Below, one piece after another: positions 1 through 64,000 of a stretch of DNA of 64,000 nt. The DNA is taken from assembly GCA_017453365.1 (NCBI GenBank), contig JAFTKH010000017.1, positions 515 to 64,514 on the forward strand, in the 5' to 3' direction. The stretch's first letter is position 1. Every line of letters starts with the position of its first letter. The position numbers were made by a program, and so were the translations under genes. Source of the stretch: Clostridia bacterium (GTDB lineage: Bacteria > Bacillota > Clostridia > Oscillospirales > CAG-272). The notes under the pieces are model-generated. The model ran no database searches. It saw nothing but the letters and a program-made list of their open reading frames with translations, and was not told the origin of the DNA.

Positions 1-6
1 ATGAAA

Positions 7-31
7 CAGGACTGCGGAATTCCGCAGTCCT
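7..31. terminator. Intrinsic terminator-like hairpin
   Basis: aggactgcgg-aatt-ccgcagtcct followed by T-run, just downstream of the minus-strand gene ending at 64. Confidence 0.6.
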
Positions 32-63
32 TTTCTACATTACGCTTACACTAGGATGTATAA

Positions 64-1509
64 TTAATTAATAAGAAGAAAAACCAAAGCTGCAAAAGCG
101 GCAGCAAATATGCCGGAGAGCATATTGACGGCATCGTTATCAATAAAGGAGAGCCCTCGAGCATGTTCTGTCGGCTCGCCACAATGAAGAGTCTTCTCCG
201 TAAGCTTGCCGCAAATGCGGCATTTGTATTTCGCCTGAACAAGAGAGCCTAAAAGGCTATCAAAGACACCGCCGAGAAATGCAGCGCCCGTTATTATCAA
301 TGCTTCGGCGAAATCAACAACACCGAAGGCATAGGCTATCATACTCATACCGTACGCCGCGACGAGAGAGGAAAATGTACCGAGCAAGGACATTCCGCCG
401 CTGATACCGCTCTCGCAAGCCTTCCATCTGAAGGGGTCGTAGGTGCGCTTCGCCGCGATGCCTATTCCCGAGGAAACCGTGTCGGCCAAGGCTTCCGCAA
501 GAGCCGCCGAAAATGCTATTATAAAGACACGCTCACGAGAGCCGAGATAAAGTAATGCACATAGCCCCGCGAGCATCCCGTTTGCTATTACCTGCATATA
601 ATCGCGGCAGTCGCCCTTCGCCGTTTCCTCCGTTCTGCCCTGCTTTTTTACGCGTTTTTTGAATTTGTCAACTAAAACTGCAAGCACAAAGAAGGTTCCC
701 AGAAGCACAAACCCGAAATTTCCGAGTGACACGGAGATAAATAGGTCAATGACAACAGCCATAACGACTCCGCCGAAGGTGAGTGCACGTTTTTTATATG
801 CAACAGCTATAAACCAAGGTGAGAGAAGAATCGGCACAAGGTAAAACCCGATATTTTCAAAATACATAAAGCCTGCGGTGAGTGCAGTACATCCCCACGT
901 TATCGTGATATTATCAAGGCCGCGTCCCGTTACAATCTCGAGTGTCACGGAAAGAAAAGCTATGGCAAGTGCATGCCATACGGAGAGCCCCATACCATAA
1001 ATCAAGTTAAGAACAAAGGTAGCGCCGAAGGATGCTATGAAATTAGCAATGGTTCCAAACAGCGTTTTGTTTGCGTAAATATTTGGATTTCTCTTGGTAA
1101 TAGCCTGTCCGACAACTCCTGCAAAGCCATCACCGACAGACGTACACATTATACCTACACCAAACGGGAGCATAACCTCCGGAACAAAGCACCCTACTAT
1201 AGCAACGCCCGTCATAGCAACGGCATAATATACGGTGCCGGGGGCATTATCGTTATCCGAAGATATCATAGGCATCAGCTTCCACCTATATGCTGCGACG
1301 AGAAGAAGAAGGAAAAACACACAGACTGCAAGAAAATGCAGACCGGCTCCAAGAAAATGATAAAGTATCACCCATTCAAATCCTACAAATATATGAACAA
1401 CCTTCCTGGTTATTTTCTTGGTTACTCCAAGCTTATACAGCAAAAGAGCAAAAAGCAGGCACAGAAATGCATAGCCCGCACCAAAGAGATATCCTTTTAA
1501 AATCTCCAT
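64..1509 (-). CDS. Polyprenol/phytol kinase-like (CTP-dependent) domain fused to a DUF92 (VTE6/TMEM19-like) membrane domain
   Basis: Highly hydrophobic. N-half motifs RKVVHI, GDGFAGVVG, KTLFG, LDNI. C-half motifs RDYMQVIANG, ADTVSSGIG, GISGGMSLLGT, DSLLGSLVQAKYKC, DNDAVN. Confidence 0.75.
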   Translation of the reverse strand: MEILKGYLFGAGYAFLCLLFALLLYKLGVTKKITRKVVHIFVGFEWVILYHFLGAGLHFLAVCVFFLLLLVAAYRWKLMPMISSDNDNAPGTVYYAVAMTGVAIVGCFVPEVMLPFGVGIMCTSVGDGFAGVVGQAITKRNPNIYANKTLFGTIANFIASFGATFVLNLIYGMGLSVWHALAIAFLSVTLEIVTGRGLDNITITWGCTALTAGFMYFENIGFYLVPILLSPWFIAVAYKKRALTFGGVVMAVVIDLFISVSLGNFGFVLLGTFFVLAVLVDKFKKRVKKQGRTEETAKGDCRDYMQVIANGMLAGLCALLYLGSRERVFIIAFSAALAEALADTVSSGIGIAAKRTYDPFRWKACESGISGGMSLLGTFSSLVAAYGMSMIAYAFGVVDFAEALIITGAAFLGGVFDSLLGSLVQAKYKCRICGKLTEKTLHCGEPTEHARGLSFIDNDAVNMLSGIFAAAFAALVFLLIN

Positions 1510-1637
1510 TACACGTCCTCTTTTTATAAAAGTCCTCGTACAGTATACAATATTTTTCTATAAAAGTCAACATTTCTAAATAAATAAAAGAACGAAGACG
1601 GAAAATAATCACATCTTCGCTCTTTCAAGGAGAAAAA

Positions 1638-1982
1638 CTATATCTCCTCATTATCAGTCGACTTATACTGGCTGTCCTCTTCCTCCGTATCAGGAATTAC
1701 TTCCTTTCCGGGAATGACAATACCGTGCTTCATCGAATGAAGGTTCTCCGCAAGCTTCTTATCGATAATGCTCTGTTTTATAGCACTGACCTTCGCAATG
1801 TCGGAGAGTATTTCCTCACTTACCGTCCCGTCGGCGAGAGTAAGGTATTTTTCAAAGGAATCGGGATATACGAAGCTTTTTACAGCCCCTTCAAACTGTA
1901 TAGTCATATACTTACCGTCCGTGGACACGACAGTGCCAAGACCGAACGCTTTATGTCTAACCTCGAGATTATCTAAATTCAT
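1638..1982 (-). CDS. Small protein with N-terminal Tudor/SH3-like fold resembling the PcrA/UvrD C-terminal domain
   Basis: VRHKAFGLGTVV...IQFEGAVKSFVYPDSF; GGAGG RBS before ATG at 1982. Confidence 0.55.
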   Translation of the reverse strand: MNLDNLEVRHKAFGLGTVVSTDGKYMTIQFEGAVKSFVYPDSFEKYLTLADGTVSEEILSDIAKVSAIKQSIIDKKLAENLHSMKHGIVIPGKEVIPDTEEEDSQYKSTDNEEI

Positions 1983-2204
1983 ATTGACCTCCGTAAACAA
2001 ATATTAGCATACGCAATATTTTTTCGCCTTATACGTCAAAAGCGGTGGTAATTATAGCAGATATATATGTCCAAAGTATGAACAAACGAAAGTTTTTTTG
2101 TGTTTTTTACTTTTCGCTATCCAAATAGTATAAAAGACTCCGAACTTTTATGTATAATATGCCGATTTATGATAATTGTTACAGAAAAAATATGTCATAA
2201 AGGC

Positions 2205-2236
2205 GCCGCAACGGACAATACATCACCCGTTGCGGC
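2205..2236 (-). terminator. Hairpin downstream of gpmI
   Basis: gccgcaacgg...ccgttgcggc inverted repeat. Confidence 0.5.
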
Positions 2237-2252
2237 AGTATAAATATTCAAT

Positions 2253-3908
2253 TTAACCAAGCTCAACCATCGATTCATCCCATATTTCGGGTGCCTCAAA
2301 GCCAAGGAGATTTACTGTAGTTGCTGCAACGGACGAAAGACCGAGGTCCGTACGCTCTGTCTTAACAGAGTATTTATCAGCAGTGAAATTATCATATATT
2401 ATAAAAGGAACGGGGTTGAGAGTATGACTGGTCTTCGCTTTAAAGGAGCCGTCCTTCCCTGCCTTCGGAGCTTTTGTCTTCTTATCTATCTCGTACATTT
2501 CATCAGCGTTTCCGTGGTCAGCAGTGATAAGAGCAACACCCTCAAGCTCATCGATAACCTTCAATATACGCGCGAGCTGAAGGTCAAGAGCCTCCATGGA
2601 GCACTCGGTCGCAAGGAAGGAGCCCGTGTGGCCTACCATATCTCCGTTCGGGAAATTCACGCGAAGATATTTATATTTTCCGCTGCGAAGGCACTCGATA
2701 AGCTTATCGGTTATTTCCGCGCACTTCATCCACGGCCTTTCCTCAAAGGGAACTACGTCAGATGGTATTTCTATATAGGTTTCAAGCTCCTCGGAGAATT
2801 TACCGGACTTATTTCCGTTCCAGAAATAGGTAACGTGTCCGTATTTCTGAGTTTCGGAGATTGCGAGCTCGGGAATACCGGCTGAAACAAGGTATTCTGT
2901 CATTGTATTTGATATTTCGGGGGGATTCACGAGAAAGCGTGAGGGGATATGAAGGTCGCCGTCATACTCAAGCATACCTGCATAAAGCACCTTCGGCACT
3001 CTCTTCCTATCGAACTTATCAAATTCGGCTCCGGACTCAAACGCCTTCGATATTTCTATCGAGCGGTCTCCTCGGAAATTAAAGAACACTACGGAATCTC
3101 CGTCCTCAACAGTGCCTACGGGCACGCCGTTCTTCGCGATTACAAATGCGGGAAGGTCTTGGTCTATAACGCCCGTTTCTGCTCTATAGGCAGTGATAGC
3201 CTCCTCTGCCGACGCAAACTGTCTTCCCTCTCCGAGGACGTGCGTCTTCCAACCGAGCTCGACCATTCCCCAGTTAGCCTCGTATCTGTCCATAGTTATC
3301 TGCATCCTTCCGCCGCCAGATGCAATAGCTATATCAAAGCTGTCGGAGCGCAGTGACTCAAGATATTCCTCGAAGGGACGAACGTAGTCAAGAGCGCTTG
3401 TCTCACCGACGTCACGGCCGTCGAGAAGTATATGGACTCTTACTCGCTCAACACCGGAGTTCTTCGCATTATCTATAAGTGCCTTTAAGTGGTCTATATG
3501 GGAATGAACGTTTCCGTCCGAGAAAAGACCGAGGAAATGCATAGTAGAGCCGTTTGCCTTAACCCCTGCGACAAGAGCCTGCCAGGTATCAGATGCAAAG
3601 AGCTTCCCCGTTTCAATTGACTGCGAAACAAGCTTTGCGCCCTGTGCAAAAACCTGGCCCGAGCCAAGAGCATTATGTCCGACCTCGGAGTTACCCATAT
3701 CATCGTCGCTGGGAAGACCGACAGCGGTGCCGTGCGCTCTTATTGCGAGCATAGGATAATCCTTCATAAGTCTGTCGAGAGTGGGCGTATGAGCAGCGGC
3801 AACAGCATTCGCACCGTTATCAGGCGCGAGTCCAACACCGTCCATAACTATAGTAAGGAGTGGGCCATTGACTCCTTCGAAATTCTTTGATTTCACAAGC
3901 TTTGCCAT
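2253..3908 (-). CDS. gpmI: 2,3-bisphosphoglycerate-independent phosphoglycerate mutase
   Basis: MDGVG, MGNSEVGHNALG, DGNVHSH, LDGRD, NFRGDR, SETQKYGHVTYF, DMVGHTG, TADHGNAD motifs. Confidence 0.95.
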   Translation of the reverse strand: MAKLVKSKNFEGVNGPLLTIVMDGVGLAPDNGANAVAAAHTPTLDRLMKDYPMLAIRAHGTAVGLPSDDDMGNSEVGHNALGSGQVFAQGAKLVSQSIETGKLFASDTWQALVAGVKANGSTMHFLGLFSDGNVHSHIDHLKALIDNAKNSGVERVRVHILLDGRDVGETSALDYVRPFEEYLESLRSDSFDIAIASGGGRMQITMDRYEANWGMVELGWKTHVLGEGRQFASAEEAITAYRAETGVIDQDLPAFVIAKNGVPVGTVEDGDSVVFFNFRGDRSIEISKAFESGAEFDKFDRKRVPKVLYAGMLEYDGDLHIPSRFLVNPPEISNTMTEYLVSAGIPELAISETQKYGHVTYFWNGNKSGKFSEELETYIEIPSDVVPFEERPWMKCAEITDKLIECLRSGKYKYLRVNFPNGDMVGHTGSFLATECSMEALDLQLARILKVIDELEGVALITADHGNADEMYEIDKKTKAPKAGKDGSFKAKTSHTLNPVPFIIYDNFTADKYSVKTERTDLGLSSVAATTVNLLGFEAPEIWDESMVELG

Positions 3909-3928
3909 AATAATGTACCTTTCGTTTA

Positions 3929-5917
3929 TCAAATATCCGCATCCCGGACATAAAGATGTCCGTTATCGGTAATGTATTTCTTTCTTTCAGCAAGCGCATC
4001 ACCGAGAAGCACCTCGAACATACGCTCGGTTTCCACAGCATCGGCAGGAGTTACCGCAATAAGTCTTCTCGTCGTCGGGCACATCGTGGTCTGCCACATC
4101 ATCTCGGCGGTATTCTCGCCAAGACCCTTCGAGCGCTGTATGGTATACTTCTTATTTCCGAGCTTGGAGAGTATTTCGGTCTTCTCCTGCTCGTTATAAG
4201 CAAAATACGTATCCCCACCTGCCGTTATCTCAAAGAGCGGTGACTCGGCTATAAAGACCTTCCCCTTCTCAATCAGTGTCGGAAGAAGACGGTAAAACAT
4301 CGTAAGAAGAAGTGTTCTTATCTGGAAGCCGTCCTCGTCGGCATCGGTGCATATTATTATCTTGCTCCACTTAAGAAGATTGTAATCGAAGGTGGAAAGC
4401 GCACCGGGCTTTTTCGTCTTTACCTCGACGCCGCACCCGATAACCTTAAGAAGATCTATTATGATATCGCTCGCAAATATCTTGTCATAGCTGCTCTTCA
4501 TACAGTTGAGTGTTTTACCTCTGACAGGCATTATTGCTTGGAAATCAGCGCTTCTGCCGAGCTTACAGCTCGAAGCGGCCGAATCTCCCTCAACTATATA
4601 TATCTCGCGAAGCTCGGGGTCCTTCGACGAGCACGGAATAAATTTCTCAACTCTGTTCGCAACGTCGATAGTACCTGTAAGCTTCTTCTTGATATCAACC
4701 TTATGCTTTTCAGCTTCCTCGCGCGAGCGCTTATTCAGGAGAACCTGATTTACTATTTGATTTGCAACCGAAGCATTTTCGGTAAGATAAATCTCGAGAT
4801 TTTGCTTAAGAAAATCCGTCAAGGCCTTCTGAATAAAGGCATTGGTTATCGCCTTCTTCGTCTGGTTCTCGTAAGATGTTTGAGTAGAAGCGGAGTTAAT
4901 GATTATAGCGAGGTTGTCCGAAATGTCCTGGAAGGATATCTTCGGCTCGTTTTTATTGTACTTATTCTGTGCCTTGATATGCTTGTCCAAGGCGTAGGCA
5001 AAGGCATTTTTCACTGCCTTATCGGGCGCACCGCCATACTCCAAGAATGAAGAGTTGTGATAATATTCTGTCATTCCGGATTTCGCAAAGCAGAAGGTTA
5101 TCTCCGCCTTTACCTTATAATCGGGGAGGTCCTCTCTATCACGTCCCTTTGTTTCGAAGCGCCAAAGGACAGGCGGAGTGATAGTAATACCGTCGGTTAT
5201 CTCCGCTATATAATCTGCGATACCCTGCTCGTAATAAAATTCCGAACGCTCGAATTTTCCCTTCGTGCGTTCTACCTCTAGAATAAATTTTATTCCCGCG
5301 TTTACGAACGCCTGACGGCGCATTGTAGCAGCAAGAAATTCTGCCGGAATATCTATCTCCTTAAATACTTTAAGGTCCGGGCGCCAGCGTATAATTGTTC
5401 CGTGGCGCTTATCTCCCGGCTTTATATCGGTCACAGAGAGAGTCCCTACAGGATTGCCCGCTTTAAAATTCATCTCGGAGACCATTTTATTCGAATAAGA
5501 CCTAACGTTCATATACTCACTCGAATACTGTGTGGCGGTGGCTCCTAAACCGTTAAGACCGAGGGCGAACTCGTATGCCGCATTTCCCTCGTTATTGTCG
5601 TACTTACCGCCTGCGTAAAGCTCGCAGAAGACAAGCTCCCAGTTCCAGCGCTTCTCCTTATCGTTATACCCAAGGGGAACTCCGCGCCCAAAATCCTCAA
5701 CCTCAATGGAAAGGTCAAGAAATTTCTTAACGATTATCTTATCGCCGTATCCCTCGCGCGCCTCGTCAACCGAGTTCGCGAGAATTTCTATAAAGGAGTG
5801 TTGACAGCCTATAAGGTCGTCAGAACCGAAGATAACAGCCGGTCTTTTCCTTACTCTGTCAGCACCCTTCAGTGATTTTATACTCTGCTCGTTGTAGTCC
5901 GCTTTTCTAACTGCCAC
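3929..5917 (-). CDS. Type IIA topoisomerase subunit B (GyrB/ParE family; clostridial topo IV-like)
   Basis: VRKRP, EILANSVDE, DFGRGVP, AGGKY, GLNGLG, EGDSA, PVRGK, DADEDG, KGLGE motifs. Confidence 0.9.
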   Translation of the reverse strand: MAVRKADYNEQSIKSLKGADRVRKRPAVIFGSDDLIGCQHSFIEILANSVDEAREGYGDKIIVKKFLDLSIEVEDFGRGVPLGYNDKEKRWNWELVFCELYAGGKYDNNEGNAAYEFALGLNGLGATATQYSSEYMNVRSYSNKMVSEMNFKAGNPVGTLSVTDIKPGDKRHGTIIRWRPDLKVFKEIDIPAEFLAATMRRQAFVNAGIKFILEVERTKGKFERSEFYYEQGIADYIAEITDGITITPPVLWRFETKGRDREDLPDYKVKAEITFCFAKSGMTEYYHNSSFLEYGGAPDKAVKNAFAYALDKHIKAQNKYNKNEPKISFQDISDNLAIIINSASTQTSYENQTKKAITNAFIQKALTDFLKQNLEIYLTENASVANQIVNQVLLNKRSREEAEKHKVDIKKKLTGTIDVANRVEKFIPCSSKDPELREIYIVEGDSAASSCKLGRSADFQAIMPVRGKTLNCMKSSYDKIFASDIIIDLLKVIGCGVEVKTKKPGALSTFDYNLLKWSKIIICTDADEDGFQIRTLLLTMFYRLLPTLIEKGKVFIAESPLFEITAGGDTYFAYNEQEKTEILSKLGNKKYTIQRSKGLGENTAEMMWQTTMCPTTRRLIAVTPADAVETERMFEVLLGDALAERKKYITDNGHLYVRDADI

Positions 5918-6117
5918 GAAGTGTAAAACCTCCTAAATTAAGGTAAAACATAATATTACAGATGATATTATAACACGGGCAAAATCAATTGTCAAGGAGT
6001 TTTATGGCGTGCAAATCAGCCAAAGCGAAAAAAGAAAAGTTTGAAAGAAAGGGGCGGAGCGCTTGATTTTCCCGTTGCTCTATGCTACAATAAGATAAAA
6101 AACAGAGAGGTGTTTTT

Positions 6118-6663
6118 ATGAAGCTTCTTATCTGCTCCGACATACACGGTGATATCGGCGGCGCCCGTGCCGCAGTAGATTTTTTCGAGAGGCATAGCTG
6201 TGACAAACTGCTCATTCTCGGTGATATTCTCTACCACGGGCCAAGAAACGACCTGCCCGATGGATACGCACCCAAGGCGGTAACAGAGCTGCTGAACAAA
6301 TACGCAGACAGGATAATAGCAGTGCGCGGAAACTGCGACGCCGAGGTAGACGGTATGGTGTTAAAATTCCCTATAGATGCTGACTACGTTATACTCGATG
6401 ACGGCAGCACCTATATTTTCGCGACACACGGACATCATTACAATACCGAGAAGCCCCCAGCGCTTCCCTCCGGGGCAGTTCTTCTGCACGGACATACACA
6501 CGTGCAATGCTCTGTAGAATTCGGTAACGGCAACCTCTATCTCAACCCGGGCTCGGTGTCCTTACCGAAGGAAGGCAACCCGAAAACGCTTCTGATCTAT
6601 GAGAACTCCGTGTTCACTCTTTACGACCTTGACGGAAATATTATGTGGGTGACAAATTCTTAA
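6118..6663 (+). CDS. yfcE: YfcE-like metallophosphoesterase (phosphodiesterase)
   Basis: SDIHG, GDILYHGPRN, VRGNCD, THGH, HGHTH, NPGSVSLPK. Confidence 0.9.
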   Translation: MKLLICSDIHGDIGGARAAVDFFERHSCDKLLILGDILYHGPRNDLPDGYAPKAVTELLNKYADRIIAVRGNCDAEVDGMVLKFPIDADYVILDDGSTYIFATHGHHYNTEKPPALPSGAVLLHGHTHVQCSVEFGNGNLYLNPGSVSLPKEGNPKTLLIYENSVFTLYDLDGNIMWVTNS

Positions 6664-6793
6664 TTTTTGATATTTATTTTTTGGCAGAGTGCATAGCATT
6701 TATCTTTTTTCAAGATGATGCTATGCTCTTTTTTCACACCGTTAACCTTCTCTGCATATATTATTTCCAGAAAAATTATGCGAGGTGCAAGCT

Positions 6794-7624
6794 ATGGATT
6801 TTGCCTATTATAACGGGAGTTACTTACCTTATGACGACCTGACGCTTCCTCTCTGTGACAGGGCGATTTTTTTCGGTGACGGTGTTTACGAATGCCTTGT
6901 CGGTGGGGGCGGTGAGATATATCAATGGAGCGAACACATTGAGAGACTTCGCCGCGGAGTAGCTTTTATGCGGATGGACTTTTCCGCTTACGGCAAGCTT
7001 CTCTACATTGTAAAGAAGCTTATTGAGCTTACGGGGCTGCAAAGATATACCGTCTACCTTCAAATTTCGAGAAGAGCGGAGAGAAGAGTTCACGCGACAC
7101 AGGATTTTTCACGCACAAACCTACTCGTAACGGTCACGGAGCTCCCCTCCTTCCCCCGCAGTGACGTTTCGCTGATTTCACGCAACGATATTCGCTACAA
7201 AATGTGTAACGTAAAAACCCTTAACCTTTTACCGTCTGTGCTTGCATCTCACGATGCTCTCTTAGCCGGCGCTGATGAGACTGTTTTCATCCGCGACGGA
7301 ATTGTGACGGAATGCGCTCATTCAAACCTCTTCATTCTGGAGCAGGGCGTTCTTCTCACTCATAAAACTGACGAGCTTATTCTCCCCGGAATCACACGTG
7401 CAACGCTGATAAAAATTGCCGAGCGCCGAGGAATACCGACGCGTGAGTGCTCCTTCACCCTCGAACGGCTTATTGCGGCCGACGAGGTACTGATTACGAG
7501 CACGACACGGCTCGCCAGACGCGCGAGGAGCATCGACGGAGTTCAGCTCAAAATGAAGGCTGCGGCAACGGCCGAGCTGCTTATTGCCGACTTGCGCTCG
7601 GACTTTAGCGAATTTTGTTGTTAA
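6794..7624 (+). CDS. Class IV PLP aminotransferase (D-amino-acid aminotransferase-like)
   Basis: DRAIFFGDGVYE, KTLNLL, TECAHSN, ILPGITR, ADEVLITST. Confidence 0.85.
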   Translation: MDFAYYNGSYLPYDDLTLPLCDRAIFFGDGVYECLVGGGGEIYQWSEHIERLRRGVAFMRMDFSAYGKLLYIVKKLIELTGLQRYTVYLQISRRAERRVHATQDFSRTNLLVTVTELPSFPRSDVSLISRNDIRYKMCNVKTLNLLPSVLASHDALLAGADETVFIRDGIVTECAHSNLFILEQGVLLTHKTDELILPGITRATLIKIAERRGIPTRECSFTLERLIAADEVLITSTTRLARRARSIDGVQLKMKAAATAELLIADLRSDFSEFCC

Positions 7625-7691
7625 ATTACACAAAGATTGATAAAAAAATAACATACTTTTGCACTAAAATTTAGACTTTTTATATATAGTA

Positions 7692-7720
7692 TTGCATTTT
7701 AAATTTAACTGTGGTATAAT
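7692..7720 (+). promoter_or_regulatory. Sigma-A promoter of the hydrogenase operon
   Basis: TTGCAT-17bp-TATAAT with extended -10 TG. Confidence 0.7.
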
Positions 7721-7792
7721 TGCTTAGTAATGTAAGTACTTTTGATTTTGCTCATCAAAGCTACGGCATTAAAAATACAGGAGGATTTAAAA

Positions 7793-8287
7793 ATGCTCAA
7801 GAAACTTTCAACCGTTCCCTTCTCCGGAACGAAAGAGCAGGAAGCTCGCCTCAAGGCAGTTATTGAGGCAAACAAGCACGACAAGAGCCTTCTTATGGCA
7901 GTTATGCAGGAGGCACAGGGTATCTACGAGTACCTTCCCATTGAAGTGCAGAATATGATAGCAGAAGGAATGGACGTTCCGCTCGAGAAGGTATACGGCG
8001 TCGCTACCTTCTACGCACAGTTCTCCCTCACCCCGAAGGGCGCGTGCCACATCTCCGTATGTCTCGGTACTGCGTGCTACGTTAAGGGCTCGGGTGACAT
8101 CTACAACAAGCTCCAGGAGATACTCGGTATCGGCGGTGACGAGTGCACACCCGACAAAAAGTTCTCTCTCGCAGCGTGCCGTTGTATCGGTGCGTGCGGC
8201 CTTGCTCCCGTTCTTACCGTCAATGACGAGGTTTACGGACGTCTCGGCGTTGATGACGTTGCGGGCATCATAGAAAAGTACAGATAA
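7793..8287 (+). CDS. NuoE-like [2Fe-2S] subunit of the bifurcating hydrogenase (HydC/HndA)
   Basis: VYGVATFY, CLGTACYVKG, CRCIGACGLAP; GGAGG RBS. Confidence 0.9.
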   Translation: MLKKLSTVPFSGTKEQEARLKAVIEANKHDKSLLMAVMQEAQGIYEYLPIEVQNMIAEGMDVPLEKVYGVATFYAQFSLTPKGACHISVCLGTACYVKGSGDIYNKLQEILGIGGDECTPDKKFSLAACRCIGACGLAPVLTVNDEVYGRLGVDDVAGIIEKYR

Positions 8288-8320
8288 GACAAAAATTCTT
8301 CTTTTAAGGAAGTCGGTTTT

Positions 8321-8665
8321 ATGAAGATTAGTGCAATCAAGGAGCTGCTTGATGCCGAGGTGCTGACGTGCGAGGAAGGTCTTGATAAGCACGTTTATTC
8401 CGCCTGCGGCTGTGACCTTATGAGCGACGTTCTCGCTTTTGTTAAAGACCAGGCAGTCCTCTTAACGGGTCTTGTAAATCCCCAGGTTATACGCACCGCT
8501 GTTATGATGGATATGGTCTGCGTCGTATTCGTTCGCTCGAAGGCTCCCTCAGAGGAGATGCTCGAGCTGGCGCGCGACAGCGGAATCGTGGTTATGAGCA
8601 CCGAGAAGACGCTTTACACATCATGCGGTCTTCTTTTCAGTAACGGTCTTACGGGCGTAAGGTGA
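8321..8665 (+). CDS. DRTGG domain protein
   Basis: DLMSDVL, LLTGL..Q..RTA, VFVRSK motifs; position in the hydrogenase cluster. Confidence 0.75.
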   Translation: MKISAIKELLDAEVLTCEEGLDKHVYSACGCDLMSDVLAFVKDQAVLLTGLVNPQVIRTAVMMDMVCVVFVRSKAPSEEMLELARDSGIVVMSTEKTLYTSCGLLFSNGLTGVR

Positions 8666-8674
8666 GGGCACGGT

Positions 8675-9109
8675 ATGGCAGAAGAATTGGTTTTCCGTTT
8701 CGACGTTGACGGCGAGGATTTCACATCGGCGGGTCAGGCCTCCGTTCAGGTAAAGAAAAATCTACGTCAGCTCGGTGTGGACTCCGAGGTCATCCGCCGT
8801 GTTTCCATCGCTATGTACGAGGGCGAAATAAATATGGTCATTCACGCGGGCGGCGGTACGGCGCTCGTAAAGGTATACCCCGACTGTATTGAAATCGTGC
8901 TCGAGGATCACGGTCCCGGTATTAAGGATATCGACCTCGCTATGCAGGAGGGATACTCCACCGCCACCGACACTATCCGTTCGCTCGGCTTCGGCGCGGG
9001 CATGGGGCTTCCGAATATGAAAAAATACACCGACAGTATGGATATCGAGTCTACCGTTGGCGTAGGTACCACCATAACTATGAGGGTGAATTGCCAGGAG
9101 GTGCTATGA
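8675..9109 (+). CDS. Anti-sigma-factor-like Ser/Thr kinase (HATPase_c)
   Basis: YEGEINMVIHA, DHGPGI, EGYST, GAGMGLPNM, STVGVGT. Confidence 0.85.
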   Translation: MAEELVFRFDVDGEDFTSAGQASVQVKKNLRQLGVDSEVIRRVSIAMYEGEINMVIHAGGGTALVKVYPDCIEIVLEDHGPGIKDIDLAMQEGYSTATDTIRSLGFGAGMGLPNMKKYTDSMDIESTVGVGTTITMRVNCQEVL

Positions 9110-10377
9110 ACTACGTATACGAGCATTCCGTGACTCTCGACGAGAGCAAATGTACGGGGTGTACTGCGTGTCTTAAGCACTGTCCGACCGAGGCGATACG
9201 CATTCGCGACGGCCACGCAAAGATAAATCCCGAACGATGCATCGACTGTGGAGAATGCATAAGAGTTTGCCCTCACAAGGCTAAACGCGCTCTTTCGAGC
9301 AAGCTTTCCTCCATGGAGAAATTCAAGTGGAAAATAGCGTTACCCGCTCCCACTCTCTACGGTCAGTTCGACAACCTTGATGACGTTGACTACGTTCTCG
9401 ACGGGCTGATAAAGCTCGGCTTCGACGAGGTATACGAGGTATCGAAGGCAGCGGAGCTTGTCTCCGCGTACACACGGCAGTATCTGAAGCTCGAGGGTGT
9501 CAAAAAACCCGCTATCAGCTCGGCCTGCCCCGTTGTTACACGTCTTATAGCTCTTCGTTTTCCCTCGCTCGCAGAACACATTATACATATGCTCCCACCT
9601 ATGGAGGTAGCGGCGAAGCTTGCGCGCACGCGTGCGCTCGAGGCTCATCCGGAGCTTTCGGCTTCGGATATAGGCGTATGCTTCATATCCCCCTGCCCTG
9701 CAAAGGCGAGCTACGTAAAGAACGGCTTCGCGACGTACAGGAGCGAGGTTGACGAGGTGGTGTCTATCAAGGACGTCTATTTTCAGCTCATCGGCATAAT
9801 GAGGAAGGATGACAAGATTGCCTCCCTCTCCGAGTCCGGAAGAATAGGCATAGGCTGGGCACGCTCGGGCGGTGAGGCAACCGCTATATTCAACGAGGAT
9901 TATCTTGCAGCTGACGGTATCGACAACGTTATACACGTACTCGACCAGGTAGAGAACGGCAATATTCCGCATCTTGAGTTTATTGAGCTCAACGCTTGCA
10001 CGGGCGGCTGTGTCGGGGGAGTTCTCACGATACAGAATCCCTTTATTGCAAAGGCAAGGCTTCAAGCTCTGCGTCGGTATATGCCGGTTTCAAAAAACGT
10101 ACTTTCAAAAGAAGAGCTAACATACATTCCGGACTATTATCTCTTCGATGACCTTCCGGAATACAATCCGATATCAAGACTGTCCGACAACATAGCGAAA
10201 TCTATGCGAATGATGGCGGACATACAAAATCTAAAAGCTGAACTGCCGGGTATAGACTGCGGCTCTTGCGGAGCGCCTAATTGCCGCGCCTTCGCCGAGG
10301 ACGTAGTCAAATCTCTGGCTTGCCCCGAGGATTGTCCAATCAAGACACTGTGGGAAATAAAGGAAGGAGATAAGTGA
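9106..10377 (+). CDS. Group D-like putative sensory [FeFe]-hydrogenase with 2x[4Fe-4S] and a C-terminal FeS domain
   Basis: Two CxxCxxCxxxCP motifs; ISSACP, SPCPAK, ELNACTGGCVGG; C-terminal LPGIDCGSCGAPNC. Confidence 0.8.
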   Translation: MNYVYEHSVTLDESKCTGCTACLKHCPTEAIRIRDGHAKINPERCIDCGECIRVCPHKAKRALSSKLSSMEKFKWKIALPAPTLYGQFDNLDDVDYVLDGLIKLGFDEVYEVSKAAELVSAYTRQYLKLEGVKKPAISSACPVVTRLIALRFPSLAEHIIHMLPPMEVAAKLARTRALEAHPELSASDIGVCFISPCPAKASYVKNGFATYRSEVDEVVSIKDVYFQLIGIMRKDDKIASLSESGRIGIGWARSGGEATAIFNEDYLAADGIDNVIHVLDQVENGNIPHLEFIELNACTGGCVGGVLTIQNPFIAKARLQALRRYMPVSKNVLSKEELTYIPDYYLFDDLPEYNPISRLSDNIAKSMRMMADIQNLKAELPGIDCGSCGAPNCRAFAEDVVKSLACPEDCPIKTLWEIKEGDK

Positions 10378-10706
10378 TGACGGTACGCGAGCTTGCATCT
10401 CACCCCGACTTTTCTCCTATCGCGATGCCAAATCCCGACCGCGAGGTAAAGGGCGCTTACATAGGCGACCTTTTAAGCTGGGTTATGGGACGGGCCAAGG
10501 CGGACACACTCTGGCTTACCATCATGTCGAACGTGAATGTCCTCGCTGTAGCATCGCTTGCCGACGTTTCTGCGGTCATACTGACCGAGGGTGTTACTCC
10601 GGAGAGTGACATCATAACAGCGGCTTCTGAAAAGGGTATCAACCTTATTTCCACCTCTCTTCCCTCCTACGGTGCAGCAAGGGTGTTGGTGGCGCTTGGA
10701 TTATGA
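10374..10706 (+). CDS. DRTGG domain protein
   Basis: GDLLSWVM, WLTIMSNVN.LAVA motifs. Confidence 0.75.
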   Translation: MMTVRELASHPDFSPIAMPNPDREVKGAYIGDLLSWVMGRAKADTLWLTIMSNVNVLAVASLADVSAVILTEGVTPESDIITAASEKGINLISTSLPSYGAARVLVALGL

Positions 10707-11434
10707 GAGAGTATAAATACGACCTTCACATACATTCCGCGCTTTCCCCCTGTGGGGACAACGACAACACTCCCGGCAATATTGCGGGTATGGCTCATAT
10801 ATCGGAGCTCGACATCGTAGCTCTTACCGACCATAACACCTGCAAAAACTGTCCTGCCTTTTTCGAGGCGGCAGAGAGCTTTGGCATCATACCTATAGCG
10901 GGTATGGAGCTGACTACTAGCGAAGATATACACGTGGTATGCCTTTTTGAGGAGCTCTCCTATGCTCTTGATTTTGAGCGTGAGCTCTCACGCTTCCGTG
11001 TGCTTATAAAAAACCGAACGGATATTTTCGGCGAGCAGCTGATATTCGATAGTGAGGATAACGTCGTAGGATATGAAGAGCACCTGCTCACAAATGCTAC
11101 CACGCTGTCTGTAGAGGACGTGCCCAAGCTTGTTTCTCGCTTCGGCGGTGTATGCTATCCCGCACATATTGATAAAGATGCGAACGGCATTATTGCCGTG
11201 CTGGGTACTCTGCCAGAAACACCGATATTCACTGCGGTTGAGCTACACGACCTAAAGAGGCTAGACGAGTATAACGAAAAATACTCTCTACGCGGAAAAT
11301 TCGTACTAACGGGCTCCGACGCTCACTATCTCGAGAACGTCGGCGACTGCTTTGGCACGGTGATGCTGGAGGCTGACAAGTCAGACCCATCCTCTGTGCG
11401 GCGCGAATTTCTTCGCAGGATTGGTGGCTTATGA
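10703..11434 (+). CDS. PHP-domain phosphoesterase
   Basis: DLHIHS, LTDHN, GMELTT.EDIH, PAHID, SDAH. Confidence 0.85.
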   Translation: MREYKYDLHIHSALSPCGDNDNTPGNIAGMAHISELDIVALTDHNTCKNCPAFFEAAESFGIIPIAGMELTTSEDIHVVCLFEELSYALDFERELSRFRVLIKNRTDIFGEQLIFDSEDNVVGYEEHLLTNATTLSVEDVPKLVSRFGGVCYPAHIDKDANGIIAVLGTLPETPIFTAVELHDLKRLDEYNEKYSLRGKFVLTGSDAHYLENVGDCFGTVMLEADKSDPSSVRREFLRRIGGL

Positions 11435-11982
11435 AGGAATTATCACTGAATATTCTCGATATAGCCGAGAATTCGGTAAAGGCGGGCGCATCCCTTACCG
11501 AAATAATATTAAATGAAGAGAGCGACACTCTTACTATGACTGTAAGGGACAACGGCTCGGGAATGTCTGAGGAAACCCTTCGCTCGGTTACCGACCCGTT
11601 TTACACGACGAGGACGACGAGAAAGGTCGGGCTTGGCATTCCGCTTCTCAAGCTCGCTTGCGAGCAGACGGGCGGCACACTCACCATAACCTCGCGGCTT
11701 ATGACTGCTTCCCTGCCGGGAGAAACGACGGTTACGGCTATCTTCAATACGGCGCACATTGATGCGACACCGCTCGGGGACGTTATCTCGACGGTGGTAA
11801 CGCTCATTCAAGGGCATCCCAACAGAGACTTTTACTTTCTGCACAAGAAGGGGTCTCATACGGTCGAGCTTGATACCCGTGCTCTTCGCGAGGTGCTAGA
11901 GGACGTACCTCTATCGACGCCGGACGTGCTCGTGTGGGTACGTGAAAATCTCGAGGAGCAATACAAGGAGTTTATTATTTAA
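11431..11982 (+). CDS. Histidine-kinase-like ATPase (HATPase_c only)
   Basis: LDIAENS, DNGSGM, DPFYTTR, GLGIPL. Confidence 0.85.
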   Translation: MKELSLNILDIAENSVKAGASLTEIILNEESDTLTMTVRDNGSGMSEETLRSVTDPFYTTRTTRKVGLGIPLLKLACEQTGGTLTITSRLMTASLPGETTVTAIFNTAHIDATPLGDVISTVVTLIQGHPNRDFYFLHKKGSHTVELDTRALREVLEDVPLSTPDVLVWVRENLEEQYKEFII

Positions 11983-12010
11983 TAAAATTATATATGAAAG
12001 GACACAGAAA

Positions 12011-12376
12011 ATGAAATCTTTGGCTGAATTAAAGGCAATCAAAGACAGAATGAAGGACAAGGTTATCCTTCGCGAGGGCTCGGGTGACGTCCGTGTCGTA
12101 GTCGGCATGGCAACCTGCGGTATTGCAGCAGGCGCGCGTCCCGTCCTTAACGCATTCGTGGAGGGAGTAACCGCAGCGAAGCTTACCGACAAGGTAACGG
12201 TTTCGCAGACAGGCTGTATAGGCCTCTGCCAGCTTGAACCCATTGTTGAGGTTCACGAGGCAGGCAAGGAGAAGGTCACCTACGTTAAGATGACCCCCGA
12301 GAAGGTAGAGACAGTTATTGAAAAGCATCTTAAAAACGGCAAGGTAGTAACCGAGTTTACTGTTGCCGATGTATAA
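12011..12376 (+). CDS. Thioredoxin-like [2Fe-2S] ferredoxin subunit (HydD/HndB)
   Basis: GMATCGIAAGA, TGCIGLCQLEP. Confidence 0.85.
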   Translation: MKSLAELKAIKDRMKDKVILREGSGDVRVVVGMATCGIAAGARPVLNAFVEGVTAAKLTDKVTVSQTGCIGLCQLEPIVEVHEAGKEKVTYVKMTPEKVETVIEKHLKNGKVVTEFTVADV

Positions 12377-12392
12377 AATTTGGAGGTAAGTT

Positions 12393-14213
12393 ATGATTCG
12401 TGCACATGTTTTGATTTGTGGCGGTACAGGCTGTACCTCGTCGGGCAGTAAGGCAGTCCAAGATGCGTTCGCGGAGAATATCAAGGCTTTCGGTCTTGAG
12501 GAAGAGGTTAAGCTCGTTCAGACGGGCTGCTTCGGTCTTTGTGCGCTCGGCCCTGTCGTTATCGTTTATCCCGACGGTACATTCTACAGCCGTGTAACCC
12601 CCGAGGACGTTAAGGAGATAGTTTCCGAGCATCTTTTTAAGGGTAGAGTTGTCGAGCATCTTGTTTACGCCGACACCGGAGCCGAAGAGGTAGTTGATAA
12701 GGCCAGCGTATCTCTCGGCGATACCGCATTCTATAAGTCCCAGAAGCGTATAGTTCTTCGTAACTGCGGCGTTATCGACCCCGATAGCATTGATGAATAC
12801 ATCGCTATGGACGGTTACGCAGCACTCGGTAAGGTACTCACAGAGATGACCCCCGAGGACGTTATCAAGGTGGTTTCCGATTCCGGTCTTCGCGGACGCG
12901 GAGGCGGCGGCTTCCCTACCGGACGCAAGTGGGCTCTTTGCGCACCCAACAAGGCTCCCCAGAAATACGTTGTATGTAACGCCGACGAGGGCGACCCCGG
13001 TGCGTTTATGGACCGTTCCATCCTCGAGGGCGACCCTCATTCCGTTATCGAGGCTATGGCTATCTGCGGTTACGCAGTAGGCGCAACCCAGGGTTACGTT
13101 TACGTTCGTGCGGAGTACCCCATCGCGGTTACCCGTCTTCAGAACGCTATCGCACAGGCTCGTGAATACGGTCTTCTCGGTAAAAATATCTTTGGCTCGG
13201 GCTTCGATTTCGAGCTTGACATCAGACTTGGCGCGGGCGCGTTCGTCTGCGGCGAGGAGACCGCTCTTATGACCTCTATAGAGGGCAACCGCGGTGAGCC
13301 CCGTCCCCGTCCTCCGTACCCTGCTGTTAAGGGTCTTTACAACTCTCCCACCGTTGAGAACAACGTTGAGACCTTCGCTAACATTCCCCAGATAATCCTC
13401 AACGGCGTTGAGTGGTTCACCTCTATGGGTACCGAGAAATCAAAGGGTACGAAGGTATTCGCGCTCGGCGGCAAGATTGAGCACACCGGACTTGTTGAGA
13501 TTCCTATGGGTACTACCCTTCGTGAGATAATCTACGACATCGGCGGCGGTATCCCCGGCGGCAAGAAGTTCAAGGCTGCACAGACAGGCGGTCCTTCCGG
13601 CGGATGTATCCCCGCAGAGCTTATTGACACCGAGGTTGACTACGACAACCTTGTTTCCATCGGCTGTATGATGGGTTCGGGCGGTCTTATCGTTATGGAC
13701 GAGGACACCTGTATGGTCGATATGGCGAAGTTCTTCCTTGAGTTCACGGTTGACGAGTCGTGCGGTAAGTGCACTCCCTGCCGTGTTGGTACGAAGCGCC
13801 TTCTCGAGCTCCTTGACAAGATTACCGACGGCAAGGGTACGCTTGAGGATATAGACAGACTTGAGGAGCTCTGCAACTACATAAAGCAGAATTCTCTTTG
13901 CGGTCTCGGACAGACTGCACCCAACCCCGTTCTCGCTACACTTCATTTCTTCCGCGACGAGTATATTGCTCACGTTGTGGACAAGAAGTGTCCTGCAGGA
14001 GTATGTAAGAGTCTTCTTTCCTTCTCCATTGACCAGGATAAGTGTATCGGCTGCGGCAAGTGTGCAAAGAACTGCCCTGTTGACGCTATAGCAAAAACAG
14101 ATTATGTAGCACCCGGACACAAGCTTCCCTCTTACGCTATTGATACGGTTAAGTGTATCAAGTGCGGCGCTTGTATGGCAGGTTGTAAGTTCGGCGCTAT
14201 TTCGAAGAAGTGA
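12393..14213 (+). CDS. NuoF-like FMN/NAD-binding subunit of the bifurcating hydrogenase (HydB/HndC)
   Basis: GRGGGGFP, NADEGDPGAFMDR, GAGAFVCGEETAL, ESCGKCTPCR, C-terminal 2x[4Fe-4S]. Confidence 0.95.
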   Translation: MIRAHVLICGGTGCTSSGSKAVQDAFAENIKAFGLEEEVKLVQTGCFGLCALGPVVIVYPDGTFYSRVTPEDVKEIVSEHLFKGRVVEHLVYADTGAEEVVDKASVSLGDTAFYKSQKRIVLRNCGVIDPDSIDEYIAMDGYAALGKVLTEMTPEDVIKVVSDSGLRGRGGGGFPTGRKWALCAPNKAPQKYVVCNADEGDPGAFMDRSILEGDPHSVIEAMAICGYAVGATQGYVYVRAEYPIAVTRLQNAIAQAREYGLLGKNIFGSGFDFELDIRLGAGAFVCGEETALMTSIEGNRGEPRPRPPYPAVKGLYNSPTVENNVETFANIPQIILNGVEWFTSMGTEKSKGTKVFALGGKIEHTGLVEIPMGTTLREIIYDIGGGIPGGKKFKAAQTGGPSGGCIPAELIDTEVDYDNLVSIGCMMGSGGLIVMDEDTCMVDMAKFFLEFTVDESCGKCTPCRVGTKRLLELLDKITDGKGTLEDIDRLEELCNYIKQNSLCGLGQTAPNPVLATLHFFRDEYIAHVVDKKCPAGVCKSLLSFSIDQDKCIGCGKCAKNCPVDAIAKTDYVAPGHKLPSYAIDTVKCIKCGACMAGCKFGAISKK

Positions 14214-14231
14214 TGAAAGGAGTGCGCTGAT

Positions 14232-15983
14232 ATGGAAATGTTAAATGTTAAAGTTAACGGTATTGCTGTCTCTGTACCGAAGGGCGCAACCATTCTTGAG
14301 GCTGCCCGTGCGGCAGGTGTGGAAATCCCCACCCTCTGCTTTATGAAAGAAAAGAACGAGATAGGTGCGTGCCGTATTTGTGTAGTTGAGGCTACCGGTG
14401 CACGCGGACTCGTAACTGCGTGCGTATATCCCGTGACCGAAGGAATGGAGATTCAGACGAATACTCCCAAGGTACGCGCTGCACGCAAGACCACCCTTGA
14501 GCTTATTCTCTCTACCCACGACAAGAACTGTCTCTCCTGCTCGAGGTCTACTAACTGCGAGCTTCAGAAGCTCTGCCTTGAGTACGGTGTTGACTCGAAG
14601 GCTTTCGAGGGCTTTAAGCCCGCCTATGAGCTCGACTATTCTACTCCCCACCTCGTCAGAGACAACAACAAGTGTATACTCTGCCGTAGATGTGTAGCGG
14701 TTTGTAACGAGCAGTACGTATCGGTAATCGGTGCTAATAACAGAGGTATTGATACCTGCATCGGCCAGCCCTTCAATATGACCCTTGGCGAGACCCCCTG
14801 TATCTCCTGCGGTCAGTGTACCGCAGTATGTCCCACCGCAGCTCTCGTTGAGCGCGACGACACCGACAAGGTTTGGGCAGCTCTTGCAGACCCGACGAAG
14901 CACGTTGTGGTACAGACTGCACCTTCTATAAGAGCTACTCTCGGTGAGTGCTTCGATATGCCTATCGGCACGAACGTTGAGGGCAAGATGGTTGCGGCTC
15001 TTCGCCGTCTCGGATTCGAGAAGGTATTTGATACCAACACTGCGGCTGACTTCACCATCGTTGAGGAGGCTACAGAGCTTCTTGAGCGTGTAAAGTGTGG
15101 CGGTACTCTTCCTATGATTACCTCCTGCTCGCCCGGATGGGTTAAGTTCTGCGAGTACTACTACCCCGATATGATAGACCACCTTTCCTCTTGTAAGTCC
15201 CCCCAGCAGATGGGCGGAGCGCTTATCAAGACCTATTGGGCTGAAAAGATGGGATATGACCCGAAGGATATCTTCGTAGTTTCTATTATGCCCTGTACCG
15301 CGAAGAAATTCGAGGTAGGCAGAGATGATATGTCTGCCGCAGGCAACGGAATTGCTGACGTTGACGTAGCACTCACAACTCGTGAGCTCGCAAGAATGAT
15401 TGGCAGAGCCGGACTTAAGTTCACTGCTCTTCCCGACGAGGAGTTCGACTGTGCTCTCGGTGTTGACACCGGTGCGGCTGTTATCTTCGGTGCAACGGGC
15501 GGCGTTATGGAGGCAGCGCTCCGTACCGCTAACGACGTTCTTACCGGCAAGGATAACAAGGAGATTGATTTCCACGAGGTAAGAGGTACAGAGGGACTCA
15601 AGGAGGCTACCTACAACATCGCAGGTAAGGAAATAAAGGTTGCTGTCGCATCGGGCGCTGCTAATGCAAAGCTCGTTATGGACAAGATTAAGTCCGGCGA
15701 AGCAGACTGGACATTTGTTGAGATAATGGGTTGTCCCGGCGGCTGCGTAAACGGCGGCGGTCAGCCTATCCAGCCTCAGCACGTAAGAGATACCGTAGAC
15801 CTCAAGGCTGTAAGGGCAAAGGCTCTCTATGACCAAGACCGTGCTATGGAGCTTCGTAAGTCTCATAACAACCCCATAATTAAGGAAGTTTACGACAACT
15901 ACTTTAAGGGTGGATACGGTTGCCATGCGGCTCACCACGCGCTTCACACCTCCTACGTTGCAAGGAAAAAGTTCGATATCTGA
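14232..15983 (+). CDS. hydA: [FeFe]-hydrogenase catalytic subunit, group A3 (HydA/HndD)
   Basis: N-terminal 2Fe-2S and 4Fe-4S motifs; H-cluster motifs TSCSPGW, MPCTAKKFE, EIMGCPGGCVNGGGQP. Confidence 0.95.
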   Translation: MEMLNVKVNGIAVSVPKGATILEAARAAGVEIPTLCFMKEKNEIGACRICVVEATGARGLVTACVYPVTEGMEIQTNTPKVRAARKTTLELILSTHDKNCLSCSRSTNCELQKLCLEYGVDSKAFEGFKPAYELDYSTPHLVRDNNKCILCRRCVAVCNEQYVSVIGANNRGIDTCIGQPFNMTLGETPCISCGQCTAVCPTAALVERDDTDKVWAALADPTKHVVVQTAPSIRATLGECFDMPIGTNVEGKMVAALRRLGFEKVFDTNTAADFTIVEEATELLERVKCGGTLPMITSCSPGWVKFCEYYYPDMIDHLSSCKSPQQMGGALIKTYWAEKMGYDPKDIFVVSIMPCTAKKFEVGRDDMSAAGNGIADVDVALTTRELARMIGRAGLKFTALPDEEFDCALGVDTGAAVIFGATGGVMEAALRTANDVLTGKDNKEIDFHEVRGTEGLKEATYNIAGKEIKVAVASGAANAKLVMDKIKSGEADWTFVEIMGCPGGCVNGGGQPIQPQHVRDTVDLKAVRAKALYDQDRAMELRKSHNNPIIKEVYDNYFKGGYGCHAAHHALHTSYVARKKFDI

Positions 15984-15997
15984 TAAGAATCCAAAGG

Positions 15998-16027
15998 AAC
16001 GAGCCCTGTTGATTGACAGGGCTCGTT
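15998..16027. terminator. Bidirectional terminator between convergent genes
   Basis: aacgagccctgt-tgattg-acagggctcgtt, 12-bp stem. Confidence 0.8.
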
Positions 16028-16045
16028 TAATATTATATAGAGAAT

Positions 16046-16633
16046 TTATTTCTTTCTTTTGTCGCTCTCGAGGAAATACGTTGCCTCACTGTCGGCAGTG
16101 GAGAGGGCAAATGCAAGCGGAAACATTTCAAAAGCAGCCGACACGTTTCTCGGGTCCTCGCGCTCCGAGGAATAGCCCATATGATAGCGTATGGCAAAGG
16201 CTTCCTCTCGCGTAAGTCGCATATATCCCGAGATTATGTAAACACTCTTCTCACCGTGGCCATAAGGAAGTTGGTCGTCAAACTCAAAGGTATCGACTCT
16301 CTGCCACATTCCCTTTTCATCCTTTACGTTCCTAAACCCCTTCTTGTATACGCCGACTTTACACAAGTCGTGAAGAAGTGCAACAATCGCAATAGATTCG
16401 TCGGTATAATCGAATCCGAAGCCCTTTGCTCGGTCGGAAGCGAGGTAGGAGACAAGACAATCGTAGACATTCAAGGAATGATCAAGAAGACCTCCCTCGT
16501 AGGAAGAATGAAATCTCGCACTCGCAGGAGCAACAAAGAAATCCGATGACATCAGATATTCGAGAAGCTTATCAGCACCATCCCTCTTTATCTTCGACGT
16601 GAATATCTCTATAAATCTTTCTTTATTAGTCAT
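16046..16633 (-). CDS. HD-superfamily hydrolase
   Basis: H..YEGGLLDHSLNV, LLHDLCK, GHGEKS, AIRYHMG. Confidence 0.85.
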   Translation of the reverse strand: MTNKERFIEIFTSKIKRDGADKLLEYLMSSDFFVAPASARFHSSYEGGLLDHSLNVYDCLVSYLASDRAKGFGFDYTDESIAIVALLHDLCKVGVYKKGFRNVKDEKGMWQRVDTFEFDDQLPYGHGEKSVYIISGYMRLTREEAFAIRYHMGYSSEREDPRNVSAAFEMFPLAFALSTADSEATYFLESDKRKK

Positions 16634-16761
16634 AATACACCTCAAACAAGCTTTATAACTCAATTATAGTATAAATAACAAAAAAAATCAAGAGTAACAA
16701 GCTTCTTTATTGAAAAACAGGTTAATTTGTGCTAAAATATAGTAAAACAAAAGGAGGGGTT

Positions 16762-17625
16762 ATGAAAAAATACACGTTTAAAGTCGAAGGTATTGCAGGT
16801 GCCATTAAGATACGCGACTTTTTGAAAAGGTGCGGCTTCTCAACCTCTCTTATTGCACAGGTAAAGGTGGGCGGTGTATTTATAAACGGTGAAAACGTTC
16901 ATATGCATGCAGAGGTCAAGGATGATGACCTAGTAGAGGTATTATGCCCGAAAGAGGAGAGCTCGGAAATCGGGAGTATAAATATCCCACTCGACATCGT
17001 CTACGAGGACGAAAACATTCTTGCGGTAAACAAGCCGCGAAATATGCCCGTGCATCCCTCGCGCGGTAATTCACTGCCAACCTTGGCAGAGTGCGTTATG
17101 GCGTACTATGGCGGAAAGTTTGTTTTTCGCGCTGTTAACCGTCTTGACCGTGATACATCCGGACTCGTCATAATTGCAAAGGACCCGCTCACTGCGGCGA
17201 TTATGTGCAGAGAAATAAAATGCGGTGACCTTAAGAAAAAATACACTGCACTACTCTCCCGCTCTCCCGATGTAAGAATAGGTGAAATCAACGCGCCTAT
17301 AGAGCGAGAAAATGAAGGGAATATGAAACGAGTCGTTAGAGAGCTCGGCAAACCTTCGTTTACAAAATACAAGGTCACAAAAATACTCGGCGATGGACGT
17401 GCAATAGCAGAAATCGAGCCTGTAACAGGCAGAACTCATCAGATTCGGGTTCATATGGCTTATATCGGCGCACCCCTTTATAACGATTTCCTATACGGGA
17501 AAAAGGTAGCAGACGGCACGTATTTTCTGCATTGTTCCGAGCTAAAATTCACTCATCCGACAAAAAAAGTGCCTGTCTTGCTAAAAGCCCCGTGCCCCTT
17601 CGCATCATTTTCTGCCAATAATTAA
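16762..17625 (+). CDS. RluA/RluD-family RNA pseudouridine synthase
   Basis: VNKPRNMPVHPS, NRLDRDTSG, TGRTHQIRVH. Confidence 0.9.
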   Translation: MKKYTFKVEGIAGAIKIRDFLKRCGFSTSLIAQVKVGGVFINGENVHMHAEVKDDDLVEVLCPKEESSEIGSINIPLDIVYEDENILAVNKPRNMPVHPSRGNSLPTLAECVMAYYGGKFVFRAVNRLDRDTSGLVIIAKDPLTAAIMCREIKCGDLKKKYTALLSRSPDVRIGEINAPIERENEGNMKRVVRELGKPSFTKYKVTKILGDGRAIAEIEPVTGRTHQIRVHMAYIGAPLYNDFLYGKKVADGTYFLHCSELKFTHPTKKVPVLLKAPCPFASFSANN

Positions 17626-17730
17626 ATAGCCATTTTTGATTATCGTCCTATTTATATTCTCTTCCAACCTGTACGGAACGGGGCTTCTATATCTATACCT
17701 TTAGCTACACACATTCATATTCTGAAAACG

Positions 17731-17765
17731 AAAAGGAGTACGGACGATTTGTTCGTACCCCTTTT
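17731..17765. terminator. Terminator-like hairpin
   Basis: aaaaggagtacggac...gttcgtacccctttt. Confidence 0.5.
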
Positions 17766-17834
17766 CACCCTTGCCCTGCTAGGTATAGTGTGTTATACTT
17801 TTTCGGGCGGTAGCGAGTCAGATTAAGTTTACCC

Positions 17835-17960
17835 ACATTGCCGAAGGCAAAACTTCACTATCCCTAGAATAGCTTCACTTACATAGGGGTTCCCGAAAGC
17901 ACGAGTAGCAAGCTTTTGGGGCCTCGTAGTAAAATTCACTTATCCGAATGGGCAACTTAT
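17835..17960. repeat. REP-like structured intergenic element
   Basis: ttgccgaaggcaa hairpin plus three copies of (c/a)ttcact(a/t) separated by short hairpins. Confidence 0.4.
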
Positions 17961-18012
17961 TCGAGCACCCAAATCCCAGGTCGCTCAAGGCTGCTTTTTT
18001 GTCTAATATACT

Positions 18013-20043
<2,031 letters not shown>

Positions 20044-20054
20044 TTATACACTAA

Positions 20055-20083
20055 TTTTAACACGCGCGCGACCTTTTGTCAAT
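20055..20083 (-). promoter_or_regulatory. Sigma-A promoter of ligA
   Basis: Minus strand TTGACA-17bp-TAAAAT. Confidence 0.7.
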
Positions 20084-20103
20084 TATTTTTACCGATAGTC
20101 CAT

Positions 20104-20134
20104 AAAAAAACCCTCGGTCGAAGACACCGAGGGT
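20104..20134 (-). terminator. Intrinsic terminator of the aminotransferase gene
   Basis: Minus strand accctcggt-loop-accgagggt followed by T-run. Confidence 0.75.
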
Positions 20135-20200
20135 GAGAGGCATAAGCCGAAAAGAACGGAATTTAATTAATACAAGCGTTATTTACGCGAACAAGCAAAA

Positions 20201-21493
20201 TTACACGCCCAGCTTCTCAAGCGCCGCAAGCTTCACGGAAAGCGCTAAAATCTGCGTCGCAGTATCGAGCTCTCCGTCAGTAGGATAGGTAGGCGCGATA
20301 CGGAGCGTCTTATCATCAGGGTCCTTACCGTACGGGTGTGTTGCGCCGGGAGGTGTAAGAACGACCCCCGCCCCTTTCATAAGCTCATGCACTCTGCCTG
20401 CCGTGCCGGGGAGGACGTCGAGCGAAATGAAATATCCCCCGCGCGGCTCTGTCCACTCCGCGATACCGAGGCCGCGAAGAGACGAAAGATTATTAATGGT
20501 AATATCGAATTTCTCCTTGATAACACCGCCAAGGGTCAGCATATGCTCGAGCATATTATCAGCCGAGCCGAAAAATGCAAGGTGACGGAGCTGATTAAGC
20601 TTATCGAAGCCTATCGTCTCAGCTCCCAATATTTTTAGAGTTGCGAGCCTGTTGGCCTCGCTCATAGCCATCAAAGCGACACCGCCGCCCGGGAAGGTTA
20701 TCTTCGAGGTCGAGGAGAAATAATAAATCCTGTCGCGGTTTCCGTATTTCTCCGCGAGAGCGAATATATCTGCAAGCTTATCTCCCGCTTCGTCAAAATC
20801 GTGAACGCAATACGCGTTATCCCACATAATTCTAAAATCGGGTGAGGCGCACTCCATAGCTGCGAGGCGTCTTACCGTTTCGTCGGAGTAGGTATTACCC
20901 GTGGGGTTAGAATATTTCGGCACACACCAAATCCCCTTCACCTTCGGGTCACGGACAAGCTCCTCGACCTTATCCATATCGGGGCCGTCATCAGTCATAG
21001 GAACGGAGACGAGCTCAAAGCCAAGAAGCTCGGTTATTCTGAAATGCCTGTCATAGCCGGGAGTTACACATATCCATTTAAGTCCCTCCTCCTGCGACCA
21101 GGGGCCTCTGCCGCCGGGAACACCAAAGAGCATAGCGCGCGTAAGGCAGCCGTACATAAGCTGAAGAGAGGAGTTGCCACCGACGATAATATCCGCAGGG
21201 TCAAGACCGAGGACATCTGAAAAAAGCTCCTTCATTTCCGGGAGTCCGTCGAGCACGCCATAGTTGCGGCAGTCTAATCCGCCTCTTGAGAAGCAGTTCT
21301 CCCGCGACATATCAACAGACATAAGCCCGAGGCTTATATCAAGCTGTGCGGAATTGGGCTTACCGCGTGAAAGGTCTAGGGACAGTCCCATATTACAGTA
21401 GTTCTTATATTCGTTCATAAGAGCCGAAAAGAGCTCTTCTCTTTCTTTCTTTGTGAGTTCCGTGTATGCTTTCATTGAAACGATGCCTTTCAT
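20201..21493 (-). CDS. Class I/II PLP aminotransferase (aspartate aminotransferase-like)
   Basis: LDLSRGKP, PGYDRHF, VPKYSNPTG, WDNAY, STSKITF, GGYFISL, RIAPT; alternative start at 21475. Confidence 0.85.
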   Translation of the reverse strand: MKGIVSMKAYTELTKKEREELFSALMNEYKNYCNMGLSLDLSRGKPNSAQLDISLGLMSVDMSRENCFSRGGLDCRNYGVLDGLPEMKELFSDVLGLDPADIIVGGNSSLQLMYGCLTRAMLFGVPGGRGPWSQEEGLKWICVTPGYDRHFRITELLGFELVSVPMTDDGPDMDKVEELVRDPKVKGIWCVPKYSNPTGNTYSDETVRRLAAMECASPDFRIMWDNAYCVHDFDEAGDKLADIFALAEKYGNRDRIYYFSSTSKITFPGGGVALMAMSEANRLATLKILGAETIGFDKLNQLRHLAFFGSADNMLEHMLTLGGVIKEKFDITINNLSSLRGLGIAEWTEPRGGYFISLDVLPGTAGRVHELMKGAGVVLTPPGATHPYGKDPDDKTLRIAPTYPTDGELDTATQILALSVKLAALEKLGV

Positions 21494-21695
21494 TTTCCCC
21501 TTCTAAATTTCGGTTAGGTATGCATTTTTACGGGGTAAAAAATGCATTTTGAAGGTTTTTTGAAAAATTCTTTTATATTATATATTATATTCAGGAAAAA
21601 AGCAAGTGTTTTTGCAATTTTTAATTCCAAATCTTGCATTTTTCGCATTTTAAACAAAAAAGGGTATAACGTGCGCGGTTTTTTTGCCTTTATTC

Positions 21696-21724
21696 TTGAC
21701 ATTCCGCGCGTTTTGATATATAAT
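21696..21724 (+). promoter_or_regulatory. Consensus sigma-A promoter of proS
   Basis: Perfect TTGACA-17bp-TATAAT. Confidence 0.85.
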
Positions 21725-21768
21725 TTATGCTACAAGATTATTGTTTTTTGAAAGGACCTTGCACTTTT

Positions 21769-23208
21769 ATGGCAGACAACAAGAAGCTCGTCACAGAGAT
21801 AACCTCGATGGACGAGGATTTCGCAAAATGGTATACCGATATCGTAAAGAAGGCGGATTTGATAGATTATTCTAGCGTGAAGGGATGTATGATAATCCGT
21901 CCCTACGGCTACGCTATATGGGAGAACATTCAGAAAATACTTGATGCAAGATTTAAGGCGAGCGGCGTTGAAAACGTTTATATGCCTATGTTCATTCCCG
22001 AGTCGCTCCTCAAGCGCGAGAAGGAGCACGTCGAGGGCTTCGCCCCCGAGGTTGCTTGGGTCACTCATGGCGGTGATGAGAAGCTCGCCGAGCGCCTTTG
22101 CGTCCGGCCGACGTCCGAGACTCTTTTCTGCGAGCATTACGCTAATATAGTACGGTCCTACCGTGATCTGCCGAAGGTTTATAACCAGTGGTGCTCGGTC
22201 GTAAGATGGGAGAAGACTACCCGTCCCTTCCTCCGCTCGAGAGAATTTCTCTGGCAGGAGGGACACACCGTTCACAGAACGGCTAAGGAAGCAGAAGAGA
22301 GAACCGTACAGATGCTCGACATCTACGCCGATTTCTTTGAGCACGACCTCGGTATGCCCGTAATACGCGGTCAGAAGACCGATAAGGAGAAATTCGCAGG
22401 TGCAAAGGCCACCTACACCGTTGAGGCGCTTATGCACGACGGTAAGGCTCTTCAGGGCGGTACCTCGCATAACTTCGGCGACGGATTTGCCCGCGCGTTC
22501 GGCATACAGTTCCTTGACTCCGACAACACTCTCAAATACTGCCACGAGACCTCGTGGGGTGTATCGACGCGTATCATTGGCGGTATCATAATGACTCACG
22601 GTGACGATTCGGGACTCGTTCTCCCCCCTGCGGTCGCACCGATACAGGCAGTCGTTATCCCTGTTCAGCAACATAAAGATGGCGTTCTTGATGCGGCGCG
22701 TGCTATAGAAAAGACGCTCCGCGATGCCGGAATACGCGTAAAGACCGACGACTCCGAGCAATCTCCCGGCTGGAAATTCTCCGAGTACGAGATGAAGGGC
22801 GTTCCGCTCCGTATAGAGATAGGCCCGCGCGATATCGCAGAGGGCAAGTGTGTGATTGTACGCCGTGATACAAGAGAAAAATCCTTCGTTTCGACAGAAG
22901 GACTTGCAAATACCGTTAAAGAGGCTCTCACAAAGCTCACCGAGGCGCTCTACGAGCGAGCTCTCCGGCACAGAGAGGAGAGAACCTATGAGGCTCAAAG
23001 CTTCGAGGAGCTCAAGGCTATTGCCGACACGAAGCCCGGTTACATCAAGGCTATGTGGTGCGGAGAGCTCGAGTGTGAGATGAAGCTCAAGGAAGAGGCT
23101 GACGTTTCGTCAAGATGTATCCCCTTCGGCATTGCGCCCATAGGTGACACCTGCGTATGCTGCGGACGTGCGGCAAAGAAGCTCGTTTACTGGGGCAAGG
23201 CTTATTAA
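21769..23208 (+). CDS. proS: Proline-tRNA ligase (archaeal/eukaryotic type)
   Basis: [38 protein letters not shown]-terminal GKAY. Confidence 0.96.
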
Positions 23209-23301
23209 AGCGGGGTAAATTTAGGTATAACCGAAAGCTGAATTATCATTGGGGGCTGTTTTCCCGACAGTCCCCGTTTTAAACCCGAGAAAGGAGGGCG
23301 T

Positions 23302-24117
23302 ATGGAAAAAAAGAACGTAATAACCGTAAGAGAAGCCGATGGCGGCATCATCAATATGGAGATACACGACGGACTGGAGTCGACGGCAAGGCTCGCGCGC
23401 GAGTATGCGAATATGGGCTATCCCGACAGATACATTGTGTTCGCAGAAAAGCTGATTACGCCTCCGGGACAGGGTGTTCACAGGAGAGAGGCAGAGTCTG
23501 TACGCGGAGTGTTTTTTTCCTGCATTCTCCGCCCGTCGCTCTTCCCCAGCCAAGCATCGCTTCTCGGCGCTCTTTCGGCCACCGCCTTCGTACAGGCTCT
23601 CGACGAGCATACGACGCGCCATCTCGGTATAGGCTGGGTCAGTGACGTATACTGTCAAGGCGAAAAGATAGGCGGTGTGACGATAGAGGGAAAGCTCGAT
23701 AATTTCACCAGCTACGAATATATAATTGTGACCTTCTCGGCGCGGCTGGATGAAGAAAGCTTTCCGCCGAGACTCGGAGATATGGTAAGAAAGGTTTTCG
23801 AAAGTGAGAACACCTCGATATCTATGATAATCGCGAGAAACGTTCTCGCAAAATTCTTCAAGCTATATTCAACGATAAAAAGCTCCGTTCGCTTTATGGA
23901 CGTATACACGAAGCGCTTTATTCTGCGCGGAAGGCGCATAAAATATCTTGAGGACGGAAAACGGAAGGGCTGCAAGGTGCTCGGCGTTGACGGGAAGACG
24001 GGGGCACTGATACTTGAATCGCACGAGCGGGGGGTATTTAACGTAGTTTCCCCAACCTCTGTTTTGATACCCAAGAAAATCAGACTGACTAAAAAAGAAA
24101 CAACAAAGCTTGCTTAA
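23302..24117 (+). CDS. Biotin-protein-ligase (BirA/BPL) fold protein with degenerate active site
   Basis: LEST, FFSCILRP, GEKIGGVTIE and a C-terminal SH3-like GVDGKTGALIL; lacks GRGRxG and KWPND. Confidence 0.6.
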   Translation: MEKKNVITVREADGGIINMEIHDGLESTARLAREYANMGYPDRYIVFAEKLITPPGQGVHRREAESVRGVFFSCILRPSLFPSQASLLGALSATAFVQALDEHTTRHLGIGWVSDVYCQGEKIGGVTIEGKLDNFTSYEYIIVTFSARLDEESFPPRLGDMVRKVFESENTSISMIIARNVLAKFFKLYSTIKSSVRFMDVYTKRFILRGRRIKYLEDGKRKGCKVLGVDGKTGALILESHERGVFNVVSPTSVLIPKKIRLTKKETTKLA

Positions 24118-24154
24118 GTCTGCGGTAGGATGCCGAAGACTTAAGCAAGCTTTT
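24105..24154. terminator. Bidirectional terminator
   Basis: aaagcttgcttaagtc...gacttaagcaagcttt between convergent genes. Confidence 0.75.
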
Positions 24155-24167
24155 TATATTATTTTAT

Positions 24168-26519
24168 TTAATTTTGCTCCCAAACGTTTATTGTATACGT
24201 ACCGTCGGGATTTACAGTCTTATACCAGAAGAGTCCCGCCTCTTCCGGTTTCGTGGTTGAGAGACAGTACACGGGAATGTCGCCTATATCCTGCGAGTCG
24301 AGGTTATTTCCGGAGCTCCATATTCCCTCCCATGTCTTGCTTGTCGCGCCGGTAAAGAATATAGCATCTAGCTCAAGCGGCTCCAGCGCAGCTCTGTAAA
24401 TTCCCTTTACATCCTTCGAGAAGATAAGCTCCCTTATCGACGAGCAGCCGGCAAATGCGTTCTCGGCTACCGAAATAGTGCCCGCCCGGATTTCAAATCT
24501 CTCGCCTACGGCTGTTGAATTAACCCTTATCAGGTGATTCGAAACGTAAAGCGCACCGTTAGCCCAATTGTCCGAATTGTTATAATATCCTGTGCCCATA
24601 AAGGCGCTCTCGGCAATCTTTAAAACGCTGTCGGGCACTGTAATTTCCGTAACCTTCTCCATACCGTAGAAGGTATTGTAGCCAACCCTGTTAGCACCGC
24701 TGATTATCTCAACGGACGTAATAGCCTCGCGGTCGGGATACCAAGGAGTTTCGGACAGGTCACCATAGTTAACAAGCGTTGCATCTCCGCCGACGCTCAG
24801 CTTGCCGTCCGAGAGCGACCACGCTACACGGCGCTCCACAGTTTCCATACTGCCCGTTACGTTACGCCAATACGTACCCTCGCCCGAGCCCTCGGGATAG
24901 TAGGTATATATTTTCGCTTTAAGCAGGTTTTCAAGCGGAGCGTTGCCTATTACAGAGTCCAGCTGTACCTTCGAGCCCTGATAGTATATATAAAGAAGGT
25001 TAGCGCACCCGAGGAAGGCATTCTTATTGATTGAGGTTACGTTCGTAGGAATATCGATAGCTACGATATTGTCAAGGTAGCAGAAGGCGTTCTTACCGAT
25101 ATGCGTTACCTCATCTCCGATGACTACGTTAACTATATTCTGCCCGTACCACGGAGCGTCTCCGATATCCTCAAAGTCCCACATAGCACCGCTTCCGCTT
25201 ATAGTCAAGGTGGTACCCGATTTACTATACGTAAGGTTGTCGCCGCATTTTTTACCTCGAACACCCGTAAGGTGTATATCACGGGTCAGCTTAAGCCCAA
25301 CTCTATAGCTCGAAATGCCATAGGCGCTTCCGCTGAAGGATTGGAACTTATAACCATGATATACGATATCGTTCATAAAGTCTATATTTCTCTGCTCTAC
25401 TCCGATTTCGGGGTCAACGTAGTCCCAAGTGAACGGAAGAATAGCACCGGGCGCTTTGAAGCCTACGGTATAGTACCAGGGAGCGATGTCTCCCTCGTCG
25501 GTGTAATACCAATACGGGCCGGGCTCGGAAGGCTTCGTGTCCGCGTAGAAATACGTGTTAGCAAGCTCCTTTACCCAGAAATTATCCAGGCGCACAATAA
25601 GATTGTCGTATTCCTCCTCCGTACCGAAATAGTATGCAATCTTAAGGTTTTTGCATTCGTAAAAGGCACTGTTGCCTATCTCTGCTATTTTATCCGTCAA
25701 GGTAACCCTCGTGACACCCTTACACTGATAGAAGGCCTGCTCACCGATAAAGAGCAAGTCGCGATTGAAAACGAGCTCAGTAAGGTTATCGCATTTGTAG
25801 AATGCGCCGACCTCTATTCTCTCAACCGTATCGGGAAAATTTATTTCGCCTATCGAGCTCTCGTAGAATGCGCGTCTTCCGATACGAACAATGTTCTCGG
25901 GCAGGTCAACCGTCGTCAGAGCATCAAACTTGTAAAACGCGTGGTCGCCGATACCCGTAATCCTCGAGTCGAGGACGACATTTTCGCAAAGCTTCGCATA
26001 CTGTATCCACGCAGGGTCGCTGTTATACTGATAATCAAACATCGAACCCGTGCCTACGAATGAGAGGGTCTTCGTAGTATCGTCGTATGACCAGCTGATG
26101 TTCTCTCCTGCGAGGTCGCCTCTATCACCCCAAAGCGTCACGTTCTCATTAATAGTGGCGGCGGGGTCGAAGCGGGTGCTGTCCTGTGAGATAACACTGT
26201 AATGCCAGGATTTAAACGTATAGCCGTGATAAGCGGCATCAAGAATGGCAGTCACGTTCTCGGCAGTGGGAACAGTTCCCTTCACCACTTTAACCTCACC
26301 TACACGCTTTCCCTCAGTGCGCTCGAGCAATGTTACGGTAACGTACTCAACAGTAGGCTCCGGGGTAGGCTCGGGAGTTGGCTCCGGAGTCGGCTCTGGC
26401 GAGGGCTCCGGAGTCGGAGTTTCTCCGCCCCCGAGTGAAATTATATCACATGATGCGAAGAGCATAACAGCTCCTGCAAGCAGTATCAGCACCAAAATTG
26501 TTGAAAGAGCTTTTTTCAT
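24168..26519 (-). CDS. BspA/TpLRR leucine-rich-repeat surface lipoprotein
   Basis: Lipobox LFASC, PTPE linker, IGxxAFxxC.L LRR_5 repeats in three blocks each headed by a W.....TL.I.G.G.M.DY cap. Confidence 0.85.
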   Translation of the reverse strand: MKKALSTILVLILLAGAVMLFASCDIISLGGGETPTPEPSPEPTPEPTPEPTPEPTVEYVTVTLLERTEGKRVGEVKVVKGTVPTAENVTAILDAAYHGYTFKSWHYSVISQDSTRFDPAATINENVTLWGDRGDLAGENISWSYDDTTKTLSFVGTGSMFDYQYNSDPAWIQYAKLCENVVLDSRITGIGDHAFYKFDALTTVDLPENIVRIGRRAFYESSIGEINFPDTVERIEVGAFYKCDNLTELVFNRDLLFIGEQAFYQCKGVTRVTLTDKIAEIGNSAFYECKNLKIAYYFGTEEEYDNLIVRLDNFWVKELANTYFYADTKPSEPGPYWYYTDEGDIAPWYYTVGFKAPGAILPFTWDYVDPEIGVEQRNIDFMNDIVYHGYKFQSFSGSAYGISSYRVGLKLTRDIHLTGVRGKKCGDNLTYSKSGTTLTISGSGAMWDFEDIGDAPWYGQNIVNVVIGDEVTHIGKNAFCYLDNIVAIDIPTNVTSINKNAFLGCANLLYIYYQGSKVQLDSVIGNAPLENLLKAKIYTYYPEGSGEGTYWRNVTGSMETVERRVAWSLSDGKLSVGGDATLVNYGDLSETPWYPDREAITSVEIISGANRVGYNTFYGMEKVTEITVPDSVLKIAESAFMGTGYYNNSDNWANGALYVSNHLIRVNSTAVGERFEIRAGTISVAENAFAGCSSIRELIFSKDVKGIYRAALEPLELDAIFFTGATSKTWEGIWSSGNNLDSQDIGDIPVYCLSTTKPEEAGLFWYKTVNPDGTYTINVWEQN
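26352..26420 (-). repeat. Degenerate 12-bp tandem repeat encoding a (PTPE)n linker
   Basis: ggctccggggta/ggctcgggagtt/ggctccggagtc units; protein PTPEPSPEPTPEPTPEPTPEPT. Confidence 0.8.
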
Positions 26520-26638
26520 AAGCAAACCTTTACGCATAATAATTTTTTAAAGTTTATATATTTTATCATACCAACAGGAAAATTTCAAGGTAAGGGCTGT
26601 AAATTTTATATTTTGCACAAAACCGAGGTGAGCAACTT

Positions 26639-27250
26639 ATGCATAATAGCAAAATAAAAAAAGCACTGACATATCTCACGAACTACTTTCTGCCTATTCT
26701 ATTCTGGCTGTCCGTTCTCTTCGGCTTCGACACTCCCGTCATAGCAATACTCACCGTCATAACGGCGGTAATACACGAGCTCGGTCATATATGCGCTATG
26801 ATGCTAATCGGCAGCGACGAAGCGGTACCTAAAGGACATATCACGGGATTTAGGCTAAAAAGACCCGTGAAGTCATCGTACCACAAGGAAATACTGACGC
26901 TAGCGGCAGGACCCCTTTTTAATCTCGCGGCAGCGCTGCTCGCACTGCCGACCGTAGTATTCTTCGGAGAATACGGCTGGCTTTTCATTTCTCTTAATGC
27001 TATGACGGCGCTCTCAAACCTCATACCGGCGGAGGGGTACGACGGCTACGGCATTCTCACGCTTATCGCAGAATACTCGGGGCGCTCAACCCTTCCTCTT
27101 CTTCGGATTTCTTTTTTTATGAGCATATTCTTTACATTCCTCTCGCTTTATCTTATTGGCAGAGTGGGTGGTGGCTTTTGGATTTTCTGCATTTTTTTCG
27201 TCTCAGTTATTACAAAAATAGGCAAAATATTGAAATACAACGTTTTTTGA
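26639..27250 (+). CDS. M50 site-2 protease (SpoIVFB-like)
   Basis: HELGH, LAAGPLFN, NLIP...YDG in a hydrophobic protein. Confidence 0.75.
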   Translation: MHNSKIKKALTYLTNYFLPILFWLSVLFGFDTPVIAILTVITAVIHELGHICAMMLIGSDEAVPKGHITGFRLKRPVKSSYHKEILTLAAGPLFNLAAALLALPTVVFFGEYGWLFISLNAMTALSNLIPAEGYDGYGILTLIAEYSGRSTLPLLRISFFMSIFFTFLSLYLIGRVGGGFWIFCIFFVSVITKIGKILKYNVF

Positions 27251-27300
27251 GAATTTCGGAGCTTTCGAGAGTTTTTGGAAGATTTTGCGAGTTTTTTGAG
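27242..27300 (+). repeat. Six degenerate 10-bp tandem units (NTTTTNGNAG-like)
   Basis: gttttttgag aatttcggag ctttcgagag tttttggaag attttgcgag ttttttgag. Confidence 0.6.
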
Positions 27301-27383
27301 TGACAAGGCGAGAAAAATTGCGGTTAATTTCGGATAATCGCGCCTAAATCAAGAATTTTTCAGAAAAAAATATCGAAAAACTA

Positions 27384-27412
27384 TTGCAAAAGAGGCCGCT
27401 TTTTGCTATAAT
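27384..27412 (+). promoter_or_regulatory. Sigma-A promoter of the pot operon
   Basis: TTGCAA-17bp-TATAAT with extended -10 TG. Confidence 0.75.
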
Positions 27413-27497
27413 GACCTATGTTACATATCACGACATTTTTTGCACGTGTAGTTGCGTGCGCAAAAATAAAGCTGACGAGGAAGGAAACTCAAAGGAA

Positions 27498-28616
27498 ATG
27501 GCAAAACTCATCGAGCTTCGGGGAATATCGAAATCCTATGACGGAGAAAAGGTCATTGACAATATGGACCTCTATATCCGCGATAAGGAATTTATTACTC
27601 TGCTCGGCCCCTCCGGCTGTGGAAAAACAACGACGCTCCGTATTATCGGCGGCTTCGAGTCTGCGGACGAAGGCGAGCTGTATTTTGACGGTGCGGAGAT
27701 AAGCAACGTACCCGCGTACAAAAGACAGGTGAATACGGTGTTCCAAAAATATGCCCTGTTCCCTCACCTTAACGTTTATGAAAACATAGCCTTCCCTCTC
27801 CGTATACAAAAGGTGAAGGAGAACGAGATAAGAGAACGCGTCACGGAGATGCTGAAAATGGTAGCTCTCTCGGGCTTCGAGAACAAGAGCGTCAGCACCC
27901 TCTCGGGCGGTCAGCAGCAGAGAGTAGCAATAGCCAGAGCTCTCGTATCCCACCCCCGCGTGCTTCTTCTCGACGAGCCGCTCGGCGCGCTCGACCTCAA
28001 GCTTCGTAAGGATATGCAGAACGAGTTGAAATCGATTCAGCAGGCGATAGGAATAACCTTCATCTACGTCACGCACGACCAAGAGGAAGCACTCTCTATG
28101 TCCGATACGATAGTCGTAATGGCAGACGGCGAGATACAGCAGATAGGAACCCCCACCGACATATACAACGAGCCGAAGAATGCTTTCGTCGCGGATTTCA
28201 TAGGCGAGAGTAATATCATAGACGGCGTTATGCTCGCTGACAAAAAGGTGAAATTCGCGCGTCACACCTTCGAGTGTGTTGACGGCGGATATGCAAAGGG
28301 CGAGGCTGTAGACGTCGTTATCCGTCCCGAGGACGTCGACGTCGTGCCGAAGGAGCGCGGAATGCTCACCGGGCGCGTCACCGCCGTTACGTTCAAGGGT
28401 GTACATTACGAGATAATAGTTGATATTGACGGCTTTAAGTGGATGATACAGTCTACGGACTACGTAGCGCCGGAGGAGGATATCGGCGTATACATAGAGC
28501 CCGATGCGATACATATTATGAAAAAGTCGAAATATTCGGGCAAATTCGGTGACTATTCCTCCTTCTCCGACGAGATAGACCAGCTTTCTGACGCAGATGC
28601 GGCAGAGGAATTCTGA
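27498..28616 (+). CDS. potA: Spermidine/putrescine ABC transporter ATPase
   Basis: [42 protein letters not shown] domain. Confidence 0.93.
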
Positions 28617-28676
28617 TTTTAAATTAATTTTTGAAAATGGAATTAGAGAGGTTTTCCTCTCCTAGGTATAAAAGTA

Positions 28677-29489
28677 ATGACAAAGAAAAGATCTCTTATG
28701 CGCTCGATAGCGGCGGCCCCTCACGTTTTCTGGGCAGTGCTGTTTATCGTGCTTCCGCTTCTTATAGTTGCGTACTATGCCTTCACTGACGCTGACGGCG
28801 CATTCAGCTTCGAGAATATACTTTCGCTCGCCGACTATGCGGATATATTTCTCCTCTCACTTGAGCTCTCGGTCATAGCGACACTGGTATGCTTCGTTAT
28901 AGGATATCCCCTCGCTTACATTATAGCGCGCTCTAAGCCGAGGACACAAAAGCTCTTCATTATGCTCCTTATGCTCCCTATGTGGACAAACCTACTCATA
29001 AGAACCTACTCTATTATGGCGATACTCGACGACGGCGGATTTTTAAATCAGCTTCTCAACACCGAGCTTCACATAATAGGCACAAAGGGGGCTGTCATAT
29101 TCGGTATGGTATACGATTTTCTGCCTTATATGGTGCTCCCGATATACACATGCATATCGAAGATAGACAAGCATATGTGGGAGGCGGCAAGCGACCTCGG
29201 CTGCACACCGGTGCGCGTTATAACGAAGGTGATTTTTCCTCTCTCGCTCTCCGGTGTTATCTCGGGCATAACTATGGTATTCGTGCCCTCTATCAGCACC
29301 TTCTATATTTCCCAGAAGCTCGGCGGCGGTACCTTCGAGCTCATCGGTGACACGATAGAGCGCCAATTTGTTACGGGCGCACTTAATACGGGGGCGGCTA
29401 TATCCTTCGTTATGATGATACTCATTATGATATCCCTGACGGTTATGAACCGCTTCGGCGACTCTGATGAAGGGGGGATTATCGTATGA
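28677..29489 (+). CDS. potB: Polyamine ABC transporter permease
   Basis: PMWTNLLIRTY, EAASDLG. Confidence 0.9.
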   Translation: MTKKRSLMRSIAAAPHVFWAVLFIVLPLLIVAYYAFTDADGAFSFENILSLADYADIFLLSLELSVIATLVCFVIGYPLAYIIARSKPRTQKLFIMLLMLPMWTNLLIRTYSIMAILDDGGFLNQLLNTELHIIGTKGAVIFGMVYDFLPYMVLPIYTCISKIDKHMWEAASDLGCTPVRVITKVIFPLSLSGVISGITMVFVPSISTFYISQKLGGGTFELIGDTIERQFVTGALNTGAAISFVMMILIMISLTVMNRFGDSDEGGIIV

Positions 29490-30301
29490 AGCATCTGTCA
29501 AGAGCGTATCTTGTGCTCATATTCGGCATTTTATATATCCCCATTATCACGCTCATATTTTTCTCCTTCAACGCAGAGAACAGTACGGCGGTCTTTACAG
29601 GCTTTAGCCTCCGGTGGTATCGCGAGCTTTTTGCCTCTCCGGAGACCTTTGAGGCGCTTCGGAATACTCTCATTCTCGCAATAACCTCTGCGTCACTCTC
29701 TACCGTCATCGGCACAGCGGCGGCGGCGGGGCTCTACAGAATGAAGAACAAAATACTGAAATCGGGCATAATGTCAGTAACTAACATACCTATGATGAAC
29801 CCCGATATAGTTACGGGTATGTCTATGATGCTCTTCTTCGTTGCGGCGGCGGGCATTGTCGGAATTTCCTACGACAATATGGGCTTTGCGGCTATGCTGA
29901 TAGCACACACGACCTTCTGTCTTCCCTACGTTATCCTCTCGGTACTACCGAGAATAAACGAGCTCGGAAGCTCGCTCTCCGAGGCGGCACAGGACCTGGG
30001 CTGCACACCCCTTGCCTCGTTTTTCAAGGTTGAGCTCCCCAACATTATGCCGGGAGTTCTCTCGGGCTTCATAATGGCCTTTACTCTTTCGCTTGACGAC
30101 TTCGTAATATCATATTTCGTAGGCTCGTCAAATTTCCAGACTCTTCCGCTTCTTATCTACTCTATGACGAAGAAGAAGGTTACACCCGACATGTACGCAC
30201 TCTCGACTCTTATTATCGTTGCGATATTCATACTTCTTCTGATATCAAATATAAGAAGCTCGAAAGAGGAAGAAAAGCGCAAAAGGAGGAAGGTCAAATG
30301 A
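29486..30301 (+). CDS. potC: Polyamine ABC transporter permease
   Basis: GFSLRWY, EAAQDLG, FTLSLDDFVISYF. Confidence 0.9.
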   Translation: MKHLSRAYLVLIFGILYIPIITLIFFSFNAENSTAVFTGFSLRWYRELFASPETFEALRNTLILAITSASLSTVIGTAAAAGLYRMKNKILKSGIMSVTNIPMMNPDIVTGMSMMLFFVAAAGIVGISYDNMGFAAMLIAHTTFCLPYVILSVLPRINELGSSLSEAAQDLGCTPLASFFKVELPNIMPGVLSGFIMAFTLSLDDFVISYFVGSSNFQTLPLLIYSMTKKKVTPDMYALSTLIIVAIFILLLISNIRSSKEEEKRKRRKVK

Positions 30302-31677
30302 CAAAGAAAATTTTTTCTCTCCTTCTTACCTTCACTGTGCTTGCATTATCCGCTCTTACCTTCACCGCCTGCTCCGGCGGCAACAGCGAGTCCGAGGAGG
30401 CTGGGCGCCCTACTCCCGTAGATATGGGCGTTACAAAGACACTCAACGTCTACAACTGGGGTGAATATATCTCCGACGGCTTTGAGGGCTCGTATGATTC
30501 AAATGCGGAGTTTGAGTATTATTTCAACGTTTATCTGGCTGAAAAATACGGCTACAACATCAAGGTCAACTACACGACCTATGCGACGAATGAGGATATG
30601 TATTCGAAGATACATTCGCTTATGTCGAGCGGTTCGGGAGATGCGATGTATGATATCGTCGTTCCGTCCGACTATATGATACAGCAGATGATAGAGGCAG
30701 ATATGCTCCTGCCCTTTGATGCGGAGAGTATACCGAACTACAAAAACATATCCGACAGCTTCAAGAGCCCTTATTACGACCCCGAGAATCTTTACTCCGT
30801 TCCCTACACCTACGGAATGGTCGGGATTATATATAATCCGGGTCTTATGAACGAGGAAGACCTCAACGAAAACGGTGAGATAAAGAATAAGAGCTGGGAT
30901 ATGCTCTGGTGCGAAAGCTACAAGGGCAAAATTCTGCAGTTCAACAATCCTCGTGATGCATTCGGTACTGCGATGTACAAAAACAACCTTGATATAAATT
31001 CCACAGACCCTGCCGTATGGCAGGCTGCGGCAGAGGAGCTTAAGTTACAAAAGCCGCTCGTTCAGGGCTACGTTAACGACGAGATATTCAACAAGATGAC
31101 GACGGCATCTGCGACCCTCGCTCCCTATTTCGCCGGAGATTTCATAACGATGTACGACTCGCTCCCCGAGGATGACAAATTTTTAAAATTCTACTATCCG
31201 GACGAGGGCACGAACGTTTTCATAGATGCGATGTGTATTCTAAAAACGTCGAAGATGCAGGATGCGGCGAAGGAATACATCAATTTCATGCTCGACCGTG
31301 ACGCGGCGGTCGCTAATGCACTCTATATTGGCTACGCTTCCCCGAACGAGGTCGTAAGATACGACGAGGAATATCTCGACGAAATGGGTGAGGATGCTAT
31401 TGAAATTCTTTACGGTGCTGACCCCGAACTTATCAATGAGAAATACAGCTACGACCCATATTATCACAAGCTTGACACGGTAACGCAGGAGAATTTCTAC
31501 GCTCTTTGGGAATCGCTCAAGACAGAAAATGCTATTGAGCCGTGGGTACACGTATCGAGCATTACGATAGTCGCTGTGCTTCTGTTCGCCTGTGTTTCAA
31601 GCACGGTCATCAAGAAAAAACGCTCCAAGTTCTACCGCGAACGCGACAAGGAGCTGAAAAAGAAAAGGAAAGCATGA
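30298..31677 (+). CDS. potD: Polyamine-binding lipoprotein with an extra C-terminal TM helix
   Basis: Lipobox FTAC, LNVYNWGEYI, TNEDMY, YDIVVPSDYM, PDEGTNVFIDAM. Confidence 0.88.
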   Translation: MTKKIFSLLLTFTVLALSALTFTACSGGNSESEEAGRPTPVDMGVTKTLNVYNWGEYISDGFEGSYDSNAEFEYYFNVYLAEKYGYNIKVNYTTYATNEDMYSKIHSLMSSGSGDAMYDIVVPSDYMIQQMIEADMLLPFDAESIPNYKNISDSFKSPYYDPENLYSVPYTYGMVGIIYNPGLMNEEDLNENGEIKNKSWDMLWCESYKGKILQFNNPRDAFGTAMYKNNLDINSTDPAVWQAAAEELKLQKPLVQGYVNDEIFNKMTTASATLAPYFAGDFITMYDSLPEDDKFLKFYYPDEGTNVFIDAMCILKTSKMQDAAKEYINFMLDRDAAVANALYIGYASPNEVVRYDEEYLDEMGEDAIEILYGADPELINEKYSYDPYYHKLDTVTQENFYALWESLKTENAIEPWVHVSSITIVAVLLFACVSSTVIKKKRSKFYRERDKELKKKRKA

Positions 31678-31678
31678 G

Positions 31679-31704
31679 AAAACGGCCCGTGAAGGGCCGC
31701 TTTC
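31679..31704. terminator. Terminator between convergent genes
   Basis: cggccc-gtgaa-gggccg flanked by A and T runs. Confidence 0.6.
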
Positions 31705-31705
31705 T

Positions 31706-32605
31706 TTATAGATTGGTCGTATTAAATTCCGGTATATAAGCATCGCTTGCCGACTCCTTATCCTGCACGAATGCGCGGGTAATCCCAAGCGATGACGCGT
31801 ACTCGACAAGCTCGCCGTATTCAGCGCGCGTTACCCTGCGCGCAATAGAAGGAGGCACACCCTCGATGGGGGTATACTGGCTCATAAGGCTGATATAAAT
31901 GCTGTTGCCGTAAGTTTCATACAGATATTTCACTGCGAGCTTTGCCTCGGCGGTGTGCGAGGGGAGAAGGAGCACCCTAACTATAACGCCGCGTGTCATA
32001 ATTCCCCCGTCTATATGGGGCGTAGGCTGCTGTCTCACCATTTCCGCTATTGCCGCCTTCGCGACCTCGGGATAATTCTCTGCACAAGAAAGCTCGGTGG
32101 CGCTCTTGCTCCTTACGTACTTAAGGTCTGCAAGGTATATATCGACAAGGCCGTCAAGGAGAGCCAAAGCAGCGAGAGAGTCATAGCCGCCCGTATTATA
32201 TACTATAGGGACGGTGAGGCCGCTCTTTCGCGCTATTGATATTGCTTCCGCTACTGTTGGTGCGAAGTGCGTCGGTGTAACGAAATTTATGTTATGCGCC
32301 CCCTGCATCTCAAGAGAGAGCATTACGCGCGAGATATCCTCAGCCGTGGCGTATTCTCCGACGGGAGATTTGGATATCCCCCTATTCTGGCAGAAAACAC
32401 AGCCGAGAGAGCATCCGGAGAAGAATACCGTACCCGAGCCGCGAGTGCCCGAGATTATAGGCTCCTCCCATGCGTGGAGTGATGCACGGGCGAGTGAAGC
32501 AGTATTACCGCAGCGGCAAAAGCCGCGCGCGCCAGAAACTCTGTCTACACCGCATTCGCGGCCGCAGAGCATACAGGAGCGGTACGGGATATCAAAATCA
32601 AACAC
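31706..32605 (-). CDS. PflX-like radical SAM protein
   Basis: CMLCGRECGVDR, WEEP.ISG, GCSLGCVFCQN, NINFVTPTH. Confidence 0.88.
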   Translation of the reverse strand: MFDFDIPYRSCMLCGRECGVDRVSGARGFCRCGNTASLARASLHAWEEPIISGTRGSGTVFFSGCSLGCVFCQNRGISKSPVGEYATAEDISRVMLSLEMQGAHNINFVTPTHFAPTVAEAISIARKSGLTVPIVYNTGGYDSLAALALLDGLVDIYLADLKYVRSKSATELSCAENYPEVAKAAIAEMVRQQPTPHIDGGIMTRGVIVRVLLLPSHTAEAKLAVKYLYETYGNSIYISLMSQYTPIEGVPPSIARRVTRAEYGELVEYASSLGITRAFVQDKESASDAYIPEFNTTNL

Positions 32606-32628
32606 TCTTTACTCTCCTTTCTTCGGGG

Positions 32629-32657
32629 TTGACAATACAGTCAAAAAATGCTACAAT
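32629..32657 (+). promoter_or_regulatory. Sigma-A promoter of the dCMP deaminase gene
   Basis: TTGACA-17bp-TACAAT. Confidence 0.75.
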
Positions 32658-32687
32658 AGAAAAAAACAAAAAATGAGGTAACCGATA

Positions 32688-33185
32688 ATGTCCGGAAAAA
32701 GAGACGGATACATAAGCTGGGATGAATATTTTATGGGTGTCGCACTGCTCGCAGCAGAGCGCTCGAAGGACCCGAGCACACAGGTAGGTGCGTGTATCGT
32801 CGACTCCGACAGAACGATACTCTCGACAGGCTATAACGGCTTCCCGAAGGGCTGTGGCGACGATGAATACCCGTGGAACCGCGACGAGAGCTCTGGAGAG
32901 ACTAAATATCCCTTCGTCGTACACGCGGAGCTGAATGCGATTCTCAACTGTCAGGGCAAGTCTCTTAAGGGTGCGAAGATATACGTAGGACTCTTCCCCT
33001 GCAACGAGTGCACAAAGGCTATTATTCAGTCGGGAATATCAGAGGTAGTCTATCTATCCGACAAATATGCCGACACACCCGCAACGCAGGCCTCGAAGCG
33101 TATGCTGGCCTCGGCGGGAGTCAAGACCTCACAGCTAAAGCCGACGAAGGCAGAGCTCGTGCTGAATTTCAACATAGTCAAATAG
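32688..33185 (+). CDS. dCMP deaminase
   Basis: SWDEYFM, RSKDPSTQVGA, GYNG, HAELNAI, PCNEC. Confidence 0.93.
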   Translation: MSGKRDGYISWDEYFMGVALLAAERSKDPSTQVGACIVDSDRTILSTGYNGFPKGCGDDEYPWNRDESSGETKYPFVVHAELNAILNCQGKSLKGAKIYVGLFPCNECTKAIIQSGISEVVYLSDKYADTPATQASKRMLASAGVKTSQLKPTKAELVLNFNIVK

Positions 33186-33191
33186 TTCACG

Positions 33192-33224
33192 GTCGGTGCA
33201 GTAGAACTGCACCGACGTTTTTAT
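33192..33224. terminator. Terminator
   Basis: gtcggtgcagt-aga-actgcaccgac followed by T-run. Confidence 0.75.
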
Positions 33225-34363
33225 TTAAAGTAATCCTTTATCTCATCGAGCGAGGCAGTAAAGCTTCCCTGTATCATCTCCGACCTGCCGCCACCCCTGC
33301 CGCCGAGGGCGGCATTTATTTCCTTCACGAGGGCTTTAAGGTCAGTGCCCTTCGAGGATATAACGTATTTATAGCATTTATCTTCACCCGTAAGGGCTAC
33401 GAGAATACCGCCGACAGAAGGGAGGGCTGCGTTCGAGAATGCGATAAGTCCGTCCATAGTCATATCGGGGATATGACACACTGCGTTTCCTTCTCGTGAA
33501 CCAAGCATTTTCGCAGCAAGCTCGGCAATACGTCTATCCTTCTCTGCTGTTACGTGCTTCAGAGCCTCGACGTCCTCCTTCAGCTTTATAACAGAGGGTA
33601 ACACCTCATCTCGAGGTGTTGAGAGGGCGGCTGATATACCAGAAACAGAAGAAAGCTTTCTCTCATAATCCGAAAGAGCGCGCGCTCCTGCGTGCATAAT
33701 GAGCCGCATACCCGAGCGCCAGCGCTCGGCGCTGACAATCTTTATAATACCTATCTCACCAGTGTTTCCGACGTGCGGAGCACAGCAGGCACATACGTCG
33801 ACTCCTGATATTTCTACTATTCTAACCCCGGAGGAAAGCTCCAGCTTCGAGCGGTAGGACATACCCGAGAGCTCCTCGGGCGTCGGAAACCGCGCGGTAA
33901 CGGGAAGGCAGGAGCGCACAGCCCCGTTCGCAAGTCTCTCTACGTGCAGAAGCTGCTCCCAAGTGAGAAAGCCGTCAATATCGAGGGTTACCTCGCTCTC
34001 GCCAAGGTGAAATCCGACGTTCGAGAGACCAAATACCGAATTAAAGAAGCCTGATAGGATATGCTCGGCAGTATGCTGCTGCATTTTATCGTATCTCACG
34101 GCGAAATCGAGCTCTCCGTGCACCTTCTGCCCCAAAGCAAGCTCGGTGTCAAGGTAATGGTATATTTCCCCGTTTCGCTCACGAACGTCGATAACACGCG
34201 CACCGCCGAGAGTGCCCGTATCGGCTCTCTGCCCTCCACCCTCGGGAAAAAATGCGGTTCTGTCAAGTACCGTAAGAAAGTATGGCTCGCGGTACTCGAG
34301 TGAGATAACACGAGCATCAAACTCCTTCGTATAGGCGTTTTCGTAGTAAAGCTTCTCTGTCAT
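33221..34363 (-). CDS. AlaX-type aminoacyl-tRNA editing protein with DHHA1 domain
   Basis: TAFFPEGGGQ..D.G, MQQHTAEHILS, CACCAPHV, GRGGG. Confidence 0.88.
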   Translation of the reverse strand: MTEKLYYENAYTKEFDARVISLEYREPYFLTVLDRTAFFPEGGGQRADTGTLGGARVIDVRERNGEIYHYLDTELALGQKVHGELDFAVRYDKMQQHTAEHILSGFFNSVFGLSNVGFHLGESEVTLDIDGFLTWEQLLHVERLANGAVRSCLPVTARFPTPEELSGMSYRSKLELSSGVRIVEISGVDVCACCAPHVGNTGEIGIIKIVSAERWRSGMRLIMHAGARALSDYERKLSSVSGISAALSTPRDEVLPSVIKLKEDVEALKHVTAEKDRRIAELAAKMLGSREGNAVCHIPDMTMDGLIAFSNAALPSVGGILVALTGEDKCYKYVISSKGTDLKALVKEINAALGGRGGGRSEMIQGSFTASLDEIKDYFK

Positions 34364-35052
34364 CTCAAAAGCTCCTTTTTTATTTTTTCGACGTCGAAGA
34401 GCGACCACGGGTAGGCTGTCATCTCGGGCAACGAATGCACGTCCACAGTGCCGCGAGACAGAGGCAGAACGAGCCGTGCGGAGTGGAGGGCTATGCCTCG
34501 AAGCCCCTTATCACGGCTGCCATACTTACCGTCGCCCGTCACGGGCGTTCCCCTATGCGAGAGCTGGGCGCGTATCTGATGAAACCTGCCTGTTTCGAGA
34601 GTAACAAGAAGCAGACTTTTTACTTTTCCGTCACATTCGCTTCTCGCGAGCCTCCTGTAGGTTAGCTCTGCCCGCTTAACTCCGCCGCGCTCGCGGTCAA
34701 CTATGTACGCGCGGCCCGAGCGGGCATCGCGGAAAAGGAGGTCCGAGAGCCGTGCTTCTTCCTCTGTCTCCCCGTCGCAGACGGTGAGATACTGCTTTGT
34801 CAACCTGTGAGCAGCAAAGAGGGCGGAAAGCTCTGCCGCCGCGGCCCTCGTCCTCGCAAAGGCCAGCACGCCTCCCGTCACACGGTCAAGGCGGTGGACG
34901 AGATAGAGAGTATTAGCTTCGCCAAGCGAAGCTAGCATCTCCCCCGTGAGTGTGAGCGCATCAGCATCCCCCGTCTGGTCGGACTCGCACGGAACACCCG
35001 AGAGCTTATTTATAACAACTGCGTTCTTATCCTTATACAGTATTTCGATCAT
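34360..35052 (-). CDS. RluA-family pseudouridine synthase
   Basis: HRLDRVTGG, TGRFHQIRAQ, GDGKYG, LHSA. Confidence 0.9.
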   Translation of the reverse strand: MIEILYKDKNAVVINKLSGVPCESDQTGDADALTLTGEMLASLGEANTLYLVHRLDRVTGGVLAFARTRAAAAELSALFAAHRLTKQYLTVCDGETEEEARLSDLLFRDARSGRAYIVDRERGGVKRAELTYRRLARSECDGKVKSLLLVTLETGRFHQIRAQLSHRGTPVTGDGKYGSRDKGLRGIALHSARLVLPLSRGTVDVHSLPEMTAYPWSLFDVEKIKKELLR

Positions 35053-35073
35053 TTTCGCTACTCCGCATTTTAT

Positions 35074-35103
35074 AAAAGCCGTTGCCATACCGCAACGGCT
35101 TTT
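35074..35103. terminator. Hairpin after the ECF S-component gene
   Basis: aaaagccgttgc-catacc-gcaacggctttt. Confidence 0.65.
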
Positions 35104-35106
35104 AAG

Positions 35107-35688
35107 TTATTTTTTCTTGATGTTGATAAGTCGTGTAACCGTGGGAGATAAAAGAATGTTAAGACTGAGCTCGATTAGGAAATTACTTCCTATAAAAAGA
35201 ATTATAAAAGCAGCAAACACACTTTGACCTTCTTTTGCAGAAGCTTCAACCAAAGGATAGAAAAACGCAAAGCAACCTATAGAAAAAACCAGTGTATTGA
35301 CTACAGGTGCAGTGATAGCAGCAAATAAAACAGCTAAATATCTGTTTTTCTTTTCAAAGAGTGAATAAACCATTCCGCAGACAAATCCCGAGGCAGCTCC
35401 CTTGAGAAGAACGAGAAGGATAGTTGCAGGAGGATTAAAATTCATAAAGCCTACCGTTCCGGGAGAAAAAATAATTATAAAGCCTGCAAGGAAGCCCAGC
35501 CATGTAGAGCACCATTTATTACAAAATGCCGCACCGAGCACTACGGGTATCAAAGCGATATTCAGTTCCAGCCATCCAATCTTTGGAAAGGCAAAGGAAG
35601 CGAGACACTGCAAAACTATGACGAGAGCGGTAAATACCGAAAGATACACCAGCTTTTCCGTATCGAGTGATTTTCTTCTTGTTGACAT
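35107..35688 (-). CDS. ECF transporter S component
   Basis: About 6 TM helices; ALIPVVLGA, APVVNT, NFLIEL..N..L.P. Confidence 0.75.
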   Translation of the reverse strand: MSTRRKSLDTEKLVYLSVFTALVIVLQCLASFAFPKIGWLELNIALIPVVLGAAFCNKWCSTWLGFLAGFIIIFSPGTVGFMNFNPPATILLVLLKGAASGFVCGMVYSLFEKKNRYLAVLFAAITAPVVNTLVFSIGCFAFFYPLVEASAKEGQSVFAAFIILFIGSNFLIELSLNILLSPTVTRLINIKKK

Positions 35689-35738
35689 ATTCTACACCGT
35701 CCTATTTTTTATTATTTTAGCACAGCGGAGATGTTTTT

Positions 35739-38700
35739 TCAAGTACCTTTATAGTTTTTTTCACCTTTTCTCCTTTTTTCGTGCACAGTCGCGACCTTAT
35801 TTGCCTCACCGCCCGTCAGTGCTATCATTTTCACCGCAGAGAGGCTAAAGGCGTTCGCATATAGCTTAAGAGGCTTATCTATCGCTCCGCGCGCGAGCAC
35901 CTTAAGGTATCCTGCTTCCTCGGGTACGAGGCCGCGAGCCTTCAAGACGTTTATATCTATAACGTCATCTGCCGAGAAGCTTTCGGACAGTGTGTCTACG
36001 TTTATTATCGCACGACGTCTTCCCTGCGTATATATTTTAGTTCCCTCACGTCTTATGAGCGTTTTCGCAATACCGTCGCTGATAAGGCCGTCGGCACGCG
36101 TTACGTCGACTCCGCCTGCGGGAATTTCTGTAGGACTCGGAAGCGCGGCATTTGTTACCGGTGCTGCAAGACACCTTTCCTTGACTGCGAGAAGCAGACC
36201 GCGAATATCCTCGCGCCTTTTCGCGGCAAATACCAACAAAAGCATTAATGCCACCGCGAGCAAAAAGCAAAGAAACAGGGCGCGGCTCACGGCGGGGCTC
36301 GGGCGCGGAACGTAGTTTATATTTCCGGGGATAACGGTGAGGCGATAATTTGCATTGTCCGAGGTCGCATACAGTTTTCCGTCGAGGACGCAGTAGGACA
36401 CGTTAAGCTCTTCTCCCTCTGCTATGCTACCCTCTACGACTGCATAACCGTTTCCCCTCGGCTCCTCAAAAAGATAAACGTCCTCGTCAGCGAGCATTAC
36501 CGTAAGCTCGGACGGGAGTATAACGAACTCGAGAACCGTTTCCCCCGAAAGCTCGTAGTTGTTTGGGTCGACAGGTGCGAGCTCGACGTAATAGCTTCCC
36601 GCATCACGAAAGCCCGTCGTATTTACGACGCGGTATAATGGAGAGGACGGCGTAGGCAGCTGGAGCTCTCCGTTATAGACCAAGCCGCCTATGAGAGTCG
36701 GAGTTATCTTCTGCTTTTCAATGATGAGGGTACAAGGGGAAAGGGTCGGCGGCTCATAATTACGCTCGTCATACGAAAAGGCGGGTATTACCGTATATTG
36801 GCCAGCGTTTGTCCCTGCGCCCGAGAGCGAGAGGAGGGCTACCCCCTCGGGCAGTCCCGAGAGCGTGGGCAGCTTCGCCGTACCGTCGTACACGGCTACA
36901 GTGTTGCTCCATACGGCTCCAGACATATCGTAGCTTATCTTCTCTACTGTCACCGAAGCGCCCGCTGCTACGCCGAGGCAGGTGAAATTAACCCCGCCGT
37001 CACCGACTAGAAGGCAATCCCCCTCCCGATATTGAACGGCAACCTGCCGTGTGTCTACCTCTCTGACAGAGCCGTCGTTATAGGCGAGCTTCGCAGAAAA
37101 GTCGTCGGGCCCTACCCTATCAAAGGCAGAAAAGACGCTTTTTTTCATAGTAATATCAAGTCTTACAGGAACTATATCTATAACGGAAAATGAAGCAGCC
37201 TCCGAGAAAAACGGCAAATAATTCGCCCCCTCGGCAACATAGGCGCGTACGTAGTAGAGTCCCGGGGCCGTTGGTGTCACCTCGACTGTAAGTGCAGAGT
37301 CTCGGTAAAAAACGAAGCTCGGCTCTCCGTATTCGGCCGTAGCCTCGGGAGAGGGTGGCGTGCCGACAAACACGTCGCCCACCGTCAATTCAGACGTCAG
37401 GGAGTTCATTTTTTTGTTTATTTTATAGGAAACGTCGCTGTTTATTACGTAATAATTTTTATTCACAGACACCGCACGAGCGGTATATTCACCGGCATCA
37501 ATAGCAGCTCCTATCACGTAGGTGGGATATTCACCTATGGCATAGGGCTGCTTCTCCATACCGTCATAGACAAAATCCGTACCGTACCAAACTACGGTAA
37601 AGCCACGCGGTATTACCGTTATCGGAACATAAAGCTTCGAGGGGGGATAGTAATTGGTGCTCTCTGTAGAAAACACCACCTCTACGACGGGAGCTCCGCC
37701 GACGTCGGTGACACCGTCACCATAGGTGAAGGTGAGAGGAATACCGTCAAGTCCCGTCGGCATACTTCCGTTAAGGGTCGGAAGATGAGGTGTGCCGTCG
37801 TAGACAAATTCACCGCCGGTAAAGGAAAAGCCCGAGGTGTCGTAGGGAGCACGCTCGATATACCAGGTGAATTCAAGGGGTGGTGGCTCGTTATAGTTCG
37901 CACTGTCGAAAGAGAGAACGCAGGAAAGCTTATACTCTCCGGCATCGCAGCCTCTGTTATCCGTATAACCGACAACCGTAACACCAAGCGGCAGCCCCTC
38001 AAGAGCAACTGTTTTCACCGTGCCGTCGTACACAAAGCTGTCCGAGGAGAGACGAAGCCCCGAGAGGTCAAGGTCTGCTTTCAAAATGTTGTATTCCGTT
38101 GTGTAATTTCGTAAACTATAATTTGCATTATCAGTTGCCGCGACAGCGATGTAGCCGTCCTTCGCCATGATTGCGCCACCCGTCACGGTGAGCGAGACGG
38201 AAGCACCGAAAACGTCGGTAAATTTAGCACGGGGGCACATTACCGTGCCGTCATAGACGAACACCGTCCTATCCCAAACGACTGTTGCGGGCGCTGGATT
38301 TATTATCAGTGCCGAGTAGCTCACGGCAGGCGACTCGTAATCGAGCGAGTCGGTCGTAAAGCGAATCTCAACAACATACTCTCCGGCATCCGTTCCGCCG
38401 CCCGCAACGAAGGCGCGAAGCGGAATGCCGTCAAGCCCTACGGGCAGCTCCTTGTCAAAGGGATAGGTTTTATACGTACCGTCGTATACTGTCTCGACAC
38501 TCTCGAGGGTGAAGGTAATATCATATTCCCGCTTCACCACCGTGACGGGCACAGCTACCCTCACGCCTCTGTACTCGGCTATCACCGCCGTGTCTCCAAA
38601 GCGCAGACAGTTATCGGTCTGATAGAATACGGACACGCTTTCGGCTCCCAAGGTAATTTTTTGTCCGCTCTCATAGGTCACGAGGAAGGAAAGGCCGTCA

Positions 38701-40562
38701 CGCTTAAAATAATCAAAGGCGCGGTATTCCAGAACGTTCGGCTGTGTTTCGACCGAAAGAGCTACAGGAATGTCCTCACGTATTTCGAGGAGAAAGGGCT
38801 CCGTAGAAAGACCAGTATAGTTTTCGCATTCCGCGACCTCAGCCACTACGTAATACACGCCGACTTTATCGGGGGCGCTGTCCAGGTATTCCTCGCTTCC
38901 CTGCTCCCAAAACCTGTAAGCTACACTGCCGAAAAGAGCGTTACCGAAGAGCTTCAGTGTCTCACCGCTGTAGACCCACTCTGCATAAGGAACAGTCAGC
39001 CATGCGTTTTCCGCTCGGAGCACGGAGAAGCCTACGTAGACGGTATCTCCGCCTGCTCCCTGCCACGCGTAGTTCTCAGGGTCGGTAAGTGTTACGGGGA
39101 TAAGGTATTCTCCCGCATTTGTGTAGGTATCATACGAGGCGGTATAAAGCGCGCTCTCGTCAATATCGGGTATAAGCTCCGAGCCAGTATAAACGGTGCT
39201 TAAGTTCTCGGGCGGTGTTAACGTCATCTTCGAGACCGTTACAGTTATATAGGGGGTTACAACGCTTACACTGTCGCGCCCGACGGTAAAGGTTATTCTG
39301 CACCTGTATTTTCCGCTATCACTTACGCTTCGGTAGGTGAGGGCAGACGTAAAGCTCAAGGTCTCACCGCTCTCTCCCTCCCACGCGAAGGAATAAAATC
39401 CCTCGCCATCTAGGGGGTGCGAGAGCTCGGAGAAGGTGACGGTATGCTCTCTTCCGTCGTAGACGGTATCCGCGCTCAAAAGAGAGAAGGTCGGGGCGGC
39501 AAGTGTATACGAGGCGTAGAGCGTCAGGTCCGCGGTTGGAGCTTCGGCAAAATTATACTCCTCGGAGAGTGTTCCGTCTGTGCACCATACACCGGCGGTA
39601 TAGCCCTCACGCTCGGGTATAGGAAATGCGGTAGGGGTCATTCCCGAAAGAAGCTCCTCCGTATATACCGTAACACCGCCTGATATATAGGTCACATTAT
39701 AAGGAAGGTATACCGCCAGATATCCGTCGCCGCCGTTCTCAAAGAACGTGAGTCCGCGTGGAGCGCCGTTGCTATCGTAGACGGTGATATTATCGGCGCG
39801 TCCCCCGTCTATGCCCCAAACGACGGGATATAGGCCGCCCTTTTCAAATTCCCTTTGCAGCTTCACCGAGAGCGTTCCGCCGAAGGGTACGTCAGAGCTG
39901 ACGTAAAGCTCTCCCGAGGAGATGATATCGTATACTGCCGAGTCAAAGCTCACCGATCCGCCTACGGTGAGCGTACCGAAGGTTTCAACGGGGACACCCG
40001 CAGTGTTATCAACGTGTCCGCCGAGCAGCTCCGTGCTTCCTCTCTCAAGATATATGGCAGGAGATGAGGAGAGTGTGCTAACACGTCCGCCCGTCATAGA
40101 AAAAAACGACGAGGACACACCGGCCAGCCTGACCGCCGTTCCGTCCGAATGGCTGACAAGGCCGGAGACCATATACACCCTTCCGTCCCAGACGTCGAGC
40201 ACGCCGTCACCCGAAAGAGCGACGGTAAGGCCGTCGAGTGTCAAAACGGCGCCCCCCTTCACAGTTACCCCCTCCGTCGACGAAAGGCTTCCCGACAGGG
40301 TAAGCTCGCGCGTGAGTGTCAAGGGAGCGGAAAGACTCACGGAGTCAAATCTAACGTGCGAGCCGGCAGGTATAAGGTTAAAAAGCTCATCTATACTCGC
40401 AGAGAGCACAGGCTCGCTACCATCGGGTACTGAAAGCGTATACGTGCCCGCATCGCCCGTGAGAATATATTCCTCTCCTTCCTCGGCGCGCACCGATAGG
40501 GACGTGCCGAAAAATAGTAATAGTGCGAAAAGAGGGATTAGCAAAACGTACAGCTTTTTCAT
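35739..40562 (-). CDS. Large single-pass surface protein (InlB B-repeat, MBG/Ig-like repeats) with a cytoplasmic C-terminal ribosomal protein uL15-like domain
   Basis: Signal peptide ending VRA, repeated VYDG/DAGEY modules, TM ALFLCFLLAVALMLLLVF-AAKRR, then AIINVDTL...LKVLARG...ANAFSLSA...GG. Confidence 0.75.
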   Translation of the reverse strand: MKKLYVLLIPLFALLLFFGTSLSVRAEEGEEYILTGDAGTYTLSVPDGSEPVLSASIDELFNLIPAGSHVRFDSVSLSAPLTLTRELTLSGSLSSTEGVTVKGGAVLTLDGLTVALSGDGVLDVWDGRVYMVSGLVSHSDGTAVRLAGVSSSFFSMTGGRVSTLSSSPAIYLERGSTELLGGHVDNTAGVPVETFGTLTVGGSVSFDSAVYDIISSGELYVSSDVPFGGTLSVKLQREFEKGGLYPVVWGIDGGRADNITVYDSNGAPRGLTFFENGGDGYLAVYLPYNVTYISGGVTVYTEELLSGMTPTAFPIPEREGYTAGVWCTDGTLSEEYNFAEAPTADLTLYASYTLAAPTFSLLSADTVYDGREHTVTFSELSHPLDGEGFYSFAWEGESGETLSFTSALTYRSVSDSGKYRCRITFTVGRDSVSVVTPYITVTVSKMTLTPPENLSTVYTGSELIPDIDESALYTASYDTYTNAGEYLIPVTLTDPENYAWQGAGGDTVYVGFSVLRAENAWLTVPYAEWVYSGETLKLFGNALFGSVAYRFWEQGSEEYLDSAPDKVGVYYVVAEVAECENYTGLSTEPFLLEIREDIPVALSVETQPNVLEYRAFDYFKRDGLSFLVTYESGQKITLGAESVSVFYQTDNCLRFGDTAVIAEYRGVRVAVPVTVVKREYDITFTLESVETVYDGTYKTYPFDKELPVGLDGIPLRAFVAGGGTDAGEYVVEIRFTTDSLDYESPAVSYSALIINPAPATVVWDRTVFVYDGTVMCPRAKFTDVFGASVSLTVTGGAIMAKDGYIAVAATDNANYSLRNYTTEYNILKADLDLSGLRLSSDSFVYDGTVKTVALEGLPLGVTVVGYTDNRGCDAGEYKLSCVLSFDSANYNEPPPLEFTWYIERAPYDTSGFSFTGGEFVYDGTPHLPTLNGSMPTGLDGIPLTFTYGDGVTDVGGAPVVEVVFSTESTNYYPPSKLYVPITVIPRGFTVVWYGTDFVYDGMEKQPYAIGEYPTYVIGAAIDAGEYTARAVSVNKNYYVINSDVSYKINKKMNSLTSELTVGDVFVGTPPSPEATAEYGEPSFVFYRDSALTVEVTPTAPGLYYVRAYVAEGANYLPFFSEAASFSVIDIVPVRLDITMKKSVFSAFDRVGPDDFSAKLAYNDGSVREVDTRQVAVQYREGDCLLVGDGGVNFTCLGVAAGASVTVEKISYDMSGAVWSNTVAVYDGTAKLPTLSGLPEGVALLSLSGAGTNAGQYTVIPAFSYDERNYEPPTLSPCTLIIEKQKITPTLIGGLVYNGELQLPTPSSPLYRVVNTTGFRDAGSYYVELAPVDPNNYELSGETVLEFVILPSELTVMLADEDVYLFEEPRGNGYAVVEGSIAEGEELNVSYCVLDGKLYATSDNANYRLTVIPGNINYVPRPSPAVSRALFLCFLLAVALMLLLVFAAKRREDIRGLLLAVKERCLAAPVTNAALPSPTEIPAGGVDVTRADGLISDGIAKTLIRREGTKIYTQGRRRAIINVDTLSESFSADDVIDINVLKARGLVPEEAGYLKVLARGAIDKPLKLYANAFSLSAVKMIALTGGEANKVATVHEKRRKGEKNYKGT

Positions 40563-40772
40563 AAAAATCTCCCACAAAGAAAATTACATTTAGGGAGATT
40601 ATAGCACCCGCGCCCGTCCTAGGACAAGTCGTATATACCGTTAAAATATCCAAAAGTTACGACTGTTTTTCCCCTCTTCGCCGAGCGTTGCTTAACTTTT
40701 TTCAAAAAATAACGGCAAGCGACAAAAAAAGAGATGACGGAAAGACTCAAATTTCGAATCTTTCCGCCTAAA

Positions 40773-40970
40773 CTATTTTTTCTTGTAGTAGAGCATACAG
40801 TGGCAATAGCCCTCAAAATCGGGGTCGGCTATCTGGTCGCGAAACTCGCGGCACATACATTTATTATCCTCCGTTCGTGCAAGGCGGCAGGGACAATATC
40901 CGCCGGTGCGGCGGAGCCCCTCTTTAATAGCCTTCACGACCTCTTCGTCCTCATTAAGCTTTACCTTCAT
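40773..40970 (-). CDS. Ferredoxin:thioredoxin reductase catalytic subunit-like protein
   Basis: GYCPC...CMC...GYCHC.LY. Confidence 0.85.
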   Translation of the reverse strand: MKVKLNEDEEVVKAIKEGLRRTGGYCPCRLARTEDNKCMCREFRDQIADPDFEGYCHCMLYYKKK

Positions 40971-41281
40971 CAGATATACCTCTCGATAAGCGCGCGAAGC
41001 TTTTCCTTCTCAACGTAGCCGAGAGAAAAGTCGGCGTAGGTATTATCCTTTACGATAGCTACGAGGGGAATGCTCTCGACCTTAAATAGCTTCACAAGCT
41101 CGGGCGAGGTATCGACGTTCGCCTTACAGAATTTAACGGTGGGGAGCTCTCCTTCGAGCTCTTCGAGCACCGGTGCGAGCATCTTACACGGGCCGCACCA
41201 ATCGGCATAAAGGTCTATAACGACGGTACCGCTGTACTCCTCGACCTCGCTTTTAAAATTACTGTCAGTTAAAACAACCAT
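40970..41281 (-). CDS. trxA: Thioredoxin
   Basis: WCGPC active site. Confidence 0.9.
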   Translation of the reverse strand: MVVLTDSNFKSEVEEYSGTVVIDLYADWCGPCKMLAPVLEELEGELPTVKFCKANVDTSPELVKLFKVESIPLVAIVKDNTYADFSLGYVEKEKLRALIERYI

Positions 41282-41371
41282 ATTTAAACCTCCTTCCTAT
41301 CCTATTATAACAATTATAACAGTAAAATGCAAACAAAGTATAAAAAATAACTTAAATTTTATTAAAAAATC

Positions 41372-41400
41372 TTGACAGTCGGGCAAATCGGTTATATTAT
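41372..41400 (+). promoter_or_regulatory. Sigma-A promoter of the thioesterase gene
   Basis: TTGACA-17bp-TATTAT. Confidence 0.7.
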
Positions 41401-41423
41401 TAAATAAAAAACGGACGGTAAAT

Positions 41424-42137
41424 ATGAAATACAGCTACGAGCTTTCCGTCGATGTACACGACGTCGACCACAACGGTGTTGCGAGGTGCTCCTCGCTTAT
41501 GAGGTATATACAGACTGCGGCGCAGTCGCAGCTCACGGAGAACGGTATGTCCTACGACGAGCTGTACAGAAATCACCGCGCCTTCATACTCTCGAGAATA
41601 AAAATGGAATTCACCAAGACGGTAAGAGCCTACGACGTTCTTCGCGCTATCTCCTATCCGTGTGACAGCCGCGGCTATAGCTTCCTTCGCTGCTACGCTA
41701 TCGAATGCGGCGGTGAGACCATAGGCCGCGCAGTATCGATATGGGCCCTTATCGACACGGAGACACACGGACTCGTGAAGGTTGGGGATTTCAATCTGGG
41801 TATCGACACAGAGGCGCCGGGTGAGCTCGCTCTTTCTCGCTTCGTCCTTCCCTCTGATATTGCCTTCGCCGGTACTTATACGGTAAACTACGGGGACCTC
41901 GACCAAAACTGCCACATGAACAATACCCGTTATCCCGATATGTATGCGAACTTTCTCCCGCTCGACGGCAAGAGGATAAAAACCCTCTCGATAAGCTATA
42001 TGAACGAGGCTCCGAGGGGCGAGCGGCTGTCCGTTTACGTTTCCCGTGGCGGAGAGAACCTCTACTATATACGGACCGTCCGAGAGGACGGCAAGACGAA
42101 TACCGAGGCAGAAATCGAGCTCGCAGATATAGATTGA
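41424..42137 (+). CDS. Acyl-ACP thioesterase (double hotdog)
   Basis: DVDHNG, DLDQNCHMNNTRY, ISYMNEA. Confidence 0.85.
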   Translation: MKYSYELSVDVHDVDHNGVARCSSLMRYIQTAAQSQLTENGMSYDELYRNHRAFILSRIKMEFTKTVRAYDVLRAISYPCDSRGYSFLRCYAIECGGETIGRAVSIWALIDTETHGLVKVGDFNLGIDTEAPGELALSRFVLPSDIAFAGTYTVNYGDLDQNCHMNNTRYPDMYANFLPLDGKRIKTLSISYMNEAPRGERLSVYVSRGGENLYYIRTVREDGKTNTEAEIELADID

Positions 42138-42234
42138 TATTGCAATTCTTGCGCTTGCTGCTTCTTCACGTCAAAGCTTGTATTTATTTGACAAATTATG
42201 ACGGTTATCAGTTCAATACCGAGCCTTAAGTATG

Positions 42235-42268
42235 CCGACGAGCACGCTGCATGCAGCGTGCTCGTCGG
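42235..42268. terminator. Perfect 34-bp palindrome followed by a T-rich tract (probable terminator)
   Basis: ccgacgagcacgctgcatgcagcgtgctcgtcgg is its own reverse complement. Confidence 0.6.
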
Positions 42269-42541
42269 TGTTTTATTATTTTTTAATGCTTTTCCATACG
42301 CTCGGTGCCAATTTATGCAATAATTTCGTTTTTTGCGATATATTAACGTTAACAAACCGCAAAAAATTAACGACACGAAAATCTCCGGTATGCTAGAATA
42401 ATAGCAAAGCAAGTACATAGCGTGAAATTAACTTTAGGTTATTCGTGCGCCTGAAATTCCCTAGTGGCGGGTCCCTCCCCGACGTCGGCACAGATGCACC
42501 TAGAATTTCGTTATACTTTTTTCGGCAGAATGGAGATTATT

Positions 42542-42835
42542 ATGAAAAGAAGAACAGAGGAATTAACGGTTGTAAAATCGACTACGGTGGAGCGCGACGG
42601 CGCGCTCTTCTGCTATTCTCTCATCAAAAAATCGAGCGGTCACGTCTCCAGCTTCGGTATTCCACTCTACTCGATACAGATAGAGCTGACCGACAGTGAA
42701 GGAAGAAAAACCGAGGCGTGCGCAGGCGACGTCTTCGTCGATATCGGTAAGGCACTCGTATTCTTCGACAGAATGGTAAAAAATCTCGCGACACCGATAG
42801 ACCTCGCATACGTTATAGAGGACGAGTTAAGATAA
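42542..42835 (+). CDS. Small conserved Firmicutes protein (DUF6514-like)
   Basis: YSIQI...DVF.D...A..FF...N.ATP.DL.YVIED; GGAG RBS. Confidence 0.55.
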   Translation: MKRRTEELTVVKSTTVERDGALFCYSLIKKSSGHVSSFGIPLYSIQIELTDSEGRKTEACAGDVFVDIGKALVFFDRMVKNLATPIDLAYVIEDELR

Positions 42836-43711
42836 GGAGTTCATATCGGAAAAGAGCTTATCGGCAATTTCCGCTATACGGGAGCGCTCCGTACCATCCG
42901 CGGTTTTAAGCAACGTCTTTTTAGGAAGGCCCCAGATACCAAAGCTGCTCGGCCCTATCCACGTAAAGCTCTCCGTAGACTCGAAGACACCGCGAAGAAT
43001 AGAGAGCGCAGCGCGGCGCGGCTTCATAAATATCACCTTCATCGGGTGCTTTATAAGGGCGAAGACAGGCTTCGGGTAATGGGCCGTTATATTAGTGAAG
43101 GTAATGCCGGGATGCGTGACGGCGAGGGCCGCCCTGCTGTTTTCAAAGAGTGGGTAGAGGGAGTACATAAGAAATCTTTTCGCATTACCGTAGACGAGTG
43201 ATGCACGGCGGCGACGGGAAAAATCGACGTCAGACTCGTCGAGGGAGGAGTAGTTATGCGCTATGCTCCCGACTGCGACCACCCTGCCTCCTCTATTTTC
43301 AAGCATAGGGAGAAGCCTTCTTATAATATAATAGGGGTGAAGAAAGTTTATGGCAAAGACGTTATCGTAACCCTCACGAGTTTTACAGCGGGGAATGCTA
43401 TAGGCTCCCGCGTTGTGTATAAATACGTCTATGCCGATGTCAAAAAGCGCCTCTGTAGAGCTCCTCACACTCTCCATATCGGAGAGGTCCAGTATAAGCG
43501 TACGCACCGAAAGGTGCGGGTAGCTTCGCTTTAGCTCCTCGACAAGAGCCGCCTGCTTCACGCTGTTTCTGTCAAGAAGAACAAGAGTCGCTCCGAGGGC
43601 TGCAAGATAGCGGCACAGCTCCCTGCCAAGACCGCCCGTCGAGCCCGTTATAGCAACCGTCCTCCCGCGAAGGGAGGACGTATTTTTTTCAAGCCATTTA
43701 TTTACGGTCAT
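42827..43711 (-). CDS. Short-chain dehydrogenase/reductase
   Basis: TGSTGGLG, HNAG, YGNAK, HPG. Confidence 0.85.
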   Translation of the reverse strand: MTVNKWLEKNTSSLRGRTVAITGSTGGLGRELCRYLAALGATLVLLDRNSVKQAALVEELKRSYPHLSVRTLILDLSDMESVRSSTEALFDIGIDVFIHNAGAYSIPRCKTREGYDNVFAINFLHPYYIIRRLLPMLENRGGRVVAVGSIAHNYSSLDESDVDFSRRRRASLVYGNAKRFLMYSLYPLFENSRAALAVTHPGITFTNITAHYPKPVFALIKHPMKVIFMKPRRAALSILRGVFESTESFTWIGPSSFGIWGLPKKTLLKTADGTERSRIAEIADKLFSDMNSLS

Positions 43712-43715
43712 AGCA

Positions 43716-44192
43716 TCAGCCGTTTTCGCGCGAGCATTTCTCGGCATCTATAGCGAGGACGAGCATAAGAACGGCGAGGGCGTTATCCTCATACTCAACG
43801 TCAATGGAATAGGTATCAGTCCAATTGAAGAGCTCCTTCGACACACGTGCTACGGGAAGTCCCATAATATCGAGGACGGTATAATCCCACTCAAAGAAGC
43901 TGCCGTCGACCTGCCAGCCCTTATAATCTATCGTAAATTTAGGGCGGAAGAAGGTAAACTGTTTTTTAATCTGCCCTGCGTACTCACCCTCAAGGTAAAT
44001 ATCGTATTTAGGAAGGAAGGTGAGCACCTTTTCCTTCACCATACCGACCTCGCGCCCCGACTTATCGTAGACGCGGAAGCAGTGTCCCCAGGCAAGCTGA
44101 CCCTTCACGGTGTAGACGGTATTCCCCGTCTCGTCGAAGATGTCGTAGCTGTCAAACCAGGAGAATAGCTTCTGTTTAAATAAGAGCTTCAA
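43716..44192 (-). CDS. LURP-one/tubby-like (scramblase family) protein
   Basis: KQKLFSWFDSYDI, KEL..WTDTY.ID, LAID. Confidence 0.85.
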   Translation of the reverse strand: MKLLFKQKLFSWFDSYDIFDETGNTVYTVKGQLAWGHCFRVYDKSGREVGMVKEKVLTFLPKYDIYLEGEYAGQIKKQFTFFRPKFTIDYKGWQVDGSFFEWDYTVLDIMGLPVARVSKELFNWTDTYSIDVEYEDNALAVLMLVLAIDAEKCSRENG

Positions 44193-45046
44193 AATTCATC
44201 CCCCCATATACCTCTTATATGCTTCGCATAAATTTTATTGATAACAAAAAGTCCGTCGTCGGTTGCGGCTCTGTGAGTTTTCACACCGTAGTTGTATTTA
44301 GGTGCGTCCTCGAGCGAATAGAACTGATAGAGGTGAACCTCATGCTTCGACATGTGGTGGCGATAGTTAGCCATCTCGCGCTGCTCGTAGGTCCACTGCC
44401 CCTTCGAAACGTATTCCTTCACCCAGTCGGGCTGCTGCTTCACATACTCGCGGTTGTCAACGAGCTCGACGAGGGAGAGAAGCTTATTATTTTCGTCGAC
44501 GTAGAACATACCGCAACGGGGATCAAACCACACCCAAGTGTCCTCAAGGTATATCTCGCAGGTGATGTGTCCGCTCAAGTGCATAATAATCCTACCGGGG
44601 AGCCCCATAACCTCACAGAGAGCGACCATAAGTCTGCCGACACATTCACAGAGATTTTCACCCTTTGCTATAAGCACCTCCTCGGAGCCGCCGAAAAACT
44701 TCAGGTGCTCGGGTATCTCCTTACCGTTATGTAAATAAAGGTCACGGATAAACACGAGGATAGCAAGAACACGCTCGCGGTCGGTTTTACACCCCGCTAT
44801 AACGCGAGCAACCTCATTCTCGAGAACGGGACGCGAGCCCTTCCTGTATCTGACGGGGCCGGGCTTCGCATAGAGGTATTCCCTAGTTTCGGGACAGAGG
44901 AGTATCTGCTCCTTCAGTCTCTGCCACTCGACGTTATCGCCGTAATTTATATGAAGCTGTTCCCAGTTCATAGTATATGCCCATTTTTCGTCATCTGTCT
45001 TCAATACGTTAAGTATGTTAAGACCCTGATAATCGCTTATGTTCAA
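44189..45046 (-). CDS. Transglutaminase-like (Cys-His-Asp) domain protein
   Basis: CECVGRLMVALCEVMGLPGRI...HITCEIY...WVWFDP; own promoter TTGACT-17-TATAAT at 45092-45120. Confidence 0.75.
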   Translation of the reverse strand: MNISDYQGLNILNVLKTDDEKWAYTMNWEQLHINYGDNVEWQRLKEQILLCPETREYLYAKPGPVRYRKGSRPVLENEVARVIAGCKTDRERVLAILVFIRDLYLHNGKEIPEHLKFFGGSEEVLIAKGENLCECVGRLMVALCEVMGLPGRIIMHLSGHITCEIYLEDTWVWFDPRCGMFYVDENNKLLSLVELVDNREYVKQQPDWVKEYVSKGQWTYEQREMANYRHHMSKHEVHLYQFYSLEDAPKYNYGVKTHRAATDDGLFVINKIYAKHIRGIWGDEF

Positions 45047-45147
45047 TTTTATGCGCTCCTTTTTAAAATTAAGTAATTATATTTTACCTTGATTATAGCG
45101 TACTGAAGATAAAAAGTCAATAGAAAAAGCTAATTTTAAAATAATAG

Positions 45148-45180
45148 GCCGGCTCAAGTTTTCCTGTAGCTTGAGCCGGC
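45148..45180 (-). terminator. Terminator hairpin
   Basis: gccggctcaag...cttgagccggc. Confidence 0.65.
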
Positions 45181-45204
45181 ATCTATCGCGCTATCGAATT
45201 TAAA

Positions 45205-46776
45205 TTATCCCTCGTCGGTATAATACCTCCGAAGAGTTTCCATATTACCGTCCGTCAGTGCACCGTCCCATATCATAAGCTCGTCTATCGATACACCGAA
45301 CTTAAAGGGGTATTCGCCCGTCGCATCCTGTCCGACCGTGAGTCCCGCAGTGCCGATTGACACGTCCTTAAGCAGGGGCCAGAAGAAGGCCTTGGCCACG
45401 CATTTAAAATCGTGGTAAATAGACACCCTGCCCTCTTCGCGGTTGAAAACAAGCGCGAGGTGTACCCAGCCATACTGAAAGCCGTCGGGGAGAGGAGCAT
45501 CAAGTGCAAGCGTTTTCCCCAGGAGAGAGAGGTCGAGGCGCGTCGAATGAACGGGGGGAGAAACGTATGTATTTCTCACCGAGCAAAGGAGAAAGCCGTC
45601 AGTCTGCTCTTCCTTCGCCACCTCGTCAAAATCCTCGCTGGGCTTATTAGCAAAAAGCGGTGCGTCCATAAAGCAAAACGGAGTTTTTATCCAAGCGGTT
45701 ATCGAGAAGCTCCTGTTTCCGGGGGCAAAATCCTCAAGCGTAAGGTATCCGTCGTCAAGATTAAGGGCGTTCCCGAAATAGCCCTCAACACCTCTCGCAT
45801 CACCGCGGATGAGATAAGGATACGGGCCGTCGTCAAAGCTCGCATAGCTCAAGAGAGGAGGCATATCGGCATTTCCCTCTTGAGGCGTTATATTGCGCGC
45901 CGCCCTTGCCGAGCGACCTCTTTCGTAGCGGTCATCGTAATATTTCGGCCTCTCTCCCGCGGTTAGTCCAACGAAGAGCCCCGAGGGTACACGTGCTGTA
46001 TAGACGCTCGGAGCTTCAATCCCGAGGGCATAGAGGACTATAGCGGCTGTGTCGCGAAACTCAATATCGCGCGGCTCGCCATTCCCCTCAACAGTTCTTC
46101 CCCGTGCTGCGAAGAGAACGTATTTCTCCTCATCCGACAGACCGCCGTGTCTTTTTGCCGCCGTGCCGCCGTGGTCGGACGTGACGATGAAGAGTGTATC
46201 GTCTATCAACCCGCGCTCGGCGAGCTTATCGAAAATTCTGCCGATATAGCCGTCGAGCTTCGTAATCTCAGCAAGGTGCGGAGCACTACCGTAGCCGTCG
46301 AGGTGCCCTCTCGTATCTGCGCCGCCGAAATGTACGAAGAGCACAGAGGGAGTGTTATTATCGAGGTAGTCTCCCGATATGAAATCGACAAGAGCAGTAT
46401 CGTACAGATGCTTCTTCGTTATTCCTGCATCGTCCTCGACCGTGCCGTTTATTCCTATCCAGCTAAAGAGTGCCGCGGCATCCATATCGGGATAGGTCTC
46501 CTTCGCAAGCTTTAGGAAGGACGGATAGCGGGCGGCAGATTCGGGAAATGGGAATTTCTCAACGTAGTAATTCTCAATAATCCCGTGGTGCTCGGGATTT
46601 ACGCCGTGAAGGAATGACATCCAGCACGGGCAGCTCGACGTCGGAGTGGTAGCTCGCATCCTATAGGTCTTCGCATAGCCTTCAAATATTCTGTCAATAT
46701 TCGGTGTTTCCGTGTCCTTAAAGAACGCGCCCGCACCGTCAACGCCTATTATTACGACGTGCTTATAATCAGCCAT
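45205..46776 (-). CDS. Alkaline-phosphatase-superfamily (NPP/phosphodiesterase) enzyme with one LamG domain, no signal peptide
   Basis: IGVDGAG, PTSS.P.W, D..GH..GY, VTSDHGG; C-terminal FSITAWIK...WVHLALV...IDELMIW. Confidence 0.8.
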   Translation of the reverse strand: MADYKHVVIIGVDGAGAFFKDTETPNIDRIFEGYAKTYRMRATTPTSSCPCWMSFLHGVNPEHHGIIENYYVEKFPFPESAARYPSFLKLAKETYPDMDAAALFSWIGINGTVEDDAGITKKHLYDTALVDFISGDYLDNNTPSVLFVHFGGADTRGHLDGYGSAPHLAEITKLDGYIGRIFDKLAERGLIDDTLFIVTSDHGGTAAKRHGGLSDEEKYVLFAARGRTVEGNGEPRDIEFRDTAAIVLYALGIEAPSVYTARVPSGLFVGLTAGERPKYYDDRYERGRSARAARNITPQEGNADMPPLLSYASFDDGPYPYLIRGDARGVEGYFGNALNLDDGYLTLEDFAPGNRSFSITAWIKTPFCFMDAPLFANKPSEDFDEVAKEEQTDGFLLCSVRNTYVSPPVHSTRLDLSLLGKTLALDAPLPDGFQYGWVHLALVFNREEGRVSIYHDFKCVAKAFFWPLLKDVSIGTAGLTVGQDATGEYPFKFGVSIDELMIWDGALTDGNMETLRRYYTDEG

Positions 46777-46869
46777 AATTTCCTCGTTTCGATTTTTTAT
46801 TTTATTTTATATTTTCTCGGAGCAATTGTCAATGGGAGAGAGTCTTTTTCATTTCCGTGTATTTTTGGT

Positions 46870-46917
46870 AACCCCTCCGTTACGGCAAAGCCGTGACATC
46901 TCCCCTTCCACACGGGT
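46870..46917. repeat. REP-like palindromic element
   Basis: aacccctccgttacggcaaagccgtgacatctccccttcc; similar layout to the element at 51169-51259. Confidence 0.45.
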
Positions 46918-46925
46918 GTTTGGTC

Positions 46926-46962
46926 AAAAGAAGCCGCGCCAAAAGCGCGGCTTCTCCTTTTT
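46926..46962 (-). terminator. Terminator of the large-protein/peptide operon
   Basis: agaagccgcgc-caaaa-gcgcggcttct flanked by A and T runs. Confidence 0.75.
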
Positions 46963-46973
46963 TATCTAAAAGC

Positions 46974-49900
46974 TTACTCTGCTGCGACTGTTGCGGGGTG
47001 CGGGTTTATCTGCGAGAAGTAGCTCTCGAGGTTCACCACATCGTCCGCGGTAAGTGCCGAGCGGAATACCATAAGCTCATCCAAATACATCAGAGGAGCG
47101 TGGTTGGTATCTGCTGTACCGTACTCGCCTATTGTGAAGGGCTGCGCATCAGCAGAAAGATCGGCAGGAATTTTCGTACTACTATTGTAGTAAGTGATAT
47201 CAGTGCTGTAAACCTCAACGAAGTTAAAATATACTACAAGCTTACTATTCGTTCTATCCATGCTTACAGCAACATGTGTCCATTCATTCACAGCTATATT
47301 ACCCGAAAGCGTACATATAGCCTGCATTCCGGCGGTACCGTCACCGATGGTGACTGCAAGATTATTGTACTCAAGATCCAAAAGAATGTTCATACCGAGA
47401 TTTTCACGGGAAAGGCCTGCCGCTGTCGATACTATCGGGAGCTTATATCTGCTTGCACCGCCCATGGTTAAATTGGTAGGATTAATCCAGAAGGATACGG
47501 TGAAATCACCGTTTTCGAGCTTCAAATCTTCAACCGTCTGGTAGTTGCTTCCCGAGTAGTATGCAGAGGTGCCCGCTACACCGTTGTAGCCGCTACCATA
47601 GGTAGTTGTTCCGGTTTCTGTGACAGTGGTATTTAGAGTTCCTTCCGTATTAAGGTTACCATCAAATCCTAAATAAAGCTCGGGGGCCTTATCCTCACCG
47701 AGGTAATCGGAGACAGGATTAATGTAGTAATCCTTAAGCTTTGCAACGTCTGCTTCAGTTACTGCCCTATTAAAGATCATAAGGTCATCCATATAAACCT
47801 TGGGAGTCTTCGTCAGGGGAGATGCATACTGTCCGACTGTGAACGGCATAGCATCCATATCAGCATCCTGCGGGAATGCAGCTCCGCCATAACAAGTTAT
47901 AACGTTAGTGGTATTTCCGTTTATATCAGATACCTTGACAAAGTCATAGTATACCTCAAGAGTATCTGAATCTCCGTCCTTATTAACACTTATCGTTATA
48001 TGCGTCCACCTATTCTCGTAGGTATCAGCAGGAAGGGAATACTGATACTGTGCACCGTCAGTTACATCATCACTTCCCATAGTAATTGCGAGGTAGTCTC
48101 TTTCATTATTGAGCAATACGTTCAGGCCTGCATCTTCACGTCCGTCACCGACGCTCGTCGACAAAAGTGCGAATATCCATCTATCAGAAGAGGTATTACC
48201 GTTTGTCAAATCTGTAGGATTCAACCAGAAGGAGAAGGAGAAGCTGCCTGTGCCGAGCTTCACATCCTCAAGGGTTGCGTAATTCGTGCCGCTGAAATAG
48301 ATAGAGCCGCTCTCGGTTCCGTCATAGCCGGAGCCGTAGGTTGAGGTGCCGGTAGCGGTGATGCCGCTGGGCTGGCTGCCCTCCTGGTGAAGGTCGCCGT
48401 TAAAGTCAAGGTATACCTCGGGCTGAGTATCGTTGTCGAATACGCTGATAGCGCCCTCGTCAACTATTGGAGTCTTATTATAATATTCAACAAGAGCATT
48501 CAAATCCTTATTCGTGAAGGCACCGTTCCAAACCATAAACTCGTCGACGGTAAGGCCTGCCTTTTCTGCGTCGTAGCCTGCATCCTGACCTATTACGAGA
48601 TACTCGTATACGGTAGTGAGGTCAACCACGGACATATCGGTCGAGCCTCTGTCGCTGGCTATCTCTACAGTCGTGAACTCACCGAAGTCGTAGCACATAC
48701 GAAGCTCGTTGTTGGCTCTGTCAACTACGAGGGTTACGTGCGTCCAGCCCTTCACAACCTCGGCGGGGTCAAGGTCGGTCTTAATTCTACAGCCTGCCTC
48801 ACCGTTTCCGATATTGAAGTAGGTGTAATACTGGATAGGACCGGTCAGGCGCTCTGCGACGAAGTTAAAGCCGTGACCCGTAGTTCCCCACTGTCCGTTC
48901 GAGAGTATTACGGACGAGCCGTGGTGTGCGGGAGTCTTCATCCAGAAGGTTACGGTAAAGCTATCAGTACCGGGTGCGAAGCCGTCGAGGGTCAGATATC
49001 CGCGGTCAAGGCTCGCCGCGCTACCGAAGTAGCCGTCGATATAGTTAACTATACCGCCCTCTGTTACTGTAGCGCCCTGCGTATCGGTCGCAGTACCGTC
49101 AAGGGGAAGGTAGTTGATAAGCTCCTTATCAACGTAGTCGGTTACGTAGCTGCCGCTACCAAGGGCGGGAGTATCAGTAGGTACTACGTCGCGGGGGTTA
49201 TCGGGGTCGTGGTATACGGGACGCTCCTCGGCACTAACACCGTCGAAGAGGTTCTCGGGAATGCAGCCCGTATAGGTCTCGGGAGCTGCGATACCAAGAG
49301 CATAGAGTGCGATAGCCGCGGTGTCGCGGTTATCAACACCGTCGATAGTTCCGCCGTTCTTAACAGTCTTACCTGCTACGGCGAAGAGAACGTACTGCTC
49401 GGCATCGGACTGACCGCCGTGGGTAGTGCCCGTTCCGCCGTGATCAGCGGTTACGATGAAGAGGGTCTCATCAAGAATTCCGAGAGCCTCATAAGCTGCG
49501 TAAATCTCTCCGATATCTGCATCAGAGTCTGCTATTGCTGTAGCGTACTGTTCAACGTCTGCGCTGTAGCCGTAGCCGTGACCAGCAGCATCGGGAGCGT
49601 GAAGGTGTACGAAGAGGGCCTTCGGTGCGCTATCCTTAAGATACGTACCGGTTATGTAGTTCATAAGGTCGGTATCGTTGTTATTCGTACAGATCTCGTC
49701 AATACCAACACCGTCCTCAACACAGCCGTTAATGCCGCACCAGGAGTAGAGAGCTCCGACTCTCTCGTCAGGATAAGCTTCCTTCACAAGCTTTAAGAAG
49801 GACGGATACTTTGAGTTAGTGTAGGATGCACCGTCTGCCTCAACTGCCTCGTTCTCATAAATTCCGTGATGCTCGGGAAGAACACCGTGAAGGTGAGATG

Positions 49901-50858
49901 CCCAAGAGGGGCCGGAGGAGGTGGGAGCGTTTATAAACATCTGTTCGGTCTGTGCACCGTTAGCAAAAATCGCGTCAATGTTCGGGGTCGATGTCTGCGC
50001 TACGCCCTCGCTGTCGCGCCATCTAAACGTACCTGCGCCGTCGACGCCTATTACTACTACGTAGTTATACATACCGAACGAGGAGCTCTCGGCAGAGAGG
50101 GTCGCGGTTACAGTCGTATTCTCGTCTGTTACAGTGTACTCATACGTGTTACCAACCGCTACAGTCTGACCGTTCGCGTTCGACCAGATTACGTAGGGGA
50201 GCTCTTCGGTAGGAGTTGCGGTAAGGATTACCTTAGTACCGACCTCATAGAGTCCCGAGTTCATTCCGTCGGGAAGCTCGCCTCCCACAACGGTGACCTG
50301 TCTGTAGGTATCGGTCGCAAGCGACTCGGTGTTCTCACCGAAGTACTGCTGCGCTGCTGCGCCGTAGGCGAGCATCTCAAGAAGGACGTTCTTCAGCTCA
50401 TCGGTAGCGCTGCTTTCCTTCGTTATTCCGAGCATATTATAGGCATACTGAAGGATGCTGTACTTGAACGGCTCGCTGTACGTGCCGTCGTAGTAAGCCT
50501 TTACGTACACGTTTTTCGTCATTTCAGCTGCCGCAAGGCCGTCAAATCTGAACGTTGCTTCCTGCGTTTCTGTGTTTTGCTCACTCGACTTAATTGAGTA
50601 ATGCTCGTTACCCTTCACACAGTCGTCAACGTGTATTCCGTCGCCGACCCAAATAAGGAGCTCAATATCTTCGGGTGCGGATATATTCTCATATCCAACC
50701 AAGAAGAGCATATTTACCGAGTCCTCAAGCGAAAGGGCACCGTGCTTTACCTCAAGGGCAGGCTCACTCTCGCTCGCGGAGACACCTATTACAACTGCCG
50801 TCGCGGAGAAAATGAGCGTAAGCACGAGTAGTAGAGTTAGTGCTAATCTCTTTTTCAT
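46974..50858 (-). CDS. Secreted multidomain protein: uncharacterised N-terminal module, alkaline-phosphatase-superfamily domain, three LamG domains
   Basis: Signal peptide MKKRLALTLLL...VSA; IGVDGAG, PTSSGPSW, DAAGH, TADHGG; three FxxxFW..P/WTH+.+/DELM+F repeats. Confidence 0.85.
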   Translation of the reverse strand: MKKRLALTLLLVLTLIFSATAVVIGVSASESEPALEVKHGALSLEDSVNMLFLVGYENISAPEDIELLIWVGDGIHVDDCVKGNEHYSIKSSEQNTETQEATFRFDGLAAAEMTKNVYVKAYYDGTYSEPFKYSILQYAYNMLGITKESSATDELKNVLLEMLAYGAAAQQYFGENTESLATDTYRQVTVVGGELPDGMNSGLYEVGTKVILTATPTEELPYVIWSNANGQTVAVGNTYEYTVTDENTTVTATLSAESSSFGMYNYVVVIGVDGAGTFRWRDSEGVAQTSTPNIDAIFANGAQTEQMFINAPTSSGPSWASHLHGVLPEHHGIYENEAVEADGASYTNSKYPSFLKLVKEAYPDERVGALYSWCGINGCVEDGVGIDEICTNNNDTDLMNYITGTYLKDSAPKALFVHLHAPDAAGHGYGYSADVEQYATAIADSDADIGEIYAAYEALGILDETLFIVTADHGGTGTTHGGQSDAEQYVLFAVAGKTVKNGGTIDGVDNRDTAAIALYALGIAAPETYTGCIPENLFDGVSAEERPVYHDPDNPRDVVPTDTPALGSGSYVTDYVDKELINYLPLDGTATDTQGATVTEGGIVNYIDGYFGSAASLDRGYLTLDGFAPGTDSFTVTFWMKTPAHHGSSVILSNGQWGTTGHGFNFVAERLTGPIQYYTYFNIGNGEAGCRIKTDLDPAEVVKGWTHVTLVVDRANNELRMCYDFGEFTTVEIASDRGSTDMSVVDLTTVYEYLVIGQDAGYDAEKAGLTVDEFMVWNGAFTNKDLNALVEYYNKTPIVDEGAISVFDNDTQPEVYLDFNGDLHQEGSQPSGITATGTSTYGSGYDGTESGSIYFSGTNYATLEDVKLGTGSFSFSFWLNPTDLTNGNTSSDRWIFALLSTSVGDGREDAGLNVLLNNERDYLAITMGSDDVTDGAQYQYSLPADTYENRWTHITISVNKDGDSDTLEVYYDFVKVSDINGNTTNVITCYGGAAFPQDADMDAMPFTVGQYASPLTKTPKVYMDDLMIFNRAVTEADVAKLKDYYINPVSDYLGEDKAPELYLGFDGNLNTEGTLNTTVTETGTTTYGSGYNGVAGTSAYYSGSNYQTVEDLKLENGDFTVSFWINPTNLTMGGASRYKLPIVSTAAGLSRENLGMNILLDLEYNNLAVTIGDGTAGMQAICTLSGNIAVNEWTHVAVSMDRTNSKLVVYFNFVEVYSTDITYYNSSTKIPADLSADAQPFTIGEYGTADTNHAPLMYLDELMVFRSALTADDVVNLESYFSQINPHPATVAAE

Positions 50859-50891
50859 TTCTTTTTTCCTTTCATATTGTATTTAATTAAG

Positions 50892-51056
50892 TTAATCCCA
50901 TGGAAGATCCCAAGACCCGCCGCCTGTCTCGGGGACGTCAACTCCGGAACCGTCTCCGTCGGGGGTTTCCCCGGCTCCCGAGGTCGTTATCACGTCGCAC
51001 GGAAGGAGAGGCAAGAAAACCGAGCTTGGCTTTTCGTAGATTTTTTTACTTCGCAT
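50892..51056 (-). CDS. 54-aa peptide MRSKKIYEKPSSVFLPLLPCDVITTSGAGETPDGDGSGVDVPETGGGSWDLPWD (not in the ORF track)
   Basis: Translated by hand; AAAGGAG RBS 5 nt before ATG; YxxP...DVITTSG shared with the neighbouring peptide. Confidence 0.8.
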   Translation of the reverse strand: MRSKKIYEKPSSVFLPLLPCDVITTSGAGETPDGDGSGVDVPETGGGSWDLPWD

Positions 51057-51168
51057 TTTTTCTCCTTTCTTTGGATTTATATTTTAATTTCTGCCATTAA
51101 TTACATCTAAAGCACGGGGATTGTTTATATCGTCGCTTTTCACCCCGCTAAAGCGGGAGAGTTTCTAC

Positions 51169-51259
51169 AATCCTTCACCGCTTCGCGGAGCGTCTCGCTG
51201 CGACTCGGTCACGCTCACGCCGTTTCGCTAGCGCTTCACTACCTTTACACAAGGGAGCC
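51169..51259. repeat. REP/MITE-like palindromic element between the two peptide genes
   Basis: aatccttcaccgcttcgcggagc...cctttacacaagggagcc with several short hairpins. Confidence 0.45.
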
Positions 51260-51263
51260 ATAT

Positions 51264-51377
51264 TTACCAGTCGAAGGCGTCGACGAGCGGCATATCTCCG
51301 CCCGAGGTTGTAATTACATCCTTATCATCTGTGTAGGTAAGGATTATTTCGGGAGATTCATAGTTTTTTTTCATCAT
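51264..51377 (-). CDS. 37-aa peptide MMKKNYESPEIILTYTDDKDVITTSGGDMPLVDAFDW (not in the ORF track)
   Basis: Translated by hand; AAAAGGAG RBS (second ATG at 51374 is better spaced); about 25 nt downstream of the large gene; YxxP...DVITTSG motif. Confidence 0.8.
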   Translation of the reverse strand: MMKKNYESPEIILTYTDDKDVITTSGGDMPLVDAFDW

Positions 51378-51402
51378 TTTCTCCTTTTATCGGGGCCGGG
51401 AA

Positions 51403-54400
51403 TTAAACATCCCACGGCAGATCCCATTTTCCGTCACTGCCGCTATCGGGCGTAGGCTCCTCCACGTCGGGATTATCGGTGCCGTCATCGGGCTGCTCGA
51501 TATCGGGGTAGCTCACCGAGTAGTCATACGCGTAGGCGCAGTAGGTATAGAGCGCATCAAGCAGAGGACGGCAGGTCGAGGTGTCCTCCGCTACGTATGA
51601 GGAGAGTGTGAAGACGGCTGTTTCAACCGTATCACTACCCTCACTCTGTGCGGAAACCGTAACCTCCTTATTGAAGAGATCCTTCGCCTTTATATATCCT
51701 ATCGCTATGATAGTCTCGCCCTCTTTACCCTCTACGAGGCCGCCCGTTACGTTATAGGTTATTCCCTCTACCGTTACACGTCCCGTATATCCTTCCGCTA
51801 TATGTAACAGTATCTTTACGTCAGAGGATATCGAGAGGTTAACGGCTCTTACAGCAGAGGTGAGGTTATCTATCGAGCCAGACGCCGCCCTTGTCACCAC
51901 ACCATCGGTGGAAAAGTCTGTCAGCTCTGTAGGAGCGGTGGCGTTTGCATAGGAGTACGCTTCCTTCACGTAGGCTATTGCCGCCTTACCGAGGAGCTTC
52001 GACTCGTCGGAATACTCACTCGCCATAAGCTTCTCTACGTACGCGAGAACAGAGTAATCAAGAGTAAGTGTTTGAGTGATGCCGTCCGAGAGGACTGTTA
52101 CCTCGAAGGTTACGGCATCCGCCGCCTTATGTGCCGGGAACTCGACTGTGTATTTATCCTTCCCCTCCCATTCGACGGGCGAGAGCTCGATGCCGTCTGC
52201 GGTTATACCGAGGATTACGCTTCTGTCAGCGAAGAAATTAAGATTGAAATTCGCGGAAAGCGTGAGATTTACCTGAAGGGCGCTTCCGACGGACAATTTT
52301 TTAACGTAGCAGTAATATACAACCCCATCATACATTCCGTCAATATTAAGCGTGCCGCCCTCGTACATAGCATAGTTCGTAAGGTCGGTTATAGGTGTAT
52401 CTCCCGAGTACCAAGTGACGTTCGCCGAGTGGTACTGTGCCGCGGTCGCGCCGTGCTCAACAACGTTATACACACCGGACGTGAAGCGCGTATCGACGTC
52501 GATATTGATATATCTCACGTAGGTCGAGGCAGGGGCTGCGCCCGAATCGATAACCTCTATAAGAGAGTCGAAGTTATCGAGGACGGAGCCGCCCGTGACG
52601 GTTACGGAGTAATTGGTATCGGCTACGTTATTATAAATTTGAGCAATGAGGATGCTCTTAAGAGCTGTGCCGTCGAGGATAAGCTTCTTTTCCTCACTTC
52701 CCGAAGCGGCTAAGAAGCCGTCCTGTGCGGATATGTAACCGCTGTTCTTACTCATTACGGTACAGTTAGTCAGGGATACCGTCCTAGCACTTCCGTTATT
52801 GAAGAGGTGCTTATTCACCGTTATATCAATGTTTTCAAAATAGACGTTGCTACCCGGGCGAGCCAAAATCGCCGAATAGGTGTTATCCGTCATAACGAGC
52901 GTTCCCCTGCCCGAAGAGCTTATGAAGCGAACATCACGCTCGGGAAGCCAAGAGGCTCCGAGGTTACCCGCGTAGGTGCTGTTATCACCCTTTCCTATAG
53001 TTATCTGACCGCCTACGGTCGTTGCGGTATAGCCGTTAAGGTCGAAGGTAACGTCGTAGTCGTAGAAGGTATTAAGCGTTCCTACGGTAATATCCGAATA
53101 GAGCTTTACTGTCGAGCCGTTCTCGGTGACGAGGACGTAGTCACTGCCCGAGTTGCCCTCGAGATAAGGGGTCTCCCAAGCGGTAAGTATTACGCTCTCG
53201 CCGCCTGCTCTCCACTCTATTATCCTATAGGAAGAAATATCGCCGATAAGAGAATAAGAATCTACGCCTTCCTTCTTATAGTAAAAGTCGGTGTATTTAA
53301 CAGATGCATCTGCCGAAACCACAGCGATATTGCAGCTGCTATCCTCGCCATTTGCATTTATAGCAGTGCCTGTGGACGTTGCCGAATCTGCATTTAGAAC
53401 GTAGGTGAAATCGGGAATCGCACCCTCGGTGAAGGTCACACCCTCCTCGAAGAAGAGCTCAACCGGCACGCTATCTGCCAGGGTATTCGAACGGGCGAGG
53501 TAGTAGTTACCGTTTCCGCTGACGGTACAATCCTTATCAAAATACACGGTACCGCCGTCACCGTCACCTCTTACCCAGAAGAGGGGTGCTGTACGGTTGT
53601 CGGCAACGGTAATATCGGTGCCTATAAATTCGAGTCTGCCCGCGGGAGATTTAACCCAGCATGCGGCGGCAGAGTTAAGCGTTATCTTACAGTCGGTGTA
53701 GCTGATAAGCGCTGCGCCGCCGTCGTAGATCATCTGGTACCAGCCGCTCGCGGTTACGTTGATTGCTACACTGTCGAAGATAAGCTCGGTATCGGGGCGA
53801 GGAGATATCTGACCGCCCGTTATGTTGAAATATCCGTTTTTGACGGTAAGGGAGGCTTCGGGATACGAAGCGGACACGCCGCCTATCGATAACCCTGACG
53901 CAGAATTAATGACGTGCTGATTAAGGTTGATAACCAGCTTCTGCGTATTACCTACTATTACCTCCGTCGCAATATTAAGGTCTGACCACAGGTGCACGTA
54001 GCCGGGAATGACACCCTCGGTGTAATAAGTCGTGCCGTCGCCCGCGGTCGCGATAATCGCGGTATCGAGGTCGGTCGAGGTCGAGAAATAGATGGGGTTC
54101 TCCCCTGCCATAAAGTCCGCTTCGCTCATCCACACGCCGTAGGTTATTCCGTCGTAGGCGGAGTCGTCGGGAGACCAGACTATGCTCTCCATACGCATTA
54201 TTGTCGAGAGGCCGTCCTCGCCGAGCTTAAGTCCCCATTCGCCGTCAGCGATATAGGTACCGGCCTGCACCTTTCCGGCGAATTCACTCCCAGAGAACAG
54301 GTCACTCGCTGCGGTGGTTACCGTATTATCGTAAATGCAGGTGCCCGAGAGAGTCATAATAGTATCAGCGGTCGGAAGAGTGTAGCTTATCCCGTCGTCC

Positions 54401-56667
54401 TCGGGGACTATGACCGCAACCTCGAGGGGGCCGCCCTCGGTATTCGCATACGCGGTTACCGTCGAGACCCCAATAGCGGTTTCGCTAGTTATGTCTGCAC
54501 CTGTTTTATTGTAATAGGTATAGGTGTATGGCATATTGTAGTCGGGCTTCGCCGCCTCGGAAATTCTGCATCCGAGCTCGAAATAAAGCCCCTGCGTCTT
54601 ATAGAAGCCGCGATAGGTATTGTTTACAGCCGCGCCGTCGGTCAGGGAGACCCAATTATTGCTCGCTCTGTCAACCGACGAATCTCTATCGAAGAGTATC
54701 TTCACATTAGTATATCCGTAATAGCTGGTTGAGATATTAAACAGAGGTTTACCGGGAATACCCTCACAGACGAGGTCGGAGTTCTTGAATATAAGATAGC
54801 TCTGATAGGGGGACGCTATGTTATGGCCTATAGCGAAGCTTGCATCTCCCTTAATCTTAACTATACTGTCCTTAAACATAAGGAGCTCACAGCCGTTATC
54901 CTGGATGACATTCGAGGTCCAGCTGCACGTGTAGTCCCTCGCGTCGTATATGACGTTCTCAAAGATAACGGTTGTATCCTGACGTAAATATACGGGGTCT
55001 GCCGTATGGTAAACCGTTCCGTTCTTTACGGTAAAGTACGCCTTCGCATGCGCACCGGAGCTTGAAATGTTCCATGAACTTGAGCAGCTCCAGGTGTAAC
55101 CCGCGAGGTTAACAGTAAGTCTTTTATCACCTACGTCAACGCGCCCTGCCGTGCTGTTGCTCACATCCGAATAGAAATGAACGTATCCGACCGTAGCCGC
55201 GCCCGAGCCTATATTGCTCGCATCTGTGTATGCGGCGTAGTGCTCGGTGCCCTCTGCCGCCGCGTCAGCTGTATACCATGCTATGGGCTCTGCACCTGCG
55301 AGGAATGCGTCCTCGTCGGTCCAGGTTGCAAAGGTTACGTTATAGCCTGTATCGCCTGCGAGGTCTGCCGCGGTTTTCGCGTTCGGTGCAGACGTCGTCT
55401 GGTCGTACGAGCCGGGGATGAAATCGGGTCTTTCCGCGTCGGTGGTAACATCTGTTATTTCTATCTCACCGCTATTAGGTACAACGTCGATATACGCGTA
55501 GCTCACAGACCCGTCGTTTACACACTTCGCGGTCTTGGTTTCACCGTTTAAGGTATAGCTTACGCGCACCCAATCTGCGGGAAGCTCAAGCTTTACTGTG
55601 AGGGGATAATCGAAGACGTCGGCAGGAAGAGAAAGTCCGTCCGAGGTCTCGGACGCCATTTCTACGGAAACGTAATATTTGCCGCCAAGAGAATAGGCAC
55701 TGACGGTGGAGTTCTGGCGCTCGCGGACATATTTTGTCGCGGTGGAGAAATTAGCTACCCAGAGGTTACCTGAATTTTGGTATTTCTGCATAGCGGAGAA
55801 AATATATCTCGCCTGCGTTTCGTTCATATCGGTTGTATTTATCTCCTCGCCATCCTTCGTTACACCGTGGCATACGGAGATGAACCAACCGTTGTTATTT
55901 ATACACTGCTCCAGATATTTAACGATGTTTTCGGGGCTACCGCTCTCTGCGTAAACATCTGAAAAAGGCTGCATTCTCGTCATATATGGCTCAAACCATC
56001 CGCCGTAACCGACACCGGAGTCAGGCGAGAGCGACTGCATCTTCCCCGAATAAGCCGAGTTCGTAGTGACGGAGGCATCTCCGCCCGAGGTAGCATAGAA
56101 ATAGTCGTTAACTATTTCGTGCTGTGTACCGCCGTAGTTCGAATACGGAACAGCATAGGTCAAGCAATCGTATTCCGGAAACCACTGCTCCAGATATAGC
56201 TTCGAGTCACCTATTTCTGAATGTCTTTCCTCATCGGTCGAAAGCTCGGTATGGATATTCTTATGCCACATCGAATGGCTCTGAGGCTCGAGGTAGCCTT
56301 CTGCAAAGACTGCTCTCCATTCATCAATACTCTTTCTGCTCGTGCCGACAAGACTGTTATCTACGTCTATGTACGTCAACATAATCGAGGCTTCGAGTCC
56401 GTACTCTGCCAGAAGCTGATTCAGAAACAGAGCCGTATCGTATATACCGTCATCGAAGGTCATGGTAGCTATTGCATCAGCACCGCCCTTCGCAAGTGTA
56501 AGTTCTGCATTAGCGTCGATTTTTACCGTATCAGCACTTTCACTGTCCGCCGAAAGCGGAAAGCTGAACGATGGCAAAAGCATTGTTAAAAGCATAATCA
56601 GTGAAAACCCTCCCAAAAAAATCCTACGCATGACAGACGACTTTTTGGAAAGCTTAAATTCTCTCAT
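51403..56667 (-). CDS. Very large secreted protein: CE4/NodB polysaccharide deacetylase, three beta-helix-like repeats, two C-terminal unknown modules, acidic tail ending WDLPWDV
   Basis: AGGAGG RBS before ATG 56667; signal peptide ending PLSA; TFDDG, QSHSMWH; repeats GYVH(F/L)(Y/W)SD...L.+NL. Confidence 0.8.
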   Translation of the reverse strand: MREFKLSKKSSVMRRIFLGGFSLIMLLTMLLPSFSFPLSADSESADTVKIDANAELTLAKGGADAIATMTFDDGIYDTALFLNQLLAEYGLEASIMLTYIDVDNSLVGTSRKSIDEWRAVFAEGYLEPQSHSMWHKNIHTELSTDEERHSEIGDSKLYLEQWFPEYDCLTYAVPYSNYGGTQHEIVNDYFYATSGGDASVTTNSAYSGKMQSLSPDSGVGYGGWFEPYMTRMQPFSDVYAESGSPENIVKYLEQCINNNGWFISVCHGVTKDGEEINTTDMNETQARYIFSAMQKYQNSGNLWVANFSTATKYVRERQNSTVSAYSLGGKYYVSVEMASETSDGLSLPADVFDYPLTVKLELPADWVRVSYTLNGETKTAKCVNDGSVSYAYIDVVPNSGEIEITDVTTDAERPDFIPGSYDQTTSAPNAKTAADLAGDTGYNVTFATWTDEDAFLAGAEPIAWYTADAAAEGTEHYAAYTDASNIGSGAATVGYVHFYSDVSNSTAGRVDVGDKRLTVNLAGYTWSCSSSWNISSSGAHAKAYFTVKNGTVYHTADPVYLRQDTTVIFENVIYDARDYTCSWTSNVIQDNGCELLMFKDSIVKIKGDASFAIGHNIASPYQSYLIFKNSDLVCEGIPGKPLFNISTSYYGYTNVKILFDRDSSVDRASNNWVSLTDGAAVNNTYRGFYKTQGLYFELGCRISEAAKPDYNMPYTYTYYNKTGADITSETAIGVSTVTAYANTEGGPLEVAVIVPEDDGISYTLPTADTIMTLSGTCIYDNTVTTAASDLFSGSEFAGKVQAGTYIADGEWGLKLGEDGLSTIMRMESIVWSPDDSAYDGITYGVWMSEADFMAGENPIYFSTSTDLDTAIIATAGDGTTYYTEGVIPGYVHLWSDLNIATEVIVGNTQKLVINLNQHVINSASGLSIGGVSASYPEASLTVKNGYFNITGGQISPRPDTELIFDSVAINVTASGWYQMIYDGGAALISYTDCKITLNSAAACWVKSPAGRLEFIGTDITVADNRTAPLFWVRGDGDGGTVYFDKDCTVSGNGNYYLARSNTLADSVPVELFFEEGVTFTEGAIPDFTYVLNADSATSTGTAINANGEDSSCNIAVVSADASVKYTDFYYKKEGVDSYSLIGDISSYRIIEWRAGGESVILTAWETPYLEGNSGSDYVLVTENGSTVKLYSDITVGTLNTFYDYDVTFDLNGYTATTVGGQITIGKGDNSTYAGNLGASWLPERDVRFISSSGRGTLVMTDNTYSAILARPGSNVYFENIDITVNKHLFNNGSARTVSLTNCTVMSKNSGYISAQDGFLAASGSEEKKLILDGTALKSILIAQIYNNVADTNYSVTVTGGSVLDNFDSLIEVIDSGAAPASTYVRYINIDVDTRFTSGVYNVVEHGATAAQYHSANVTWYSGDTPITDLTNYAMYEGGTLNIDGMYDGVVYYCYVKKLSVGSALQVNLTLSANFNLNFFADRSVILGITADGIELSPVEWEGKDKYTVEFPAHKAADAVTFEVTVLSDGITQTLTLDYSVLAYVEKLMASEYSDESKLLGKAAIAYVKEAYSYANATAPTELTDFSTDGVVTRAASGSIDNLTSAVRAVNLSISSDVKILLHIAEGYTGRVTVEGITYNVTGGLVEGKEGETIIAIGYIKAKDLFNKEVTVSAQSEGSDTVETAVFTLSSYVAEDTSTCRPLLDALYTYCAYAYDYSVSYPDIEQPDDGTDNPDVEEPTPDSGSDGKWDLPWDV

Positions 56668-56965
56668 TGCATTCTTCCTCCTTGACAAAATCTTTGCAAC
56701 TTAAAGATATCATAAAATTTTTACACAATCAATGGCTATTTGTGGTTCATTTGGCATTTTGTTGGTTTTTTAATCAAAAAAACAACAAAAGGTAATATTT
56801 TCTCTCTTTTCAACAAAACTTTTTTCAAATTTGTGTTTTTTAATAGAAAAAACAAGTCAATTCGGTGTCATTTCTGTGTTTTTCCCTGTTTTTTGTGTTT
56901 TTTTGTATTGACTTTTTGTATAAAATGTGTTTAAATATTGATAGACCGCAAAGGAGAAAAGGTGT

Positions 56966-57775
56966 ATGAGCGCTAAAAAGCAGCAAAGACAAAATTACAT
57001 TATGCAGGTTGCCAACGAGCTTGGCTACGTTTCGAAGGAAAAAGTAGCGGAAGAATTAGAAACCTCCGTGGAAACAATAAGGAGAGATATAAACGAGCTT
57101 TGCGAGAAAAAGCTTCTTCAAAGAGCGCTTGGCGGTGCACAGCCGTACAAGACCACGGTAAGGCACGACGCCCTTTACATTAACCGTGTCCACCAAAACA
57201 AAAACGAGCGTTTATCGATTGGAGAGGCAGCCTCCGGTCTTATACGTGACGGAATGATAATTGCTTTTGACAGCGGAACGTCAATTCAGTCCTTAGCATC
57301 GTCAGTAGCTAACGTTCACAACGTAACTCTGGTCACGGATTCTCTGCCGACGGCAATTATTCTTTATAACAAAATCGAAACAGGTCAGATAAGCGGACGT
57401 GTCATAGTTATCGGCGGTGAAATGAACCATGACAGATGTACGGCAGGAGCTATGGCTGACGACGAGATTGACAGATACCATTTCGACCTTGCTTTTATAT
57501 CCTGCACCTCCCTTTCATTACAGTGCGTTTCATCCTTCAACCTCGACCTTTGCCATTTTTCGCGGCACATTATGAAAAATTCTATTGAAAACGTTCTTAT
57601 CGCAGAAAGTGAAAAGGTAGACACAAACTCGCTTTACGGCTTTGCAAATCTTTCGGATTTCAGGCGAATTATTGTTGATGACCGACACCCCATTCCCCGC
57701 CCTATCTTGGATTATTTAGCAAAATGCGGCACAGAGCTCACTGTAGCAAAGCTCGGTAAGTACGAGAAAACCTAA
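56966..57775 (+). CDS. DeoR/GlpR-family transcriptional regulator
   Basis: SVETIRRDI HTH, R..GGA, DSGTS, DLAFIS. Confidence 0.9.
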   Translation: MSAKKQQRQNYIMQVANELGYVSKEKVAEELETSVETIRRDINELCEKKLLQRALGGAQPYKTTVRHDALYINRVHQNKNERLSIGEAASGLIRDGMIIAFDSGTSIQSLASSVANVHNVTLVTDSLPTAIILYNKIETGQISGRVIVIGGEMNHDRCTAGAMADDEIDRYHFDLAFISCTSLSLQCVSSFNLDLCHFSRHIMKNSIENVLIAESEKVDTNSLYGFANLSDFRRIIVDDRHPIPRPILDYLAKCGTELTVAKLGKYEKT

Positions 57776-57835
57776 TGTGCCAATCGGTATCTCAACAAAA
57801 AAATCGTTTTTCAAAAAGAAAATTCGAAAAACATC

Positions 57836-57864
57836 TTGAAATCCTGCGAAAAGTATGATATACT
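57836..57864 (+). promoter_or_regulatory. Sigma-A promoter of the tRNA
   Basis: TTGAAA-17bp-TATACT with extended -10 TG. Confidence 0.7.
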
Positions 57865-57931
57865 AGACCTCGGTCGTTCAAGGACGAGGTTTAGAGCGAA
57901 AATACGTAACAGTATTGCGTAAACTCAATAT

Positions 57932-58022
57932 GCAGAGGTATCGAAGCGGTCATAACGGGGCTGACTCGAAATCAGTTTGTGGATAACACCACACGAGGGT
58001 TCGAATCCCTCCCTCTGCGCCA
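57932..58022 (+). tRNA. tRNA-Ser(CGA)
   Basis: Acceptor stem GCAGAGG/CCTCTGC-G-CCA, anticodon arm gctga-CT-CGA-AA-tcagt, long variable arm, GGTTCGAATCC T-arm. Confidence 0.95.
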
Positions 58023-58060
58023 AAAAATAAGGACATCCCTTGCGGGTGTCCTTATTTTTT
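58022..58060. terminator. Bidirectional terminator after the tRNA
   Basis: aaaaaataaggacatcc-cttgc-gggtgtccttatttttt. Confidence 0.8.
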
Positions 58061-58221
58061 GTCACAGGGAGCGGATTCTCACCCGGCGACGGAGTCGCAG
58101 GGTGCGCATACGCCGCGTAAAGCGCGTCGAGCTTGCTCGTAAGCGGCAAGCGAGCGTATCTTCGTCAACGACGAATACCCCTCTCAGCCCCTCCCGGAGT
58201 GTTCCTGTTTTTACCTTTTCA

Positions 58222-60189
58222 TTATTTAATTATCTCAACGCCCGTGATATTGTAGAGCGGAGAAAGACTGCCGCGCGTGGAGAGAGTTACGGTGTGCACG
58301 GTATAGGTGGCATTATACGTTTCGTCACTGTCGGAGACGAGAGTGCACGAAGTGTTCCCGTCGACGCTGCCGTAGGCATGCAGTGTGATGTTAAAGCAGG
58401 TATTGCGGTCGATATAGTTGACAGGTGACGCGACCGGAAGAAGAGTTCCACCTCTAACGAAAACGGGGATATGGGTGACTGTGACGTGATGCGTGCCGCC
58501 CTCGTATTTTTGGCCGGTGAAGAAATCGTACCACTCGCCGCTCGGGAGCCATACGTCGCGCTCCGACGTGCCCGAAATTATAGGGGCGACTATCATAGAA
58601 TCGCCGAAGAGGTACTCATTCTCGCAGGTCAGTGACTCCGGCTCTTCAGAAAAATCGCAGACAAGAGCGCGCACAGGCGGCTTACCCATCGTATGATACT
58701 CGTAAAAGGCCGAGAAGAGGTATGGCACGAGGGACATACGTGTGCGGAGCAGCTCTCTTACCTCATCTGTGCACCCGTGCTTTTTCCAAGGGAGCTCGCG
58801 GAGGTAACAGGCGTTTATCAGCGTCTCTGCGCTGAAGACGGCGGTCTCGATACGGCGGAGCATATCCTCACGGTTCTCCGCGTGACGCACCTCTGGCGCC
58901 CAGAGAAGTCCCGAGAAGCCCGAATTCACAACACCCAAAACGAAATCCTTATGGTTATAGAGGTCGGAATACAGGACGTACGGATAGGACGCGGCAAGAG
59001 AGCCAAGATTTCTTATCTGACCGAAGGTGCGTCGGGGGCCGAGAGAGGCGGTTACTGCCTGCGAATAAAGAGTGCCGAAGAGGGCGTGATACTGCTCGCC
59101 GTCAGCACCCGAGGGAAAGCTCGTATGGTCTGGGAAGCTCCAGCCTCCCGTATAATCTCCGCTATCACATTCGTCAAGCTTAAAGCTCGAGATGCCCATA
59201 TCTACGAAATTCGTCTTATGGTAGTCGGCGAGCGTCTTCCTCGCGCTCTCGAGCGCGTAGTCCGGAACGAGTCCGTTCCAGACTAGATAATTACCGCTCT
59301 TGTTCAGCATTTCACTAAAGAGGGGGGACGAGGGGTGGATGAAGCTCTGCTCCCAGAGGTTGACTCGGAAGCCATCTTTACGCAGCTTATCTACCATACC
59401 CTCGGGGTCGGGAAACTTCTCGGTATTCCAGACGAAGGATGAGGAATACGTACGCGTCTGCCAGCTCGGCTCGAGACCGAGGACGTCGCAGGGGATATCA
59501 CTCATACGAAGCTCACGCGCTATCGCGAGCACCTCGCTCTCGGAAAAGCGCATATCTGCGCGGTAGCAGCAGCCAAGCCCCCACATAGGCGGCATACAGC
59601 CGCCACCCGATAGCATATTGTACTGCGAGACGACGGAGAGGATATTCTCGCCCGTTATGTAATAGACGTCGACGCCCGAGGCTGTCGGGATATCGACGGT
59701 GACGACGTTATTCTCTCCCCCTTCCCTGACGGCGTAGAGGGCGTCGACGAAGGTCGAGCCGTCTGCATTAGCAATATCGGGGACGCTGCCGCCGCTTATA
59801 TTTACTTCGCCTGCTGTGGGTCGGAGCTCCCTGCCGCAGTAGAAGGTGGCGTACCTCGCCGTATCAACGTAGATACCGAAGCCCGCGTTAGTTACGAAGA
59901 ACGGGACGGGTGCGTGAGTGTCGCCCGTATCCTTAATGGGGTCGGAGTTAGGACGGATATATTTTTTCGTCCCCTTATGATTAAATCTCTTCAGCTGCAG
60001 GCCGAAGCCGTAAATTTCGATACTCGGGTCGACAGGGAGCGAGAGCTCAGAGCCGCGTCGCGTGCTCTTAAAGCTGAATTTATCTCCAAACAAAGCAGTC
60101 CCGTCGTAAACCTCGCACAGCGGATGCGGGGCAAATTTCGACGGGACTGTCTCCTCGGGTGTTCCGAAGCTAATCTTATATACGCTCAT
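58222..60189 (-). CDS. Glycoside hydrolase family 31
   Basis: HAPVPFF, PPMWGLG, IPCDV, W..EKFPDP, FKLDECD, RMSLVPYL, EYLFGDSMIVAP, HIPVFVRGG. Confidence 0.85.
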   Translation of the reverse strand: MSVYKISFGTPEETVPSKFAPHPLCEVYDGTALFGDKFSFKSTRRGSELSLPVDPSIEIYGFGLQLKRFNHKGTKKYIRPNSDPIKDTGDTHAPVPFFVTNAGFGIYVDTARYATFYCGRELRPTAGEVNISGGSVPDIANADGSTFVDALYAVREGGENNVVTVDIPTASGVDVYYITGENILSVVSQYNMLSGGGCMPPMWGLGCCYRADMRFSESEVLAIARELRMSDIPCDVLGLEPSWQTRTYSSSFVWNTEKFPDPEGMVDKLRKDGFRVNLWEQSFIHPSSPLFSEMLNKSGNYLVWNGLVPDYALESARKTLADYHKTNFVDMGISSFKLDECDSGDYTGGWSFPDHTSFPSGADGEQYHALFGTLYSQAVTASLGPRRTFGQIRNLGSLAASYPYVLYSDLYNHKDFVLGVVNSGFSGLLWAPEVRHAENREDMLRRIETAVFSAETLINACYLRELPWKKHGCTDEVRELLRTRMSLVPYLFSAFYEYHTMGKPPVRALVCDFSEEPESLTCENEYLFGDSMIVAPIISGTSERDVWLPSGEWYDFFTGQKYEGGTHHVTVTHIPVFVRGGTLLPVASPVNYIDRNTCFNITLHAYGSVDGNTSCTLVSDSDETYNATYTVHTVTLSTRGSLSPLYNITGVEIIK

Positions 60190-60302
60190 TTTCTTCACCT
60201 TCCGTAGGGTCATATTTTCCTTATGCTTATTGTATCACACGCACTCTTTACAAGTAAATTGACAAAGCTACGGAAAATATGGACAATCCTATCAGAGGTA
60301 CT

Positions 60303-61802
60303 CTACTTAACCGTTATGTTCTCGAGCGAAAGACCCTCGCAGCACTGAAGAAGAAGGGTCTGCGTGCGGCTCTCGCCGCTATCTATTGTTACGTTACGGA
60401 ATTTTACGTTCTTAATGAAGTGGCCGGGGATATCGAAGCCTGCGAGATTTATCGCCTCACAGGGCTCGTGGAGCCCGTTCTTACCGTACTTCTCGGCTCT
60501 GAGGGTGAGGTTCTCGAACACACAATCCTCGAAGACGGGGACGGTGGGTGCTCCCTCTCCGTCGTCGTTATAGCCTACGGAGTGCATAAGCACGCGTGCA
60601 AGGCTGCAATAGCTGACGTGAACGTCACGGACGTAGCCGCCGCGCTTCTTCGTAGCCTTTATCTCCACTCCGTAGAGGGAGTTAGCCATATCGCAATTCC
60701 AAATGCGGACGTCGGAAACGCCGCCCGACATCTCGCTACCGACGGTTATACCGTGGCCGAAGTGGCTGACACAGTCAAATACACGGATATGCTCTGTGGG
60801 GCGTGCTATGATATTGCCCTCGGGATTTTTTCCGGACTTAATCGCGACGGCATCGTCTCCTGTGAAAAACTCACAGTCGAAAAGCGTACAGTTAGTCGAC
60901 GAGTCGGGGTCCCAGCCGTCGCCGTTCCACACGTTTTCGGAGCGGAAGGTACAGCCGTGTGTCACTATATTATCCGAGTATATCATATGAACGTTCCAGC
61001 TCGCGCCGTGCATAATTCCGATGCCGGAGATAACGACGTCGCGCGCGCAGCTCATATTGATGAGGCGCGGACGGGGTCTGCCGGGGATTGTCATCGAGTT
61101 CTCGCACTCCTTCACCTTATCGCCGAGAGATTTTATGTAGTCGGCGAGCAGAACCCGCTCGACCTCGATTACGTTCTCCGCGAGAGTCCTGCCGCCGCCG
61201 TGCACGCAGCCCTCTCCCCATATTTTCACTCGCTCACAGGTACAACCGGCATTTCTGTCCAGCCTGCCGACGTTAAGGAGAGCGGCGTAGCACATCATCT
61301 CGATGCCCTCAAAGCGGCTCTTTATCTTCGGCTCATAGTCCTTCACACACTCTGTACCGTGGAGCACCGCTCCGCGCTCGAGGTAGAGCTCTGTATCAGA
61401 GTGCAAAAAGAGCGAGCCCGTCATAAAGTCGCCCTCGGGAAGATATACGTAGTCATCCTTCGTGCAGTCGTCGAGCGCGCGCTGAAGAGCTTTAGTATTA
61501 AGGGTGGCGCCGTCGCCTACGGCAAAATAGGGGGCAGCGGTGACGTCTATTCTATTTTTTTCTCTCTCGGTGGTACACTGCTTCGCGCCGACGAGCACCT
61601 CACGGCCGCTCTTGCTTCTCATAAACACGAAGACGCTGTATTTTGTATTGGGTACGAGGCCCGTCAGCTCGTAATGGCATTTATAGGTATCTGCAACCTC
61701 ACGGTCATCGACCTGTATTATGTAGCGCGAGCCGTCCTCGTATGCATCGGGGAGCTCCCAATAGAGCACAAGCTTTTCTCTGTAGGGTATACAATTTATC
61801 AT
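60303..61802 (-). CDS. GH28 (exo-)polygalacturonase with an N-terminal FN3 domain
   Basis: AVGDGATLNT.ALQ, NGDG.DP, GDDAVAIKSG, GHG, GSEMSGGV. Confidence 0.88.
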   Translation of the reverse strand: MINCIPYREKLVLYWELPDAYEDGSRYIIQVDDREVADTYKCHYELTGLVPNTKYSVFVFMRSKSGREVLVGAKQCTTEREKNRIDVTAAPYFAVGDGATLNTKALQRALDDCTKDDYVYLPEGDFMTGSLFLHSDTELYLERGAVLHGTECVKDYEPKIKSRFEGIEMMCYAALLNVGRLDRNAGCTCERVKIWGEGCVHGGGRTLAENVIEVERVLLADYIKSLGDKVKECENSMTIPGRPRPRLINMSCARDVVISGIGIMHGASWNVHMIYSDNIVTHGCTFRSENVWNGDGWDPDSSTNCTLFDCEFFTGDDAVAIKSGKNPEGNIIARPTEHIRVFDCVSHFGHGITVGSEMSGGVSDVRIWNCDMANSLYGVEIKATKKRGGYVRDVHVSYCSLARVLMHSVGYNDDGEGAPTVPVFEDCVFENLTLRAEKYGKNGLHEPCEAINLAGFDIPGHFIKNVKFRNVTIDSGESRTQTLLLQCCEGLSLENITVK

Positions 61803-62692
61803 TTTGAGTTATTTTCCTTTTTCTCTTTCATCTTACGCTTATAGTCAGAGGGAGATATTCCCATTTTGGCTATAAACGCTTTTCTAAAACTATCGTATCT
61901 GTTATAGTTCGACATTTCTGCTATTTTTGTCAGGGTATATTCATCACTCTCCATAAGGCGCGCCGCCTTTGTAATACGGATATCCGCAAGGCGCTCGGAG
62001 AAGCTCATATTGTAAGCGTTCTTCACTATTCTCTGTATATTTCGTGTGCTCATCTTCAGCTCCTCGGAGAGCGAGGCGAGCGTACAGTCGGGCAGACCCA
62101 TAAAGTCGTCTATGAGTATTGCAACGACAAGGTCGTTCGAAAGAGCAGTCGATTTATAAGAATAAAGCGGAACGCTATCGCCTGCGCGTCCTCGAGCGGA
62201 ACGCAGCATTTCTATAAAGAGCCCTTCGAGAAGATGCTTTATGAGCAGCGAGGCATAGAGAGGATTAGGCTCCGTTTCATTGATAAAATCCTCGCAAAAG
62301 CGCCCGAAGGTCTTATTTTTCAGAACGGTTACACGGGAAAGACCCGAGAGCAGCTTATCGAGTATAGGAAATACCTTATCTCCCCCTCTTGCCGTATCCT
62401 TCACCTGACGGCAGGTAAATCGGACGGTCATAGCGCAGACCTCTCCCTCTCCCGTCAGCTCAACGCTATGCTCCTTATGCGGCGGGACAAGTATCAGTGA
62501 ATTTTTCACTATTCTGTACCTCTCGCCGTCAGCGAAAACGTAGCCCGTCCCCTGCGAGAACGCAAAGAGCTCGTACTGAGAGTGGCTATGCGGTGTGGCA
62601 ACGTACGGCGCCTCTCTAAATCTGCCGTAGACAGAGGTTATACGGACGTCGTTCCAGACGAAATCCTTCTCATTCATCGCTCGCTTTTCCAC
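61799..62692 (-). CDS. AraC-family transcriptional regulator
   Basis: Cupin PHSH..YEL; C-terminal HTH KAARL...IAE...Y..F.KAF....G.SP.DY. Confidence 0.9.
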   Translation of the reverse strand: MEKRAMNEKDFVWNDVRITSVYGRFREAPYVATPHSHSQYELFAFSQGTGYVFADGERYRIVKNSLILVPPHKEHSVELTGEGEVCAMTVRFTCRQVKDTARGGDKVFPILDKLLSGLSRVTVLKNKTFGRFCEDFINETEPNPLYASLLIKHLLEGLFIEMLRSARGRAGDSVPLYSYKSTALSNDLVVAILIDDFMGLPDCTLASLSEELKMSTRNIQRIVKNAYNMSFSERLADIRITKAARLMESDEYTLTKIAEMSNYNRYDSFRKAFIAKMGISPSDYKRKMKEKKENNSK

Positions 62693-62881
62693 GTCGGTCC
62701 TCCAACACAGTTTTTATTTAATTATACAGTAAACCTCGAATAATGTCAATTAAGGGAGGGGCGTTTTTTTGTGTTTTAACTGTGACTATCACGACCAAAT
62801 ACTCCTAAAAAGTGGCGCAATAGTAAGTTGACCTATATATGAGTTGTAGGTTAAAATAAAATAAAAAAGGCAGGAGCAATT

Positions 62882-63973
62882 ATGAAAACACTTTTACTCG
62901 GCGACCTCTCGCCTACAGCGGATATCGAGCCGATATTCGAACGGCAGGATATGGAGGCTCTCTTTCGAGATACGCTCCCTCTATTTTCGGGAAACGATAT
63001 AAATTTCGTTAACGTTGAGTGCGCCATAACCGATTCGGACGCTGCAATAGAAAAATTCGGCCCGCCGCTCAAAACAGGCAGAAGCACTGCTTCGTGCTTA
63101 AAGAAGCTCGGTGTAAACGTCGCGGGACTCTCAAACAATCATATTTTCGACTACGGCTGCCGCGGCGCTCTCGATACTATGAAGGCGCTCACCGAGGAAG
63201 GTATAGAATTCACCGGCTTCGGTGAGAATTACGAGGATTCGCGCCGCGACTACATATTCGAGAAGGACGGGGAGAAGATAGCGATACTCGCCGTATGCGA
63301 GCACGAATATTCCTACGCTCTTGACAACAGAATGGGCGCGCGGCCCTTCGATGAGTTCGACACTGTCGTGGATATCAGAAAGGCAAGCGAGAGAGCCGAC
63401 AGAGTAATAGTAATCTATCACGGCGGCAAGGAGCATTGCAGATACCCTTCCCCAAGGCTCAGACGCGCCTGCCGCGCTATGGTAAAGGCGGGGGCTGACG
63501 TAGTTCTCTGCCAGCACAGCCACTGTATCGGCTGCTACGAGGAATACGAGGGCTCTCACATCCTCTACGGTCAGGGAAATTTCCATTTTGTGTACGTAAC
63601 GCGTGAAACGCAGCCGACGTGGAACGGCTCTCTCGCGGTGAGGTACGATACAAAGACACACGAGATAGAGTTCATTCCCATTGTCAACACAGACACGGGA
63701 ATAAGACTCGCTCTTGGCGAGGAAAAAGAAAGAATGATGTCGGAGTTCGAGGAACGCGGCCGCGAGCTCTCGGACGGGCGCTGGCTCGAGGGGTGGCGTG
63801 AGTTCTGCGAAAGATTTAAGAGACAGTATTACAATGCGACGCAGAGCGCCTGCGGAGTAGCTCCCGAGAATGTCGGGGGAACGCTTTTCGCTCATTATAT
63901 CGACTGTGAGGCTCACAGGGACGTATGGCAGGAGCTGTTCAAGACTGCAAATCACAAAAACGAGGTAGAATAA
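62882..63973 (+). CDS. CapA/PGA_cap-family metallophosphoesterase
   Basis: GD, NVEC, LSNNHIFDYG, YHGGKE, QHSHCIG, YGQGNF. Confidence 0.85.
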   Translation: MKTLLLGDLSPTADIEPIFERQDMEALFRDTLPLFSGNDINFVNVECAITDSDAAIEKFGPPLKTGRSTASCLKKLGVNVAGLSNNHIFDYGCRGALDTMKALTEEGIEFTGFGENYEDSRRDYIFEKDGEKIAILAVCEHEYSYALDNRMGARPFDEFDTVVDIRKASERADRVIVIYHGGKEHCRYPSPRLRRACRAMVKAGADVVLCQHSHCIGCYEEYEGSHILYGQGNFHFVYVTRETQPTWNGSLAVRYDTKTHEIEFIPIVNTDTGIRLALGEEKERMMSEFEERGRELSDGRWLEGWREFCERFKRQYYNATQSACGVAPENVGGTLFAHYIDCEAHRDVWQELFKTANHKNEVE

Positions 63974-64000
63974 TGGATATATCAAGGTTTATTGCAAACG
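63973..64000 (+). CDS. Start of a downstream ORF truncated by the window edge
   Basis: TAATG stop/start overlap with the CapA gene and GAGG RBS; MDISRFIAN... Confidence 0.4.

Follow-up and report, generated by a model that had tools for sequence, protein, structure and literature searches.

Large predicted surface proteins of uncultured gut Clostridia end in a diverged paralogue of the uL15 globular domain

Why should a gene for a giant, adhesin-like surface protein end in a piece of a ribosomal protein? The question was raised by an earlier note on a 64,000-nt stretch of a contig from an uncultured Clostridia bacterium (JAFTKH010000017.1, positions 515 to 64,514; hereafter the window). The gene occupies 35739..40562 on the minus strand, to which all feature coordinates below refer, and encodes a predicted type-I surface protein of ~1,607 aa that is anchored by a C-terminal transmembrane (TM) helix. 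It lies in a single stop-free frame of 1,612 codons (35739-40577) that itself reaches a TTG at 40577, with ATG 40562 (residue 6 in the ORF numbering used throughout) as the likely start and the stop codon at 35739-35741. The tail sequence quoted in the note was found exactly at the C terminus of this frame. Neighboring genes are unrelated housekeeping genes that encode an ECF S-component, a pseudouridine synthase, an AlaX-like editing protein, a thioredoxin and an acyl-ACP thioesterase; none of the flanking genes in the window is ribosomal, in agreement with the proposed location outside the spc operon, and no conserved neighboring gene was seen there.

Hydropathy and sequence features support the surface-protein architecture. 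A signal peptide (residues 6-31; 40485..40562) with an A-x-A-like site at its end precedes an extracellular repeat region of ~1,400 aa (residues 32-1432; 36282..40484), in which nine VYDG-type (MBG-like) motifs recur at intervals of about 75-90 aa. The description of these repeats as Ig/MBG-like holds in part: the VYDG motifs agree with it and one repeat, the Listeria-Bacteroides repeat (Pfam Flg_new; residues 293-355; 39513..39701), passes its Pfam cut-off (39.9 bits versus 27), while MBG_3 remains subthreshold (17.3 bits versus 25). Ectodomains of homologues contain MBG_3, Big_3, Flg_new and Ig_2. Apart from an N-terminal hydrophobic segment, hydropathy analysis detected a single TM helix (core residues 1433-1452; 36222..36281), with a peak of 3.09 across residues 1427-1454. 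It is followed by the basic stop-transfer sequence KRRED (residues 1453-1457; 36207..36221), which, by the positive-inside rule, places the tail of 158 aa on the cytoplasmic side. Signal peptide, single TM helix and basic stop-transfer were thus recovered as originally described, and the gene is intact, encoding a predicted surface protein with a signal peptide, MBG/Flg_new-type repeats and a C-terminal TM anchor. The Flg_new repeat and MBG-like VYDG motifs are shared with other Gram-positive repeat-containing surface proteins, but those carry LPXTG/sortase signals or cell-wall-binding repeats, whereas the protein studied here is anchored by a TM helix and a folded cytoplasmic domain. It contains no LPXTG motif, and a search of 31 genomes from the genus, including 15 high-quality ones, detected no sortase (PF04203).

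The tail begins with a weakly conserved linker (residues 1458-1491; 36105..36206) that shows the lowest identity of all internal regions to 11 homologues (9-71%). Next is a family-specific predomain (residues 1492-1523; 36009..36104) comprising two short helices with the pattern A-D-x-L-I-S-D-x-x-A-K-x-L-I, which lead into the opening strand of a beta-hairpin and a basic turn (AF2 H15-21, H24-30 and E32-40, pLDDT above 90). Its residues A18, D19, D24 and A27 are nearly invariant in the tail alignment, and it stands where true uL15 has its N-terminal extension. The uL15/L27A-type globular domain itself spans residues 1524-1592 (35802..36008), and the protein closes with a short Lys/Arg-rich extension (residues 1593-1612; 35742..35801; model pLDDT 70-76) of the kind typical of what we term type-A tails, where it carries a net charge of +1 to +4 in 10 of 11 cases.

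The assignment of this domain to uL15 was borne out by profile, structure and motif comparisons. Pfam PF00828 (Ribosomal_L27A) matched residues 1524-1592 over profile positions 1-71 of 72 (E 7.5e-12), scoring 45.9 bits against a gathering cut-off of 21.5, and 52 bits in the genome scan. A profile built from 21 tails retrieved from the PDB only uL15 and eL18 chains (55 distinct sequences), with Enterococcus faecalis L15 as the best match (chain residues 72-144, E 5.8e-15). The AF2 model of the tail (pLDDT 91.5, pTM 0.81) likewise found uL15 or eL18 chains in all 50 PDB matches listed by Foldseek, 24 of them at E <= 1e-3, and the best-fitting ones superposed with an rmsd of 1.4-3 Å across 72-80 residues. 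In an Atlas search, PF00828 was present in 30 of 30 matches. Tails retain the K-V-L-x-x-G, F-S-x-x-A and G-G motifs of uL15, and 15 columns are invariant among the 21 aligned. The archaeal and eukaryotic eL18 (L18e) shares the globular fold and appears among the weaker PDB and Foldseek matches (NF003079 matches the tail at E 7e-4), but its likeness is much weaker than that of bacterial uL15, and it is a ribosomal component rather than a membrane-protein tail. We conclude that the tail carries at its end a diverged paralogue of the uL15 globular C-terminal domain. The bacterial full-length model TIGR01071 (rplO_bact) matched only at positions 70-142 of 144 (31.7 bits versus a cut-off of 77.95); because the match starts at position 70, the N-terminal rRNA-binding extension is absent, as the note had stated.

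Bacterial uL15 is a small protein (~145 aa) encoded by rplO, which adjoins secY in the spc operon, and its Gly/Arg-rich N-terminal extension provides much of its rRNA contact. The fusion tail resembles it in the ~72-aa C-terminal globular domain, its fold and its motifs, but lacks this extension, sits at the end of a 1,600-aa membrane protein and is encoded outside any ribosomal operon. The earlier suggestion of an interaction with the translocon was drawn from only the rplO-secY gene adjacency, which is uninformative on binding. Whether the fusion could be a membrane-tethered working ribosomal protein that replaces uL15 in the 50S subunit was a legitimate concern, as canonical rplO is absent from its own assembly, a metagenome bin of 52% completeness. 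However, secY is missing too, so the spc region is unassembled and rplO with it. The separate rplO that the note had suggested confirming was sought in the same genus and found, at a normal ~150 aa, in 19 of 24 genomes; eight of these 19 also hold one or two fusions, which are therefore not the sole uL15-type genes there. In the tree, a 100/97 branch parts all tail types from canonical uL15, including that of the same bacteria. The unassembled spc region, the normal rplO of sister genomes, the score below the rplO equivalog cut-off and the missing extension leave replacement with practically no probability: the fusion protein neither is nor replaces the ribosomal protein.

An incompletely recovered source genome also raises the suspicion of an artefact, in which chimeric assembly or a decaying pseudogene had joined an adhesin gene to an rplO fragment, and a few short database proteins that join the tail to HTH, ABC or HAD domains do look chimeric. 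For the locus itself, such an origin is extremely improbable. The frame of 1,612 codons lacks an internal stop, and contigs from two samples bridge the TM-tail junction (35695-36843 and 35840-37340) with 0 differences, contradicting the misassembly that had been considered at this position. The same architecture recurs in hundreds of independent assemblies, and the tails form their own clade, distinct from rplO. The HTH_3, ABC_tran and HAD joins (P0290, P0304 and P0283) are probable chimeras or miscalls, as each occurs on one short contig with an abrupt join, one of them in mid-domain.

The tail defines a large family. Clustering at 50% identity yielded 1,531 representatives, and in all 150 of those listed the match lies within ~20 residues of the C terminus. 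A set of 252 homologues ranges from 886 to 2,821 aa, with PF00828 in 120 of 120 listed. A count across the clade, of the kind that the note had proposed, recovered the tail family from 33 genomes out of 251 in one Clostridia family and from 1 out of 375 in other families of the order; among the genomes searched, the tail family is nearly restricted to this one family of uncultured gut Clostridia. Members are already deposited under the NCBI name 'uL15 family ribosomal protein' and, in public records, as 'ribosomal protein L15' or 'L18E', and these extra PF00828 matches might distort the counting of marker genes by pipelines for genome quality and phylogenomics. A search of the openly searchable literature found no description of the fusion family. 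Judged by titles and the beginnings of abstracts, the papers listed for Ribosomal_L27A/PF00828 concerned marker-gene or annotation uses, and queries for uL15 with transmembrane or fusion returned herpesvirus UL15 only. The family is thus present in databases, and we found no published account of it. Searches for a mobile-element origin gave two weak tblastn matches of the tail to phages, one of them (37% identity) at E 1e-3; the other was a canonical rplO in an unverified phage record, where it lies within a bacterial spc operon, and was discarded. Plasmids gave no match and PHROGs no significant match.

Within the bacterial family, ectodomains of different kinds share one tail module. The contig studied here already carries a second example, a gene for a 2,409-aa protein whose ectodomain differs but whose tail module is the same. 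Two further types, C and D, also occur in the family and were obtained from the 385-595-aa frames of the family scan; another frame of that size class (L117) turned out to be a canonical rplO whose reading continues into its neighbors and not a fusion. Linkers in the tails comprise tens to hundreds of flexible residues. Tails of types B and D combine the uL15-like domain with a second, companion domain, which also occurs as four tandem copies on one cytoplasmic protein with DUF2357. Foldseek returned nothing for the companion at E <= 1e-3, and Atlas gave subthreshold leads only (DUF5655, score 0.86). The likeness of its model to YdhG/YjbR-type proteins (E 0.08-0.3, below significance) is a lead rather than a finding.

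Conservation within the protein peaks in the uL15-like domain, with 68-85% identity to 11 homologues compared to 34-65% for the ectodomain. Basic residues occupy two positions, the K of K-V-L and the K/R of D-K/T-K, in every canonical uL15 row and in all four tail types aligned. Net charge of the 73-aa domain was about neutral (-2 to +4), as in canonical domains, and was set aside as a test of RNA binding because it did not discriminate between the two. For the whole module, values were positive in 10 of 11 type-A tails and negative or neutral in 8 of 10 type-B modules, the latter arguing against generic polyanion binding as a common function. Where the last helix of canonical uL15 presents a charged face, tails of types A and B have the more hydrophobic sequence A-V-K-M-I; packing against the new helices, or a protein interface, may account for this change instead of RNA binding. 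A complex prediction with two tail copies scored 0.00, which is neutral on self-association.

What might such a tail do? The reading that we favor, at a probability of roughly 0.4, is that it is a cytoplasmic docking module for a conserved ligand, with the ribosome, rRNA or another RNA as the leading candidate. Docking is suggested by the strongest conservation within the protein, the placement of the domain after a linker that is variable and flexible, and the transfer between unrelated membrane proteins, while the uL15 ancestry of the domain points to the candidate ligands. The tail domain would bind its intracellular ligand and link the surface protein with the translation machinery, thereby fixing its position or clustering it; alternatively, docking would keep ribosomes at the membrane. 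The shared basic positions, the basic flanks and mostly net-positive modules of type-A tails, and the companion domain found in types B and D offer hints on the ligand. Counting against RNA or ribosome docking are the missing rRNA-contacting extension and the fact that the uL15 site in mature ribosomes is occupied by the real protein. A bolder version, to which we give a low probability, treats the uL15 piece as a domesticated handle that, across a whole family of gut Clostridia, would couple adhesins and other single-pass membrane proteins to ribosomes, their precursors or RNA, such that ribosomes would be held at the membrane beneath these giant proteins, or signals from extracellular binding would reach translation. 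The Escherichia coli proteins YqjD, ElaB and YgaM, which possess a DUF883-type N-terminal cytoplasmic region, a C-terminal tail anchor and no ectodomain, offer a parallel. According to a preprint (bioRxiv 10.1101/2024.08.16.608256), they are C-tail-anchored, ribosome-binding membrane proteins and provide a precedent for combining a membrane anchor with a ribosome-binding cytoplasmic part, binding being hypothesized for the fusion tail. There is no sequence relation, and a Pfam scan of the whole fusion protein detected no such domain; moreover, these proteins are small with an N-terminal cytoplasmic part, whereas the fusion protein has the reverse topology and a large ectodomain.

Several of the same observations could be accommodated if the domain had been repurposed, losing RNA binding and docking instead to a cytoskeletal, division or signaling protein, in which case it would serve localization or clustering of the surface protein or outside-in signaling. 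In types A and B, the last helix exposes a hydrophobic face in place of a charged one; this change, the added two-helix element, the acidic or neutral type-B modules, the loss of the rRNA-threading extension and the very high conservation are all compatible with a protein partner. We nevertheless regard this as somewhat unlikely, as no partner is known and the window offers no conserved neighbor gene, the fold is otherwise matched in the PDB by ribosomal chains only, and the two basic positions of canonical uL15 are kept in all tail types. A simpler role, that of a passive cytoplasmic stopper whose compact fold stabilizes the TM anchor of very large proteins in organisms without sortase, would fit the lack of sortase and LPXTG noted above and the finding that some family tails (for example, P0400) bear a different domain in place of uL15. 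Such a stopper needs only to fold, yet the domain is more conserved than the ectodomain and contains invariant surface-type lysines, and the long linkers put it far from the membrane; we consider this role rather improbable.

Only ribosomal chains matched the uL15/eL18 fold in our PDB searches, and here the fold, after its recruitment, has been conserved and shuffled as the cytoplasmic terminus of over 1,000 membrane-protein clusters in abundant, uncultured gut bacteria. If coupling to ribosomes, their precursors or RNA were true, it would represent a new kind of envelope-to-ribosome link derived from a ribosomal protein paralogue. If the domain binds something else, the family would clearly exemplify a ribosomal protein domain that has evolved a new function; if it still binds ribosomes or RNA, it would directly link cell-surface proteins to the translation machinery of these bacteria.

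The gene forms an open frame of 1612 codons on the minus strand (35739..40577), with a likely ATG start at 40562. ORF translation and hydropathy indicated a hydrophobic signal peptide (residues 6-31, ORF numbering), an ectodomain of about 1400 aa, a single, strongly hydrophobic transmembrane (TM) segment (core residues 1433-1452, nt 36222-36281) followed by KRRED, and a C-terminal tail of 158 aa that matches letter for letter the sequence quoted in the earlier note. As to the Ig/MBG-like repeats described there, nine VYDG-type motifs recur in the ectodomain at a spacing of about 75-90 aa, one Listeria-Bacteroides repeat exceeded the Pfam cut-off, and MBG_3 was matched below cut-off only. The ectodomain resembles those of MBG/Flg_new repeat surface proteins but comes without sortase anchoring; a motif search of the whole protein revealed no LPXTG motif. 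Sortase (PF04203) was found in none of 31 genomes of the genus, 15 of them at least 90% complete, and the C-terminal TM helix is, therefore, a plausible means of holding such proteins on the cell. Surface proteins of the genus must be held otherwise than by sortase. Two further large secreted proteins are encoded on the minus strand of the window, one of 1294 aa (46974-50858) that combines a type-I phosphodiesterase/sulfatase-like domain with three lectin-like domains of the Laminin_G_3 type, the other of 1761 aa (51403-56688) with a polysaccharide deacetylase domain; neither has a TM helix or a tail at its C-terminus.

The tail had been read as a uL15 domain without its N-terminal extension, and the identification as a uL15-derived domain is right. 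Pfam Ribosomal_L27A (PF00828) matched residues 1524-1592 over profile positions 1-71 of 72 (E 7.5e-12, 45.9 bits, cut-off 21.5), while the NCBIfam rplO equivalog aligned at positions 70-142 of 144 only (31.7 bits, far under the 77.95 cut-off). Judged from these alignments, the globular half of uL15 is present and the N-terminal extension absent. A profile of 21 aligned tails of the genus (alignment A1) matched 55 distinct PDB sequences, every one uL15 or eL18, with Enterococcus faecalis L15 as the best (5.8e-15; profile positions 52-125 against chain residues 72-144). An AlphaFold2 model from the same alignment (pLDDT 91.5, pTM 0.81) gave 24 Foldseek matches in the PDB at E <= 1e-3; all 50 matches listed were uL15 or eL18 ribosome chains, and the best-fitting showed rmsd values of 1.4-3 Å across 72-80 residues. 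PF00828 also appeared in 30/30 protein atlas feature hits. N-terminal to the uL15 domain, the model contains a confidently folded addition, here termed the pre-domain (residues 1492-1523), consisting of two short helices with a near-invariant A-D-x-L-I-S-D-x-x-A-K-x-L-I motif and a beta-hairpin leading into the first strand of the uL15 fold. The protein has type-I topology: on the cytoplasmic side, a variable linker ends in a folded and conserved domain derived from uL15.

An assembly artefact, raised earlier as a possible misassembly, can be practically dismissed as the origin of the fusion: contigs of two samples from one study bridge the ectodomain-TM-tail junction with zero differences (sample contig set X1 record 2, 35695-36843; X2 record 6, 35840-37340), X2 being the more independent evidence because X1 may be the source sample. 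As previously stated, the gene lies outside the spc operon; it is flanked by genes for an ECF S-component, an RluA-type pseudouridine synthase, an AlaX-like protein, a deaminase, thioredoxin and an acyl-ACP thioesterase. The genome, a bin of 38 contigs with 52% completeness, contains two PF00828 matches, both within giant frames. Canonical rplO was not found in this incomplete bin and neither was secY, so the assembly simply lacks the spc region. Among relatives, all counts being samples of incomplete bins, canonical rplO (about 150 aa, 67-79 bits) was present in 19 of 24 same-genus genomes and 16 of 16 from other families of the order, and extra PF00828 matches (41-56 bits, frames up to 2072 aa) occurred at 19 places in 13 of the former and in none of the latter. 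Eight same-genus genomes hold canonical rplO beside an extra match, making it extremely improbable that the tail is a true ribosomal protein. The domain is a PF00828 member; the protein itself is not an rplO equivalog because score, length, extension and gene context all fail. Among these relatives, extra matches reach three per genome. PF00828 is in use as a single-copy marker, and wherever it serves as such, these extra hits could be miscounted. Separately, a human faecal record labelled ‘UNVERIFIED: Bacteriophage sp.’ (MT835508.1) contains a bacterial spc-operon segment (4601-10810) with ORF translations resembling rplF, rplR, rpsE, rplO, secY and adk; either the whole record or this stretch appears to be bacterial.

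Querying a clustered protein collection with the tail returned 252 proteins of 886-2821 aa; PF00828 was present in 120/120 among the matches listed, mostly alongside Flg_new, MBG_3 or Big_3. A further 108 shorter proteins were majority fragments on 1-4-kb contigs. An exhaustive phmmer search over 1.84 billion representatives matched 1531 at E <= 1e-3, 923 at <= 1e-10 and 115 at <= 1e-30; among the best 150 of the 1531, 95 were at least 1000 aa long and the match ended within about 20 residues of the C-terminus in all 150. A search of one-genome-per-species contigs turned up 377 stretches coding for a relative. The best 80 of these came nearly all from metagenome-assembled genomes with largely animal/human gut or faecal record titles, labelled Clostridia, Eubacteriales, Oscillospiraceae or ‘uncultured Ruminococcus’. 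Phyletic spread is narrow: tail-type matches, defined as at least 84 bits with the pre-domain included, were found in 33 of 251 sampled genomes and 18 of 97 genera of the bacterial family, and in one of 375 genomes of the order outside it (69% complete, 3% contamination). Where these proteins are named at all, the names are ‘uL15 family ribosomal protein [Clostridia bacterium]’ (NCBI), ‘ribosomal protein L15/L18E’ (JGI), ‘ribosomal protein L15’ or ‘L18E’. The family is real, widespread and mislabelled in public records, and combines known parts in a new way. A literature search identified no published account of this architecture, and as far as our searches reach the family is undescribed.

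We distinguished four tail types, with labels A-D coined here. Type A, that of the present gene, comprises 11 of the 21 genus tails and has a short linker; its module (pre-domain plus uL15-like domain) is net positive in 10/11. The remaining ten, type B, have acidic linkers, in most cases a mid domain, and a module that is net negative or neutral in 8/10. Types C (L119, L120, L121) and D (L118) occur elsewhere in the bacterial family, at loci from genomes G162, G075, G227 and G145, and both carry the uL15-like domain but lack the pre-domain with its two helices. The type C proteins are 385-463 aa long and join a small beta-rich ectodomain to a TM helix and a Pro-rich linker; type D spans the membrane several times, and in it the mid domain precedes a divergent uL15-like domain. 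A second fusion gene, encoding 2409 aa, lies outside the window on the same contig (C1, about 100.7-107.9 kb; L003:2712-9941, minus strand; PF00828 48.2 bits). It contains a signal peptide, an ectodomain unlike that of the first, one TM helix (1919-1951), long acidic Glu-Pro-Val-Ala repeats, a mid domain of about 160 aa and the same module. The 73-aa domain was placed in a maximum-likelihood tree, where a branch with 100/97 support divides the eight canonical uL15 rows from every one of the 25 tail rows, and type A groups as a clade (100/99). The tail is a mobile module, and this unrooted tree of a short domain fits a single recruitment with subsequent spread among membrane proteins.

The mid domain of the 2409-aa protein (L003:3255-3770, minus strand; AF2 model pLDDT 89.1) had no Pfam match, weak Foldseek likeness to YdhG/DUF1801 and YjbR (E 0.08-0.3) and a DUF5655 lead in the Atlas (score 0.86). 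It constitutes a separate family, exemplified also by P0372, with PF00828 present in 78/120 homologues among the matches listed. In P0400 and others it is the only tail domain, and in P0312, a cytoplasmic protein with no signal peptide, four tandem copies are fused to DUF2357. Short database proteins joining the tail to HTH_3, ABC-ATPase or HAD domains (P0290, P0304, P0283) were rejected as real architectures; with one short contig apiece and abrupt joins, one mid-domain, they probably stem from chimeric assembly or faulty gene calling. Three others (P0274, P0309, P0131; 112-136 aa, contigs of 10-33 kb) start just before the A-D-x-L-I-S-D helix and are possible stand-alone modules, or could be the remainder of a giant gene whose call was cut by a frameshift further upstream.

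Against 11 full-length homologues, identity was 68-85% in the uL15 domain, 42-94% in the pre-domain, 34-65% in the ectodomain, 21-82% in the TM segment and 9-71% in the linker, placing the cytoplasmic domain under the tightest constraint. Because it outconserves the rest of the protein, is flexibly tethered and is exchanged among unrelated membrane proteins, we infer that it behaves like a docking module, which at the end of its tether would bind a conserved intracellular ligand.

The leading candidate for this ligand would be the ribosome, rRNA or another RNA, to which we assign a tentative probability of about 0.4. In its favor, PDB matches of the fold are ribosomal chains only, and all aligned rows, canonical or tail, have a basic residue at the K of K-V-L and at the K/R closing the next loop. 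Type A tails also retain a basic turn immediately ahead of strand one, and a Lys/Arg-rich stretch extends their C-terminus; the mid domain of types B and D points the same way through its tandem copies on the DUF2357 protein and the weak YdhG/YjbR-type likeness of its model. However, the 73-aa domain is about neutral, as are canonical ones, type B modules are largely acidic or neutral, and the uL15 site is already filled in the mature ribosome. The uL15 N-terminal extension, gone here, carries much of the rRNA contact. In types A and B, the last helix is more hydrophobic, a change that fits either a protein-binding surface or the packing of the added helices; binding of a non-ribosomal protein partner is a somewhat less probable alternative to ribosome or RNA docking. 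That the tail is a passive stopper seems unlikely. The nearest functional precedent for a membrane-anchored ribosome binder is YqjD/ElaB/YgaM of E. coli (bioRxiv 10.1101/2024.08.16.608256). Our protein, for which ribosome binding is a candidate role, is not related to that group by sequence and has the reverse topology.

In this family, a ribosomal protein fold has been domesticated into a conserved handle that surface proteins carry on their cytoplasmic side, with a predicted ligand that is directly testable.

Follow-up and report, generated by a model that had tools for sequence, protein, structure and literature searches.

Linear polyphosphorylated peptides (LPPs) are, in the main text of the paper describing them (Popov et al., Nat Commun 2026;17:6633, May 2026; PMC13381572), carried by Bacilli, and the authors state that their biological role is unknown. 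LPP precursors are 35-200 aa long and have a conserved YxxP N-terminus (leader consensus YxxPxVLxHQxIxFETxxS) and a highly variable C-terminus, with phosphorylation at a conserved Ser near the cleavage site (Ser3 of LppA) (PMC13381572). [quoted passage not shown] A full-text literature search for polyphosphorylated peptides returned this as the one relevant paper. Paeninodin-type lasso peptides have a [Y/W]xxP leader, a discrete B1 RRE, and tailoring by an HprK-like kinase and an NTP-transferase (PMC13381572; PMC7533575).

Here, we analyzed two small ORFs on the minus strand of a 64,000-nucleotide stretch of DNA (the window) from a gut MAG (G000; 38 contigs, 52% complete). Peptide 1 (positions 51264-51377, 37 aa) consists of the leader MKKNYESPEIILTYTDDK, the motif DVITTSG, and the tail GDMPLVDAFDW. 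Peptide 2 (50892-51056, 54 aa) has the leader MRSKKIYEKPSSVFLPLLPC, the same motif, and a long acidic, Gly/Pro-rich tail ending in SWDLPWD. AAGGAG ribosome-binding sites were read from the minus strand at 51381-51386 for peptide 1 and at 51062-51067, 5 nt ahead of the ATG, for peptide 2. The start of peptide 1 is probably the second ATG, at 51374, giving 36 aa, because the ribosome-binding-site spacing and 36-aa homologues (P0001) favor it. The distance from Tyr to DVITTSG is 14 residues in both peptides. Aligned over 21 codons, the two agree at 10 residues and at 26 of 63 bases, and within the DVITTSG codons 5 of 21 bases differ while every residue is kept. The ORFs lie between a 1,761-aa secreted protein with a hydrophobic N-terminal segment and a polysaccharide deacetylase domain (51403-56688, minus strand; Polysacc_deac_1, E 1e-06), whose stop codon is 25 nt ahead of peptide 1, and a 1,294-aa secreted phosphodiesterase/LamG protein downstream of peptide 2 (46974-50858, minus strand; Phosphodiest and Laminin_G_3). 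The sequence-only reading of the window had thus been correct in describing two minus-strand ORFs with AAGGAG sites, equally spaced in YxxP and DVITTSG despite divergent DNA, between a deacetylase protein and a phosphatase/LamG protein. Neither peptide matched a family in NCBIfam or Pfam. The region from 50.0 to 52.5 kb yielded neither a consensus promoter nor a terminator (0 found vs. ~1 expected) and no Rfam match, and the 207-nt spacer between the peptide genes had a folding z-score of only -1.44.

A six-frame scan of the 38 contigs revealed seven family ORFs in the source genome, the window pair included. A profile built from these seven matched 1,754 protein clusters at E <= 0.01 among 7,595 candidates (best E 1.3e-16), so that the family comprises at least 1,754 clusters. 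Among the 120 clusters listed, none carried a Pfam family and the sole name was "hypothetical protein." Family members consist of a conserved 27-aa N-terminus followed by a hypervariable tail of 7-35 aa. Five of the seven copies in the source genome carry YxxP, the two window peptides among them, and the T-S-G pattern is nearly invariant across the family. Of 160 unique tails, 31 lack any Ser, Thr, or Tyr past the motif. No signal peptide was found in the peptides, and a double-glycine/C39 leader was dropped because Gly-Gly is not conserved. A search for fused forms gave 12 proteins of 96-135 aa (E <= 0.001 among 8,000 scored), of which the eight inspected were all upstream read-throughs or tandem copies, weak evidence against large-protein fusions. 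The DVITTS motif had no match in a full-text literature search. Judged by sequence comparison, both ORFs are genuine members of a large leader-bearing peptide family in gut Clostridia. Chance ORFs or untranslated sequence would be a next to negligible explanation given seven paralogues, 1,754 homologous clusters, base differences in DVITTSG that are all synonymous, Shine-Dalgarno sites on both ORFs, and a conserved position.

We also searched for maturation genes. The source genome carries a PqqD gene (a putative RRE; C1:78848-79171; PF05402, E 2.2e-16) that overlaps the start of a signal-peptidase-like gene (C1:78406-79171; TIGR02228, E 1.4e-08, below the cut-off). This pair lies 27 kb from the peptides, and an HprK-like kinase gene is found on contig C12 (E 2.5e-58). 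NTP_transf_5 (PF14907) and an LppD-like/MsbA-like exporter were not found in this 52%-complete genome; of 10 near-complete congeners, 9 carry PF14907, and both PF14907 and an MsbA-like exporter adjoin peptides in other genomes. In a set of 120 loci fetched by the pattern EDVITTSG, 67 of which carry a family ORF, PqqD homologues were found near peptides in 15 loci, as were signal-peptidase-like genes (15 loci), HprK-like kinases (10 loci), the peptidase and/or NTP_transf_5 (13 loci), and MsbA-like ABC exporters (9 loci). In G004 and G042, the genes for kinase, RRE, and peptidase directly adjoin one another; in G007, G014, G108, and G192, kinase and peptidase genes flank an RRE-sized gap that is uncalled or unlabelled. 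Ruminococcus flavefaciens is among the carriers, at locus L084. Among 199 evenly drawn genomes of the class (>= 90% complete), a full-length kinase, with partial matches to housekeeping HprK excluded, was found in 26 of 27 peptide-positive vs. 12 of 172 peptide-negative genomes. These findings support a YxxP, putatively RRE-type leader and processing in trans, as the sequence-only reading had proposed; PqqD genes do occur beside the peptides, and the processing genes it had placed outside the window, including the PqqD and S24/S26-type peptidase genes to be sought elsewhere, have likely counterparts in the pair on C1 and the kinase on C12.

Whether the RREs correspond to LppB is less clear-cut. 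The RRE of the source genome on its own had LppB (9x8z_B) as its best match (E 0.0053). A profile of 16 cluster RREs, however, scored TbiB1 (1.2e-08), TfuB1 (5.5e-06), and PbaB1 (1.4e-05) above LppB (0.0095), and since this profile ranks lasso B1 proteins higher, the RREs remain only candidate LppB orthologues. That lasso B1 proteins are the best solved relatives of the profile also fits the suggestion that these are lasso precursors, cut after T-x ahead of Gly1 and cyclized onto an Asp/Glu at positions 7-9, as do the YxxP leader and a Thr two residues ahead of a Gly in 145 of 160 unique tails. Of the 145 Gly-first cores, however, 76 have Asp/Glu at one of positions 7-9, no more than the 80.9 ± 5.6 expected from 500 shuffles, and 38 fall short of 13 residues. 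Searches of the 52%-complete source genome, four near-complete congeners, and the frames of all 120 fetched loci, 67 of them with a family ORF, turned up neither a macrolactam synthetase nor a B2 protease. A phmmer search of 1,380 frames of the fetched loci with two AsnB-type seeds gave one match to an Asn-synthase-like cyclase, in a locus that carries no family ORF (L121). PF00733 gave only weak partial matches of ~40 residues in the source genome and in G002, G007, and G014. The B2 protease PF13471 passed its cut-off in none of five genomes, and the PF01841 protein of the window (44189-45046) had no NCBIfam lasso B2 match. The lasso-type cores proposed from the sequence alone are therefore largely refuted, and we regard lasso precursors as very improbable. 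The gene set fits LPPs and not lasso peptides. Since the conserved Ser near the LPP cleavage site is phosphorylated, DVITTSG would, by this comparison, more plausibly serve as a kinase/peptidase site than as the T(-2) junction of a lasso peptide.

At the C-terminus of the 1,761-aa protein, iterated HMM searches and alignment defined a conserved twin module (51511-52290, minus strand; approximately residues 1467-1726). Tyr-rich helices follow each of its two beta-sandwiches, and its terminal sequence is L..ALYTYCAYAYDY (AF2 model pLDDT 84.5, pTM 0.79). Foldseek comparison of the module against the PDB retrieved just generic Ig-helix tandems (IsdH, myomesin; TM 0.17). The 1,294-aa protein lacks the module. 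The 1,761-aa protein ends in a tail of its own, WDLPWDV (51406-51426, minus strand), a motif that also closes peptide 2; the AF2 model gives this tail a pLDDT of < 50 and so does not dock it in cis.

The tail of peptide 2 (..GGGSWDLPWD) resembles the C-terminus of the upstream 1,761-aa protein (..DGKWDLPWDV), and homologues of peptide 2 with ..LPWD or ..LPFDF ends were found (P0056, P0075, P0111, and P0112). As a general rule, the idea that the tail copies the C-terminus of the neighboring secreted protein was not upheld (mean best score 12.9 vs. 12.6 ± 0.4 in permutations). A striking likeness is confined to L037, L049, and L126 and, in the window, to peptide 2 and the 1,761-aa protein. An ELPFVP-type motif was likewise rejected as a feature of the peptide tails, 1 of 70 of which carries it. 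Small lipoproteins with ELPFVP-type tails occur in related clusters.

A peptide gene lies within 400 nt downstream of a module protein in seven of seven copies in the source genome and in 27 of 60 elsewhere, and most copies follow the upstream giant gene at a distance of ~0-60 nt. Among class genomes, six of the seven that are module-positive are also peptide-positive, and all seven are kinase-positive. The order module protein, peptide, kinase, RRE, peptidase was observed in G192, G108, and G042. The module was present in just 6 of 27 peptide-positive class genomes, and 33 of the 60 peptides elsewhere follow something else, so that the twin module is not a general partner. In the source genome, tail types track module subtypes, a pattern that co-duplication alone would also give.

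Co-folding of peptide 1 with the twin module gave a score of 0.77 (runs 0.79, 0.77, and 0.00), compared to 0.01 for the best of three controls; at the pass mark used, 58 of 80 solved complexes qualify, as do 2 of 110 mismatched pairs. Contact agreement between runs was at least 4%, and partner pLDDT was at least 26. The lowest-error contacts are made by tail residues 28-34, and the tail contacts the first sandwich while residues 6-16 contact the second; the fold of peptide 1 itself is uncertain in the co-fold. The model supports binding of peptide 1 to the twin module of the 1,761-aa protein. The tie to large secreted proteins that had been put forward from the sequence is therefore upheld by the neighborhoods in the source genome and, in part, elsewhere, and is backed by the co-fold.

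Contacts at both ends of the peptide would also be compatible with an unprocessed small subunit, in which the whole 36-54-aa peptide binds the module by its N-terminal strand and tail and is not a RiPP substrate; the lack of a detected exporter and NTP-transferase in the source genome points the same way. We consider this improbable. A seven-residue motif that is invariant across families points to a conserved enzyme partner, the kinase accompanies the peptide in nearly all peptide-positive genomes, RRE and peptidase genes are each found beside peptides in 15 loci, and a cytoplasmic peptide would meet a Sec-exported module only if it were itself exported.

In our view, the two ORFs are probably precursors of a Clostridial branch of LPP-type RiPPs, whose tails would serve as ligands or adaptors of giant surface enzymes and not as antibiotics. 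From the observed family, gene neighborhoods, genome co-occurrence, and passing co-fold, we infer processing, phosphorylation, export, and binding as follows. A discrete PqqD-type RRE would bind the N-terminal Y-E-x-P strand, by analogy with LppB and LppA, and hand the peptide to an archaeal-type signal-peptidase-like protease, which would cut in or beside DVITTSG. The HprK-like kinase would target the invariant Ser/Thr of this motif, as LppA Ser3 suggests. The variable, acidic, Trp-ended tail would be exported; as the peptides have no signal peptide, an extracellular role requires an exporter, none of which was found in the half genome available. In the model, the tail would then dock as an added strand on the first strand of the module and against the Tyr-rich helices.

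The mature product of these LPP-type precursors might instead have a role unconnected with the giant proteins, for example in signaling, as an antimicrobial, or in capsule or biofilm, with adjacency reflecting only co-transcription with envelope genes. The LPP gene set and the genome co-occurrence fit this too, the module is missing from most peptide-positive genomes, and in the genus NTP_transf_5 has epimerase and chain-length-regulator-like genes around it. The LPP paper assigns its peptides no biological role and places their clusters in capsule loci (PMC13381572). In addition, 7 of 160 tails have two or more Cys and a radical SAM/SPASM maturase occurs in four loci, which suggests diverse chemistry. 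The very tight spacing to the upstream giant gene, the module proteins directly at the cluster in G192, G108, and G042, and a co-fold far above its controls argue against independent action, as does the tracking of module subtypes by tail types, though co-duplication suffices for the latter. We therefore hold independent action to be a serious but clearly less likely explanation than tails acting as ligands or adaptors of giant surface enzymes.

A more speculative extension, which we think unlikely as it stands, is that LPP-type peptides, made by the ribosome, tether giant exoproteins. The HprK-like kinase would polyphosphorylate the invariant TTS end, the NTP-transferase would join this end to polysaccharide of the capsule or wall, and the tail would be docked in the module. 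Coupling of the TTS end to polysaccharide would explain the place of LPP clusters in polysaccharide loci. Fused tails, as in the 1,761-aa protein, and ELPFVP-tailed lipoproteins would then be alternative anchors of the same docking. If true, megadalton enzymes would be retained on the Gram-positive surface through a peptide and without a sortase, and a function for LPPs would be in hand.

These results add what is probably a large Clostridial branch, distinguished by an invariant motif and by genomes with as many as 14 matches. Its precursors are encoded systematically downstream of giant secreted enzymes, whose common twin-sandwich end module had not been described before. The main text of PMC13381572 draws no connection to giant proteins, and the words "Clostridia," "secreted," and "surface" do not occur in it; its supplements may list such clusters. 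Because the maturation genes can be scattered, these precursors would escape cluster-based genome mining. Together, the family, its scattered genes, and the module co-fold open the question of LPP function to direct binding or knock-out experiments, with a bearing on how gut Clostridia hold or organize very large surface enzymes.

Compared to LPPs, the peptides studied here are similarly short, with a conserved YxxP N-terminus, a hypervariable C-terminus, and a conserved Ser close to the putative cleavage site. Both systems lack a cyclase, have links to polysaccharide loci, and include an HprK-like kinase and an RRE gene, which in the source genome adjoins the archaeal-type signal-peptidase-like gene. 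The differences are that the window leader (Y-E-x-P ... DVITTSG) only partly matches the published LPP consensus and that the window peptides lack F-E-T and have the conserved Ser 19 residues past Tyr, compared to 18 in LPPs. Many Clostridial members do have YxxP, F-E-T, and Ser at 19 from Tyr, in a different register. The carriers here are Clostridia, whereas those of LPPs are Bacilli, and the 16-RRE profile scores lasso B1 proteins over LppB. Genomes here have up to 14 matches at scattered sites, whereas LPPs have one to three per cluster, and many copies here immediately follow the gene of a giant secreted protein that bears a dedicated module at its C-terminus.

Paeninodin-type lasso peptides of Bacillota share the leader, a discrete B1-type RRE, an HprK-like kinase, and an NTP-transferase, but the system described here lacks a macrolactam synthetase, a transglutaminase-type B2, and a conserved acidic ring position, and a serine-type signal-peptidase-like protease replaces B2. 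SynChlorMet-type/HprK-related cassettes (TIGR04249 ScmC, TIGR04352, and TIGR04353) likewise combine an HprK-like P-loop protein with a PqqD-family chaperone; unlike in those cassettes, paired radical SAM enzymes are absent here as a rule. NCBIfam matches to ScmC (9.2e-08) and PqqD_rel_X (3.9e-04) were weak and both below the cut-off, and with scores far below the cut-offs of the SynChlorMet-type families, the genes here lie outside them. Gram-positive surface proteins are also known to use non-covalent tethering modules, such as cohesin-dockerin pairs and strand-complementing peptide tags. We found no sequence or fold relation to these, and in the present case a RiPP-type peptide would be the partner; should the co-fold be right, the likeness would be that a short peptide supplies an additional strand to the Ig-like sandwich at the end of a large exoprotein.

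Both minus-strand small ORFs that the sequence-only reading described, each behind an AAGGAG ribosome-binding site, are present: peptide 1 (37 aa) at 51264-51377 with its site at 51381-51386, and peptide 2 (54 aa) at 50892-51056 with its site at 51062-51067 (all minus strand). For peptide 1 the second ATG (51374) is the better-fitting start, because of its spacing from the ribosome-binding site and because homologues of 36 aa exist. Equal spacing between YxxP and DVITTSG despite divergent DNA was likewise borne out; Y-E-x-P is common to both peptides and DVITTSG begins 14 residues past the Tyr in each, although only 26 of 63 bases (21 aligned codons) agree. The DVITTSG codons differ at five bases, all of them synonymous. 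The flanks are the deacetylase and phosphatase/LamG giants already named, with a 1761-aa protein carrying a polysaccharide-deacetylase domain 5' of the peptides and a 1294-aa phosphodiesterase/LamG protein (46974-50858, minus) 3' of them. The C-terminal ends of the 1761-aa protein (..GKWDLPWDV) and peptide 2 (..GSWDLPWD) are alike. The 207-nt spacer between the peptide genes (51057-51263, minus; fold z-score -1.44) contains a GC-rich hairpin without a U-tract, and showed no Rfam match and no consensus terminator.

Two proteins of the window had further matches. In the 1294-aa protein, a LamG-type region matches Pfam Toxin_R_bind_N (E 2.5e-10), overlapping Laminin_G_3, which we read as a shared lectin-like fold and no toxin. 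A 1612-aa ORF (35739-40577, minus) contains a Listeria-Bacteroides repeat and, close to its C-terminus, a hydrophobic stretch, past which residues 1524-1592 match the ribosomal protein family Ribosomal_L27A/uL15 (E 7.5e-12); either this ORF is an unusual fusion or two genes have been taken for one.

The genome that holds the window (G000; 1.36 Mb, 38 contigs, 52% complete), the DNA of which occurs in animal gut metagenome runs, contained seven family ORFs in a six-frame scan. A profile built on these was scored against 7595 candidates and matched 1754 protein clusters at E <= 0.01; the best 120 of these clusters had neither a Pfam family nor a name beyond 'hypothetical protein'. Members follow a common plan of M-K-K-x-Y-E-x-P, a beta-like stretch, (E)DVITTSG and a Gly-, Asp-, Pro- and Glu-rich tail of 7-35 residues. 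Of 160 unique tails, 116 have an aromatic residue among their last four positions. Scanning one genome per species with a sequence pattern gave at least 120 loci. A family-type small ORF was present in 67 of the loci listed (at least 67 loci, 70 peptides), all from Clostridia-type records (Ruminococcus, Oscillospiraceae, Lachnospiraceae, Acutalibacteraceae, Eubacterium and others), and the rest of those listed were chance matches in other phyla. Homologous small ORFs in related genomes, which the sequence-only reading had proposed to look for, occur both in the protein clusters and in the class, where 27 of 199 other genomes, drawn evenly and all 90% complete or better, had the peptide (up to 14 matches per genome), a lower bound because divergent members exist (EDIITND, EEVMVND).

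The same reading had taken the leader as lasso/RRE-type, with Gly-first cores bearing Asp/Glu at positions 7-9, and the lasso part failed. Asp/Glu occurred there in 76 of 145 Gly-first cores versus 80.9 ± 5.6 after shuffling, and 38 of the 145 cores were shorter than 13 residues. The suggested search for a cyclase elsewhere gave partial PF00733 matches of ~40 residues in G000 and three other genomes (G002, G007, G014), and two AsnB-type proteins in G004, neither close to a peptide gene; used as seeds against 1380 frames of the fetched loci, the latter returned one match, in a non-family locus. PF13471 (lasso B2) was above cut-off in none of five genomes. Six kb downstream of the peptides, in the same gene string, lies a 285-aa transglutaminase-core protein (44189-45046, minus; PF01841, E 1.5e-05), rejected as a lasso B2 with no PF13471 match in G000 and no NCBIfam match.

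Neighbours in the 67 family loci were clustered and annotated with Pfam, NCBIfam and phmmer, revealing a recurrent set of maturation genes (locus counts are among the matches listed). This set comprised a ~245-aa kinase-like protein with a Walker-A motif, distant kin of HPr kinase and ScmC (at least 10 loci); a ~87-aa PqqD-family protein (RRE; at least 15 loci); a ~147-aa peptidase akin to archaeal-type signal peptidase I (at least 15 loci), a fused form of which showed Peptidase_S24; NTP_transf_5, at times fused to the peptidase (one or both in at least 13 loci); and an MsbA-like ABC exporter (at least 9 loci). Kinase, RRE and peptidase were contiguous in G004 and G042, and in G007, G014, G108 and G192 kinase and peptidase stood either side of an uncalled or unlabelled RRE-sized gap. 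In the class sample, 26 of 27 peptide-positive versus 12 of 172 peptide-negative genomes had a full-length kinase match; related genomes in these counts are not independent. These tables were read by hand, omitting partial matches that were taken as housekeeping HprK: those limited to profile positions ~85-242, and three longer ones (G039, G170, G194), in frames of ~290-315 aa.

A radical SAM/SPASM maturase stood beside Cys-rich-tailed peptides in at least 4 loci (L042 398-1988, L088, L012, L067), in clusters otherwise of the linear polyphosphorylated peptide (LPP) type; its resemblance to the RiPP maturase TIGR04463 (E 2.3e-36) is below cut-off, and the combination suggests hybrid chemistry. 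Some small secreted or lipoprotein-like proteins of the clusters (116-261 aa) end in [DE]-L-P-[FILV]-[VI]-P, e.g., ..IELPFVPVG and ..VELPFVPFD (L101, L011, L082, L084, L106, L126, L062, L158 of G192 at 5651-6289, and L159 of G108 at 4474-4977). Among 340 neighbour proteins, 8 had this motif, defined post hoc, within their final 14 residues, versus 1 of 8015 internal windows, and some of its bearers have, by eye only, dockerin-like GDxDGNG repeats.

The check for PqqD/RRE and S24/S26-type peptidase genes elsewhere in G000 turned up an overlapping pair at C1:78406-79171, at a distance of 27 kb from the peptides and lying 14 kb outside the window. The PqqD gene (PF05402, E 2.2e-16) shares 8 nt with the start of the signal-peptidase-like gene, which matches TIGR02228 below cut-off (E 1.4e-08). 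A kinase homologue (E 2.5e-58) lies on contig C12, separate from that pair; in locus L144 (C12:27412-31092) this HprK-like gene is divergent from a secreted-protein gene with, by eye, S-layer-homology-like repeats. Neither NTP_transf_5 nor a cassette-type exporter was found in this 52% complete genome, its best ABC protein scoring 221 bits against a profile of four cassette exporters (567-954 bits among themselves). NTP_transf_5 is present in 9 of 10 near-complete congeners, often in the company of epimerase and chain-length-regulator-like genes; L135, L136, L138 and L141, where gene identities were assigned by eye on the basis of N-terminal sequences, place it amid sugar epimerase/dehydratase-like and Wzz/CpsD-like genes, and once it is directly 3' of the signal-peptidase-like gene.

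The association with large secreted proteins held for every copy in G000, where each peptide gene immediately follows, on its own strand, the gene of a 700-1800-aa signal-peptide protein (for peptide 2, with peptide 1 in between). These giants differ in enzymatic and repeat domains and have in common a ~260-residue C-terminal module, which an iterated HMM found in 43 frames among the loci listed. In its alignment (A5) a unit made up of a beta-sandwich and the Tyr-rich helices after it occurs twice in tandem, and the module ends L..ALYxYxxAAxxY; the AF2 model (pLDDT 84.5, pTM 0.79) retrieved only generic Ig-helix tandems with Foldseek (TM 0.17). Outside G000, a module protein lay within 400 nt upstream of 27 of 60 peptides (those among the loci listed with at least 450 nt upstream), the others following large secreted proteins that end differently or lying within the cassette. 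In G192, G108 and G042 the module protein comes first and is followed by peptide, kinase, RRE and peptidase, in that order; G192 and G108 also encode a small secreted protein after the peptide and before the kinase. In the class sample the module was rarer than the peptide (7 of 199 genomes; 6 of the 7 peptide-positive, all kinase-positive) and absent in most peptide-bearing genomes. Five of the 11 G000 module matches had no adjacent peptide: two were directly before another giant gene, one was cut by a contig end, and two (C20, C27) were array ends in which a short fused extension continues beyond the last helix. An extension of this kind is also present in the 1761-aa protein. Several G000 modules outside the window (C20, C27, C23) belong to giant genes (1000-2700 aa) arrayed in tandem.

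Peptide 1 (115-row alignment) was co-folded with the C-terminal 330 residues of the 1761-aa protein (38 rows). The score was 0.77 (runs 0.79, 0.77 and 0.00) versus 0.01 for the best of three controls, above the pass mark. Of 80 solved complexes 58 attained that mark, as did 2 of 110 mismatched pairs, counts that hold only roughly because our own alignments were used. At least 4% of contacts agreed among runs, with partner pLDDT of 62, 58 and 26. On the peptide, the lowest-error contacts involved tail residues 28-34 (DMPLVDA); on the module, they involved residues 40-46, which form the first strand of sandwich 1, residue 55, and residues 119-135 in the helices after it. Leader residues 6-16 contacted sandwich 2 and the last helices; by our comparison with alignment A5 and the AF2 model, the helices contacted are the conserved Tyr-rich ones. 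We know of no similar complex and Foldseek with the module returned none, so the pass is unlikely to reflect a memorised structure. The model supports, rather than demonstrates, binding of peptide 1 to the module, which we regard as a tentative proposition at slightly below even chances. Our new proposal is that the exported product of the peptides may bind, as a ligand, the end module of the preceding giant exoprotein. This reading is weakened by the failed co-fold run, the exporter not found in this half genome, the absence of the module from most peptide-bearing genomes, and tails that showed no general resemblance to their neighbours' C-termini.

As LPP-like precursors matured in trans, the best-supported account, the peptides can be compared with the LPP system described by Popov et al. 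(PMC13381572), who give its biological role as unknown. There, LppA precursors (35-200 aa) have a YxxP-bearing conserved N-terminus and a variable C-terminus; LppB, a discrete RRE, binds Y-16 and P-13; LppS, an SpI-like peptidase, cuts after F-E-T in an LppB-dependent manner; LppK, an HprK-like kinase, polyphosphorylates core Ser3; and LppN and LppD are the NTP-transferase and exporter. The recurrent set beside our peptides equals this core gene set, and the setting of NTP_transf_5 in congeners echoes the capsule loci in which LPP clusters are found. Unlike LPP precursors as described there, the window peptides lack F-E-T, and their conserved Ser is 19 residues after the Tyr rather than 18. 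The single G000 RRE had LppB (9x8z_B) as best match (E 0.0053), whereas a profile of 16 cluster RREs ranked TbiB1 (1.2e-08), TfuB1 (5.5e-06) and PbaB1 (1.4e-05) above LppB (0.0095). Given the missing F-E-T, the Ser register and this ranking, we file the peptides, which are quite probably LPP-like RiPP precursors, as a Clostridial variant that would work like an LPP.
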